Source of the DNA: Phoronis australis
Taxonomy: Eukaryota; Animalia; Phoronida
Direction: 5' to 3'
DNA length: 64,000 nt
Assembly (NCBI GenBank): GCA_002633005.1
Contig: NMRA01000037.1
Span: 186,001-250,000 of the forward strand
Part shown: piece after piece, positions 1-64,000 of the stretch
Numbering within the stretch: position 1 is the first letter of the stretch
Layout of the letters: the number at the start of each line of letters is the position of its first letter
Translations under genes and position numbers: made by a program
The notes under the pieces: generated by a model
Database searches by the model: none
What the model saw: only the letters and a program-made list of their open reading frames with translations
Told to the model about the DNA's origin: nothing

Positions 1-19
1 GATTCGAGACCGAGACCAG

Positions 20-420
20 GGCCCGGTCTCCAATCTTTTTACTCGAAATGGAACTCGAAATTAGGTTTGGCATTTTCTATTCTACTTTTGAGCGAACTCA
101 AGATAAGTGTCTATTATTCTATGCTCGAGTACAAAATAACTTACGTAGATAATTTATTGCTCTTAGTTCACAGTTTGTAAACCCAATTTTAAAGCAATAA
201 GTTCGAGTTTCAACTCGAAATTTCGAGTTTTTACTCGAGTTTGTAGCACGAATATAAGGGTCTTCAAGGGCAAACTTGAACTAGAAACTCCTATGCATAA
301 ACTATAATATATTCGAGCACAGTCTGATAACCAATTATCTTAAGTTCGCACAAAAGGAGCAGAGAAATTGCCAAAAATAGTTTCGAGTTCGTTTCGAGTA
401 CAAAGATTAGAGACCGGGCC
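20..420. mobile_element. Non-autonomous DNA transposon (PIF/Harbinger-like MITE)
   Basis: About 40-bp terminal inverted repeats (TIRs): GGCCCGGTCTCCAATCTTTTTACTCGAAA at 20 and TTTCGAGTACAAAGATTAGAGACCGGGCC ending at 420. 3-bp TSD CAG at 17-19 and 421-423. The interior is quasi-palindromic. Confidence 0.85.
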
Positions 421-1138
421 CAGGCTTTACAAGTTGACTTGTCTCGGTGAATCATTTTACTTGATGCGGGACGAGCATACTAAGGTACTACCAGTTCTTT
501 GCAAGCCTAAAAATCGCTTCTCTAAGTAAGCAACAGGATGAGACAAATTTTGTTGTGGCAAGACATCTAAATCATAAGTTATCTTTTTGACCGGCGGGGA
601 ATGGAGATGTGAAAGGGGTCACGGCNACTTAGTTCTTATTATAGTCTATGTAGTACCACTGCGTACCAAATTTCGTATTTCATAAAGACTATAATCCAAA
701 AGAGGAACAACATGCAATCAAAATCACTGAATATTTGTCTCAGAAAATTTACACAAAATGAGAGAAATAATACAAAAATTGGAATGTTGAAATACGCTTA
801 CAAGTTTAGCAAGGTAAAAACGTGCCTTACAGAGGTGTTATCATAACCGAGCGGCATCAGTATGGTATTGAAAGTAGAAATTGTTGAACTGATTACGTTA
901 TGCCCCTGCTGGGTGTGCAAACCTTTCTTGATAAGTTACTTGACGTCATTTTTATGCGACGAATCACGTGTCAGAAAAGACTGGAACCGGCTGGTCCTTA
1001 CTGTACTGTAGTTTAGATGTCTATTTGATTTGGCCTGTTGAACGGTGCGTTTCATTGTTGACGCCTGATGATGTTTGATTTGTTATCCGCTCGATCACGT
1101 GACCACGAGACCTCTCAAGAGAATACCCGCTCGTTTAC

Positions 1139-4100
1139 CTTTGCTGTTTTCATCAACATGGGTTTCTTGGTTGAAGTGTCCAGAGGCCTTTTCATCCTTA
1201 GGTGTCCCAGTCCCAGATTTTCCGCTTCCAAGCGCTCTAATTCCGTCTCTAACATTAGATGAAAATTTAAGTTTCTTTTATAAACAGCCGATAACTACAA
1301 GACACATATCAGTTTAATGAATGCCTAATAACAAGAAAGTTGTTAAATCCATGCAGGCAGGTATAATTTTTTAACTGATATTAGTTATACAACACGCAAA
1401 TTAATGACGCGTTTTTAACTCTGTGATTCAGTCCTAATGTCGTCTACCCCGGCCAGCACTACTTTCCTCTCTTATTCATTGGTGTGAAGTTTGCTGGCAG
1501 TTACATCCCCAAAAGGTGGACAGAACGAGCCCCCGATTTGGCGAAATGGGTAAAAAGATCCATCCCTTAGAGGCAAAAAGTCCGACAAAATGGAACAAAA
1601 GTCCCTAAATAAGCGCAAACGCGAAATTCGCAGTGGTGCTCTCGTTCTTTTTTTTTTAGTCCGACCGACGTCAGAAATTCGAGAGGCCCCCCATGGTGAA
1701 GGCTGGGTACGCGCATGAAAAGGGCTGTATTCCGCAAAGCCCGTTTCTGGCAAGTTAATAAGCGAGATCACGCAAGTCGTAGCGAGATATTCCCATGGAA
1801 TTACAAGCTTTACTCGCAAGTATCACGAGTTACGAAACGAGCTTCAGGACGAAGGCTCTTACGTTGATCCGAGCAGCTCACGTGACACTCCATTTCTTGT
1901 ACTTCCAATGGTAGTTTGAGAACTTCTGGGAAGTGCCCGAATAGTGTCGAGTGGCATGGCATTCCTGATTTGTAGAACTTCATGTTATCTTCTATCCATG
2001 AGGGGATCGTTTTCTTACCCCGTGTGATAACTGTGCAGCGACCTGTTTAATAAAGGCGAGCACGTGAATTTAGAAGCTTCAGCAAAATCATCCACATCGA
2101 CCTTATTACGGATAGCGAAAGACGTTTTTAAATCTACACTAAGAATTTTAAGAAAGCGCGGTCACGTAAGGCAGCACCTAGCGGCCAGAACACGTTGACA
2201 TATATGATAAAGACCAGTTCATTTCCAGTTGATTTTCAAGCAGCCCGACGTTCAGTTCATCAAAAACACAAGCTTGTATATGCAACATATATTCAAAATC
2301 AACCGACAGCTTACCGAACATACGACTGCCTGCGTGACGCTTCCAAAATTGGAGATTAGAGTACCGTACTCACAGTCTATAAACATGTCATTTGGAATGC
2401 GCACGCATCGATTTTCGCTAGAAGGTTAACATGCCAACACGTCCGTCAACAGCATTTGAAAAGCGCTATATATATTTTTGGTATGGGAAAGTAAGAAAGC
2501 ATTAACTTATGTTATTTCACTTTGCAAATTGCGTGGATGAGCGGTGTGGACCCAAAATTTGGAGGTTGGAAAGGCGTGAAGAACAGACTACTTTTAATAC
2601 ATTCTCAGTTCGCTTTGCGGTAACGTCAGTGTCACGTTATTGCCAAACACAAGTTTGGTCATCTTGCCGTAAGTAAGCGTTCTAAAGATGTATGTCCGCA
2701 AGAGAAACTAAACACTTGAATTTCTTATAAAAACCAGGATTTTTGTCAACACGCAAAAAATTCTCAAATTTTTGGCGATGAGAGGAACGAGACCTCTCGC
2801 AATGGGTTCTCGCCTTTGCTAAATGTGCGTATACCTACATATTGCTTTGAGAATGCGTACTAGCTACATGGATAAAAAAGAAAATTCAGTTAACGTTTGC
2901 ATTAAATTGAGAAGATGTACGTAGACCATTGGCATAACAATTCCTTATTGTTGGCGCAGTGGGTCAAGCAACAACATGGATTAAGATTGTAGATCTAGCT
3001 CAATTTCTGAGTGCCATTTTTATTGCTCGTCTGACAACACTCACCAGACCGAACCTACCAGTTGACCATTTCCGGTTATGGGGATAAGCCACGCATCGAT
3101 CAAAGCGACACGAAAATTGGTTACATTTTCTGGCCGAAAAAGCGGATCCCAGTCTAGTAATGAACTTAGAGTCACAGTTTTAGTGTTTGTTTGCGAATGC
3201 AAAGAATTAATGAACTGAATTCGTAACCATGTCCCTGGCATACCCCGAAAAGCGATGTTATCCTTAGCGTTTCCATTCTGTATCCTCATGTTTTGAACAA
3301 AAGATGGATTTGAAAAAGTATGAAGTTGCAAATTAATGTTCATTGCACTCACCTTTTCTCCGTCGTACGCCGGTTTTGTCCCCGCAGACACTGCACCGGG
3401 ACCAGCTGGTCCAGAAATTTATGGCCAGCCAACCTCCAAACTCTACAGAAAAAACAAAAACTGTATACTTTGTAGTTTTTCACCCTGTTTTCTGATTCTA
3501 TCTACGTTGTGAGGGTTACCTAGTAGGGCGTTAGAAAGGCCAAGGTACCGGTACCAAATCTTGTGTTGATGGATTTACCTTGAAAACGGACAGATCTATG
3601 CTTCTGAGTACTAGATTATACGGCATGTCGTTAAAGTTATTTTATACCATAGATGTATGTGAAAATGCGCCTGATTTATGTTTTCGAATTCCTCTCAAGT
3701 AAAAATGTCACCAAAGCTCAAGTGTACGTTTTACGGTGGTTGTAAAAAGACGACTTTGATTTTTTCTTTAGACTTATTTCTGTCGATGGAGTTCTTTTAA
3801 AAGTCTATTTGCAGTCGGCAAGTCTGTCAGTGGAGACGCTAATGGTTTGTCGATACAGTCACTATCTCTATCGATAGAGATAAGCCTGGAGGAATAATTC
3901 ACGTCCTATGGCTACCACCATATAATAAACTGTTCTCAGTCCGTACACAGGCTGTTAATTCTATGACAGGCCGCGGTAGCTGTCCGATCGTACTGTAAGG
4001 CTGTGGTAGAACGGTTCGCAAAACATAGCAGAAACCTGGCGTGCGTTCAGTAGACGCTAGGACCTACGCTAGGACCTAGCAAAAACCTATTCAAAGTCAC

Positions 4101-7100
4101 GTGTTTTTATTTAAAATACACGGCAATATCTCACGTAATCTCGCGAAGTCTTGCTTTTTAGCGAGGTCCTAGCGTTACTAAACGGGAGGCTGCTTTACAG
4201 TGCTATCAAAGGATGATAACTTTGTTACAATTGACTTTTATTTAAAAGCAAACTATGAATTGTTGATCACGATGTATTCGCTTGTTTACTTACTGTTTTC
4301 ATACTTGATCATCTTGTTGGTGAAGGGAACTGAAAAATTGAGAATTTTAAGTAGATCATAGAGTTTTTACAACCCAATTCCAAAACCTGTTTAAAATATG
4401 AAAATATTCATTCAGCAAAGTCCTACGTTGACTTAAGGAGAGGGTTGGTTGCTTAAAAAACCTGAATGGGTATTCTGTTTGAAAGGAGACGGGTTGAGTT
4501 ACGAAGCTGTAAAATACATCGGACATTTTCAGACAAAAGATTTTTACGACTGTGCAAATCTTCCATTTTATCTAAACGGCGACCGGGATGTTTTGGAAAA
4601 CGTTTTTGAAAAAGATCATTTCAATTTCTAATATGCTAATTATGTCACGCAAAAGTTTCCTTCCCATTGATAACGTTTATCGTTATATTAAAACAAGAAT
4701 TCCACTGCTAAAATTAGTAGCATATCGCCCATTAGTAAATAAAATCTAACAAAAGCTGTCGAATGTTTTCTCAATCATACGCAATGACTGTTTCCGTCAG
4801 ACAGTACGCGCGTGCGTACATGTAGACATCCCTCCTTTTCGTATACATAATCGCATTACAATAAAAAGTATTTTGTTTGACACGTCCCGACGATATAAGC
4901 TGTCTCCAGAGCAAAAAAGATCGTAAGATGGCAAAACATAAGCCAAGAACCAACTCCAAACGGAAGCAGACTAAGCTCGAGAGATCGAGAGGCATTGTGC
5001 CAAACTACGCAAACCTACGAGGGTGCCTACCTTTTATTGTCTTTGGGGAGTCCAGTGCGACTGAAACAATATGAAACATAAAACTTTAAAAGCGAGAAGG
5101 ATATAAAATGCATTTAAGTGTCAGAGGCGTAGGATTTCGGATTTTTACTGCGTCTCTACAGGAAAAAGATGCAGACAGCTATTTATTGCGCTGCTAGGTC
5201 CAGCTGTATCAAACGTAGTTCGCTGACGATACACGAAATAACTCTCACGTGCAGTACAGTAATAGTGTTGGACCTGGTCATTTTTAGTCGAAACACGACA
5301 GATTAAAATTGAAGTAATGCTGTCTCAGTAGAATGTCTCGGAAAATTTGTCGGACTCTGACGTATTTCTTTTGTTAAAAACCCCACTGAGCGACCAGACA
5401 TGGGTCTTGCATAGGCCTTCTCTGGCCAACTAAGGACCCATTTCGTAATCCAATATACAATCGCAACCCAATACACTCTCGAGGGAAGCAAATGAGACTG
5501 CACAGGCGTCCTAGTAATACCTTTTCGCTCTCTCACGCATGCCTCGTATTAAAAAATTGTTCACCTGATACCCTATCGGTATATAGGGCTGGCAAGGCGT
5601 ATTTCATCATGCCGCCGCTATTTCGGAAAATCGATCGCTCATAACCTCGAGCGTTGAACTGTCCACGGAGGTGGTCATCATCTGTCTGGTCACCACCCTC
5701 AACGGTGAGCGGCTTGTTGAAGTAAGGAATTGACCAGACCCTTTAGTCTTGCACCCTCCAGTGTGTACTCAATGAGGAATGTCCGTAGAGATGCCACGCA
5801 CTCAATCTATTACCATGGCCACTGATATGCTAATGGGAAGCTACACCCGGATTCAACAGAAAACACGTAATCATTGTACCTCAGAATGGATATTACGGGT
5901 TTTGGTGTGTGATCTTTCCTTGAATTTTTCGTGTAACTCACCTAAATCGTGCGCCACGCGTGGCCTTTGAACAGACTTTGCTAAGATCGAAGTTTCAAAA
6001 TGTATTCCAAACTTTTGAGGGTCAAGACAAATGCATGGAGATTTCACAAAGACATGTGAGCTCTCACACAAAGTCGCAAAAACAAGCTTGATGAAGTGTA
6101 TCTTATTGCAGAATAGTGTGCGACCATTGGTTTAGAGATCCACTTAAATTACCCTAGATATGACTACGGCATTTGATCCCAGAAGCCACCGTAGATGTTC
6201 GCGCATTGCGGCCACTAGTGAACTGACTGTGAGAACGTCCACAACAGCGATAGACAGTCATTTTTTGCCGCCCTGCTTGGGTAAGTTGGAACAGAACCTA
6301 CCGTCAACGTGGTACAAAAATCGCCATCTTGACTTGAGAATTAGCAGTCGGTGACGTTGCATAAGCTGGTCTGGATCATTATTCAGCTTGTGCGAGATGT
6401 ATTCTTCCATTTTGTAATCTTCGCAAAAATACGTCCCTTCGTCACCTAAAATGAGTCAAATTATGTAGCGTTTACGACTGATTGCAAAAAATGAAGCACC
6501 TGAATTAAAGCCCACAAAAAGCGGCGATTACCTCTACCCGGGCCAAAGATAACGGTGCCACCCACGAGGTAATCCCTCAGCTGCTTGCTACGAATGTGGC
6601 CACATTGCCCCTGGTTGCCACCAATGTCTCACTGTCCCCGGTTGGCACTAATCTCACGACCAATTCGTCCCACCTCGTTAGCCACTAGTTTTGCAGCACC
6701 CTGGTTATATGTACCATCCTTGCTCCCGTAGGTGCTGCATTGGATTTTGGCTCCGTAAATTTAACCAAAAGTTCAATTTTTAATGTTGAAAATTGTCGCC
6801 GGTCATTTGTAACGGAACTGGTGCCTAAACACAAGGGATAGATCGCATTAAACTTCAAAACTTGACTGGATAAGCTTGATTGTTAAACGAAATCAAGTGC
6901 ATTTTTCAATATTGACGTTACTTAATGTGTTGCCATTGTTGATAGCTAGTATGCATCCGGGAAGAAAATTACTTGAAAGTGAAAGTGCACCTCCAAAATT
7001 TGATATCTATTTGTTGTGAGACGAGGGACGATCTCAGGTAACTTCAATCTAGACAGAACCCTTCGCGAAATTGCTTACCTGGTTGAAAGTCTTTGATGAC

Positions 7101-9030
7101 AAGTGTGTGCGCTCCCGTGAGAAAGATGCGATTGTATTGTTCCTCGTCGTGCAGATCTAGGTCCACCTCCCTTGCATCCTGCTCAACATCCCATCTTATC
7201 TGCGCATCAAGTCGGTCCAACTTATACCAGCGCATGCGCAAATAGTCTGAAAATTCCCCGCTGAAAAAGCACGAGTTTCGTATAATTATTCGGATTCCGA
7301 ACACAACTGTTAGTTCTGACATGCCAATGAAGCTATTAATACTCGTGTCCAGGGATCCAGAACTTGTACAGTAAATACTGTAACTGTGCTCCAAAATTGT
7401 TCAGCAAATACTGCAGATCCTACCAAAAGCAGAAATGCGTCTTTCGGTGGACTTTGGATACTTAGGCCATAGTGAAGTTCAAGGATTTACGGAGATTGAA
7501 CAAGGAAAAGTACTTGCGGGATATAAATGCCTGTGCGGGTAGACCTCACAATCAGGTAGCGTCAAACGCTACAATTGTACCTACTTTGTCGTCACGGTGA
7601 CAAACGATATATACGCCTGCACGAAAAACTAGCCAAGTTGAATTTCATATAAACTTAGGTTTTAGCTCCTGAAGCTGTTTGGTCCAACCCTCATTCTAAA
7701 AGATGCCGTGGTATGGCTGNGAACTCGTTAGCTCTCACAGTCAGACTATACACTGTATGAAAAGAAATTGGCGCGAAATGCTTGCCTCCTAAAACGTCAC
7801 GTCCGGAGTAGCGGACGAGTAATTAATAAAATTACGAAAAGCTGTAATTAAGTGGAAAATGTGACTAGGATAACCAACCAACCTTATTTTAGCTGAAAAT
7901 GACATGGAAAAGGGTTGCCTTCGCCTTTAATGTGTTGCCATTGTTGATAGCTAGTATGCAACCGGGAAGAAAATTACTTGAAAGTGAAAGTGCACCTCCA
8001 AAATTTGATATCTAGGCCTATTTGTTGTGAGACGAGGGACGATCTCAGGTAACTTCAATCTAGACAGAACCGTTCGCGAAATTGCTTACCTGGTTGAAAG
8101 TCTTTAATGACAAGTGTGTGCGCTCCCGTGAGAAAGATGCGATTGTATTGTTCCTCGTCGTGCAGATCTAGGTCCACCTCCCTCGCATCCTGCTCAACAT
8201 CCCATCTTATCTGCGCATCAAGTCGGTCCAACTTATACCAGCGCATGCGCAAATAGTCTGAAAATTCCCCGCTGAAAAAGCACGAGTTTCGTATAATTAT
8301 TCGGATTCCGAACACAACTGTTAGTTCTAACATGCCAATGAAGCTATTAATACTCGTGTCCAGGGATCCAGAACTTGTACAGTAAATACTGTAACTGTGC
8401 TCCAAAATTGTTCAGCAAATACTGCAGATCCTACCAAAAGCAGAAATGCGTCTTTCGGTGGACTTTGGATACTTAGGCCATAGTGAAGTTCAAGGATTTA
8501 CGGAGATTGAACAAGGAAAAGTACTTGCGGGATATAAATGCCTGTGCGGGTAGACCTCACAATCAGGTAGCGTCAAACGCTACAATTGTACCTACTTTGT
8601 CGTCACGGTGACAAACGATATATACGCCTGCACGAAAAACTAGCCAAGTTGAATTTCATATAAACTTAGGTTTTAGCTCCTGAAGCTGTTTGGTCCAACC
8701 CTCATTCTAAAAGATGCCGTGGTATGGCTGGCTGTCAGCATCAAGAAAAGTTATTCACTATACAAGTGCAAAAAGTCAACCAATGACGCTGCAGCTCTGC
8801 TCTTCCCATTTCTTGCCATTCCTTCGCATTTTCGGACCGCCCTTCTCATCGCCAGTTCCAGATTCACATTGGATGATAAAGACCGAGACTAGAGAAGGTA
8901 AATATGAGGTACCAATAATGGCACGACAGTGCAACGTTCTCTCCTCTTCTGGCCACAGTCGCTATCCCGGCTGGTGACTTTTCTTTCACCTTGTCCAGGC
9001 GCTCTCTGCACTCTTGGGTATCCGTAGACT
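1139..9030 (-). CDS. Ig-like V-type domain protein, FAM187A-like (multi-exon; 5' and 3' ends not located)
   Basis: Phase-consistent GT-AG exons: 9030-8913, 8271-8090 (duplicate copy 7260-7079), 6445-6302, 5060-5031, 4329-4305, 3610-3579, 3442-3353, 2042-1863, 1236-1139. Translation gives RGENVALSCHYC..MRWYK..RIFLTGAHTLVIKDFQPGDEGTYFC..FLYHVD (Ig domain), then FWTSWSRCSVCGDKTGVRRRKGRC..GMPCHS..ECHVSC. This is the FAM187 Ig + WxxWxxCxxC cysteine-rich layout. Confidence 0.8.
4039..4189. mobile_element. Short Harbinger-like MITE
   Basis: Imperfect TIRs GCGTGCGTTCAGTAGACGCTAGGACCT and AGGTCCTAGCGTTACTAAACGGGAGG, flanked by CTG at 4036-4038 and 4190-4192. Confidence 0.55.
6922..8730. repeat. Near-identical ~800-bp direct duplication (6922-7719 / 7927-8730), probably an uncollapsed haplotype
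   Basis: Copy 1 ends exactly at the single N (7720). The copies differ by a few SNPs and a 6-bp indel. The two differences inside the exon are synonymous. Confidence 0.85.
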
Positions 9031-11940
9031 CTAAATTATGGAAGGAGAATGAAAATCAAATATTAGAGCCCGAGGTATCCCCTCACTGAGGAACACGCAG
9101 CACCGCACTTAAAGACGGAGTGCGCAAAGGCGACCTTTATTAGACCGGCAGCCCAGAGCTCTCATCATAAATGAACGAGGTACCAAAACCAGACCACAGG
9201 AGCGCTCACAGTTTACCCCCAGTTTGTACAGAAACGGATGCCTGTTTGTGTCTACATTCTAAGTGTGTACCATGGGGACATTGCAATTAGGACAAAAATC
9301 GAGCTAAATTACAAATTCGAGGTACCGGCCAAAACTGATTTAAAATCAACATTGTCCCGTGAAAGAAAAAGTACATCCTGGAAACGGCCCGCCAGAGAAA
9401 CACAAAATTGTCTCCAAAACTGAGTCGTTCAAATATTAGAAGTACCATAGTCGTAATATATGGCGCTGATCACTAAATGGTCTATGAAAGGCAAACCACA
9501 CTCAGGACCCACCAGAACCCCCAAACATCTCTCCCATGGCATACCGTTGACATTATGAGCTAGATTAGACATTCGAGGTTACAACCTGCACGGAAGGACT
9601 GTTAGATTTTCTGTGAACGGTCAAGAAAAAAACCCATGAAGTTTAATATGTACCTCGCTAGAGGAGCAATAAAACCGCTTCTTGTGTCAAAAACAACTTT
9701 TGGTTTAGGCTCGCACTGGACCTATTGCATCTAATCACGTAAACATGGATTTAATTAAGTATCACTTCATTTCCGCTCATAAGTGAACAATGTGAGTTTA
9801 TGACATACGCCATTGTTGACTTAGGTAGTGAAGGATTATGTATTACATAAACTTTTGTATGAAGTGTGGAGTGAATTTTAAAATCATTTCCCTGGTCTTT
9901 GTGGACCTCCAGTCACCGTCAAAGAGAAATGTGCGAAGGTCTTGGAGATTTTTATCAAGTAAGTCGAGTTGAAATGATTCAGTTCACTCCACAATTGATA
10001 TGCCTGGATGGATCGAGACTTGCATTTTGTATGAAGTGTTGAGACAGGCAGCGACCTCTATGTTTAAATTTCTTCTGTCGTAATTGGGCATTCACTTTTG
10101 TAAATTTGTTTTATTTGCGTTAATGCATCAGGAATCTGTTTCGTGAAATGTAACTAAAAGACTTGAGACAGAAATTTGGTCTTGCAGTCCCCGCTGCACA
10201 TTCGCTGAATGAACGCTTTTGCCAGGTCGAATTATGAGCGCATCCTAGAAACGATTTATAAAAATTTTCTCTGTAACTAGCTGTTATGTCTGTATTCTTA
10301 GAGGCTTTGCATTTTTGTTCAAGTGGTTCAGAAATATTGTGTGTCTCAAGTTTTATGTCATTTTTCACAAAATTGAACCCCAGTGTTCATAGTCTTGGTG
10401 CAAAGCTGTATACGATAGTCTTCATACAGCTAGCTGGCTGGCTACAGTGTTCATTGATTTCCTAAACAACCAACTTTCACTTGGCAGTGAGCATATTACT
10501 TACCAAACTCTTCAAACGGCACAAAAGGATCTAGTCCGCTGACACTAAGCAGTAAAACGTTACTGAGCCAAAGTAGGAAACTGTACATGATCACGATCTA
10601 CAGGTACTTTTCAAATATTGTGAATGGCTCAAAATCGTGTAATGAGCTTCCAAAGAGTTGCTTCGACGTAACGCGCGTGAATTTACAATTTATTTTAGAT
10701 TTACTAAGCACTGACGTCATTGTTATCCACGTGCTGTAGGCCTTATCCACACGATTAGATTACGTTTTCATTTTGATTTTTTTCTTGAGCTTACGTTTTC
10801 AAAAAGTTTTTCGTCCAGACTTATTGTGTACTTTGAAACGATCGAAAATATGTCTTGTTCATTGAATTTTCAAAAAAATCCATCTAAGCGTACCACTTTC
10901 GTTTCGCTAGATGGCAGCTATACTTTAGGCAGCTATACTTGCAGCCTCGCTAGTTCTCTGCATGTCGCTAGGTGGCAGAGAACGCACGCAGGGAACCAGC
11001 AAGTACTTGGAGAGTGTTGTGAAACAACCAAGATCCGCCAAATCACGCGCGTGAAAGACACGTATATGCCTATCCCAACAATCATACATAAACCCCCACG
11101 AACAAAATCACCACTGACCACGTGTTTTTTGACTTGTGGTTTCAATGCCATGACGAGACTACTACAACTATGCTGAACTTGTCCCATCAGTACGATAAAA
11201 ACATTACTAGTACGTGGATTTTTGTTTAAAAAAATGTTCTTAACCTATTTTAGTAGACAGTCTGACAATATATTCAAACGCTATCTGGTTCGGTGTTTGT
11301 TTTTCGGGCAGACAGGCTTGCACATAGTATTGATGTTTGCAAAACATGATGCGTATGGCCAGATTGTCCACCGCCAACATTTCTGTATGGGTCGTAATCA
11401 CCTCACTATCAACACTGATTGTGCGCTATGCCTCACATGATGGTTCATTGCCAATTTTTATAACATCGTTTTAGGCTAATTTTATCGCATTTCATCGGAA
11501 GAAATCATCCTAGCACAGCTGTTCACGAGAAATTGAAAAAGTCAAAAAATCACTAGCTTCAGTGTAAGGTATTGCAGTTTATTTCAGGCAGTGTTTTATT
11601 GCTGTGAAGTCATCTTCGCAATACAATAATTACACAAGGGGGGCTCAGATCAGGGCTTGTGAAAAGGAGAGTCAATGGCGCCATTGGTTCCTCAACAAAT
11701 CCATTGAAGAAGTACAAGTGAATGTGCGCGACGCAAGGCGAGTTTTAATGAGATGACACAAAGCAGAATTTCGGCGCAAATTTATCGGTAGCCATCAATG
11801 GTCTTTTTGAAACAGGTGCATTTGAAGTCACAACAAGATATTTTTCTGTAGTTGCACTGGCACCATTTTTGCAAAGATTCCATATCAAATGCGAGGCTGG
11901 ATTTGTAATAATATCTTTATGTGGGCGTAATGAAATTTAG

Positions 11941-12414
11941 GCCAATCACTTTCTGCCGACGTCATTTGATTGTATCACACATAACCAACAAACAAAAACA
12001 AAATAAAACCCGTCCTGGTTCCATAGAATATTTCTCCGGTCAAAATCATTTCTTAAGCAAGAAGAAAAAAGATCGCACAGATTTGACCCCTACGTAAGTA
12101 TGATTTACGGCAATTAATGGTTATTTCGCAAAAACACTTGACTTTGGCTACCATCTCGCTCAAACGAATTGCAATTTTGTTTAAGACAGTCTTGCGTAAT
12201 TCCTACAGACATTTGTATGATCCAAACCTAATCAAAGTATGAATAAGTGGGGACCAAGGAGGTGGCAATTGACCAAACAACTTGTCTTCGAGTCATTCCT
12301 CAAACAAAAAACAAAGAAAAACAATACGAGTCGCTCATCTATGTCTTATACTTCCAACTGTCGAATGGGGATCAGTTCTCATTCTGTTGATTAATGTCAT
12401 TCTATTCTTTTCAG
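11941..12414 (+). promoter_or_regulatory. Putative promoter and 5'UTR intron of paralog A
   Basis: CCAAT box (gccaatca at 11941), CRE-like gacgtca (~11958), donor CTAC|gtaagt at 12093, and polypyrimidine-ttttcag acceptor ending at 12414, 39 nt before the ATG. Confidence 0.5.
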
Positions 12415-12453
12415 ACATCATAAATTTGACAAGAAAGTCAAAATTGGCTGAGA

Positions 12454-15400
12454 ATGAGCGGGTATCAAAAGATTCTCAGCGTTTTACGAAAAACGTGGCT
12501 ATCAGGAAGAGAGGCTGTACCACTTCTGTGTGTAGCAGACGACACAAAATTGAGTCTCGACAAATGCCGTTACTATCTTCGAATGATGCATCGTGCCGGC
12601 TACATCCGTTTTGACAACAAAAACAAAATATGTATATTGCAAGAAACGTCACGTTTCCCGAGAACTATTAAAGACTTACAGTCTTCAGCTACAGCACGCA
12701 ATATACCCACCCTCCAATGTACAAACCTATGGGATAGACACAGCGACTATGATCTTTTGGAATATGAGTCACGTGGTCATCCAAGACCGGACAGAACCAG
12801 CTCAAGGAAACAAAAAATGGCAAAACGCAAACAAAAGCAGAAAACAAACGAATCCAGAAAAGCTGACGTCGATATTTACTTAGATAATCAAGTCATTAAA
12901 AGTACAGAGGTCCTTTCTAGCTTAGACTGCGAGGTAGTTTTTCAAAGTGCATTGAAAAAACTATTAGCTCGTGTCATACCGATTCAACAGCTAAACAACA
13001 AGGAGACCAACGAGTTACTGATCAAACTTAACGAATCTTATGATGTTCTGAGAAGTCAAATGATACATCCGAACTCGGAGCACATTCCTTTTCTTCAGAG
13101 AATCGCCCTGTTACTGAAGCACTTCTTTGAGATGGGAATTCACAAATGTCCAAGTAACGATGCAGTAGTGGCATCACTGCTGTCTCACATGGTTGTCACA
13201 AGCAGCTACAAACTGCTCTCTGCTTTCACGCCAACAAGCATCCGTGGCGCAGAATACGACTTCACGAGTGAGATCCAAATGGTAAGAACAAACGCACGCA
13301 CGTGACCTGAAGCTACTCCTGAAAACATTTCTGTCCCGACGGGGTCTCGAATCCGGGACTTCACGCAATCCTTGAAAATACGCTCTCGAGTCACCGCGTT
13401 GATAAAGTACGAGGACATTACGACCAACATATAGCGTGCGAGAGGCTAATAGTTCTTATTCGTACCATATCAACGCGCTGAATCATGAAACACGCACAGA
13501 TACACGAATTTAATATCCGCTACAGAGACCAACAGTAGAATCCATCAATCTGTTACAAGCTTGCAGCAATCGTTAAAACACTGCCTTTATGTTCGAATTG
13601 TTATTAAGCAGGACCCTTTCTCTCCGATTCCGGAGTGCAGTGTTAGCACTACGGCAGGATGTTTCGAAAAAAAGCAATAAGTCTTACATCCGGTGTTCAT
13701 ACTGGCTGAAGCACTTGCGTTTTCGCTAGCATTTAGCTAGCAGCAAAAAACGTCAGTAATGCAAACGGTCACAAAGACCCAAAACTATTGGCGTTTTCTG
13801 TAACATTTTTGTAGTCAGACCGCTTACTTCAAACGCACTCGTGCGCAGAAGCAAGAAGCCTTAATTTTGTTTTATAGTCACATCAATCAATTTATGGCAG
13901 AGAGAGAACGCGCATAAAAAGCGACTCGGATGGTGAGGAAACAATTGCTGTTGAAAGCCCTTCGCGGACACGAATTTATTTTGGGTTACGCCCCACCTGC
14001 AACAAATCACCAAGACAACGGTGAAGACTTTGGATTTCACGTTCACGTGAAAAAACGTCACGATTTTCGGGCACTCGAACTCATTGCCTACAGCGTCATT
14101 TTCTTCTGAACGAGCTGTCTTTTTTCTTTGTTCCTTTCTGCATTACCGCTAGGTCTTTTGTGCTTCCATGTGTTTTGAAAGATGACTAATTGTTTCTGTA
14201 ACGGACATTTTCAATTCGTGTGCTGAAGTCTTAACGAAATTTTCGCCAGAACTTGAAGTAGATACTTTGTCCTTTGTAGTAATTGCAGTTTCATGGTGAT
14301 GCGCATCCGCTTAAAAATTGATCCATATCATCTCCAACTAGACGAGAACCGGTCACGAGAATATTAAGACGGGTCAAAGATACACACAATCAAAGGAGTG
14401 TCCTTTTTCGAATCACCCATGATCAAATAAAAGCTCTTATCTTACCCTGTTTTAAACATAGAAGAGCCCCATTATGTTCGCATTGTTGTTATATACGGAC
14501 CCTCGCTCTCGGCTTTCAGCAAATGTGTTCCTACGAGTCGTGTTCTAGTAAAAAGTAAGGTATTATTTAACTTCGTATTTTAATTACTGACTCACCTTAT
14601 ATTACAGATTATATCCATGTTTGTCAAATCTTGCTACCCTGATCAATGTACACCGGGAAGGGGCCCTTCAAATACAAGAGCTCTATCAAGCAGAGGTGTA
14701 ATTGCTGCACATGCTCACTCCAGTCACCATGACTACCCGACGGCCAAGAGTCACTATACAGACGACACGGAGAACGAAATGCATTTTGGGATTCCTTCAG
14801 ACACGGTAGGCTCTCAAATGGAAATTTCTGTCGAAGATGTTGACCCTCTGTGCAGTAGTCAGCAACATGACATGGAAGTATACACAGGCGTGACCACGGG
14901 AAGGTCGGGATTGGATTTTGACGGGAATGTTAAGGAGCAAACAGAGTTTTGGTCTAAGAGAGATTATGCCGATGAAGATTCAGAAAGGAAACGTAGATCA
15001 CAGATATCGATCGAAGACAGTTCAGCTAGAGAACAGATGGAGTACTGGACGAATCAAAGTACGGAAGAGGAGTATGCTCGCCGAGAACCGATACACATCG
15101 ATGACAGCAGCGCAAACGAGCACATGAGATTTTGGAAGGAGAGAGAATCTTTATCAAATGAAGAACGAGGACATCATTCGGATGACATAGCCAGAAAATC
15201 GCCCAACACAGTTGAAAGCGAAAAATTGGTGTCAGGACTTATTCAAGATCTGGATGTAGAGAGGCAGAATCCGGATTCCTCGATTGCAAGCCTAAATTTA
15301 AAACTTACTGAACAGGCATCAGATACGTTTATTAAAAACGAAGGAGCAACTCTATCAAGCTCAAGTATCAAATTGCAAAACAACGACTCGTCTTTATCTG

Positions 15401-15558
15401 TCAGTCAAGACGCGAGTGCACGGAAGTCCATTAATACGCTAAATAGTGAACGATTGGTCTCACAAGTGGCTACAGATCTTCAACAAGAAAAAATGAACCC
15501 GAACTCTTCCATTGCTACCATAAATTTGACAATATTAGACGAGGACTCTCCCCATTAA
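12454..15558 (+). CDS. Paralog A: winged-helix + degenerate HEPN-like domain + repeat-rich acidic tail (~590 aa)
   Basis: Exon 12454-13281 ends at ATG|gtaaga. The phase-0 acceptor tacag|ATT at 14608 joins it to the ORF ending at 15558; AATAAA at 15611. Clear similarity to paralog B (MSGYQKILSVLR / MREYQRVLSSLR, PRTIKDL, LNxSY, DFTxE). The exon join is inferred. Confidence 0.7.
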
Positions 15559-17337
15559 TTCATAATTGTGGAGAGTTAAAACTCTTTCGAAAAGGTCGGA
15601 CGAAAATTCAAATAAAAATGCAAAATTTAACACATTAAATGGCATGTTTGCCTGGTTCCTGTCATTCTGATGAGCAAAATATGACTACTCCTTCAATGAT
15701 TTGTAAACCAATTCGAACATACATGTTTTCAAGATATAATTTATAAATTGAACTGAATTTAATGATCCGCATACTGGTGGGCGATGCTTCGCAGTTCCTA
15801 TTTCACACTCTTCGGTTGTCTGCGTAAACGAATTAGGTTTTCCGTCATAAAGAGGTAACCGTCACGCCATCTAGTCATCAGGCCGGTAATCCACCAGTTC
15901 CCATTTTTTATAAATCTCTGATTATTTCATCATATAAAGATAAACTTGACGTCACACAAGACGAAATTCCTCCTCTATATTCATAGGTAAGTCTGTCTGG
16001 ACCCATTTTAATTGATAGATAAAACGGCTGGACGGATGCACAAAACATTTCCGGAAAATTCCAGAAAGCCATTGATTCCGCAAGAGCGTAATGCACCATG
16101 CGTGATGCATTTACTCATTCAGATAACCGATGCGTTTTCATGGTTTCGAATGCGCTTTCGAACAAAAACCATTTGGCATGTTCTTTAAAATAAAACACAA
16201 CAGTAGAAACCCATGGGCCCACAACCCAGCCTTTCTTGAACATAGTGGGTCCAAAACATTTACAAGGAGCAGTGTGTATGTGTTACACGTGAATAACGCT
16301 GTGAGAACGCAGGTTACCGTGACTATATGTTGTTTTATATTTCGGGGAGAGCACAAACTTACCCCTTAACAAGCGGAGATAGGCAACTGCATGTTGGCAA
16401 GCGACTTGTTGAACCACAACTGTAAGGCAACACTTGGAAGTTTCAATTGAGAAGCCTATCGCTGACGTCATGAAAACGGAATCCACCCCGTTATGCATAT
16501 TCAGTCGCTACTCAGTCCCAGTTTTCAAATAAACTCCGTGCGTATTACGCTGTTACTGTTTATGCATCACAAACAAATGAAAATATCTCTTTTATTTTGC
16601 TGCTAAAATATTTCTCATTACGCGTTGGTCACTAATGGAAACAGGTCTTAAAATAAAAAGTGGTACAAATGTTACATATCACGCAGAATCACGTACAGGA
16701 AGTAGTAAAGTGTGAATCCTGAACTCTCAAACAATTGAAAACATTCTAATGCAGGAGCAGCATTCGATCGTAGTCAAACTATTCGTACCAAAAAACAATC
16801 TGAAGTCTAAATTGATGGAATGGTCAATAAAGCCATTTTTGGATGTTCTATAGACATTCTGTTAGCACTTTTTGATTAACGACAAAAGATTAATTCATCC
16901 GTAATGCTCATCTGTAATAGTTCACAACATCCGGGCAAAAGGCTGATCGGACGTCTGACACGCTGTATGAAAAAATAACTTGGGAACGCTCGTCAGATGT
17001 CTCGTTTGCCTTCTTTTGTTCACCACCAAACCAGGCGTCAGATCTCTCATCTCAACGTACGAAAAGCTACATTCCAAGCCCGTACTTCTGGTTAGGAGAC
17101 TTTTTTCGAACGCGCATTAATATTATGCTAATTACTCGTAATGCGCCAGACAGGAATTGCCATTGTGAAGGTTCGTTTAAGCAGCTCATCTACGCTATGG
17201 AAAATCGTCCCATCTGTTTTCTCATAAAATTCCAGATGTCAACATGGCTTAATTCATTTGTTTCAGCTCAGTTCACAAAATAGTCCCTGGTAATCGCACA
17301 GCTCCAGTATTGTGGTAAAGAGAAATCACGTACCAGA

Positions 17338-20300
17338 ATGCGCGAGTACCAGAGAGTACTCAGTTCACTGAGGGGAGTTTGGATAAATGGGGGTACCACC
17401 ATCTCTTTCTCACAACTATGCGGGAGGGCAAATCTCTCGGAACAGCGATGTCGTCATTTCGTCGAACTGTTGCGGAAAGCACGGTGTATTGAGTACGACA
17501 AACTCAACCAGTTATCCATTTTGTTACCAACTTGTTACATACCCAGAACAATAAAGGTAAGTTTGCAGACTAGATATATGCGTTCTATAATATTATTTGA
17601 GAACAACGAGCAACATGAAGGATCGCCACAACGTGCGAGATTTAAACTCACATTGAATACTTCTCTTCTTGTAACTTACTCATAAAATACATCGCATTGT
17701 TTTACTTTTGAAATAAGAATTTTCACCCAATAGTCAGTCCAATTACCTGGCTATAGCTGTACTGAACTCATTCTGTATTTTCAATCATACCAGGATTTAA
17801 AAAGTCACGCAACAAAAATGGCGAGAAGAGGGCGTGAATCACGTGACTCAGGGGATGGTGAGAGTGAAGACGAATTACAGGATGATCTGGACTCGAAAAA
17901 CACAAATGACGCAAAAGATGCGTTATCCGTAACTAAGCGCATAGATTCTAGCATCGACCTTTCACTGGATACCAACAGTAAATCCTATCAAGACGTCATC
18001 AAAGCAAACATTCGATTCTTTGACTGTATGACGCTATTATACAGTGCATGCCGGAAGCTGCTTCTAAGAGTGTTCCCAAGAAACGAAGTGATCGACATGG
18101 ACTTGGTCGTGCTGTTATATACATTGAACGCTTCCTATAATGACTTGCGGTTCCACTTGCTTAGACAAACCAATGCCATGAAAGACCAACTATCGAAAAC
18201 AGTCAACATCCTTATTGAATCCCGGCACAAGCTGGCTCACAATACAGACTGTCATATGATGACTCCCCATGACATCATTTCCACTCACACCATAATATCC
18301 TGTGCCTTTCATGTACTATCATCATTTGAGCCGTCCTGTACACAAAACAGCGACTGTGATTTCACGGTGGAATACCAAAGGGTAAGAATATTTCACAAAC
18401 TGCACATGCAGTTGTGCCTACTTCAATGCGCTAAGTACGTCAAGGGGGTCAGTTTTCAACGTTGAGTGACTTAGATCACTTTTAAACGGGTGTCCAAATT
18501 TAATGTTACACCGGGTCATTCCAAAGTTTAAGACCGGATGAGCATGGTAATATTTTTAATATTTTAAACCACAAAGCTCTTCGATTAGAATTCAAGATTG
18601 ACATCTAAACAGCGGCGACATGTATCTTTAACTAAAACCACGGAATTTCTGTAAAAGAGGGAATCTCGTGTTTGTGTCACACAAGTGCATTAATTTGTAA
18701 CTTTATTTATAAGTAGTAACTCTATCCACCAGATGCGCGACTTGATGATGCAGTCCATCGTACACATCACTTCACTGATAATTGTCAACCAGAAGGCCAT
18801 TACCAGCAGACTCAGTAGACTTGATGTTATTGCCCTTCACATTGACGAGGCTGTGTGCAAAATGCAACAGGAGGAATGGCAGAATCAAAACAACCGAAGA
18901 TGCAGCACGTGCGGATCAAACACGTGGAACAGTTTTGACGCAGAGTCGGGCAACATCGTCCCATGGTCGAACCCACAAATGAAAGAGTCCAAGAGAGCGC
19001 ACCAAACGCGAGAATGGTCAGACCAAAATGAACCTCGCTTCCGATTCACTCAAAACCAGCAAGAATCGACTCTGAACCATGACTATGACAACAAAGAGGC
19101 TAAGATATCAGAATCTTGGATGAATCAGTTCCAACGATACGCAAGTTCGCTAAGGTCCTGGGTGAGCAGAAACCAAAGAGAAGAAAATCACCAAACAGGA
19201 CCAAACCACCTAATATACGACGGTCAGTGGCAAAATGTGCCTCAGTTAGAAAACTCTTCCAGTCAAGCAATGGAGAGCAAATTACAGAGAGCCGACAGTG
19301 ACACCCAACGAGTGTCACAAGCGAGAATGTTGGTAAGCAAAATCATGGACCATGCAAAACGGACAGTCTCTTGGTTTGATGGGAGAAAACGTACCGATCA
19401 GACAAACAGTGAAGACAGCCAACAGGAAAGTGATATGTCGGATGAAGAAGACACTGAAAATGAATGGGACACCGAAAAACACGAACTAGAGTACGAGGAC
19501 AACGAAAACGCAAAGGAAACGGGAATGTCTGTTGAACGCAAAAGCCAGACAGACGCTAAAATAACACAGTGTGACCAAAAAAGTCTGGATAAGCTTTTTG
19601 GGAATCAACGTTTATCAACAGCGGACCATATAGAAGTTGCCAGCAGAATCTGCCGTCAAGTACTGTCCCGCTCGAGAGCAATTGTGGAAGAAGACATGCA
19701 GAATCAATTCTACAACAACCCGGAAGAAGGCCGTCAACAAGAAGAAAACCCCTGTAAACGATTGTCAAGGTCAGGCTCTCAAGGGTGGTATGAACAGTGC
19801 AAAAAACGAGATGCTGGCAAGCGTACTTCGTCACCTGGCGCAAAAAATGTGGGAATTGAAACTTCTTTGGAAAAGTTCTTTGGAAGAAGTGGCTCGATTG
19901 CAGACGTTGGTACAAGAATGTCTAACGCAGGCGTATATTCGTCCTTTTTGGGAACGTATCAAGGAGTCGATATAGGTACACGGATGTCAATGACAGGGAC
20001 ATACGATGTAGGTGTGCGAACGTCATTTACCGGTACAGACGTTGGAACACACAAGAGTGTTACAGGAGCCGAGATTGGAACTCGAATGTCTGGACCATTT
20101 CCGGACGACATGGGATCTTTGTATGAAAAGGAATACTCAGCTATAAATAGAAATGATCCCAGCGGTTACCAAGCGACTGTCTCGACCAGCCACGCACGGA
20201 AGTCGTTTCTAGAAAGAGAACCCGGCACTCACCAGTCTTTCACAGGCGTAAACATGGAGAAACTAGGTCCTTTTGATGTACACATGTCCTCTGAGGAAAT

Positions 20301-20916
20301 TGGAAGATTGCGGGACACTACGAGAAGAAAAACAGTTTCAGGTATCCGAGAAGTATGGGATAATAAAAAACATGTGCCTACTCGAACACCACCTGTTGGC
20401 ATGGCGACCACAGGCACTAGAATGTCAGAGCCCTTCACAAGCGAACTAGGCAAACCTACCGACACCAGGGGAATGGTGACGACAATTCGAGACACGACGT
20501 CGCCCCTAGTGTTCCCTGGTACACCTGGAAAAAGGCCGATGGAACGACAAAAGGAGCTGCTGGTGTATCCTGATGAGAAGCTGACAGAGGAAAATCTGGA
20601 CAAGTTATCTTACTACTTGCAGGAATTACTCTTTGTCAAAAGTGTTCATCTCTCAAAGAAACCAAAAGAGAAGTCAAAGAAGAAAAATAAAATGACCCAG
20701 CACTTGGTAGAAATCAATATTGAGTTGCAAGAAAAGAACCCATTGTTCTACAAACTTCTAATTAAATCAAATGTTGACGCGCTAGCTCGCTACATCGGCT
20801 GCCAGCTTCCCCCAAGCTTTATGCCAAGTGTGTTAATGACAGGAGAAGAGACAGGTTTGGTGCGCTATACAATGGAGGACGAAAAAATGAAGGGAAAGAT
20901 GACTTGCATGGGTTGA
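17338..20916 (+). CDS. Paralog B: winged-helix + Swt1-like HEPN (RHKLAH) + long disordered repeat tail (~996 aa)
   Basis: Exons 17338-17556, 17794-18381 and 18733-20916, joined by phase-0 GT-AG introns (AAG|gtaagt..cag|GAT; AGG|gtaaga..cag|ATG). AATAAA at 20984. Rx4H motif at 18223-18240. Confidence 0.8.
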
Positions 20917-21373
20917 AGGTGAAGGGTCAAAAGGTCATCATCAGTCAGACGAAGACATCATCAAAGTCACTTCATTCTGATTAAATAAAATCAATTTCAA
21001 TACTTGCTTAATAATGGAACAAAATATGATGGTGTAAAATTACATCCAGCTGATATCTCAACATACATACAGCACTGGGGTCAGTAACAACGCCACATTA
21101 GGAAATTTTTTTATTGAATTACATGGGATTTCCAGACTTGGCTCAACAAAGCACCTGTAATATCACAGGTATACTATATACAAATAAATATGAGTGACAA
21201 ACCAGAAAAAAATAAATTTTCAGATGTATGTTAATTTATTAAAACATCCAAACTGATCCTACACTATAGACAGTTTAAGCGGCTATGAACCCACCTTGGC
21301 CCACAAAAGCCAAATCACCATTGGTTTAAAATAGTGCTTTTGTCAAATAAGTGGTGACTTCAGGGCTTGGAAG

Positions 21374-21457
21374 GTATTTACAGCTTGTTATTGCTGTCAG
21401 TATTTACAGCTTGTTATTGCTGTCAGTATTTATAGCTTATTATTGTTGTCAGTATTT
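21374..21457. repeat. 26-bp minisatellite, ~3 copies, in the TXNDC9-like 3'UTR region
   Basis: GTATTTACAGCTTGTTATTGCTGTCA tandem units. Confidence 0.85.
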
Positions 21458-21780
21458 CCAAGCCAAGAAGCAACTTCCCATCTGAGTTAGGAACAAGTTT
21501 TACAGTTGTCTAAATCAGACATTTTCTTCTACTCAATGCAGGGTTATAGCCACTTCAAACGAAAACACACCATTGACCTGTAACACGAATTTGCATGTCA
21601 CATGAAAAAACATCCAAAATCATGAAAAAAAAACATCAGAACAACAACATACTAAAAGTACATAATAAATTTTTACTGTTCGAGCATATATGAGTCGCTG
21701 GACGACATTAACGCATGTACTTGCAACTCGCATGAGTGTAAATGGTCACTTTTGTAAACCTGTGTTGACCTGGCCACACA

Positions 21781-24700
21781 CTAATAATCATCATCATCCT
21801 CGTCATCACTATCTTCCTTTTTAAGTGTTCCAAATATTGTTTTCTTGTCTTTTTTCACTTCCACCTCATCGTCAGACTCAATATCATCACCAGGAATCAC
21901 ACCTAGATTAAAATTATAACAGACTCCGTTATATGCATTTCAAGAAAGATCAATATTCTAGCTCTGACACATTATTCATTGAAAAAATAAAGTTCTGTGA
22001 CTCAACTGTAGTCGCTTTTAAAGACCAAAGGAAACATTTACGTAGTGTATTGTTATGTCAAAATTAAGAGGAAAATGCTCACCTGAAAGTGATAATCTCT
22101 TCTCCAAAACTGATGTTGGGAAGTTGTCAGAGTTTCCGAGTGTGTCAAAACCAGTAATTCTGTAGTAAAAATACATTAGGTAGTTAACACAACATGGACA
22201 GGCAGATCTGTCGCAATGTTGCGAGCAATTCCTGAGGCATTTTTTGTCACTCATACATCCTTAAATCCACATATAATTCCTAAGAAAGGAACCTCTCTTA
22301 TTCTCAACTGCATAGTTTGAACAAAGAAACAACACCACATAAAGACTTCAAGGATGCAAAGATAAGTAGAGAGTGTTCAGCAATTTCTACCCAGGCACAC
22401 AGTCTCTTAATTTGTTTAGAACGCCAAAAAGTGTTCTAAGCTGAAAGATACTTCAACTTCATACGAAGTAGCTGGGATATTTAAGGGGTGCCTTTCAGAA
22501 ACTGAAATGAGCAACCTTAAAGACGTTTTTTAGAATTGAATATACAGATGTATCAATCACAGATATTCGTATAACCGATCATGGGTATTTAGGATGGGAA
22601 ATTTTGAAACTTAGCATGCATATGTGAACCCGAAAATGGGCATTTACCCTGACAAAAAAGTGTAGGATAGTACTCGCCTGTCTTTCACATCTTCCTTCAG
22701 AATGCACAGGAGAAGTGGCAGGACTCGGACATTTAGCCGCTTTACTAAAAAAGGAGCGGAGTCCACGTTAATTTTGACAAACTTCGTTCCAAAATACTTC
22801 TCCGAAAGTTTCTGCAAGAGAACCAAATGGGAATAATGTAACGTTGCTATAGTGATGCTTCACTTCAAGCTTTCTACACTTGTAAGCCCATCATACAGTC
22901 TTAGAAATAGCTGCTTGAATCCACATGAAACTTTCAGATACCATGCTTCATACACTGTTCTCAAAAATTGTTTCTAAAATGTTTCACTTTTACACGAGGG
23001 GCTATCAAAAATAGAATTTTTGTAATTTCCAGAAAGAAATCCAAAAATGCATAAAAAACAAGACATTTTAGAAAATTGTATCAGTGTTTTTGAGATCTAA
23101 CTTGGTACATTTATATCAAATGAAATAAAATTTATCACGTTACTGATACTATCATTTTGCTATCGACATTACTTTATTTTTTACAAAATTTTACTAAGAA
23201 TATGGTCACATGACCCAATTTATAATAGATTTGCTAAAATGTCAAAAAGCAAATTCTACAGGCTTCATACTTTCAGAAAATACATTCTTTTACCGAATTA
23301 AAGTATATACTTTGGAGATATTTGGCTGGTCAATAGGATTATACAAAATCCTAAGTCAGTTTTTGAACAATTACTTAAATACCAACCCCAGCGGAGCCTC
23401 ATTTACACAACACTGAAAAGGCAAATCATGCAAACACGTCTCCATAAGAGGGGTGTTTTCAAATTATTCAAATTGGTAGTATCAAATGTGTAATAAAACG
23501 TATTTGATATTTGGTTCAAAATATCCTGTACTATATGTCTTGCCAATAAAAACAGCATGTTCACAATGCTCAAACGTTCCACTGGGTAAGACAATTATCG
23601 AACGTCTAGAAAATATATTGCAAAAAAATACTACAGTTGACTCTAGTAAGTGTTGATCATTCCCACAAGTCTTCATGGATTTCCACAGGACTTACTTCTA
23701 AGTGCGTGTCCATTATTAAACACCGTTTGAAGTCAGAATGGTAAAAATGCACCACACATTTTTCCACACTTGTTGTGATGGCTAAGAGTTCTTTTTCTGT
23801 TTTCACATCACTGAAACAAATTCATATGTATATTAAACTTCACAAAATGCTTGATTTAAAAACTGCAATAGCATGCATATTCAATAAGCAATTGAGTATT
23901 GCAGTTATTTAACTGCAGCAATAAATAAACTTTTAAGTTATTAAGAAATTCTCAAAATACAGTCATAACGTAGTTACGTGACCAACATACAAAGGATATC
24001 AAAAATTTAATACTAAAAACAACAAAATCTACACAAAGATTGTTATCTGCAAGTGAGAAATGTTGAGACCAAACAAAATTAGAAACAGGTAAAAACACTT
24101 TAAAATCTGCAAACAATATAAATCAAAAAAACACAACTTTTCAAATCTTAATGGGTGCAACTCTTCATCAGCACAACTTGTCTTGAAACCTGATAAAGAA
24201 CCGAACCCATTACGGTTGAAAAGCTAGGGTTTTTTAACAATAGCTTTACCGTGCAGTAAAGAATTTTTACCTGTTTCTACATTGCTATCTTCAAGACAGT
24301 CTAAAACACTTTCATCTGAAAATGCCATTAGTCACATTATTAAATATAATGCTGCTTAGAGCATGAAAAGGCACAATTATCAGAAAAAAATGGACAAAAA
24401 CTTGATATAGTTCAGCCAAATCAGTCCATGTGGTCTCAAATATAAGGTGAAGTTCTAAACAACTCTCACTTGACCCATTTATGCTCTGATCAGACCTCTA
24501 ATTCCCATGCTCAGATTCCTAATAACACATTGACTATGGCAGGAGACTAAATGTGAGGAAGGGCACAACACTGCCAGCGCAACTACTGAACCCAAAGACC
24601 AGATCCTGTAACCACCACATTCAGAGGTCAGATACTGTGCTTGGAACTTTGCAGCTGATTGGACAGCTAATTTATGACTGAGCCTGGCTATTACATTGTT

Positions 24701-25835
24701 TCCGCAATGAATATAGACCCTATTCATGCAGTTGCCATTTATCTTGTTAGGTTGAGAAAACAATGCAATAGCGACAAAAATATAAAAAGGCACGCAAAAA
24801 TCACATTTTGCACTGTGATTAAGTGTGGAATGCCTTGTTTTTTTAAACCTAAAAGGAAGCTGCATAAATACGGTGTATTAGCTTGATTTCCATTCCCAGC
24901 CTTACTTGTATTGTCCGTGACCAGACTCTTTCAGGTGACCCAGCTGGTGTGCTTGTTTCTTGAACTGGTCAAGCCTTGCCTCTCTAATGTGAGCCGGCAG
25001 TTCACCATTCTCAAGCTCATCTAGCAGATCCTTAAAAAGTACATCAGAAAAAATGAATTACACTCTCAGCAAGCAATATTTCTGCTGTGGTGCAACAAAG
25101 TTGAAAGTTGTCCACACCGAGTCGAATTGCTACTTATGACAAAAGAATGACACCTCATAAGGAAAGAATTTGTAATACTTGTGTCTCTTAGATTTTTTTA
25201 ATCACCAACAGGATTTATTTCGCAAAACTTCCTCAAAATGCCACGGTGAAGGAAGCTTGAGCGAACCACAACAGATTTTTATGGATATGTCCAAGTTATG
25301 CTGACTAAATTGTCGGCAATATAGGATACACGGGTTCCTGATCTGAGAACCAGTTACTCCTACTGTCACTGAATTATAATATCTGTTATTCAGTGGAAAA
25401 AACTGATACTCAAAAAGTCAAGGCAATTTTAAATCAGGGACCAACCTGTACTAGCTGTAGATCCGAATATTACCAGTTTGTCTCCAGAGTCATGGTATGG
25501 TTAACTATAACTAAATGAGTATATATGCATGTTTCATTCGATGTTATTCCCTGTATTGTGAGCTGAGTAACTTTTTATGGGGGTGTACTATCGCCCCTGT
25601 ACGCGGACGATGTAATTGCCTAACTGATTTGGTGAATGACTGAATGTTTACGTCGTAACTATGGTTCTCTTGAACAAAACTGATCAAAAATTACAATAAC
25701 ACGAACTGTTTTGATTGATCCTATGATCATTGACATAGTTCAATCAATTTTCAAAGATCTTACTTCCTCAGCGAGAGCTTCATCGTCTATAATCGCTCCA
25801 GCTTCTGTCGCTGTCACTGTTACAGCGTCCGCCAT
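21781..25835 (-). CDS. TXNDC9: Thioredoxin domain-containing protein 9 / phosducin-like protein 3 (Plp1-like), 214 aa
   Basis: Exons 25835-25764, 25030-24906, 23810-23696, 22811-22678, 22159-22083, 21902-21781 total 645 nt in frame. Motifs: IREARLDQFK..GHGQY, CVVHFYHSDFKRCLIMDTHLE, TKFVKINVDSAPFLVKRLNVRVLP, DRITGFDTLGNSDNF, acidic C-terminus. Confidence 0.9.
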
Positions 25836-27907
25836 TTGTAATGCTTTATGGTCTTCTCAAAGAGGAGAGTGTAGATCAGTGAAGCGCCACTTATGAGTGT
25901 CAGACGCTGTAAAAGGCGCAGTATGAATATAATCCGCATCAAAAACTCAACTAAGAATATACAAACTATGAGCCAAGAAAATCTTAACCCTAGCAAAAAC
26001 ATTGACATGGCGACTGTTAGTTGAGTAGCCACCCATGGTCCCTTTAGCCGGAGACATCAGTGCCTACTAAAATCAGCTCTTGATATTTTTGTTGTTTCTT
26101 GTTAGGCACTTTGGCAGTCTTACAATGGCCCAAAGATGACATCACGCGGCGTTTGAGATCCCGACTTAATTACCTCACGGTCCCTCCTGGGATCCTAAAA
26201 AGAAACGCGCCACCGTATCTTTGGGCCACCCGCACAATCTTCAAATTCGAGCCCTTTGAACAACCCCCCCTCCCCCCCCCCNNNNNNNNNNNNNNGTGTA
26301 CCAACGATATAGGAGCTGGCTATGGGAGGTATTTCATCTGCTCACAGTAAAATCACAGCCACAGATTAAACGCTACGCAGAATTTTATCTATGGAACAGC
26401 CACGTGCGTGACTCGGGGCATGAGTTTGAAAACACCGAGACCTTCTTTGTCAGTGTAGAGAAGTACAAGAGGACATATGATCCGATTCAATCCACAAGGT
26501 CTTCCCTTACCAAGCTTGATGGCGCCAAACACAAGCGACAGCCGTACCGTGGAACGGGAAAATGATAACAAGACAAACATGTTCCCGCGTGGCTAGAGTT
26601 CCCGCCACTATAGGATTTTATATCAACAATCGAAGAAGAAGACGAGAGATCTTCGAGTTACTAGAAATAGGTAAATATATATTCTGTATCTAGCTCATTG
26701 GTCCAGCATACAAGTCTCATTTTCAATATTTTATAATTAAAAAATCTGTAACACAAGTTTCTGGCTCAAAATGCGTAGATTTCCCATGTATAGTTAATTA
26801 CTACCAATTTTTACCTCTTACGTGGTTCTTTAAAATTTTGTGGTGTTTTGGATTTCTTTTCTGTTGACATAATGTTTCAACAAGCTATTACGTATACCTG
26901 TATTTTAATCTGGGTGATAAACGGTTGTATATGAAATATGCATTAAGCAAATCTTACGCATATAAGATTTGCACCGTAAGTAAACGAGAAAGCGTGCACT
27001 GTTTATCCCAGAAAACCTTCGAATTCTTCGGTTTGATAGCGCCATCACAGATTAGAGTTAGCTAGTCGCTATTGCCGAATGTGTATTGGATGAGATACTT
27101 CACGAAAAATACATGAAACGAACAATACAGTGCCGTTTACACTACTAAAGTTGACACGGATCAGCTGACACGGAACGAGTTGTTCCGGTGTGTAAACGGC
27201 ACTGACACGGAACAAATTGACACCGCGGTGACAACTTTTGCCATCCGTTTGGTAGGTAGAGCAATTTAATTGTGCTCGAACATGTTGCTCGTGTCAATTA
27301 TATGTCTAAACGCGTAACTGGGGCAAGGCGGAAAGGATCATCTCTACTGCGCTTGCCTAATGATCGACCTACGTACGGGTTCTTTGTCTCTGCAACTCTC
27401 GTCATTTGTAAACCTGCGCATGTGCGATCCAGTCTCTCCAGCCTGCAATTTCCGTCTTGCCACAGTTATAGTGAGTTGTGTGTGTAAACGGACGCTTGAC
27501 ACCGATCAATTTGCTCGGTGTCAGTTGCGACGAGCCAAAAGTTGATGTCTAACCAACACGACTGGTTTCAAAACTGAAAAGTAAATATTATATGTCCTGG
27601 AATGTTTAAATCTATGCGTTATAAGAGAAATTAGCGAATAGGCTTGGTTCTGAACAGCGCGGCTCAGCCACGCGCGTGAATGGTTGGGCACAGTCTGGTT
27701 TATGCTCGCATTACGATAACAAAACCTCAAATGTTAGACTCAGAAGGATTTCCCTTTCCCTCATGTGCGATATAGATGTATATCTCGAGTGTAATGTAAT
27801 ATGCCACATTTTCAAATACTTCGTTTTTAAGATCCTTGGTTCAAAGCACGGAAATAAGTGGGGGTACTATAGCCCCCCAACCCAATATGGTGCGCACCGC
27901 CCATAGG

Positions 27908-27983
27908 CATGGGTGGCGCAGCACTGAAATAAGTGGGGGGGGCTACATGGGAAGTTATAGCCCCCTATTGTGCGCCGCCCATG
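27908..27983. mobile_element. Tiny hAT-like MITE with an adjacent partial copy (~27851-27903)
   Basis: TIRs CATGGGTGGCGCA / TGCGCCGCCCATG. The internal aaataagtgggg..tatagccccc is repeated immediately upstream. Confidence 0.5.
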
Positions 27984-30900
27984 ATTCTTGATTAATTTTT
28001 GGGAATATGTCCTTCAAATGGTAAATGTTACTTGTCATTTAAAAACTGAAGCACTGAGCCAAAAACAAAACTTTGAGAGACAGTTCTGAAGTTCCAAACC
28101 ACATTCAGCCAATTAAGTATGAAAACGCGCTGCCCATCTACTCTCACATTTTATTTTAAATAGTTTTATTTATAATGTGGTAACGACTGATTTGTGCATA
28201 AGTCTACAAAATCTCATAAGATGGAAACGTGTCATATTGGTCACAGTGGTGCTTGTGATTTGCCGCAGTGCTAGGATTGCTTGCTTCAAATTCAAGAAAA
28301 ATTTTATTCTTGGTTGTGTTACAATTCGAAAGTTAGAAACAAAAATATGCCCGTGAGACTACAATTTCAAGAACTAACCTGGTTATGACCGTTTATGAGG
28401 GTTGGAGCTGAGACATAGCAGCCTAGTCGCAACCTGTGCGTGGAGACATTCCACAGTGTAATTCACTATATGAACGCCTACCAAAATGAACGTTCACTTA
28501 CATCGATCTGTGGAACTTTATGACAAGTATTTTAGCATTAGGGGTCAAGTTTTCCAAAAACAAATGTTTGCTATACGTATAAAGAACAGAACATGTTATT
28601 TTGAATATGTCAGTTTCTGTTTCAGATGGTGGCTTTGGCTAAGCAAAAGTTTGTTAAGCTCGATGCTGTGGTTGGCAGATCAGGGGTGAACACAAAGCCA
28701 TGCATACGAATATCCTCCTGTATGATCTATGACGTCACTAAAGGTAAGACGGTGCTTCATATTAGCAGCGCGCTTCTGAAAATAATTTCTTCAAGTCTTG
28801 TTTCAAATGGTGTAGTCGCGCAAATTCACTGGAACTTTATTAAATTATCCAGAGTCATGTAACCAAGAAGACGAGTCAAATTACTCTCGGTAGTCTCGAT
28901 GTACATAAATTATGCAACTTTATAGTGTAATGACCTGCAAATTGATTCCGGTAAATTCACTGACCACAAGAGCAGAAAGCAGAATTTTAAATAATGGCGG
29001 TGATTATTAGCATAATTTATGCAAATTTATCAACTGCAAACTGATTAGTGGGTGCATACCAGCACCTACAAGCACAAGTAGAGTTTTCAATGATGGTTGC
29101 CTTAATTTGTACGATTCATGGAAATTCTCGATGCATCCACCTCCAAAGCAGTCCCTTTAAATTCACTTACCATAAAACAGGTGAAAATATTACAATAATC
29201 TACTTGTAGTGTTTGGTAAGAACGTTATAACCCGGGAATAAAAGAATTTTGCATAATGGCTGCATATTTAAAAATGCTCAAGGTTGGCATGATTGCAACC
29301 CACCTAAAATGCTTCAGGGTTGCTACCTAGACATGAAACAAACAAACAAAAAACTTTATACAACCAAACGTTTCTTGATAACCAGTTCTGGCTACTACAT
29401 TATGTGTGGCTTTGCTATGCTGAGAAATAAAGTCAAACTGAAATAACTAAACTCGCATGAATAAAACGCAATGACCCCAGAGGTACCAAGGGCAACTACA
29501 GGATTTGAAGTGTGTTAGAGTCGTGAATACCAACAAAAAGGGGATTTTTAGAATGAGAAAGCCGATATATAAAACGAAAAACAAGTTTGAGTGACATGGC
29601 CGGAAGTCAAATATGGGAAAATGTTTCTCTCAAAATCACATTGTGGTATGACACATTCAAACTTCGAAGGTTGAAACTTAAAATTTCGACCTCAAATCGG
29701 CAAACTATACAGGTGAACAAAAAGTGTAGAAAATTTTATAATCCTTATGTGGGCTTTGCACATGAGGAATTTCCAATTTAATAACAACGTACGTGTTAGC
29801 ACGGGCACACCTTTGCCTGGTTGGCGATCAGGTCCGAAGACAAAGAATTTCACTACTTCAATCAAAGATATTATATAAAATCTTTGCTTCAACACCATGT
29901 TCGCTACTCAAAACGTGTGCTAATGAGGTGAAGCTGACATGCATAACTACACAAAACGTACCGAGAGCGGCGTAGACTGGTCGAAGTAATATCCCAAGAG
30001 ACATTATACCGCGCCATACGCGGAATAAGGTCACGGAGTGGGAGATTATTTCATCTAAGCCATTCGAGGTACTTTTTGTATTTATCCCATACGCTTCGAA
30101 TTCTTAAGTTTCTTTCATCTATTCGGCAGATTTTTTGAATACTTCACCCAAACTGTTCACGTGGCGGATCACATCCTATATGAATGTACTTGCGCGTTAT
30201 ACGGTTACAAGCTTTTTAATTCTCTAGTAAAAGAAACAGTTTTAAACGTAACTATTTATTATTGGAAGAGATAACAAAGATGAAAACAATGGTATCAGTG
30301 TATTGGATTTGTAACATTTTCTGAAAATAATTAAATAACAATAATATTTAATATTGTATTTGCCGAGGAATCGACACCTGAGTTGAAGACGATATAATAT
30401 TTTGTAAATAAAACTGAGACAGAAGTGTCATATAATTATCAGTTTTGTACCATATGCTGTGTTTGGGGTCTGATTGCATGTTGAGTGTTATTTGTACTGC
30501 TGCAACTTTATTACTTTAAACTATTTTGGGAAAGTTTGATGATCGAACCGGCTTCCAACGTCGAGTCGACATTGACTTACTTCTTGAAATTTCCATGTCA
30601 AAGGGCACTGTTGAAGTAGTTCCGGGAGTGCCATACCGAAAACCGTAAAACCACACGGTCGTATTGCGCTCAATTTATTCAACGCGTACGGGATAAAGTA
30701 TTGCATTTGTGTCCATTTAGGAACATTTTACTGTACTAAGAGTGTGCAAAGTTTAATAGCTCGTAAAACATTGATTGATTGCTTTGTGTACAAATAAGCT
30801 CAGTTCCAACTAATAATCGTGATTCTTGAATCTAAAACGGCTCATTCTCAAACAGGGAAGGCAATTAATATAGGGCTAGATATTTTGTATTTTTGTCGAC

Positions 30901-31968
30901 CACTGGGCGACATTAAATTTGAGACGACTGAATGGGACTCTTTGACTTGGAGAATACTGCGTTGGGACGAGGCCGTGGTTCAGTGCATCGCTGCTGATTA
31001 TGCATTGGCATTCCTAATTCATATTCTTTTAAGCATAAATTGAGTATATACTAATTTTTCTAAGACATGTTTCGAGGCCCAAATTCGCCTGCGCAGAAAA
31101 CACAAAACAAAGTGCATCAGTAGACAGGGATTTGTTTCCGGTATAGGTACAATTATTGAAGCGATGTTTATTTATGGTTACTGAGAATTGTGAAATTTAC
31201 ACCCAAGTCCGAAATTTCATTTTCCGGTGTAATGAACCTTCGGAGTAGCGCTGCAACTCGTGGAGAGATGAACCTTCGAGTAGGCTTGTGTACTTCTCTT
31301 CCTGGTGAGCTTCCGAGTATGTCTGAAGACAGTGTCACGTGATTAACCAGTTCAATTGCTTTGCTATCATCCATAAAACAAGTCAAATACTACCGTAGAA
31401 GATTACCGATATGCACTGAAAATTTTCTTAACCTCGGATGAGGCGTTTCATATTAGCAGTTCATTGACCTAGTTCTTGGTGGTAGTGAAGGCTGGCCCAT
31501 TTCAGTGTCTTCTGACACGCCATCCCTCATAACTGTTTGTAATTTAGCAACGAAGACTGGCCCTCCCAGCATTAAGGTCAAAACCGAAGTAGTCATCTCA
31601 GCATTTTTACAAGGTCACATCATGCATGTACCGCACTGGTGCACAGTGTTCGAACGTCAGAAAATAAATGTGCTGGCCCCCCGGACCAGTTACTTTAATA
31701 TGAGACCACATCCACATAGGGTCTACACTATGTGAAAGTTTACTGGCCCCGTCACAAATCCATTGGCCCCGGGCCGCCGGGTAATGCTGGTGCATGTCAG
31801 TTCGTAACATATAGACGCACAGACGTCTTTCGGCTTCATGACTACTGACGACAATGAACTCGCCATCACAACAACCGAACTTTAATTTAGGCCACTTATC
31901 CGTTTTGAAATTGGTCTCACGTGACACCTTAGTCGAACCTGGGTGATTTTAGGGCCTTCCTTTAAATT

Positions 31969-32125
31969 CAGGGGCTGATCCAGGATTTTGAGTTGGGGGG
32001 CCAGGGCAGAGTATTAGCCAGGATGTTGCCCGTGAGACATTCGCACCCCCAAACTGCCAAACGGAGTGGGAGAATTTTAGGAGGAGGGGAGCATGGCCCC
32101 CTTGCCCCCTCTAAATCCTCCAGTG
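31969..32125. mobile_element. hAT-like MITE (CAGGGGCGGATCCAG-type ends), degenerate
   Basis: Begins CAGGGGCTGATCCAGGATTTT..GGGGGG and ends GGCCCCCTTGCCCCCTCTAAATCCTCCAGTG. Confidence 0.55.
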
Positions 32126-32742
32126 ATATTTGACAGTTTGTTAATGTTTGAGACCAGGCTCTTCAAGTGTGACGTGGGATTTCATGCGCCGAGCATTTTC
32201 TATAAGGAACTGCCAGTGTTTTGTAAACCTAGAAATCTTCTCTGGAGCAAACCAAACTGAGACCAATTTCATAGCGATAAACGGTCTAAGTTAAAAGTTC
32301 GCTTCCTGGACGGAGCGGAGGTTTACGGCCGCGTTAAGAGCCGGCAAGAAGCTATTAGTCTGCAATTGACATTAGCTGTTTATAGAATAATAGCAAAATA
32401 ACAAAACAAATGGTGTTTTATGTGTTCTCTGCAATTTTTATGTGCTACAGTGAACAACAAATCGACAAGTCGTCTCACTCGCGAGTTTTTAAACAAGTGA
32501 AAACTGACGGCTTCTGCACGCTCTTAAAAACGGGCACACTATTTCCAAAACGTCCTATCAAACATGATTTGCAAAGATTTTTCTAGAACAAACTCATTCA
32601 AATTTGTACTGTTTCGGAGACTGCAAAGGTCCCACTCCGGGTGTTAACGGATTACGAAGTTAAATTTCGCTGTGTCTTCCATCCAGCGTATGTAAACGGG
32701 ACCCATAACGTGAAGTCTTGACTGATGACAGCGATAACATAC

Positions 32743-33398
32743 NNNNNNNNNNNNNNNNNNNNNNNNNNNNNNNNNNNNNNNNNNNNNNNNNNNNNNNNNN
32801 NNNNNNNNNNNNNNNNNNNNNNNNNNNNNNNNNNNNNNNNNNNNNNNNNNNNNNNNNNNNNNNNNNNNNNNNNNNNNNNNNNNNNNNNNNNNNNNNNNNN
32901 NNNNNNNNNNNNNNNNNNNNNNNNNNNNNNNNNNNNNNNNNNNNNNNNNNNNNNNNNNNNNNNNNNNNNNNNNNNNNNNNNNNNNNNNNNNNNNNNNNNN
33001 NNNNNNNNNNNNNNNNNNNNNNNNNNNNNNNNNNNNNNNNNNNNNNNNNNNNNNNNNNNNNNNNNNNNNNNNNNNNNNNNNNNNNNNNNNNNNNNNNNNN
33101 NNNNNNNNNNNNNNNNNNNNNNNNNNNNNNNNNNNNNNNNNNNNNNNNNNNNNNNNNNNNNNNNNNNNNNNNNNNNNNNNNNNNNNNNNNNNNNNNNNNN
33201 NNNNNNNNNNNNNNNNNNNNNNNNNNNNNNNNNNNNNNNNNNNNNNNNNNNNNNNNNNNNNNNNNNNNNNNNNNNNNNNNNNNNNNNNNNNNNNNNNNNN
33301 NNNNNNNNNNNNNNNNNNNNNNNNNNNNNNNNNNNNNNNNNNNNNNNNNNNNNNNNNNNNNNNNNNNNNNNNNNNNNNNNNNNNNNNNNNNNNNNNNN
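32743..33398. other. Assembly gap (N run)
   Basis: Run of N bases. Confidence 1.
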
Positions 33399-33906
33399 AA
33401 GGGCCTTTCATACTAACGTCGACGCGTCGATGGTTTGGGGAGTTGCGGTCAGTATGAACGCTTAACTCCGGTCCTGGATCGCAGTTAAGAGCTCCAGTTA
33501 ACATCGCAGTTAATAGGTGGATTTAAGACCGCAGCGTCGACGCTGCGGTGCAGTATGAACGCTTAACTCCGGTCCAATCGAAGTTATCGCCAGGTGCCAC
33601 TGTTATCATCAACAGTTACAGAGTAGTGCCGTCACTAATAACTACTTATTTTTGGGTTTAATGATAACCAATCGATTTAAAAATGAGTTTTATGTCATTT
33701 AGCACATTTAAATGTTCCAAATTGTCACATTGAAAAAAATCTTAGTGTGCAGCGCTACCTTGCGATAACTTCGATGACGTCAGGGTCACCAACCCTTTAC
33801 TTCGATGGTCATTAACTACCGAAGCCAGTATGAACGGTCCAGTTAACTGCGCTGTTTACGTCGACGCTCCGCTCAGACCGGAGTTAAGTCAATATGAAAG
33901 GGCCTT
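33399..33906. mobile_element. Harbinger-like MITE, copy 1 (~500 bp)
   Basis: TIRs AAGGGCCTTTCATA / TATGAAAGGGCCTT. Highly similar to 38909-39387. Internal CAGTATGAAC and GTCGAC subrepeats. Confidence 0.8.
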
Positions 33907-35488
33907 ACGTTTTTTCCATTCTGGGTCATTGCCATTTTTGCTTTTTTGAAACAATCTCGCGTTGGTTGTTTGAATCGCGTGAGTTGGTGTTGCTTTCCTT
34001 CCACATATTCTGTGGCATTATTGACCAATTTTTATTTTTTGTACTTCCCTCATAAAAGCTGGCCCTTGAGGAAAAAATGAATAAATACATGAAGAGAGTT
34101 GCCACGAATGCCATCAGCGCCCTCACCCGGCCTTTCCATGATCTGGGATTTATATTGCATGGAAAAACGGAAAAAAGCGAGAGCAACAAATGACTCCATT
34201 ATTTCTTGCCAGAGATCCTACCTGGAGAAATACAACTTTGGATTCCTTAAAAATGTCTTTTTAAATTTAAAACACTGGAATCAATTTGTTCTGGAAAGTC
34301 TGTGCATTAGTTCTCTTTTTTCGAAGTTTGTATGAATATGAAGGCGTTGTCCAAATTGATTGTTGTGGAACCATGCTGCACAATAATCAACCTCGGGAAC
34401 CCCAACAAAACTGCTCAGGCCAGGGCACTCTAAGGGTGAATCCAGCCCTGGTAGTTGACAAATGTTCTTTCAATTTTTTCTCTTTTACGTGTTTTGCGGT
34501 GCTTATTTTTTCTCCACTGCCCCTCGCCCTAAACCTGTACCGGTCGCTATGAAGAGTTCGCCTTCACGCCTCCAAATTATTTACGAGCGCTCACCCTCCC
34601 AATCCCTCTAGGGAGAAGCTCCCCATCACCTTCATTTTCCTGCCCCCCTCGCGTTCTACGCCTATGTTGATCATGTTCGCATAATGTGCAAATAATGTTC
34701 CTGTCACACAGCTTATAGAACGCCTGATCACCACACGATTTTGTCCCACTCCGCTCCCGTGGGCGGCTTTTCCTGGGACGCGATGCGCGAATTTCAGGCT
34801 ACCGGATTCCCTAATATTTTTTATCGATTTGGCCTAATTCCTTCTCAAATTGTTCAACTTTTTATTCTTCAGAAGGCAACCTCTGAGCGCTCTCGCACTG
34901 TTGTCACTTTACCGGCCATTGAACAAGACTGCAGCCTATTTCTGACTGATTTCTTCGCTAGTCACATGAATGTTATCGTGTTGTTCATAATTGCCGCCTT
35001 CTTGGTCATGATCGTCGTCGTCCTCCCCATCGTCGTCTTTTCGATTAATTTCGCCAAGTGTCGCTCCTCCGAGCGCCCTCGTCTTTGAATGTTAATTTGA
35101 CTGTCTGAAACTCTTTGAGTTTTAGTTTTAGAATTTGCGTTTAATAGTAGACTGGTTGAAGCGTTCGACTCCTCGCTATTGGGTTTGCCGGCAAAGCCCG
35201 AACAAAGTTCTTATCAAACGGTCATCGAGCTGTGAAAGAAAGACAGCTAGGGCAGGAAAAAGACTAGTATCTTCCTTCTTTACGGCAACGGTGTTATTTC
35301 TTTTTTTCCCATATTTCTTGTGCTGCGTACCGCTATTCTGTTCTTGCAAACGCTTTTTTTCTCATTAACCGCAGGTCTTTTCTTTCTCTTACATTGTGCC
35401 ATAACTCGCACAAGTTGCGCGTGCTTGACACTGCTTAATACAGTCTATACTTCAACTGGGGACATGGATATTTGCTGCTCATGGAAAG

Positions 35489-36420
35489 CAGTGGCGGATT
35501 TAGGATATCACAAGGGGGGCAACATTTTGTCCGGCTGTAAGCACATTTGCGCAAACCACGATTGCAGATGCGCATATCACCGAATGAGGGGAAGTATTAT
35601 CTAAGAAAAAAAATGCAAAAAATACACGGAGAACGTGTCAAACAGCGAAAACTGCAAGCGCCACAGACTCGAACTCCCGACCTGGCGGATAGAGCGCGCG
35701 TGCTTTACAACTACACCACCGCGATTTAACCCCTAGTCTGATACGAAGAGACCTACTTGTTTATGGTCCACAGCGTTTGCGCGAGAAACCTACTTCTTTT
35801 TTAATGCTTATTACACGTTTTATATTTTGTGCAATCGGTTCTTAACAAATTTGTTGTATTTAAAATAGTCTTCAAATACCCAAAAGACCAAATCCGTTTT
35901 TTGTGTTGGCAATAATGACGGGATTGCTTTGGAAATCGTCTTAAGATAAGGTTTGACAAAGAGAGAATTATGAGTTTCTGATTGATTCGCTAAGGCTTCG
36001 ATTAAAATTCACATCTTACCAGCAGCTTCTGTTTTTTCATCGTCACTCAGGGTTCTATTTTCATTAAAAAATTAAGTAAACTTTCTTCATTGCACAGTGG
36101 AGCAGACGACGGAAACGGAGTCGTAGTGCGCAGCGCCACTGCCGGTCGCCTGGGATATCGCGGGACAACCTATACTTAGCCATAGTTCCCTTACGAATGC
36201 GCCGTGTTCCGAATTTGACACTTGAAATTGGATCTGAGCCCCCCCCCAAACACTTAAACTGCAAACATTTAAATGTTGTTTTATCCGCATAATTTTAATA
36301 AACTCAACATTTCCCTACGCTCTTGCTGTTTTATTTTTTTGCGGCAGCCAAGGGGGGGGGGAATTGTGGCACGAAATGAAAAACATTGGACACCCTCATG
36401 ATATCTTAGATCCATCACTG
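35489..36420. mobile_element. hAT-like non-autonomous element containing a tRNA-like segment
   Basis: 22-bp TIRs CAGTGGCGGATTTAGGATATCA / TGATATCTTAGATCCATCACTG with subterminal G runs. No clean TSD seen. Confidence 0.65.
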
Positions 36421-36793
36421 CAGGCAATCATTTGTTTCGTAGATTGCCCTGCGTTTGTAAGGGTTTTGGACCCGCTACTTGGAAGAGATAGCCTACCCCC
36501 GGGGGCAGTCCACGAGTAAGGAAGATTGTCTACCCTGAAAGCGATCAAAGACGAAATTTCTCTCATAAAATTTTGGTAATGCTGTAATAGATTTTGATTT
36601 TTAGATTCTCCACGAACAAGCGTGTTGAAGACGTGCGGGAACACCTTTGATGATCTCGGTCATTACATTCCGATTGCTCATCACTTCCTGATCGTTTGTC
36701 ACTTCGCTATAAACTGTCTCGAAGTAGCATTATCGTTGTGTTTGTGAAAATTCATTTTTATCTAGTGACATTCAGTTTTGAATATTTTTACAG

Positions 36794-39659
36794 AGTGGTA
36801 TTAAAGTAGACGCTGATGCCACCGAGGCTTTCCAGAAGCTGAAAGGTCCGAAACATAATCGAATACATCGATATCTGATATTCAAATTCTCCGACAAATA
36901 CGACCGTGTTGTACTTCACAAAGCAGGACCAAGAGGTTTGTATTACCATATTTTCATACTTTAACCTTTGACCTTTTAGAAATAATACAGTACTAAAACT
37001 TTTAAATGAAAAATTGCAATCGTAGTTTCTTTGTAAGATGTTAGTCCCCACAGTTTACATGGCGGTGTTCCGTTTTGCTTTTTCAGACGCGACCTTCGAC
37101 AACTTTCTAGCTGACATGGAGGAATTGAAGAACCGGGCTGCTTACATATTTTACGACATTGATTTTAACACAGCAGATGGGGTGCGAGAAAAGGTTATTA
37201 GTATCGCCTGGTGAGTCATACTTAGAAGCTTGCACGTACTTAGGTTCCTTACATTTTTGGCGTTGGTTCTAAACTTCCTTTTGGCAACACAGGAAATCAT
37301 AGTCAATGGGTCATAGTGTTACCACCGAGAAAATTGGCCAACACGCCACAGTGAATGAAGAATCGAACTGAGTGTTGCTTCTCAAGTTCATTTCTGTTTC
37401 GCCGATTTATAGACGGATGGTTCCGTCATCTCTAGTCGACGTCCGCTGCTGTAGGTACAAAACCACTTGATAAATGTTTGCGAAATTTTACATGACCGAA
37501 CGGCACGAATTATCGGACAGATTCGACTCCCGCTGTGTTGGACCCCAGTGGTAATTTTCTTCTTTTGTTAGACTTTTATCCAAGAGTTAATTCCTCGACG
37601 AATTTGGCTTAAAAGTTGGCAAACGGGTTTTTATTGTGGAGACGACTACACCTCAGGCGGGTTCTACGTAATCTGCGCCACTGACTGTGGCCATTTTTTA
37701 TTAGTTTTGTGTCTGTTTTTGGCATCCGCATCTCTATCCCCCAAAGCGTTTGAATGGCCTGTATTAAATTTCATAGATATGTTCCCATTGAGATGAGCAC
37801 GACTGACGTTCATTTTTGGAGGGGTCGGTCGAATTACTGTAGCGGCACTAGTGGCAATTTCGTTGATTCTTTGCCCATATCTCTAGTTTATGGGTAGACC
37901 TACCATATTTCTTGATGTATTTTTATGATGTTTGGCATATAAGTTTCACATTTTGGGATGCTGCGCCCCCTAGTGGTTATTTTTAATCGTATTTGCGCTC
38001 TATGTTTTGGAGTCGCCAGAGAGATTGCAGGACCGTTATGAAGTTTTACAGGTGTGTTGCTATTGAGGGGATTACGACTGATGTCGATTGTCGTGTTGTG
38101 CAACTACTGTGGGGCGATTTTTTTTGCCTGTGCCTCATTATCTCAAAATTTCGTATAGGTGTTCCAGTTGAGGAGAGTTCAACTAGTATTGATTTTGGGA
38201 CGAGTACAACTATTGTGGGGTTCCCTAGTGACAATTTAGTTTTATTTGCATATAGCTTTGCACCTATCAAGTTCTCCCGTGAATGTTCATGAAATTTGGC
38301 AAAAAAGTGTCCATCACATGAACTCTAGGACCGGCAGCATGTAGCCCCAGTTTTAGGCGAATTTGACTTGTGCTGCGCCCCCTAGTGGCCGTTTTACTTA
38401 ATGTGTTTATATGCTAATCAACACCCCTAGAAGCATATCGTTTGCGGTACAGCCGCGGGCGCATTTCAATGCTTTGTGTTGCTCTTGTTTGTGTAGATTC
38501 TTGTATATATTTAAATTTGGCAAAAAAGTGTCCATCACATGAACTCTAGGACCGGCAGCATGTAGCCCCAGTTTTAGGCGAATTTGAGTTGTGCTGCGCC
38601 CCCTAGTGGCCCTTTTACTTAATGTGTTTATATGCTAATCAACACCCCTAGAAGCATATCGTTTGCGGTACAGCCGCGGGCGCATTTCAATGCTTTGTGT
38701 TGCTCTTGTTTGTGTAGATTCTTGTATATGTGCGCGGTAAGGCCCACTGCGCCAATATATGGAAAATTTGAGTAAAAACCAGGAGTAATCAAAGTACCCT
38801 GTCGGTGAATGTTCGCTTCTTCCTATCAAATTGGTAGACCTTGACCCTCAATAGTAGGTATAAATGAAAAGTAATAAGAATTGAAAAACACCCTTGACGC
38901 TTTGTTTAAAGGGCCTTTCATACTAACGTCGACGTGTCGGTGATTTGGGGAGTTGCTGTCAGTATGAACACTTAACTCCGGTCCTGGATCGCAGTGAACA
39001 GCTCCAGTTAACATCGCAGTTAACAGGTGGATTTAATAGCGCAGCGTCGACGCTGTGGTGCAGTATGAACGCTTAACTTTGGTCCAATCGAAGTTATCGC
39101 CAGGTGCCACTGTTATCGTCAACAGTTACAGGGTAGTGCCGTCACTGATAGCTCCTTATATTTTGCTCTAATAGTAACCAATCGATTTAAAAATAAGTTT
39201 AATGTCACTTAGCACATGTAAATATTTCCAGCTTGAAACATTGAAAAAAAATCGTAGAGTACGCGGCACACAACCGCTTACTTTGATGTTCATTAACTAC
39301 CGAAGCCAGTATGAACGGTCCAGTTAACTGCGCTGTGTACGTCGACGCTCCCCTCAGACCGGAGTTAAGTCAATATGAAAGGGCCTTTAGGGTTGCTTAG
39401 GCACATGCGCCTTTATGCGAAACGCTAAGTTTATTTCGGATATGGGTGCATTTCACATTGGCCTAATTACAAGTACTTGCTTTTTTACATTAGGGTATCC
39501 GATAATGAGGGGCGTGGAAAAGACAAAATGTTGATATCGACAACCAAAAAGAACGTAATGAGTGCAACGGATGTGGACAAGTTCTTCCAGATAAACGAAT
39601 GGGACGAGTTGGATATGGAAAACTTTATCAAGTTAGTCAGTGATAACAAGGCCTCGTGA
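36794..39659 (+). CDS. ADF/cofilin family protein (start-codon exon not located)
   Basis: Exons 36794-36935, 37087-37210 and 39494-39659 are in frame. Translation: SGIKVDADATEAFQKLK..HRYLIFKFS..TFDNFLADM..YIFYDIDFNTADGVREKVISIAWVSD..GKDKMLISTTK..FQINEWDELD. AATAAA at ~39778. Confidence 0.88.
37940..38729 (-). repeat. Interspersed element (possibly Helitron/Helentron-like) with a 221-bp tandem duplication
   Basis: 38292-38510 and 38513-38729 are near-identical. GCTGCGCCCCCTAGTGG occurs three times. Read on the minus strand, each unit has an AACAAGAG-type end. The class assignment is an inference. Confidence 0.55.
38909..39387. mobile_element. Harbinger-like MITE, copy 2, in the cofilin intron
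   Basis: Same TIRs and body as 33399-33906; T(T/A)A-type flanks. Confidence 0.8.
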
Positions 39660-41259
39660 GGGTTGTCTGCTGATTACGTTATGATCTGATACGTAATATA
39701 GCGAGCAGGAGAATCTCGGCCTCCTTTCCTTGTAACTTGTATTCAGAATAAGAATATATTTTATAATACTAAAGGTGAATAAATGTTTACATACTAGCGT
39801 TGTTTTCATTGGACCGAACGTGCAATGGGGTGGGCTTCGTTGTCCGTCTGTATAAACTTATTAACAATTAGTTTCTCGCCATCTTTGTTAATTGCTGCTC
39901 AGTTAGTTTTGCTGGAGTTCTGTCAAATTTTGATGTATTAGAAATAGGTTAGAGGAGCGAAATTCAAGGGTTTTTAGTCCGAACACCTGTGCTGCCAGCG
40001 GCTTTATGTGGTCTATTACTTAAAGCATTGATATTTACAAAGCTAATTGATTGCTCTCTTAGGGAAACTTCGCCCAGAAGCATTTTTTTCTGGTACTCTA
40101 CTGACCCGAGATTATATTTATAATAGCTATATTAGTCCAAAGACAGCGCACTCAGTCACTAGGTTGCAAGACCGTCCCGTCCAAAAGAAAGCAGAAAGAG
40201 AGTTGCTAAAAACAGAAATGATCGCTTGGTATTGATTTTAATGACCAAAATTGCCAAAATAATGGATGCCATGTTTTTTGTTCATTATGAAAATACCGCA
40301 CCTGGCAACACGTGGAGATAATTTGATTTCACTAGTTTCCGACTACTCATGGCCTAAACACTGACGCCCAGAAGAAATAAAATCTCGCATGCCTCATGGT
40401 TTGATTCGCATCTTGCTTTGTGAAGACTACGTACCAATATCCTTCTGCTCGCGTGGGCGCGTGCGTGCGTGTCCAAACAATTAGGCGCACTAAGGAAAGG
40501 TAGTTACAGAATGAGTATCGAACTCGCGCACTGTACCCGGGACGAGTAGAATCATTCATGTCTTGGTTGGCGGGCTAGGTTGACACATGTATGTTGTGAC
40601 CTGTTGTTTTCCCCCGGCGAGGACTTGCGACTTTGTTGTCTCTAAATAATAACTGGCAGATGGATGCTCTTAAGTTCCAGACCTCAGTCGATCAGTATTA
40701 AATTGTAGCTTATACGGGGTGATGCCTGCGACAGTACAGAATACGAAACTCTAAAGTCGGCTCGTAACATCTGAATTAGGCCGTGAAAAGCCTATTTGTA
40801 GTTGGTTCTAGGCCGAATTCCATCGAAACGACGAATCTGTGGTGTAGCCTAAAGCCAGCGGGTCGCGTACTCCAATTGCGATGCATGGCGATTTTTCGCG
40901 GCGTATTGTCTTTCCGCAAATTAATTGTGTGCTTGGTTGCCTATTATATCTGAGGCATAGGTTTCAAAGCCAGTCTGGTTCTATACAGGCACGAGAAACG
41001 ACTTCATTTGGCCTCATCACAAAGAAACGCAAACTTCCGCCAAGGATCACAAAACTGTTAGAAAGTACACAAGTAATGATTATAGTCACAATGGTTTTGG
41101 TTGGCAGCCGTCTATCTCTAGAGACCAATTGGATACGCGCCCTCTATTAGTCATTGGTTGGATTGCAGCAGGTTCTATTGCAGTTGTCACGTGTGTATAT
41201 TTGATCTTGTTCGGTGGGAACATAGGCGCCTAGCTCTGACACCAGTGTTCTTTGAGTAG

Positions 41260-41770
41260 TGTCTGATCTTCATCCCATTTTGCTTACTGGCTTTAATTCA
41301 CTACTTGACAGTCGACCCACCTACTGCGATCAGAGGCCACAGCTTCTCAGTGCGACGTTGATGTTTCCCGTCCTCACTGAGATCACCCTTACACACGTAT
41401 TTATAACGAAGCATGTGTCTTCCTGTAGGTCTATTTCCAGTGGCAAGCTCTCCATAAAGTGTGTCACTTGGCATTCTCCCACCGTCCATGTGCCTCACGT
41501 GGCCACGACAACAAAATGCCTCATGAGTAAGCATTGCGCACATACTTATAGTAGTCCCGCTTGGCTTAGGACTTCGTATTCATTGTTAGAGACATTCTGC
41601 ATTTGATGCAGAGTTTCCTTCCCAGGCAGCGCATAAGAGTTGAGTCTGCGTTCTTGACTGGTGTAGAGGACCATGATTCGCTGGTGTGTACGCGAGAGTG
41701 GTGAGGACTTAAGCCTGACCAGTGGACCTTCATCTTGGTGTTGGTGGTCATCATACACCTTTTCTGTTGG
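41260..41770 (-). mobile_element. Degenerate RTE-clade LINE 3' fragment
   Basis: GHVRHMDGGRMPSDTLYGELATGNRPTGRHMLRYKYVCKGDL matches the RTE/BovB C-terminal GHVxRM..P..LYGEL..G.R..GR..LR.KD pattern. The reading frame is broken by frameshifts and stops. Confidence 0.85.
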
Positions 41771-42391
41771 ACGAGCCAGTCTGGGAACAAAACATTGCAG
41801 ACCCGGTACGGATACCGCTTAAATACATCGACACATTTCATTCTGTGAACAAGTGAAGTAGAACGGCTTAGGTAACAAACTGTCGAGCACGATGATTGGT
41901 AATAAATGAATACACACCTTAACACATGTTTTCCGTTGCTTTTGAACACCACATAAATGCCATCATACTGGGCAGTAATGGAAGTAGTGACACCACGAGA
42001 GCAGTAGAAAGTGTCCATTTGGTTTTATGTAAAATCTTCGTGAAAATAATTTCAAAGGACACATGTTAAGCATACCTGCTGTTTATACAACGGCAGTATT
42101 GGATCGACGAGGCCGTGTCAACTGGCTACATCTGAAATCATCATCGAGAACCAATCAAATGGCTTAATGTGTTGAGCCGTCAAAAATAATCAATTGCACC
42201 CAATATGGTACAGTAGCACCAAATACCAAAAGGGACATCACCGGTTTCACCGCCGAAAAACGCATTTTTGAAATGTTGGATGGAACGTACAGAGTTCTTG
42301 AAATTTACTAACCTTGATTAGAGCCATTAAATAACAAAATCTGTTGTGTTTTTGAGATTTTAAATTGCCAGTTCTCGTCGTTGTCTGCCAG

Positions 42392-44491
42392 ATTCGTCCC
42401 CGGTCGGAAAGCTCAAACAAGGTCTTTCTGTTTTTGTCAGCCCTGTAGAAATAACTCGATCCGTAGGCAGCTGTAGCAATGACGTGAGCTTTTTTGAGGG
42501 ATTCAATAGTGTCAACGGCGGAAGCACTACTTCAATACACGCACACATGGACACTTTCGGTGAAGATTTACTGTATTGTGACCAAGTGGCGTCTGTACAG
42601 TCTCTCTGGGGCACGGTAGGCACTGACTGGCAAAGCTTGGGAAAAGAGCTGCTGACCGAGTAAGGAAACTAATCGAGAATAAGAGTCCTTATTTTAATTA
42701 GTTTCATGTATGGCGTTATCGGACAAAAGCCTTCAAAAGACGTTTTACGGTGAAAACTTGTTCCTGTTTGAATACAACAGTTATAACGCTGCCCGCTAGA
42801 TAATAAGTTACTTCTTGCGACACTATATGTACGTCAACTGTTTGCCACAGGCATCGGGCGTAGACGCAATTCATTCTCATTTGCAAGAAAGATTATGATT
42901 ACTATTCTCAGCATCATATTGTCGGCCGTATTTGGACCCAAACTAGGCTTCGGGCCATAGGCCAGTCTTCGCTCTCTTCAATAAATTACATAACTGCACT
43001 GCTATAATTTTGGTATGTATCGGGGAGGGGGGCTTTCTCCCATAGAGGGGGTGAGTGTAGGGATGTGCCGCCAACTCGGGTGGATATATTCAAGTTGACT
43101 TTCTCGATCAGATGTTATCTCGTGTTGATATCTGGGATACTTTCAGCTTTCAACCAGCTCTACGTTAAATACACCCCAGCAGCTGATGCAAGTGATGCCA
43201 CTGAGCCAATCATTACCCGTGGAATGGAAAACATGTGGCAGTCGTGTACGTAACCCGAATTGCATTACATTTACACAGTCACTACCTCTACCGACTGCAA
43301 AAGTAACCAAACACAGAACTAGACCATAAAAGGCAAATTGTTTTAATCCATAGCTGGTGCTCAAAGTCTCTTTGACGGAGATCAACGCCATCAAGACGAA
43401 AAGTCGTAAACAAAACATGTTTCATGCGGCAGACTAATTGTTGAAAAATGGTTGGTGTCACTGACCAATCGTCCACTTAGGTGCAGTGACTCTGCTATTC
43501 GTTAGCCAACACCGCAGGATTATTTTATCTAACTTTCAAGCCTTCCGCGCTCGCCGTTTTTACACTGGCAGACAAGGGTTTGAATGGTCTAATTTTCCTA
43601 TCCAACTATTTGATAAAAAGACATCTTCTCCCTACATGAGAGGTGACCACTGTCACATCACTACTGTGCTCCCAATTTTGAAATTAATGGTCCATCATGT
43701 TTCACACCGTTTCAGGCTTTTTATCAACTATCCTCAAATGTCAACACTTTTCCTCCGCATACTAAGTATGCCAGATCGCAAAGAGGCCTTTCGTAAACAC
43801 GGTGCAAAGTTGTTTCAAACTTTCGACGTCGCCATCGACAAGGTGGACAAACCGGGACCACTATGAACGGCCAGCACACTCTAAGCGCTCGCCACCCTGA
43901 ATACGGGGTCTTGCCCAGCAAACACAAAGATGTGAGTTAAAAATGAGAGATATCGCGTATCAGGTGCCCCTAGAAATCACCATTAAATGGAAAAAAATAC
44001 AAACAATTTCCATCAAAGCGTGGCTCAAAGTGAAATTAGGGAGTAATTGAACTCCCAAGACTCACTAATACTGCGTTTATGGGCGCCATGCACGTAGCTG
44101 TTTCGGAGTGCACATGATATTGATTTGCCCGAATTTCGTCAAACTACGTCAAAAGGCACCGAATTTTTTATTAAGCTGCGCCAAAACGACTAGAGGTGAA
44201 TATTGTATAGCAATTACGAAGCTAAAACCGAGTTGTTGCACAACGGCAATAAAGTTCTACATGGCGTCTCAGTTAAACACTTGCGCTATTCAACTCGTAT
44301 CTGTGTGTGAGTAATTTTCCATTTTGATCTAGACCTAATTCAAGCCCATGAAGAAAACTTTATTCACACTGATACGACGACATGGGACCGGAATGTTCGA
44401 CGAGGAAGCGTGGAACAAAACATGTACTATAATTACCGATCTCATGGGAAAGACCACTGACATCGCCACTGAAGTCGCGAAAAGTCCTTGA
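42392..44491 (+). pseudogene. Three-exon globin with a frameshift and premature stop in exon 2
   Basis: Exon (42392)42547-42659 has VQSLWGTV..GKELLTE and a phase-2 intron at B12.2. Exon 43716-43931 has LFINYPQMSTLF (CD1 Phe), KHGAKLF (E7 His), and, after a frameshift, LSARHPEYGV (F8 His), then a phase-0 intron at about G7. Exon 44345-44491 has FDEEAWNK. In-frame TGA at 43864-43866. Confidence 0.8.
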
Positions 44492-47381
44492 CATGAGAAA
44501 AATAGCGTACATCAGTAGTTTCATCAAGTAACTAGTCATTACCTGGAAAAGAGGGCTTGGTGATTTTCTACTACCTAAGATGATTACAAACTGCAGATAA
44601 AACTGAGAATAAATAGAAGCAACGAAACGATGATCAATCATAAAAATGTCACAAGTGCTGGACTCATCGTCTATATTTTACATCACTTCTGTAAGTTACA
44701 TGAGAGACTGACGACCACCGGACACCAAAGAACAGTTATTAACTGTGAATTTCAACAATCATTGATTACTATGCCACTGAATTTTAATGATCAACACAAA
44801 ATGATTGACATTTGCTAGGTTTTCATTTCTCAACAGAGTCTACCTTGCTACAATCTAAATTTACCAAGGGTTATTTTTTGATAAATACACAGAACAAATT
44901 AGACCTAATAATAATGAACTAGAAATTTCTCATTCCAAGGCATTTTTGCTGAAAAATTGAAAAAATACATATTTTGGTGCACAAAATACTGTAAGGTATG
45001 TGATTGCAGAGTGTTCTTTTCCAGGTCTTTTCTACTCTTACGCAGTGTGGTACCTATGACCACTGAAGTCATTCTGAACAATGTACTACATGGGACAAAT
45101 TTATTACCAAGAAAAGGCTGCATTGAAGAGGTGCTAGTCTGTGTATCACCCAGCCGTTACAGGATACATCTATTAGACTCTCTCTCCATAACCCCCTTAT
45201 TTAGCATGACCAAAAATACAGGAAAGAAAAAGTCTACCATAAATATATAATGCAAGTACTATTTGCACTGAACACAACATTGAGAAATACAAGCAGGATT
45301 GTATCAAGCATACGACAATGAAATATTTGTACACAGTGTCTTTTTGATCTTGTGATTGGGCACTGAAAGCTATGGGGAATGTTTTCAAACAAAAAATGCC
45401 AGTTCACTGTTAATTCTTCAGAAACAATAGTTCAGAAAAGTGCTAATGGTTAATTAATTTTCACACCTTATTCAGACCTGTCGCCATTTTAAAAATGAGC
45501 CTCTTTTTAGATTTAAAAAACAATGCACTTGAGATATAAATAGAACAAGGCACAGGAAAAAATCATGTTTTGCACTTTGATTTGGCCCTGAATGCATAGT
45601 TTGAAAATTTAAAAGGAGGCTCTTTGTAATAAGGTTACTGCATGAATAAAGTGTATACCTGCATATGTGTACACATTCTTCTTTAAAGTAGAATTGAGCG
45701 CATGTTTGGAGGCTCACAAACCTGCCTCTTCAAGCAAAGGTAAACCAAGGTAGGCCTGGTGTAATAAGGCAGACCAAGGTAGGCCTGCTGTAACAAGGCA
45801 AACATTTTACCTATCAGGGCTACCTTAGATATTGTACAACACGAAACTGAAAACATAAATTGCATTAATTCAGAATTCAAAACTGCACCAAGTAACAAAC
45901 TCGCCGGCGAAACACTACATGTCGCCATTACAGACACACCCACTGAATGCTGCGGGTTGTGTGCACAATATCACCTTAATAACAAACAACCTAAGTTCGT
46001 CCTTTTCGTTACACCATACAGTCAGGAAACAGAAAATTGTCATGCAGCATTGCTGACGAGGATTGGCAATTCTAGCAACCCTAACTACCTCTCTCTAATT
46101 AAAATTACATCCCTTCACAGCTTAAACAGATATTTCCACTGTGTTCCTCCAGTGAAACTGAACTACTTCCCAGTACTGCCAAATGGTGGCAGGGTATCAG
46201 CTGTGTGACCGGTGAACACAGGTTTCCCTTCTAGACGCTTATAAATCTCATGGGTGAAATGAACATGCAATATTAAAGTTAAACAGTGAACTTGAGGGGA
46301 ACCTATATTCCTTCAACTGTTACTGTCCTTCATAAATATTAGATGAAATACACTGTACACAAAAGATGGTTTCGTTGATCTGTGGCCAATGGTCAGCAAT
46401 TCAGAGTGCTGTAAACCCATTTACTAAAGCTTGAATCAAGCTTTTGATTTAAGTCACCTAGAATTGTGAACCTTGTTAACACCTATTCCTTCCTCAAATA
46501 AAAAAGTGGTTTGTGTGCTAAGGAAGAAGTGATAGTTCCTTTGCTTTTTTCAATGTTTATTACGAAATCTTCAGAATACAATGAATATACAAGAGGCATT
46601 AGATCTGCTCAGTGCATGAAATGACGATTCATGTTGAACCAACTTGATGAGATCAGTCTAAAGCAATAACAAACTGTCAGTTCTCATCGCCATGGAAACT
46701 CAAAATTTGTGTAAGGAAGAAGTAGAGATCAACTTATAAATTTAACACTTTTCGATTATTTCAACAAACTTTGTTTTTCCATCTCAAATTCTCTAAATGT
46801 GAGGGCAATGAATTCAAAATGAGCAAGATACTGTGTTCACAAGCCTGGTAAATATCCATTACGAAAAGGGTTATGTGAACGCAAGCCGCTGTATTTGCTC
46901 ATCACCGAGACTTTCGCCTATAATGATGGATAACAGGGTTCACTATGTGCAAAGTGGATTGTGCTTCTTTTGAACCTTCATGTCAGGAGAGTCTGGTCAT
47001 CAGTTGAACGCCCGTAACGAACACAGAAAACTTGTGAGGTCCTGTTGTTTGTCTTCAGTTTTATCGAAGCAAGCTAAAGAACAGCGTCATATTATTGATT
47101 GGAAGTCTGCCACCGTTTTAGACTGTAAGATAGAGTCATTCCTAGAAGGATTAGAGAAGTCATCCACATCAGGTCTCATATCCACTGTATTGATAGGGGC
47201 GGAGGTTTGGAATTACTTTGCATCAACAACCAGGTTCTTGTCGGATACGTACCTCTTAGCAACAATCTGAGGAATTAGGTCATTCTGATGAAGCCAGCCA
47301 TCCATAACAGGCGAACGTCTCACCTGTGAGCAAATGCACCTGTTCGTGTTCAGAAAACTCTTTTCATGATAGAGGACAATA

Positions 47382-47810
47382 CTAATATCTGTATTTTGTG
47401 GAGTAGTCTTTGGGCGACACCACAAGACCCCGCCCTTTCCTAGCGCCACGGTATATAGTCTCCACAATGTCTATAAATTCCTGCTGGTTACTCATGGACC
47501 AGTTGATTTTGTTGTTATTACCAGTGCCCAAGTCAATCATAATGTGCTTGTTGCGGTAGAAAAACATGACCGTACAAGGATCGTACAACTCATACATCTT
47601 GTTAAAGTCGGGCACTTCTGTCACGTCCACCACGTAGATTGCAGCAAAGTTCTTGATTTTCTCCGCAGAGCCACACAGTGTCTCGTCCATCTGCATGCAT
47701 GTTGGGTCCCAGTCGTGGCCGAAGCGAATCACTACTACTCTGTCTTCTTCTGACATGATGGCCTGGTCTACCTGCCAACCATTGGTCAGATGAGGGAGCA
47801 TGTACGACAT
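47382..47810 (-). CDS. TXNL4A: Thioredoxin-like protein 4A (DIM1, U5 snRNP 15 kDa)
   Basis: MSYMLPHLTNGWQVDQAI..RFGHDWDPTCM..GNNNKINW..GRGLVVSPKDYSTKYRY is the hallmark DIM1 sequence. The CDS is a single exon. Predicted 5'UTR intron 52045-47837. Confidence 0.98.
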   Translation of the reverse strand: MSYMLPHLTNGWQVDQAIMSEEDRVVVIRFGHDWDPTCMQMDETLCGSAEKIKNFAAIYVVDVTEVPDFNKMYELYDPCTVMFFYRNKHIMIDLGTGNNNKINWSMSNQQEFIDIVETIYRGARKGRGLVVSPKDYSTKYRY

Positions 47811-48413
47811 GACTGCGTGCTAGACTCGATTCACACCTGCAAAAAAATTTAAAAATTAAGAGACCTCTCAACACACTCAGCATCATCTGGTCCTTGCTTC
47901 ATGTATAACAATGGGAACACACCAGTTGCATGAAACAGTCCAAAATAGAGACTCGACTAAATACCATAAATGTACTGTGTATTTGTGGGCCTGTGAAACC
48001 CTGATTGTTCTTTCTTATGCTGTTTGAGTCTCACTACTACGTCAGTTTTTGGTTTGATACCAATCGAGAGTGAACTCTACATTGTATTCTCGACATTATT
48101 GAAAATAAGAAGGGACCCTTTCAAGCAACGCCCCTAATTTAAGGACTAAGTAGGGTTTGGAATGACCCATGACAAAAAAGAGGAAAATTTTCCAGATGAT
48201 CTTTCGTTCCACAAATAGGCTTATTTGATAGAAATAATTTTTCATGTTGTAAAATTTAATTGCAAGAAATGTTTTTTGCATGAATAAAGTTAAAATAATG
48301 ATAAAAAGAGATGAAAAAAGAAGAAACTGGAAATCAAATATGTGTGAGAAATTTAAACCAAAAGAGAGACATTCCTCTTAAAAGAGGAAAATTGCAATTG
48401 TTTTGACTGAATT

Positions 48414-50773
48414 AAAAGCTCAATTTTAAGTTATATCTTTACAAAATGTCATCAGGCAAAGAAGAGCTCGTAATACAGATAAAATGATTGAAAAGATTAC
48501 ATTGTGAGCAATGAAAGAACCAAAATATGTAAAAAATAGCAAACTTAGTTGAGTCCCCATTTAGGACTGCTTCATGCAGCCAGTCACAGTAAGTCATGCT
48601 AAAATCCTTAAAAATGCTGATGTTGTCATGCCAACTGAATAAAACACAAGTCTCATGAGACTGGACTCAAGAAGCAGTAACATCCAATATACAGCTATAT
48701 AAGACTTCAATTACAGCGGGTACCAAAGCATGCAGAAAACGTTCATCTTGTGTTCAATGAATACATGTTAAGCCACTTCTAGTACTCCCTGATTCTGAGA
48801 ATCAGTTTTATTCACCGAAAAGCAGACTTGAAGACTTGACTGTTGAAGAACACCCGGTGAAGCCTGGAAAATCTGACGGTTTTGACATTTGAAAGCATGC
48901 CATACTACTGGGAGGGCACTAATCTGAACAGAGGGTGCTTAATTGAAAATTGTCAAATGTAGAGAGTGGGAACTCAGTCGTACTCTGGGCAAATAAAAAG
49001 TAACGGGTGGGTACTTATGACACGTTTTTAGATGTTCGCGCACTTCAACATTTTCAGTTGTAGAGAACACCGACATTGTTAGTATTTTATCAATCAAAAA
49101 GTAAATAGGTTGAGAAGTTCCATTGCAGGATCATTGCCTGTATGTCTACGGCATCCACAGTCCATGTATAGCAGTGAAACAAGGTCTTACCTTAAGGGTA
49201 TATTGCACTAGGTTGGGCCATTTTCACACTGCGCACAGTAGAGGATACATACGTCATGCCACCTGCCAGGCACAGTGTTAAAAATGGCAAGTTGCCAATT
49301 TTAGTAACTGAACAAGGGATTGCCCAAAGAAAAAGTTTGATAACGGGATAATTTGGAAGGAGTTAAATACATCAACAACCTCCTAAAGTATCCCTATAAG
49401 GCTCTATGCGCAAAAGGAATTTATAACAACGTGATCTTGATGTTTTAGTGAGTGCGAGGAATAATTCGCTGAAAAGGTTATTGTTCACAATCCGACTCTA
49501 TTAACATACATACTTGATATTAATATTTTCTGAATCCTCTAGCCATGGTGATCATGGTGATTCCAAAAAGATAATACTTGTACTGATTGGTCGNAAAAGC
49601 TCAATTTTAAGTTATATCTTTACAAAATGTCATCAGGCAAAGAAGAGCTCGTAATACAGATAAAATGATTGAAAAGATTACATTGTGAGCAATGAAAGAA
49701 CCAAAATATGTAAAAAATAGCAAACTTAGTTGAGTCCCCATTTAGGACTGCTTCATGCAGCCAGTCACAGTAAGTCATGCTAAAATCCTTAAAAATGCTG
49801 ATGTTGTCATGCCAACTGAATAAAACACAAGTCTCATGAGACTGGACTCAAGAAGCAGTAACATCCAATATACAGCTATATAAGACTTCAATTACAGCGG
49901 GTACCAAAGCATGCAGAAAACATTCATCTTGTTTTCAATGAATACATGTTAAGCCACTTCTAGTACTCCCTGATTCTGAGAATCAGTTTTATTTACCGAA
50001 AAGCAGACTTGAAGACTCCACTGTTGAAGAACACCAGGTGAAGCCTGGAAAATCTGACGGTTTTGACATTTGAAAGCATGCCATACTACTGGGAGGGCAC
50101 TAATCTGAACAGAGGGTGCTTAATTGAAAATTGTCAAATGTAGAGAGTGGGAACTCAGTCGTACTATGGGCAAATAAAAAGTAACGGGTGGGTACTTATG
50201 ACACGTTTTTAGATGTTCGCGCACTTCAACATTTTCAGTTGTAGAGAACACTGACATTGTTAGTATTTTATCAATCAAAAAGTAAATAGGTTGAGAAGTT
50301 CCATTGCAGGATCATTGCCTGTATGTCTACGGCATCCACAGTCCATGTATAGCAGTGAAACAAGGTCTTACCTTAAGGGTATATTGCACTAGGTTGGGCC
50401 ATTTTCACACTGACACAGTAGAGGATACATAGGTCATGCCACCTGCCAGGCACAGTGTTAAAAATGGCAAGTTGCCAATTTTAGTAACTGAACAAGGGAC
50501 TGCCCAAAGAAAAATTTTGATAACAGGATAATTTGGAAGGAGTTAAATACATCAACAACCTCCTAAAGTATCCCTATAAGGCTCTATGCGCAAAAGGAAT
50601 TTATAACAACGTGATCTTGATGTTTTAGTGAGTGCGAGAAATAATTCGCTGAAAAGGTTATTGTTCACAATCCGACTCTATTAACATACATACTTGATAT
50701 TAATATTTTCTGAATCCTCTAGCCATGGTGATCATGGTGATTCCAAAAAGATAATACTTGTACTGATTGGTCG
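48414..50773. repeat. Near-identical ~1.18-kb tandem duplication (48414-49593 / 49595-50773), probably an assembly/haplotype artefact
   Basis: The copies are separated by exactly one N (49594) and differ only by scattered SNPs. Confidence 0.9.
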
Positions 50774-51451
50774 CTTCTTATTCATTATTTATGAGTTTTT
50801 CCAAGGCGTTCATTTGCAACGCATTTAGCGAGGCAGCCATTTTTAAAAGTGTGACACCTTTCGACAGGATTGATAACTAACAGATAACCTAAAGTGAAGT
50901 TAGTTCGATGCAGAATGTGCTTCTGTGTTCTTGTATTTTAGCCTGCCAGTGATATAATTATCTTATTACTCAACTCCAATTATTTGAAACAGTTTTAGTC
51001 ACTGAGACGACACATGTCCGCCATAACACGAGCCGAAATCACGTCTGCGAGACGTCAAGTGTTTTCGAGGACGATGTTTCAGGAACACGCACACTCATGT
51101 TTTTTCTTAAGAAGAAGTTTTGAACATGCAATCCTTTATGAACGACTACTACTGTTTTTTACTCAGAATTTCCCTAATGAGCCACGCAGTATCCAATTTT
51201 GGGGTTTTCTGACACACACGTGATCATTGGAGTTATCATTCTTGCCAAGACGTGTCTCAGTTTTATAACGGTGGTCACTCAACATCGGCTGCCACAAGGC
51301 AACACCTCGTAAAAACAGTGAATGCACGAATAAGAAGCGACCAATCAGTACAAGTAATACATTTTTGGAATCACCATGATCACCATGGTGAGAGGATTCA
51401 GAAAATATAAAGATCAAGTACGTTAATGGAATCGGATTGTAAACAATAACC
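50656..51451. mobile_element. Non-autonomous TIR element with ~130-bp TIRs (Mutator- or hAT-like)
   Basis: GGTTATTGTTCACAATCCGA..TGATTGGTCGCTTCTTATTC is inverted at GAATAAGAAGCGACCAATCA..GTAAACAATAACC. Flanks gctgaaaa / ggcgaaaa resemble a decayed 8-bp TSD. Confidence 0.75.
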
Positions 51452-52045
51452 GGCGAAAAGGTTCCGGCGTATGAAGCTCCTGCAGTGACGGTGGGTCATT
51501 GTGAATCATTGTCTATTGTTTTAGTTGAACAGACCGATGAGTTATGGAAGTACTCAATAGTTTTTCTCCCGGCTAAGTGTAGAGTTATCAACATCGTGAC
51601 TTTACGTGACAAACAGGCAATTTCCGTACCATCCTTGACCTCGATCGGTCCAAGATAAAAGTGTGTGTGGGCTTTTAGTGAAATTTTTGTTCTTTGACTG
51701 CGAATTTCTTACGAAGTCGCCGGAACAGGACACCGTGAATAGTATTGGAAGAAAGAACAATTGCCAATGGTTTGTTGAAACCTTGTTTTGTGTAAATTTA
51801 TTGAGTTTTATGTTAGCTATGGAGGGCTGAAGTGAAGCACCCGTGGAATTTCTAGTCGGGAGTGTCATACCTTGTAGTGTTATATGTAGAGCATTGGGGA
51901 CGATCAGAAGCTGAGGACGCCTGTGACTGTGAGGCTGTGGATTTGGCGACGATTGGGATTCGGAGGGACGATGTCTCAGCCTGTGAACGCAGTTGAATAT
52001 GATAAAAGATAAAAAATTATCAATATAAAATAACAAATTACTCAC

Positions 52046-52350
52046 CTGCAAAAACAATATGGGAAGCAGCTTCAACACAAAGAAGCAAATTGTGTAAATT
52101 CTACGAACAACTCACTCCGCTCGTCGAACGAAACGACAACGCTGTTGGCAGAACCGGAAACAACTAATTTAACTCTCAATACCATTGCCTAATTTTCACA
52201 CAAGAGCATTTAATATCTATATCTTAATTCATTTAGCAACATTTAAACAAAAATAGAAAAAATTTAGTTCTTTTAAGCATAATTAGGAGAATAAGTGTCA
52301 TTTTAGAAGAAAAAGTGTTTGAGTTTGAGATTACAGGTCTAAAATGGCGG
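52046..52350. promoter_or_regulatory. Bidirectional promoter TXNL4A/NDUFA9
   Basis: The minus-strand donor (ctcac at 52041-52045) of the TXNL4A leader exon is ~300 bp from the NDUFA9 ATG. ETS-like ACCGGAA at ~52153; YY1-like AAAATGGCGG over the NDUFA9 start. Confidence 0.65.
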
Positions 52351-55300
52351 CTGTGATTTTGGCTTCGGTGGCAAGACAAGGACGTAAGTTTTTGCCTGTT
52401 CATCTAAAGTGCACCGATAAAGTTGTTTTGTTTGAAATCATTTGAATCCATAAAATACATTTTAGTGCATTTTGAGGAATTTTCATTTAGTTTTCACGCT
52501 TTTGATTGCCAAAAACAGCGTCAGTATCGAATGCGGTGGCTCGCGCGGCGATGTCACCTTGGAAGCTATGGGGAGTGTGGCTTGGTTGGTCTTTGTTGCT
52601 TGTAGACAATACCACTGTCTCGACTGGCTCCAGTAGAGACAGTAGTCATCCTATAGGCCTTCCATATGCCGGAATCTTTTTTTGGTGAATTGTGCCTCAC
52701 GTTGATTAAACCATTCAAGAGTCATGTTCGTATAAGTATACTTGCACACAGTCACAGCCACAGCCACAGGGACACTTTTCGAAGCCTAAGAAGCCATTGA
52801 TGTCTTTAACTATTCCCAGTTGTGACAAATATACTCACAATCAAACTTTTCTGAGCAACCCTTCATTCAGTTGCCCAAATCGGCATCCGGCTATTTTTAC
52901 ACTGCTCGCACCACGGGATATGCTGAACAGGGACACTAGTGGGGTGTCTAAATTTGAATCATGGTGTCCATTTGAATGCCCTGGACACCGGGACCCTAAT
53001 GATGAAAGCCTGAACGCATCACATTATTGAAGCACAGGGGTATCACGTTACTTGTTTGGAATTCACGACAGGTTATTTTCCAACAGCCACTAGGTGCTGC
53101 TACTGTATTTATAAAAAATACCTACCATAATAAGGCTATGTGGTTTGTCACAACTTTAACATTTGATACTTCCAGGTCAACAGTCTTGTGCCATCCTGGG
53201 CGGTGCTTACACCAACAAGAGGTACCAGAGTGACCTGACTGCCTACAGACGAGGCCGCGGTGGCAGGTCATCCTTCAGTGGTATTGTGGCCACGGTCTTC
53301 GGTGCTTCGGGGTTCCTGGGCCGCTATGTTGTTAACAGACTTGGTGTGTGCATTCTCTATTTTTAAGATTTTTAAACTATGTATCTTGATGCTCTCTGGT
53401 TTGCTAGACATTTGGTTTCAAATTAATGAAAAATATTCTTAATGCTTCATATTTTATTCAAAGCAAAACGTCAAAGCGACAAGTTGAAGCCAAATGTTTT
53501 TTTTTGCTGTAAAACTCAAATGTACACATGATAAAACGCTGTGTCATTAAATCAGATTTCGCACACTGTACACATTTTGGTGCACTACATAACGTCACTA
53601 CATAACACAAGTAACGACTGTTTGCAAGACAGTCATGGTTAAAATAATGGGTGGTGAACTCGTGTTTTCTGATGAAAACTTTGTTACTCTTGTGTGACAG
53701 AAAAATTAGATGTTGCATTAAATGTTCTCAGCAATTCAACATTTTGAATGCAATTAATTTTCTACACTGAAAAGTATGAGATAACTATTAAGATTGCCTT
53801 TATTGACTCTTGAGGTTGTCTTTGATTTTTTGTCCACTTTCGTTCATTTTTTGTTAATTTTTTGTTCATTTTTTGTTTTTAGACCTGGGGCCCGTTCCAA
53901 GAAGCTGACTTAAGTTCATTTTTGACTTAAGTCTAAGATTTGTCTTCTCTTCCATTCTTTGAAACTTCCAAATCCGGTCAAATAGTTAAAATGAAGATGA
54001 AAGTTTTATCAAAAACTTAATTCAAACTTAAGATCTCTTTCTAAAAACAGTCTCGAGACAAATTTAAGTTTTATCTAAAAATTTACTAAAATTTAAGATT
54101 TGTCTTAGCTAAGTCAATTTTGTTGGAACGGGCACCTGCTCACTTTGTAAAACTTTAATTTATGTCTCATTTCTTGTGATCTTGAACTTTTGTAGGTAAA
54201 ATCGGAACGCAAGTGATTGTTCCGCATAGATCAGATCCCTACTTTGTCCAGCGACTAAAACTGGCTGGGGACCTGGGCCAAATCTTGTTTTATGTAAGTT
54301 TACAAGTAATATGTTTTTGGTTGAGAATAGAAACAATAGTAAAATAATGTTTTATCCCATAAAGGCCACAGAGTTGGGCACTAGTATTTGAAACTAGCAC
54401 GATGCCATTACATCAAATTTAAATTAATGTAAATTAATTCCTATGCTTTTCCAGACACTGATGAAATCTGTTAAACCATGCGTGCACCCAGCATTTAATA
54501 TGCGGGGGGGTCTTGAATCTCTTACAAAGTTGCTAACAAAAACAGGGTGTGATCACTATTATTCCAAAAGGTAAAAAGCCGCGTGAATTCTTGAGCAATT
54601 GGCGCCCCATTTCTCTCTTAAATACAAGTTATAAAGTTTTATCAGGTTGTGTTGCACATCGTATTAAAAGCGTCATTACCAAAATCATTCATGAAAATCA
54701 GAAAGGCTTTATCAAGGGAAGGTTTATTGGTGAAAATATTAGAACCATCTACGACATTTTAAATTGCTCAGAAGAATATGATATACCCGGTCTGATAGTT
54801 CAAATTGACTTTGAGAAAGCCTTCGATTCCATTTCGTGGAAAATGATCTACAAAACCCTATCTTTTTTCAACTTTGGTAAAAACCTAATTGATTGGGTGC
54901 GCTTTCTAAATTCAAACGCTACACTTTGTGTGATCCAGCACGGCATAACTTCAGAATACTTCAAAATTGGTCGCGGATGTAAACAAGGTGATCCTGTGTC
55001 CCCCTATCTTTTTATCATTTGTGTTGAAATAATGGCCATTATGTTTCGTGAAAATAAAAATATAAAAGGTATTGGCATCCCAGATGTCAACGACCTTAAG
55101 CTTCTGCAATATGCAGATGACACGGTTTTGTTTTTAGATGGTACAACAGAATCCTTAAAATACTCGCTTGATCTCCTGGACCAATTTCACAAATTCTCTG
55201 GTCTGAGACCAAATGTAGAAAAAACTCATTGTATTTGGATAGGTCGGATGAGGGGAAGTGAATTGCGCTTGTGTCCAGAATTAAATTTATCTTGGCAAAA

Positions 55301-58300
55301 ACAAAAATTCTCAATTCTGGGAGTCACATTTAGCACAAATTTATCAGAAATTCCAGACTTAAATTACAATGTCAAAATACAAGAGATTTACAGAGATTTG
55401 ACGTGTTGGTCCAGGAGATCGCTCACTACGCTAGGAAAAATAACCGTAGTTAAATCGTTTGTTTTGCCTAAATTAACGCACCTCCTGTTGTCATTACCTT
55501 CTCCATCAGACAAAGTTGTTGACTCTTTAGAAAAACATTTTTTTAAATTTATTTGGCAAAACAAAAATGACAGGATAGCTAGAAATATTATGATCCAAGA
55601 TTTTTCCAACGGAGGCTGTAAAATGGTCCATTTAAAAAGTTATATTAAGTCGTTAAAATTTACATGGTTCGTGAGACTTGTGATGGCCAATCAATCTTCC
55701 TGGAAATTGATTGTTATGAAAAACCGCTTTTTAGCTGGAAAAAACCTTCTTCATGTTGGGGCCAAATTTTATAGTCAATGCCCGGGAATTTTTAAGAATG
55801 TCTTTTGGAAAGAGGTATTTTTAGTTGTTGGGGAAGTACTCTCTAGTATCTCAGATTATCACATTAAAGAGGAATTTTATTACGAACCACTCTGGTATAA
55901 TGAACATATTTTGATTGATAAAAAGTCTGTTTTCTACAATGACTGGTATAAAAGAGGTATAGTTTTTATTCACGATTTGTTGAACCATAATGGTTATTTT
56001 ATGTCTTACCAGTGTTTTTGTGAAAGATACAGGTTTTCTCCATCATTTACATCTTTTTGGGGTATTCGAAGTGCAATTCGTCAAACTATTCGTCATTCTC
56101 AAATTAGGCCATGTAGTGAAATTGAGATAACCTTGCCTTTTTGCACAACATTTAATTCCATTCTTATATCGAGACAAAAAGTCAATAAACAAATTTATAC
56201 CCACTTAATACAAAAACTATATAAAAAACCCAAATTTGAGGAAAATTGGGAAAAACAGTTGAATACCGTAATTCCCCGTGAGTGGTGGAGAAAAGCTTAT
56301 TCTTATTCTATTAACTTTTCTTGTGATATCCAGCTTAAATGGTTTCAAATACGTTTAACTCACAGACTACTCGGAACCAATAAGTTTTTGAGTAAGATTG
56401 GTGTTAGAAATTCAGATAGTTGTACTTTTTGTAATTCTCATTCTGAAGACCTTTTTCACTTGTATTGGTCTTGTTTACGTGTCCAAAGTTTTTGGAAAAC
56501 AGTTGAAAACTGGATAAAAAACTTCTGCGGAATTGATATGAAACTTGATCATTTTTACGTAATTTTTGGCTCCTTTAATGGACCAAAAATCATAAATCTA
56601 CTTTTATGTTTAGGCAAGTACCACATACACAAGCAAAGACTTCAGAATGTAGAACCATGTTTTGCACTTTTTAAACATTCTGTTTTTGATTACTACAAAG
56701 TAGAAAAGGTTATGTACTATAACCAGTGCAGGTATCTCGACTTCGAGGAACGATGGGCCCCTCTAGCACCTTTATTTTAATTTACACTACATACAACCAA
56801 TGGCCCCCCTGTGTATGAATGTGAGCGTGACTGTGTGCGTGAATGTTTATACTGTTTGGCTTTATTGTATTTGCATTACGATAACAATAAAACTTTTTGA
56901 CAAAAAAAAAAGTTGCTAACAAAAAAGCAGGAGGACTGAAAAAACAGGGTACCACCTTCAAGTCTGTGAACAGTGCGTCTGCACCTTTTTAGTGGACATT
57001 TTCTTGGACTTTTTGTTCCTCTGAGGCAGACCTTTTTACCCACTTCACCAAATGTTTTGAACAGTTCTGTTAATTCTGTCCCTGATTCATACAAATCATG
57101 TTACATACTGTGGTTACATGATGAAACAAGCCACCAAATAAGGGCTTATAGCCTAATTTGTTTGTATTTTCAGCCTTTTGAATTAAGAGATGAGGACTCT
57201 GTTCGGAGAGCACTCAGTCGGTCTAATGTGGTGATCAACTTGATTGGACGAGATTATGAAACCAGGTGAGAAAACAGGGTTATTGTAAACCTTATGAAGC
57301 CTGCGCTGTGTCATAGACCCCTGTTATATTGCAGACCTTGGCTGAGCGATCACTCTCTTGAGATATTGATTTAACGAGACGATGTGGTGGACTCTTTCAC
57401 GTTTCCTTTTTATCCCGTGTGCATTCGATGTTGAAAGTGAACACAAATGCCTCTGTTGCTTGCCCTATTTTCCGATTCTTGTGTGCAGTACCAGCAAAGT
57501 TGTCAGGGTTGAAGAGCAATGTCATATATTCACGGATGTTTTGAGAAGTTGTGTGAATCATCTGATTATCCCACCAAACAATAAAGGCCATTTGACAGCA
57601 TGATGGTCTAAGAGAATCTATAAAAATGATGTAAAACCTCTCTGTTTTGATTTCTGACAGCCGAACTCTGTAGCTAAAAAGGTTTAAAAGAAAATCCCAG
57701 ACAGGCTTTTGTAGCTAATAGAATAAAGACACAAAATTTTCAAGTTTCATGTAAATAATCTTGTTTGTGGAAGATGCGTCAATCTTGAAAAATCTAAATT
57801 TTTAGAGAAAAATAGTCATGTGATTTCAAACAACTAAACATTGCTTTCATGCATATATTAAGATTCTGTGATCATCAAGAATTTTTAAAATGTATAATTT
57901 TGTGGGTCATGGTGGGGTATTAAATTTTCTTCATTAATAATTGTCACACAGGAATTACACATACGAGGATGTACACGTAACGGGTTCTCGCACCATCGCC
58001 AGGCTTGCACGTGAGTGCGGTGTACAGACACTGGTGCACATGTCCGCAATGAATGCTAGCGACGACCCTCAGGTTATCTACATGAAGGACGGATGTAATT
58101 GGCTAAAAAGCAAGGTACTTGTTGCATCCAAACTCCTGGTGTTGCGCATAGTGAACTTGTTGAGCAGTGCATATGGTGATATATCAACTGTCACAACATT
58201 AAATCACGGGGACATACATGCACCCAAACCAGTTAGTATGTGTAAGCCATCTGCCGGTGACTAGTTACAGTAAAACTTCTCAGCATTTCTAAATGGGTTA

Positions 58301-61300
58301 CGAGTCGAGCTTTATATTACGTGTTGGTCTTAAACTTGACTTCATGTTGTGGGCCGTGGGCTTTAGGTCCAGTCCTTTCATCCTGTGGCCATGTGAAGGG
58401 AAAACTTCATTTTTTTCCGATATGCATTATAACCCCTTATGGAGAAATAATTTCATTGTTTTTAAATGTTTTTATTCCATGTCCAATTTACAGAATTAGC
58501 CAAGTTTGTAAGTCAAATTTCTTGGCAATGTGTAAGTTTAAACGTGCATTTCATCCTGTTTAGCTGGCTGAAGACAAAAGTTGAGTTAGGCCTTTTTCTC
58601 TCATAAAACCGTTCTCGTAATATTCCTTACCATTACCAACTCAAACCCCAGGCATTGCGTACATGCGCCAATTTCGAATTTGTAATTTTTGGGCTGGCCA
58701 ATCGAAATAAACTCTGAATCATTATCTTGGGTTGCTGATGGTTTCAATGTTCCTATTGGTAACCAAAATGGAATCGTATCACGGTTATTACTATTATGAG
58801 ACTAATTTTATCAGAACAAAAGGCTTAATTCGAGTTTCGTATTTATCTCAACTAAGTAAGGTGAAACGCAGTTTGAAACATGGGGACTTTTTACGTTTAT
58901 TAAATACAATAGTTTTTCATGTCAAAAACATAAATTCCTTCAAAACAGTCACAGAAGTGGTTTTCTACGTCTCCTGTGGGTTATGGCTCATGGCCTATTG
59001 TTCTCCATGGCGTTGTGTCTCGGTACTGTAGTACTAATTGTTACATGAAGCAGCTCTCTATTGTTTCCTACAGGCGCGTGGTGAAGAAGCAGTGAGGCAA
59101 GAGTTCCCCGATGCCATCATCCTCAGGCCAACAGATGTGTTTGGCACAGAAGATCGTTTCATATTGTACTACATCAATTCATGTAGGTTTGGGCTCTACA
59201 TCAGTTTATTTAGGTTTGGGCTCTACGTCAGTTTATCTAGGTTTGGGCTCTACATCAGTTTATTTAGGTTTGGGCTCTACGTCAATACGTACAATGTGTA
59301 CCAGACCACTTGTACAATGTGTACCAGATCACTTGCAATTAAAGTTTGTTAATTTTGACTTTGTTTTCTTTTCCTCCTTGTCCAGCATTGAAGTGGTCAG
59401 AAACACATGTTATTGTGATCATTGATCATGAGTACGGATGTTGTATCAATTTTCACTTTTAATTATTTCTAGGGAGGAGAAGTCTAGGTATGATGCCAAT
59501 GTGGAAAAAAGGCCGTGCAACGATAAAGCAACCAGTCTTTGTAAGTCACTGACAATGTGTCCTCACTGTGCAGCACATTTTCCTGTCAATCCAGCATTCA
59601 GTTCTAATGGTGTGGCCTAACTGGTAGTTGTTGTGATGTCGTGTATTGAGTGACATACAGCTTTCAGTTTCTGCCTTGTTTTAGTATGATCAGTCCATTT
59701 GTACATGTAGGTAGACACACACAGAGAGTCCATTTAGTAGAGGATAGTGCTAAATTTTGTACCTACTGTAAAATAATACCAATTAAGGACACACTATGGC
59801 GGAGTGGTGAATTTTTTCACAACTGATATACAGTACCAGAATGCTTTGCCTCATCCAAGTTCTGTGCCATTGCAGCCAACAGACAGTATGCTGGAAAATG
59901 TGGACATACACAACAATGTTGAAAGCCTTTAGAAAATGAAAACAGTGTAATTTTGCCAATTATTTTTGTCCGAAATTGGCGAGATTTTATTGTTACTAGA
60001 AAAGCATTTGGTCTTGTGTCCTTTCTACTATTGTTTATGCCATACATGACCAAGGGCCTTCGTTGTAGATATGAAACTGAGGCACTGGTTTGTTTATATG
60101 GCTTCGGCTTGATGATTGTCTAATTATCGGGGCTCATAGCTGAACATTGTCAACATTTGTTTTGAAGCTGCGTGTGTATGACAAAGATTCATCAGATCAA
60201 TAAGAATCCTCATTCCACAAGTCATCTCATGAGTTCATGCATTCAATTATCCAAAACCACTACTTACTTCTTGTGGAAAAAATAACTCACGAAAAACAGT
60301 CTTTTTATCCCCCAAAATCCATGTAATATGGAACACGAGATGACTGGAAACCTTGTAAAATGTCAGTTATTGACGCACTGAACATAGCATCATAACTGAG
60401 TTGTCCGTTTTATCCTCCAGGTGTCAGACGTTGCTCAGGCTGTTATCAATGCTGTCCAGGATGTCGATGCTGCTGGCAAGACATTTGAAATAGCAGGGTG
60501 AGTAGTTCTAGTCCAGTCTCTTCTTTAGAATTTTGTAGCCAATGACGTGCTATGAATTATGCGGTATATATTTCTTCCCTGTTGTGCATGCTACTGTGAT
60601 TTCTTGTGAGCTATTTTGGTCATCAGCTGTGAAATATACAGCTTGTGAATCTGTTTTGTAGCGAGAATACTGTCACATACACAAGTCCAAAAACAGAGGA
60701 CACCTTTTTATTTTGTTCAACAACATTGTCAATGGTAACTAACTATTTTGCTGTTTCTGTTCTTTGTATTCACAAAGCAAACATCGAGGTAGGTTTGTTT
60801 TAGCCAGTCATCAGCTGGTTTGATTTGGTTTCAGACCAGAGCGCTTTGTGTTGGCTGACTTAGTAGATTACTTATACAAGCACATGAGGTGGGAGGAAAT
60901 AGAGATAACCAACATTTTCCCTGGCTTCTGGTGAGTATTGCATATAGTGGGAGGGGCTTTAGTTCACCAAAATGTGTCCTAGTTCTCACAAGTGCTACAC
61001 ATGCAGGTGGGGTTGGATATCACCAACATTTTGCTGGCTTCTAATGGGTATTACCAGAACCTAAAGATCATCGCAAAAATTTCATTGCTTCTGGTGAACC
61101 ACACGTAGTGGAAGGGTCTTGAGATCAACATTGATCTTGGCTTTTGGTGAGGATCACATGTATTGGGAGGGGCTTGAGATCAACATTTATCCTTGCTTCT
61201 GGTGCGTATCATAAATGGTGGGAGGGGCTTGTGATTACCAACATTTATCCTGGCCTTTGGATAGGCTTACTGCGTAATTTGAGAACCAGTTTGATGCTCG

Positions 61301-62884
61301 TTATTTAGTGGAGAAAACTGGTTCTCAAAATGCGGGCACGTTATTTCAGACTAATACCGAGTACCAGTGTAAAAAATGAGTTGGACAGGCTTGATTTCCT
61401 CTAAAATCAGTTTTAGATATCTAGAATTTTGTTATTGGCGTTTTAAAATTTGTAGGTAAACAAGCTGTTGGGATTTTGGTAGTGGCATTTTTCATAACAC
61501 AAAAACGGGTAGTGCAATGATAAACTCGGAGAAAATTTGGAACTATTTAAACATGTCTGCAACTGTCAAGTGATCCGTGATCAATTGTTTATATCCTGTT
61601 TCTAAAATATTCAAATACCATAAGAGTAACCCATTCCGGGAATTATGTTTGTTTTCCAGTAAATCGTGGTCATGACCTCCACTTCTGTTTTTGGTTCTGT
61701 TTTGAAAAACTATTATTGGTGTTTTTAGAGAAAAAAATAGTGTTTTCATCAAATTTTAGTACTTCAGCAAGTGTTTTTAGAAGCTTTGATGTCTCGAGAT
61801 CTTTTTACAACTGGGCAAATAACTTTATTTTGATGTGGAGATGTAAACAGGACTTTTTTGACTCACCTTCACATCAATTGTTGGTCTCATCTCACAATTT
61901 GACAATATTTAGGTACAGAGAACATGATGTGAATTATCACTACTGCCCTTCAGTACTAAGGGTTGTGTGCTGTGGCCAATAGGTGGCGTGCAGACCAGAC
62001 TTAACAATGTTTGCAAATGATCACCAGTGTTGTTCACATTACAGGCTGAAGGCAGCCATTATGGCCATGAAACCATACGAGCCGACATTTTGTAAAGACA
62101 GAATTGAGCGGGTACGTATTGAGAATCTAGCACCGAGTTTGAAAATGCCACTTTATGCAATGTTGGTGCAAGTATTTTTGTTGTTTGTGTGGAGTCCAGG
62201 GATGAGATTTTATGATTTTTTTACTTTCATTTTGGTGTTTACTGGCAGCTTGTCTATTCTGATCATGCTTGGAATTTAGATACCCAAACAAAAATCTTTT
62301 CCATGCCATTTGTATTGATTTTAACTGCACTTTGTCCTTTGCACGGCTCAGTCATGTCTCAATCATGCATTTCTAGGCCTGAAGGAATGTCTGTACTTGT
62401 TTTGAATTTGAACATAGCGTAGTGTCTGGCAAGTTACAAATGCAGATCACCTTTACATAACCGGTGATAGTAATTTTATGTTGTGTGCGCATACAGATTG
62501 TCACATTTACTCGAAAATCCATTTTCTTGCACCATTTGCCGAAGAAACCTACAAAGTTAGCACCAAAATGCAGTGTGCTTTCAGCTTTTAACATGCGCGT
62601 TGGCTATTTTTTGTAGATGTTGCACATTTGTCCGAATATCTTAATACTAAACATGTTGTCATTTTTGTTGTAAATGGTTTGAAAAATCTTTACGATTATT
62701 GCAGGAATATATAACCGATGTTCTCACTGGCTGTCCGACAATAGCTGATCTGGGAGTAGACAAATTGACCAGCATTATAGACAGAGCTGCGTACGAGATT
62801 CGGCCTTACAGGAGATACAACTACTACGAAGCCGACGTTGGTGAATTCCCCACCCCGTCACCACCGCCCCTAGCCCAGGGCTAA
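52344..62884 (+). CDS. NDUFA9: NADH dehydrogenase [ubiquinone] 1 alpha subcomplex subunit 9, 385 aa
   Basis: Exons 52344-52383, 53176-53343, 54196-54293, 57174-57265, 57952-58114, 59074-59182, 59473-59540, 60421-60497, 60835-60930, 62045-62111, 62705-62884 total 1158 nt in frame. Motifs [53 protein letters not shown]. Confidence 0.96.
53888..54135. mobile_element. Harbinger-like MITE in NDUFA9 intron 2
   Basis: TIRs GGGCCCGTTCCAA / TTGGAACGGGCAC; TSD CTG at 53885-53887 and 54136-54138. Confidence 0.8.
54543..56908 (+). mobile_element. 5'-truncated Tx1/L1-clade LINE in NDUFA9 intron 3
   Basis: 17-bp TSD AAAGTTGCTAACAAAAA at 54526-54542 and 56909-56925. AATAAA at 56886 followed by a short A tail. 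Confidence 0.93.
54549..56780 (+). CDS. LINE ORF2 fragment: reverse transcriptase + zf-RVT (endonuclease missing)
   Basis: [55 protein letters not shown]; 743 uninterrupted codons. Confidence 0.93.
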   Translation: MITIIPKGKKPREFLSNWRPISLLNTSYKVLSGCVAHRIKSVITKIIHENQKGFIKGRFIGENIRTIYDILNCSEEYDIPGLIVQIDFEKAFDSISWKMIYKTLSFFNFGKNLIDWVRFLNSNATLCVIQHGITSEYFKIGRGCKQGDPVSPYLFIICVEIMAIMFRENKNIKGIGIPDVNDLKLLQYADDTVLFLDGTTESLKYSLDLLDQFHKFSGLRPNVEKTHCIWIGRMRGSELRLCPELNLSWQKQKFSILGVTFSTNLSEIPDLNYNVKIQEIYRDLTCWSRRSLTTLGKITVVKSFVLPKLTHLLLSLPSPSDKVVDSLEKHFFKFIWQNKNDRIARNIMIQDFSNGGCKMVHLKSYIKSLKFTWFVRLVMANQSSWKLIVMKNRFLAGKNLLHVGAKFYSQCPGIFKNVFWKEVFLVVGEVLSSISDYHIKEEFYYEPLWYNEHILIDKKSVFYNDWYKRGIVFIHDLLNHNGYFMSYQCFCERYRFSPSFTSFWGIRSAIRQTIRHSQIRPCSEIEITLPFCTTFNSILISRQKVNKQIYTHLIQKLYKKPKFEENWEKQLNTVIPREWWRKAYSYSINFSCDIQLKWFQIRLTHRLLGTNKFLSKIGVRNSDSCTFCNSHSEDLFHLYWSCLRVQSFWKTVENWIKNFCGIDMKLDHFYVIFGSFNGPKIINLLLCLGKYHIHKQRLQNVEPCFALFKHSVFDYYKVEKVMYYNQCRYLDFEERWAPLAPLF
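58589..58825. mobile_element. Degenerate Harbinger-like MITE
   Basis: Imperfect TIRs GGCCTTTTTCTCTCATAAAACCGTTCTCGTAATA / TATTATGAGACTAATTTTATCAGAACAAAAGGC; TTA/TAA flanks. Confidence 0.5.
59169..59286. repeat. 27-bp minisatellite spanning the NDUFA9 exon 6 donor
   Basis: About 4.3 units of TACATCAGTTTATTTAGGTTTGGGCTC; the first unit is the exon end plus donor. Confidence 0.9.
60880..61260. repeat. ~57-bp degenerate minisatellite spanning the NDUFA9 exon 9 donor
   Basis: About 6-7 units of GTGGGAGGGGCTTGAGAT(CAC)CAACATTTxxCCTGGCTTCTGGTGAG..; the first unit is the exon end plus donor. Confidence 0.8.
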
Positions 62885-64000
62885 TCAAGGACATTTGTTT
62901 AGAAACTGAGATGAGCTTTGCGTGAGCTATGGATAATAGACTGTGTTAATTTAAAGTGTACCACGGGGAGCTTTGCTGTGAATTTGCAAATCTAGTGTAG
63001 GTTTTCAATTCACATTTATTTACAGTGTGTACAAATATTACAGCTATATACATTGTGACACTGGAATGACTGGAAGTAGGATTGAATTAAACTTGTTTGT
63101 TGACAAAAATTTGGTATTATCATCACATTCAGCTATGATCAATAGCAGACGTTAATTACAGTATAGATTGAGTGAAAAATTAGAGTGATTGGACCAGCTT
63201 GAAACGCTGTATGTCCAGAAAAGGGTGAAAAGTCCTTGACAAGAAACATCTCATAACTTCGTTCATCAAATGTTCTCAGTTGTTGCAAAATTACTGCAGA
63301 ATTTTCAGATTCGAAAAAATAAGATGTGCTAATACAATGAACGATTGAAACCATAGTTACCGGGTATATAAAATTTTAAGAGTAAACAAATAAGCGCGTG
63401 GCTTGCAGCATAGTCAACACAGCGTTGAAGAAATGGTAGTTTGAGTCGCGGACTTGAGCCATGCCCTTGAGTGACATAATCTCCTCGGCCATGTGATACA
63501 TATCCGCGTGAAACTGAAACGAACACAAAAAGCATACACAACTTTGATTTTCATCTTCATGTAAAGATTACGTTAATTCTAAAAATATGAAAAATAGAGC
63601 TAAAGCATTTTCGTGGGGGCAAAAAAATTGCAGGTAGCCTGGCATGTGTACCAGAGGTGCACAGGGCACTCAGACGTGCCCATTGCACTGATCGCTGTTT
63701 ATTACTGTATAGTTAAAATTGAGAAGAGGACCTAGAGACCTGGTACTGCCCTGTTGTTAGAAATAGCGGGACAGATATAATTAGAAAGTTGTTTAATGAC
63801 ATTAGTACTCAACTTTGTTTCAAAATTTGACTACTGGTAATACAGATGTTGCGAGCAACAAATTGTTTGAATGCTCAAAAGTACATGGGCTGAATCTAAA
63901 ATAACCAAAATTGAGAACTACATTTTGTTTTATTATAAATATAACATTGTATTCCATATTCCAAAACCTGACGAAATTATTCTATGAATTATAGAAGTAA

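Follow-up and report, generated by a model that had tools for sequence, protein, structure and literature searches.

Do two neighbouring genes of Phoronis australis specify a ribonuclease and a partner that has lost part of the active site? The question arose from an initial annotation of a 64-kb window (the whole stretch of DNA analysed, 64,000 nucleotides), which described two adjoining same-strand paralogues, here called A and B, with common N-terminal and helical domains.

Two co-expressed paralogues

That description holds. The coding sequence of gene A comprises 12454-13281 and 14608-15558 (592-aa product) and that of gene B 17338-17556, 17794-18381 and 18733-20916 (996 aa). Each of the three introns between coding exons is GT-AG and in phase 0, and there are no internal stops. 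The proteins align in blastp with E 3e-26 (74 identical columns out of 289, 26%, over about 285 aa). Kinship is evident in the N-terminal domain (z=26) and in the middle domain (z=17), scores reached by none of 500 shuffles in either case. Kinship of the tails was dropped as a candidate (z=0.4; 66 of 200 shuffles reach the score). The tails are thus unrelated, as had been claimed; the accompanying label "low-complexity" seems not to fit the last ~120 aa of B, which look folded. One intron position is common to both genes, A's coding intron corresponding in the alignment to the second coding intron of B. Nineteen of 25 fourfold sites differ between A and B, which amounts to saturation. The two genes are intact, ancient paralogues and the only copies of their type within the window. 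Their folded domains vary little between samples (one synonymous change). The locus sits among ordinary genes and differs at few positions between samples.

RNA reads cross every coding intron of both genes and show that each gene begins with an untranslated exon. The 5' ends have the following features:

11958..11964, + strand: CRE-like site GACGTCA of gene A, 14-22 nt upstream of the main 5' ends
11978..12093, + strand: untranslated first exon of gene A; reads across junction 12093>12415 number 533 (X1), 425 (X2) and 0 (X3)
15947..15954, + strand: full CRE palindrome (TGACGTCA) at the 5' end of gene B
15950..15986, + strand: short untranslated first exon of gene B, 5' end approximate

Gene A has its main 5' ends at 11978 and 11986, and its first exon has no upstream ATG. 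The junction from the first exon of gene B to 17267 was crossed by 5 reads in run X1 and 10 in X2, extending at most 26-34 nt into the exon; additional loose ends matching the exon numbered 26 and 19. Junction reads in X1, X2 and X3 were 207, 158 and 0 for A's coding intron, and 79, 84 and 0, then 108, 85 and 0, for those of B, while a neighbouring gene on the opposite strand gave junction reads in all three runs. In X1 and X2 the two genes are expressed together at good levels, and neither is expressed in X3; the first two runs carry the same two heterozygous sites and are perhaps not independent samples. Read depth over A is about double that over B. The possibility, raised at the outset, that A is an unexpressed pseudogene is ruled out by its expression and splicing in X1 and X2. 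A single fused A-B transcript was likewise excluded, since the poly(A) signal and 3' ends of A and then B's own first exon lie between the coding regions; broad homology between the two promoters was rejected by shuffling (118 of 300 shuffles match the score). A CRE-like site also marks the 5' end of a third gene, which is on and off in the same runs as A and B. The presence of such sites at all three genes faintly hints at testis expression, the tissue labels of the runs not being given.

A helix-turn-helix followed by a putative HEPN domain

The predicted domains shared by the two proteins are as follows:

12454..12672, + strand: N-terminal (winged) helix-turn-helix domain of A, aa 1-73 (Pfam HTH_24 E 0.019)
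17338..17556, + strand: N-terminal (winged) helix-turn-helix domain of B, aa 1-73 (HTH profile E 1.6e-4)
12880..13281, + strand: HEPN-like helical domain of A with a degenerate motif (27% identity to B's domain)
17980..18381, + strand: likely HEPN domain of B, layout nearest the Swt1-like family (weak, concordant profile and guided-model tests)
13126..13143, + strand: degenerate motif of A, F225-H230 (Arg gone, last His kept)
18223..18240, + strand: R-H-K-L-A-H motif of B, aa 217-222, ending a predicted helix

Profile comparisons argue strongly for the helix-turn-helix, backing the original call of a winged one at the N-terminus. B's segment ranks best among 1,277 window segments on the HTH profile, and a joint A+B profile matched HTH_24 members with a probability of 95.5% and E 1.4e-8 (score 42, against 20.3 for the best of 60 shuffles), covering the three-helix core. 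A beta-hairpin wing is suggested by the hydrophobic pattern. The helix-turn-helix resembles the DNA-binding HTH_24, Sso10a and the C-terminus of RAD21. Neither the Z-alpha nor the LOTUS subtype gave a Pfam match in the two domains, and the Asn/Tyr/Trp signature of Z-alpha was sought there and is absent.

The helical domain was harder to place. Among 24,736 Pfam families, the best match of B was HEPN_RiboL-PSP (PF18735; E 0.0034), at 17.7 bits, below the cut-off of 28.4. On profiles of 42 Swt1-like and 20 RiboL-PSP domains, B scored 7.2 and 14.1 bits, respectively, values reached by none of 1000 shuffles and none of 626 natural decoy windows. With E<1 as threshold, the RiboL-PSP profile picked B's exon alone among the 1,277 segments; the broader Swt1 profile scanned across the window ranked B third (E 0.8), after two unrelated frames, and B was missed by a narrow one built from 86 close Swt1-like domains. 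The HMM scores come mainly from the motif helix. The joint A+B profile aligned with Swt1-like HEPN over 116 colinear columns, which none of 60 column shuffles reached, at an hhalign probability of only 6%; A's helical domain alone was not significant against HEPN profiles by shuffling. In the Swt1-like alignment the four HEPN landmarks of B fall in the correct order and spacing. Pfam's Swt1-like (PF18731) and DZIP3-like (PF18738) families did not match B, the latter comparison resting on the Pfam profile, with no reference sequence supplied by any of 201 genomes. The HEPN assignment proposed at first for B stands at moderate strength, though the HEPN_Swt1 and HEPN_DZIP3 matches expected of it did not turn up in Pfam.

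Given a Swt1-like HEPN alignment, AlphaFold2 modelled the B domain with pLDDT 86.3 and pTM 0.78, and all five guided models exceeded pLDDT 82; the only HEPN-like model of B is the one steered by that alignment, the single-sequence model being poor (pLDDT 52.7) and not HEPN-like. A four-helix bundle with the motif ending helix 3 is seen in the guided model and not in the low-confidence unguided one. Three of the ten best structural matches of the guided model are titled HEPN, and five more of these ten (1wwp, 5yep, 1jog, 1ylm and Roquin 4txa) we take to be HEPN, in part from PMC3710099 and PMC5303829. The HEPN matches have Z scores of 8.2-9.7 and rmsd of 2.4-3.4 Å over 96-107 aligned residues, in a range (Z below about 13) that may reflect a common helical arrangement. 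Foldseek of the guided model returned nothing at E<=0.001.

Because several weak tests concur, we think it likely that B's helical domain has the HEPN fold. If it did not, the motif would have arisen by chance in a helical bundle used for dimerisation, and the pair could be lineage-specific germ-cell proteins that bind DNA or belong to chromatin. The sub-threshold scores and the unguided model are compatible with that idea, as are the NLS-like basic stretches found in both proteins and the fact that the best-supported domain is an HTH akin to DNA-binding ones. It is made rather improbable by the four ordered landmarks, by scores that no decoy reached and by the five guided models, all above pLDDT 82.

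Putative catalytic motif and proposed pairing

Left unforced, MAFFT aligned the motif of B onto the family motif, and the motif His was the sole invariant column (40 of 40 rows, A's among them). HEPN motifs of the Rx4-6H type have a polar second and a small fifth residue (PMC3710099; 10.1101/760058); B conforms, and A retains the His alone. Alignment with B confirms the reading of A's Arg as replaced by Phe (F225) with the final His (H230) retained, and adds changes of the next His to E226 and of the Ala to I229. The upstream acidic residue of Ex3[KR], found in many HEPN families though not all, is missing from both proteins (Y-x3-R in B, Q-x3-K in A). The Glu is missing from rows of the Ava_2192 type as well, and B retains the D-xxx-LL Asp (Asp176, at 18100).

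B is likely to be a metal-independent HEPN endoribonuclease, and by analogy with its family it would rather probably cut RNA as a dimer. All HEPN nucleases require dimers, and a study of Las1 that asked why these enzymes need two motifs found three of the four R/H residues to be enough for cutting; chimeras minus one Arg retained cutting with altered specificity (10.1101/760058). In Cas13, two unlike HEPN domains can build one site (10.1101/760058). In the mechanism that we propose, A, an old tandem duplicate without the Arg but with the His, would likely join B in mixed dimers; taken by itself, its entry into B's dimer seems possible, if on the doubtful side. Complex prediction with the two helical domains, run twice without alignments and with the partner fold uncertain, scored 0.00, which speaks neither for nor against pairing. 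With A's mRNA about twice as abundant, B would occur mostly in mixed dimers. Their site would hold one Arg and two His, comparable to Las1, where cutting persists with shifted specificity, and A would alter the amount or the place of B's cutting. Activity of the one-Arg Las1 dimer, with its changed specificity, makes tuning of B by A more probable than blocking. The "dead inhibitor" first suggested for A is too simple, as A keeps the catalytic His and one-Arg Las1 chimeras cut. Positions 2 and 5 of the motif, essential in Las1, differ in A too, which so lies farther from wild type than the single-Arg chimeras. As judged from HEPN biology, the winged helix may select a nucleic acid or a docking partner and the Trp-rich tails may bind RNA-decay or granule proteins. 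We tentatively favour this overall reading, of a HEPN RNase whose cutting is altered in mixed dimers by an Arg-less twin, with expression confined to some tissue, possibly testis.

Should the two genes instead form a selfish element of the male germline, B would be an RNase poison that A neutralises in carriers. Tight linkage, separate promoters, co-expression, the excess of A and the orphan status of the pair would suit such an element, and HEPN domains are common as toxins (PMC3710099); it is nevertheless quite improbable, given an old duplication at a locus among ordinary genes with few sample differences, a search of the open-licence literature that found no HEPN-based driver, and the fact that one-Arg dimers cut in Las1, Ire1 and RNase L, so that A would perhaps be a poor antidote. 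Also unlikely, to a lesser degree, is a two-gene asymmetric HEPN ribonuclease of the male germline with shared CRE-type promoters, acting through a composite site of altered specificity or as poison and antidote.

Relation to known HEPN systems

The pair is an orphan from one genome. A's first coding exon had no homologue among longer proteins or, at E<=0.001, among 1.84 billion representatives; the A+B domain profile found none among proteins of 73-235 aa, B's domain none among those of 236-2000 aa, and metagenome and prokaryote contigs yielded none, blanks that carry little weight where few animal genomes have been sampled. Two plasmid matches were both due to chance, and four matches at E<=0.05 in 251 Chloroflexota-side genomes are at chance level. 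PDB sequence searches gave nothing significant, and PADLOC, NCBIfam and PHROGs nothing at cut-off level.

Swt1-like HEPN domains (PF18731; Ava_2192 type, the Daphnia expansion, CXorf38) resemble B in the order and spacing of helix 1, D-xxx-LL and R-x4-H, and in the Ala at motif position 5 followed by a helix. B differs in scoring below the Pfam cut-off, in a shorter insert following helix 1, and in its N-terminal winged helix and long tail, the partners in Table 1 of PMC3710099 being AAA+, PIN, dsRBD or NACHT. RiboL-PSP-HEPN, the top-scoring family for B's motif helix, is bacterial, and its match covers chiefly that helix. The bacterial fusions EC042_2821 and MTES_1575 also join a wHTH to HEPN but are restriction-linked, with REase or helicase domains (Tables 1-2 of PMC3710099); A and B have no PADLOC or NCBIfam match. 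Las1 (RHxhTH) shares the R-H start with B, whose position 5 is Ala rather than Thr/Ser; B lacks the combination of Las1 motif and profile, and Pfam Las1 matched neither protein.

CRE sites serve stress-induced genes too, and B might be an RNase directed against viruses or transposons in an immune or stress-responsive tissue, like the DZIP3- and CXorf38-type proteins of invertebrates, with A as decoy or brake. Animal HEPN expansions are tied to defence (PMC3710099; PMC9646362), and a lack of detectable relatives fits fast evolution. DZIP3/hRUL138-like HEPN proteins (PF18738; molluscs, cnidarians and others) are, like B, animal proteins with Rx4H and often form tandem arrays (PMC9646362), whereas A and B give no Pfam match to that family or to NACHT, TPR, RING, death, ankyrin or dsRBD domains, occur in two copies in the window and vary little in their folded domains. 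We consider the antiviral role a rather remote prospect.

Roquin (RC3H1/2) offers a comparable animal layout, a winged helix with HEPN and a low-complexity tail (PMC5303829), and brings the tails of A and B into the argument:

14608..15631, + strand: last exon of A, acidic low-complexity tail (CDS to 15558)
18877..19230, + strand: polar stretch of B, aa 318-435, 7 Trp in 118 aa (Ago_hook E 0.0085, below cut-off)
20545..20916, + strand: C-terminal ~120 aa of B (weak FtsX_ECD E 0.014, phrog_6598 E 0.0014)

Trp-centred repeats occur in both tails; that of A has three (aa ~381-457) and a 44-aa duplication (aa 471-514 / 547-590), and its transcript has AATAAA at 15611 and 3' ends at 15601 and 15631. 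GW/WG pairs are nearly absent from both tails. The polar stretch of B possibly holds short binding motifs, and its C-terminus is probably a folded alpha/beta domain; an RRM was dropped there (probability 0.09 against six bacterial RRMs).

By analogy with Roquin, A and B could be non-cutting adaptors acting in parallel, the wHTH and HEPN domains binding mRNA and the tails recruiting decay or silencing factors. Roquin's variable low-complexity tail recruits CCR4-NOT (PMC5303829), its N-terminus ranks sixth in the fold search (Z 8.3, rmsd 3.4 Å, 107 aligned), and the Trp-rich tails, the weak Ago_hook match, the missing upstream Glu in B and the persistence of A, intact and more expressed than B although its Arg is lost, all fit an adaptor. 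Roquin, however, has its winged helix (ROQ) inside a split HEPN, plus RING and CCCH; in A and B the winged helix is separate and N-terminal, and no coding exon has a Pfam match to RING, ROQ or CCCH. Ago_hook stays below cut-off in tails almost free of GW/WG, and B, unlike Roquin, has the full RNase motif, all four positions kept despite saturated fourfold sites. An adaptor pair is somewhat unlikely, and we tentatively retain B as a putative RNase with A as its tuning partner.

Known roles of animal HEPN proteins comprise rRNA processing (Las1), stress and antiviral responses (Ire1, RNase L) and mRNA control (Roquin), besides unstudied immune expansions. A tissue-restricted wHTH-HEPN pair matches none of the known animal layouts. 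Searches of the open-licence literature found no such wHTH-HEPN layout, no HEPN active/inactive paralogue pair or natural two-gene heterodimer with a half-dead partner, and no testis HEPN RNase; within that literature, the predicted domains of A and B set them apart as a new animal HEPN architecture. If our reading is correct, nature would have produced in this pair what the one-Arg Las1 chimera achieves by engineering. The less likely asymmetric enzyme of the male germline would be a HEPN counterpart, in germline RNA processing, of complexes that combine an active and a pseudo-nuclease. Should the tissue prove to be testis, B would be a candidate RNase for RNA clearance in sperm cells or for germline conflict.

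Organization and expression of the gene pair

The window belongs to an animal genome with introns. Two neighbouring genes, A and B, were spliced by coordinates as follows.

12454-13281 and 14608-15558, plus strand: coding sequence of A, 592 amino acids
17338-17556, 17794-18381 and 18733-20916, plus strand: coding sequence of B, 996 amino acids

All coding introns are GT-AG and in phase 0, and no internal stops occur. The paralogy put forward in the initial annotation was confirmed: residues 1-284 of A and 1-277 of B are 26% identical (E = 3e-26), their N-terminal and middle domains each score above 500 of 500 shuffles, and A's coding intron shares its position with B's second coding intron. 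The tails, claimed to be unrelated, indeed show no detectable relatedness (A-B score matched by 66 of 200 shuffles); both contain Trp-centred repeats, which would suit short binding motifs. Judging from the sequences, the duplication is old, since A and B agree at only 28% of third codon positions and have diverged at 19 of 25 fourfold sites. No third copy was found among the 1,277 six-frame segments of the 64-kb window. The C-terminal 120 residues of B (20545-20916) have a folded look and weakly match FtsX_ECD and phrog_6598.

About one-fifth of three stranded RNA runs carrying the same species label but no tissue labels (X1, X2 and X3), together with one contig set (from X4), was aligned to positions 11800-23200. 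Junction reads in X1, X2 and X3 numbered 533, 425 and 0 for A's first intron, 207, 158 and 0 for its coding intron, and 5/10/0, 79/84/0 and 108/85/0 for the three introns of B. In X1 and X2, coding bins of A were covered to a depth of roughly 180-380 and those of B to 95-200; in X3 both stood at zero, whereas splicing of a neighbour on the opposite strand was seen in every run (29/15/4 and 15/10/6). A and B are transcribed separately: A has an AATAAA signal at 15611 and its own 3' ends (15601 and 15631), and B begins with a first exon not shared with A, which ends at 15986. They are real, expressed and co-regulated paralogues. X1 and X2 may derive from one animal or pool, as both heterozygous sites are common to them. 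Eight of the nine coding variants in reads and contigs lie in the tails, six of these changing a residue; the sole variant in a folded domain is synonymous. Within B, one X4 contig steps back 238 bases (19762-19999) and differs there at four positions, which may reflect a duplicated allele or a chimeric assembly.

The N-terminal and middle domains

The best weak matches of the N-terminal domain in three libraries were all winged-helix proteins; E values were 0.019 and 0.15 for HTH_24 (Pfam), 0.11 for Sso10a and 0.37 for the RAD21 C-terminus. A joint A and B profile matched 27 bacterial HTH_24 members with 95.5% probability and a score of 42 (best of 60 shuffles, 20.3; cross-controls, <0.4%). 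Of the winged helix-turn-helix originally proposed, the helix-turn-helix part is thus well supported at the sequence level.

The middle domain had been described as Swt1-like or DZIP3-like HEPN. Neither HEPN_Swt1 nor HEPN_DZIP3 was matched by A or B in Pfam, and the top Pfam match of B's domain was HEPN_RiboL-PSP (E = 0.0034, below cut-off). Because no homologues of A or B were found, reference sets were built from bacterial genomes: 42 Swt1-like (PF18731) loci picked for diversity and 20 stop-free RiboL-PSP (PF18735) matches at or above cut-off. No match was obtained with a narrow profile built on 86 close Swt1-like domains. On the broader Swt1-like and RiboL-PSP profiles B scored 7.2 and 14.1 bits, values that none of 1000 shuffles and none of 626 natural decoy windows attained with either profile; A scored -0.7 and 3.1 bits, reached by 176 and 37 of 1000 shuffles and by 67 and 0 of 626 decoys. 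In the scan of the 1,277 segments, the B exon was the sole RiboL-PSP match (E = 0.005) and ranked third with the Swt1 profile (E = 0.8). Profile-profile comparison with the Swt1-like set gave 116 colinear columns at a probability of only 6%, with a score reached by 0 of 60 shuffles. In a MAFFT alignment with 38 of the 42 references, Asp176 and the R-x4-H of B fall on family columns, and the motif His is invariant in 40 of 40 rows. B's middle domain is therefore likely HEPN, even though the two families first named were not matched in Pfam.

Modelled alone, this domain gave a poor fold (pLDDT 52.7) that matched only generic helical hairpins. Guided by the HEPN alignment, all five models scored 82-86 and placed the motif at the end of a long helix; in a comparison with 48,161 chains, HEPN proteins and Roquin came out on top (Z 8.2-9.7), and Foldseek returned no significant match. 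The guided model shows the sequence of B to be compatible with a HEPN fold, without being independent proof of it.

Neighbouring genes and a possible tissue of expression

About 1000-10719, minus strand: gene of nine exons in head-to-head orientation to A, from junction reads
10712, 11958 and 15947: CRE-like sites, one each at the 5' end of the nine-exon gene, A and B
21353-22860, minus strand: thioredoxin-fold gene adjoining B, expressed in all three runs
47382-47810, minus strand: DIM1/TXNL4A (Pfam E = 3e-69), coded in one unbroken frame
54537-56780, plus strand: LINE-type reverse transcriptase with zf-RVT, 747-codon open frame

The thioredoxin-fold gene, which we take to be phosducin/TXNDC9-like, has one intron that is apparently GC-AG. 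The nine-exon gene shows the same pattern as A and B, with 4-35 reads at its nine junctions in X1 and X2 but none in X3. Two segments of it (6922-7701 and 7927-8712) are a near-identical tandem duplication of one exon; a single upstream exon is spliced to both copies (7260 and 8271 to 8913), which suggests alternative use. Its 335-codon stop-to-stop frame opens like a signal peptide and includes one stretch that is Ig V-like and another with WxxWxxC, a layout that we presume to resemble FAM187. No database match confirmed this name. FAM187, as outlined in 10.64898/2026.05.13.724128, is a sperm protein conserved in bilaterians; the paper gives it a pair of Ig domains plus a membrane helix, however, features that the frame does not show.

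The 64 kb contain 11 distinct GACGTCA sites, and the CRE-like motif is over-represented (17 matches against 5.3 expected, palindromes counted twice). The three genes with a 5' CRE-like site share one on/off pattern across runs, an association noticed post hoc. CREM drives spermatid genes in mouse, according to the account in PMC3091680. From the presumed likeness of the neighbour to FAM187, the CRE-like sites and the role of CREM, testis is a guess about as apt to be wrong as right.

Active-site motifs and a possible role for A

Where PMC3710099 and PMC9646362 list domain partners, animal HEPN domains accompany PIN, NACHT, dsRBD, TPR, RING, ankyrin or death domains, and wHTH-HEPN fusions are given for bacteria only. 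Our literature search found no animal wHTH-HEPN protein and no active/inactive HEPN paralogue pair. Roquin, presented in PMC5303829, offers a precedent as a wHTH-HEPN protein with a tail for binding motifs. From its sequence, the A/B pair would be of HEPN RNase type by its predicted working and fits no named HEPN family.

PMC3710099 gives the RNase site as Rx4-6H, its second residue being polar, and regards the His as essential and the Arg as often so; 10.1101/760058 adds that the fifth residue is usually small and that all HEPN nucleases require dimers. The motif of B, R-H-K-L-A-H (residues 217-222), has this spacing, with a polar His in second and a small Ala in fifth place. In A the Arg is lost (F225) and the His kept (H230), as correctly aligned in the initial annotation; positions 2 and 5 are also changed. 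A had been cast as a dead paralogue that could act as an inhibitor or adaptor. In Las1, as reported in 10.1101/760058, three of the four R/H residues are enough for cutting, with altered cut sites, cutting being nearly abolished when both residues are gone on one side. Paralogy, co-expression and HEPN biology suggest that A may bind B. Because A lacks the Arg and has the His, a dimer of B and A would be akin to the one-Arg Las1 chimera that still cuts, a comparison weakened by positions 2 and 5 of A. By this analogy, the evidence favours A as a partner that would tune B over one that would inhibit it.
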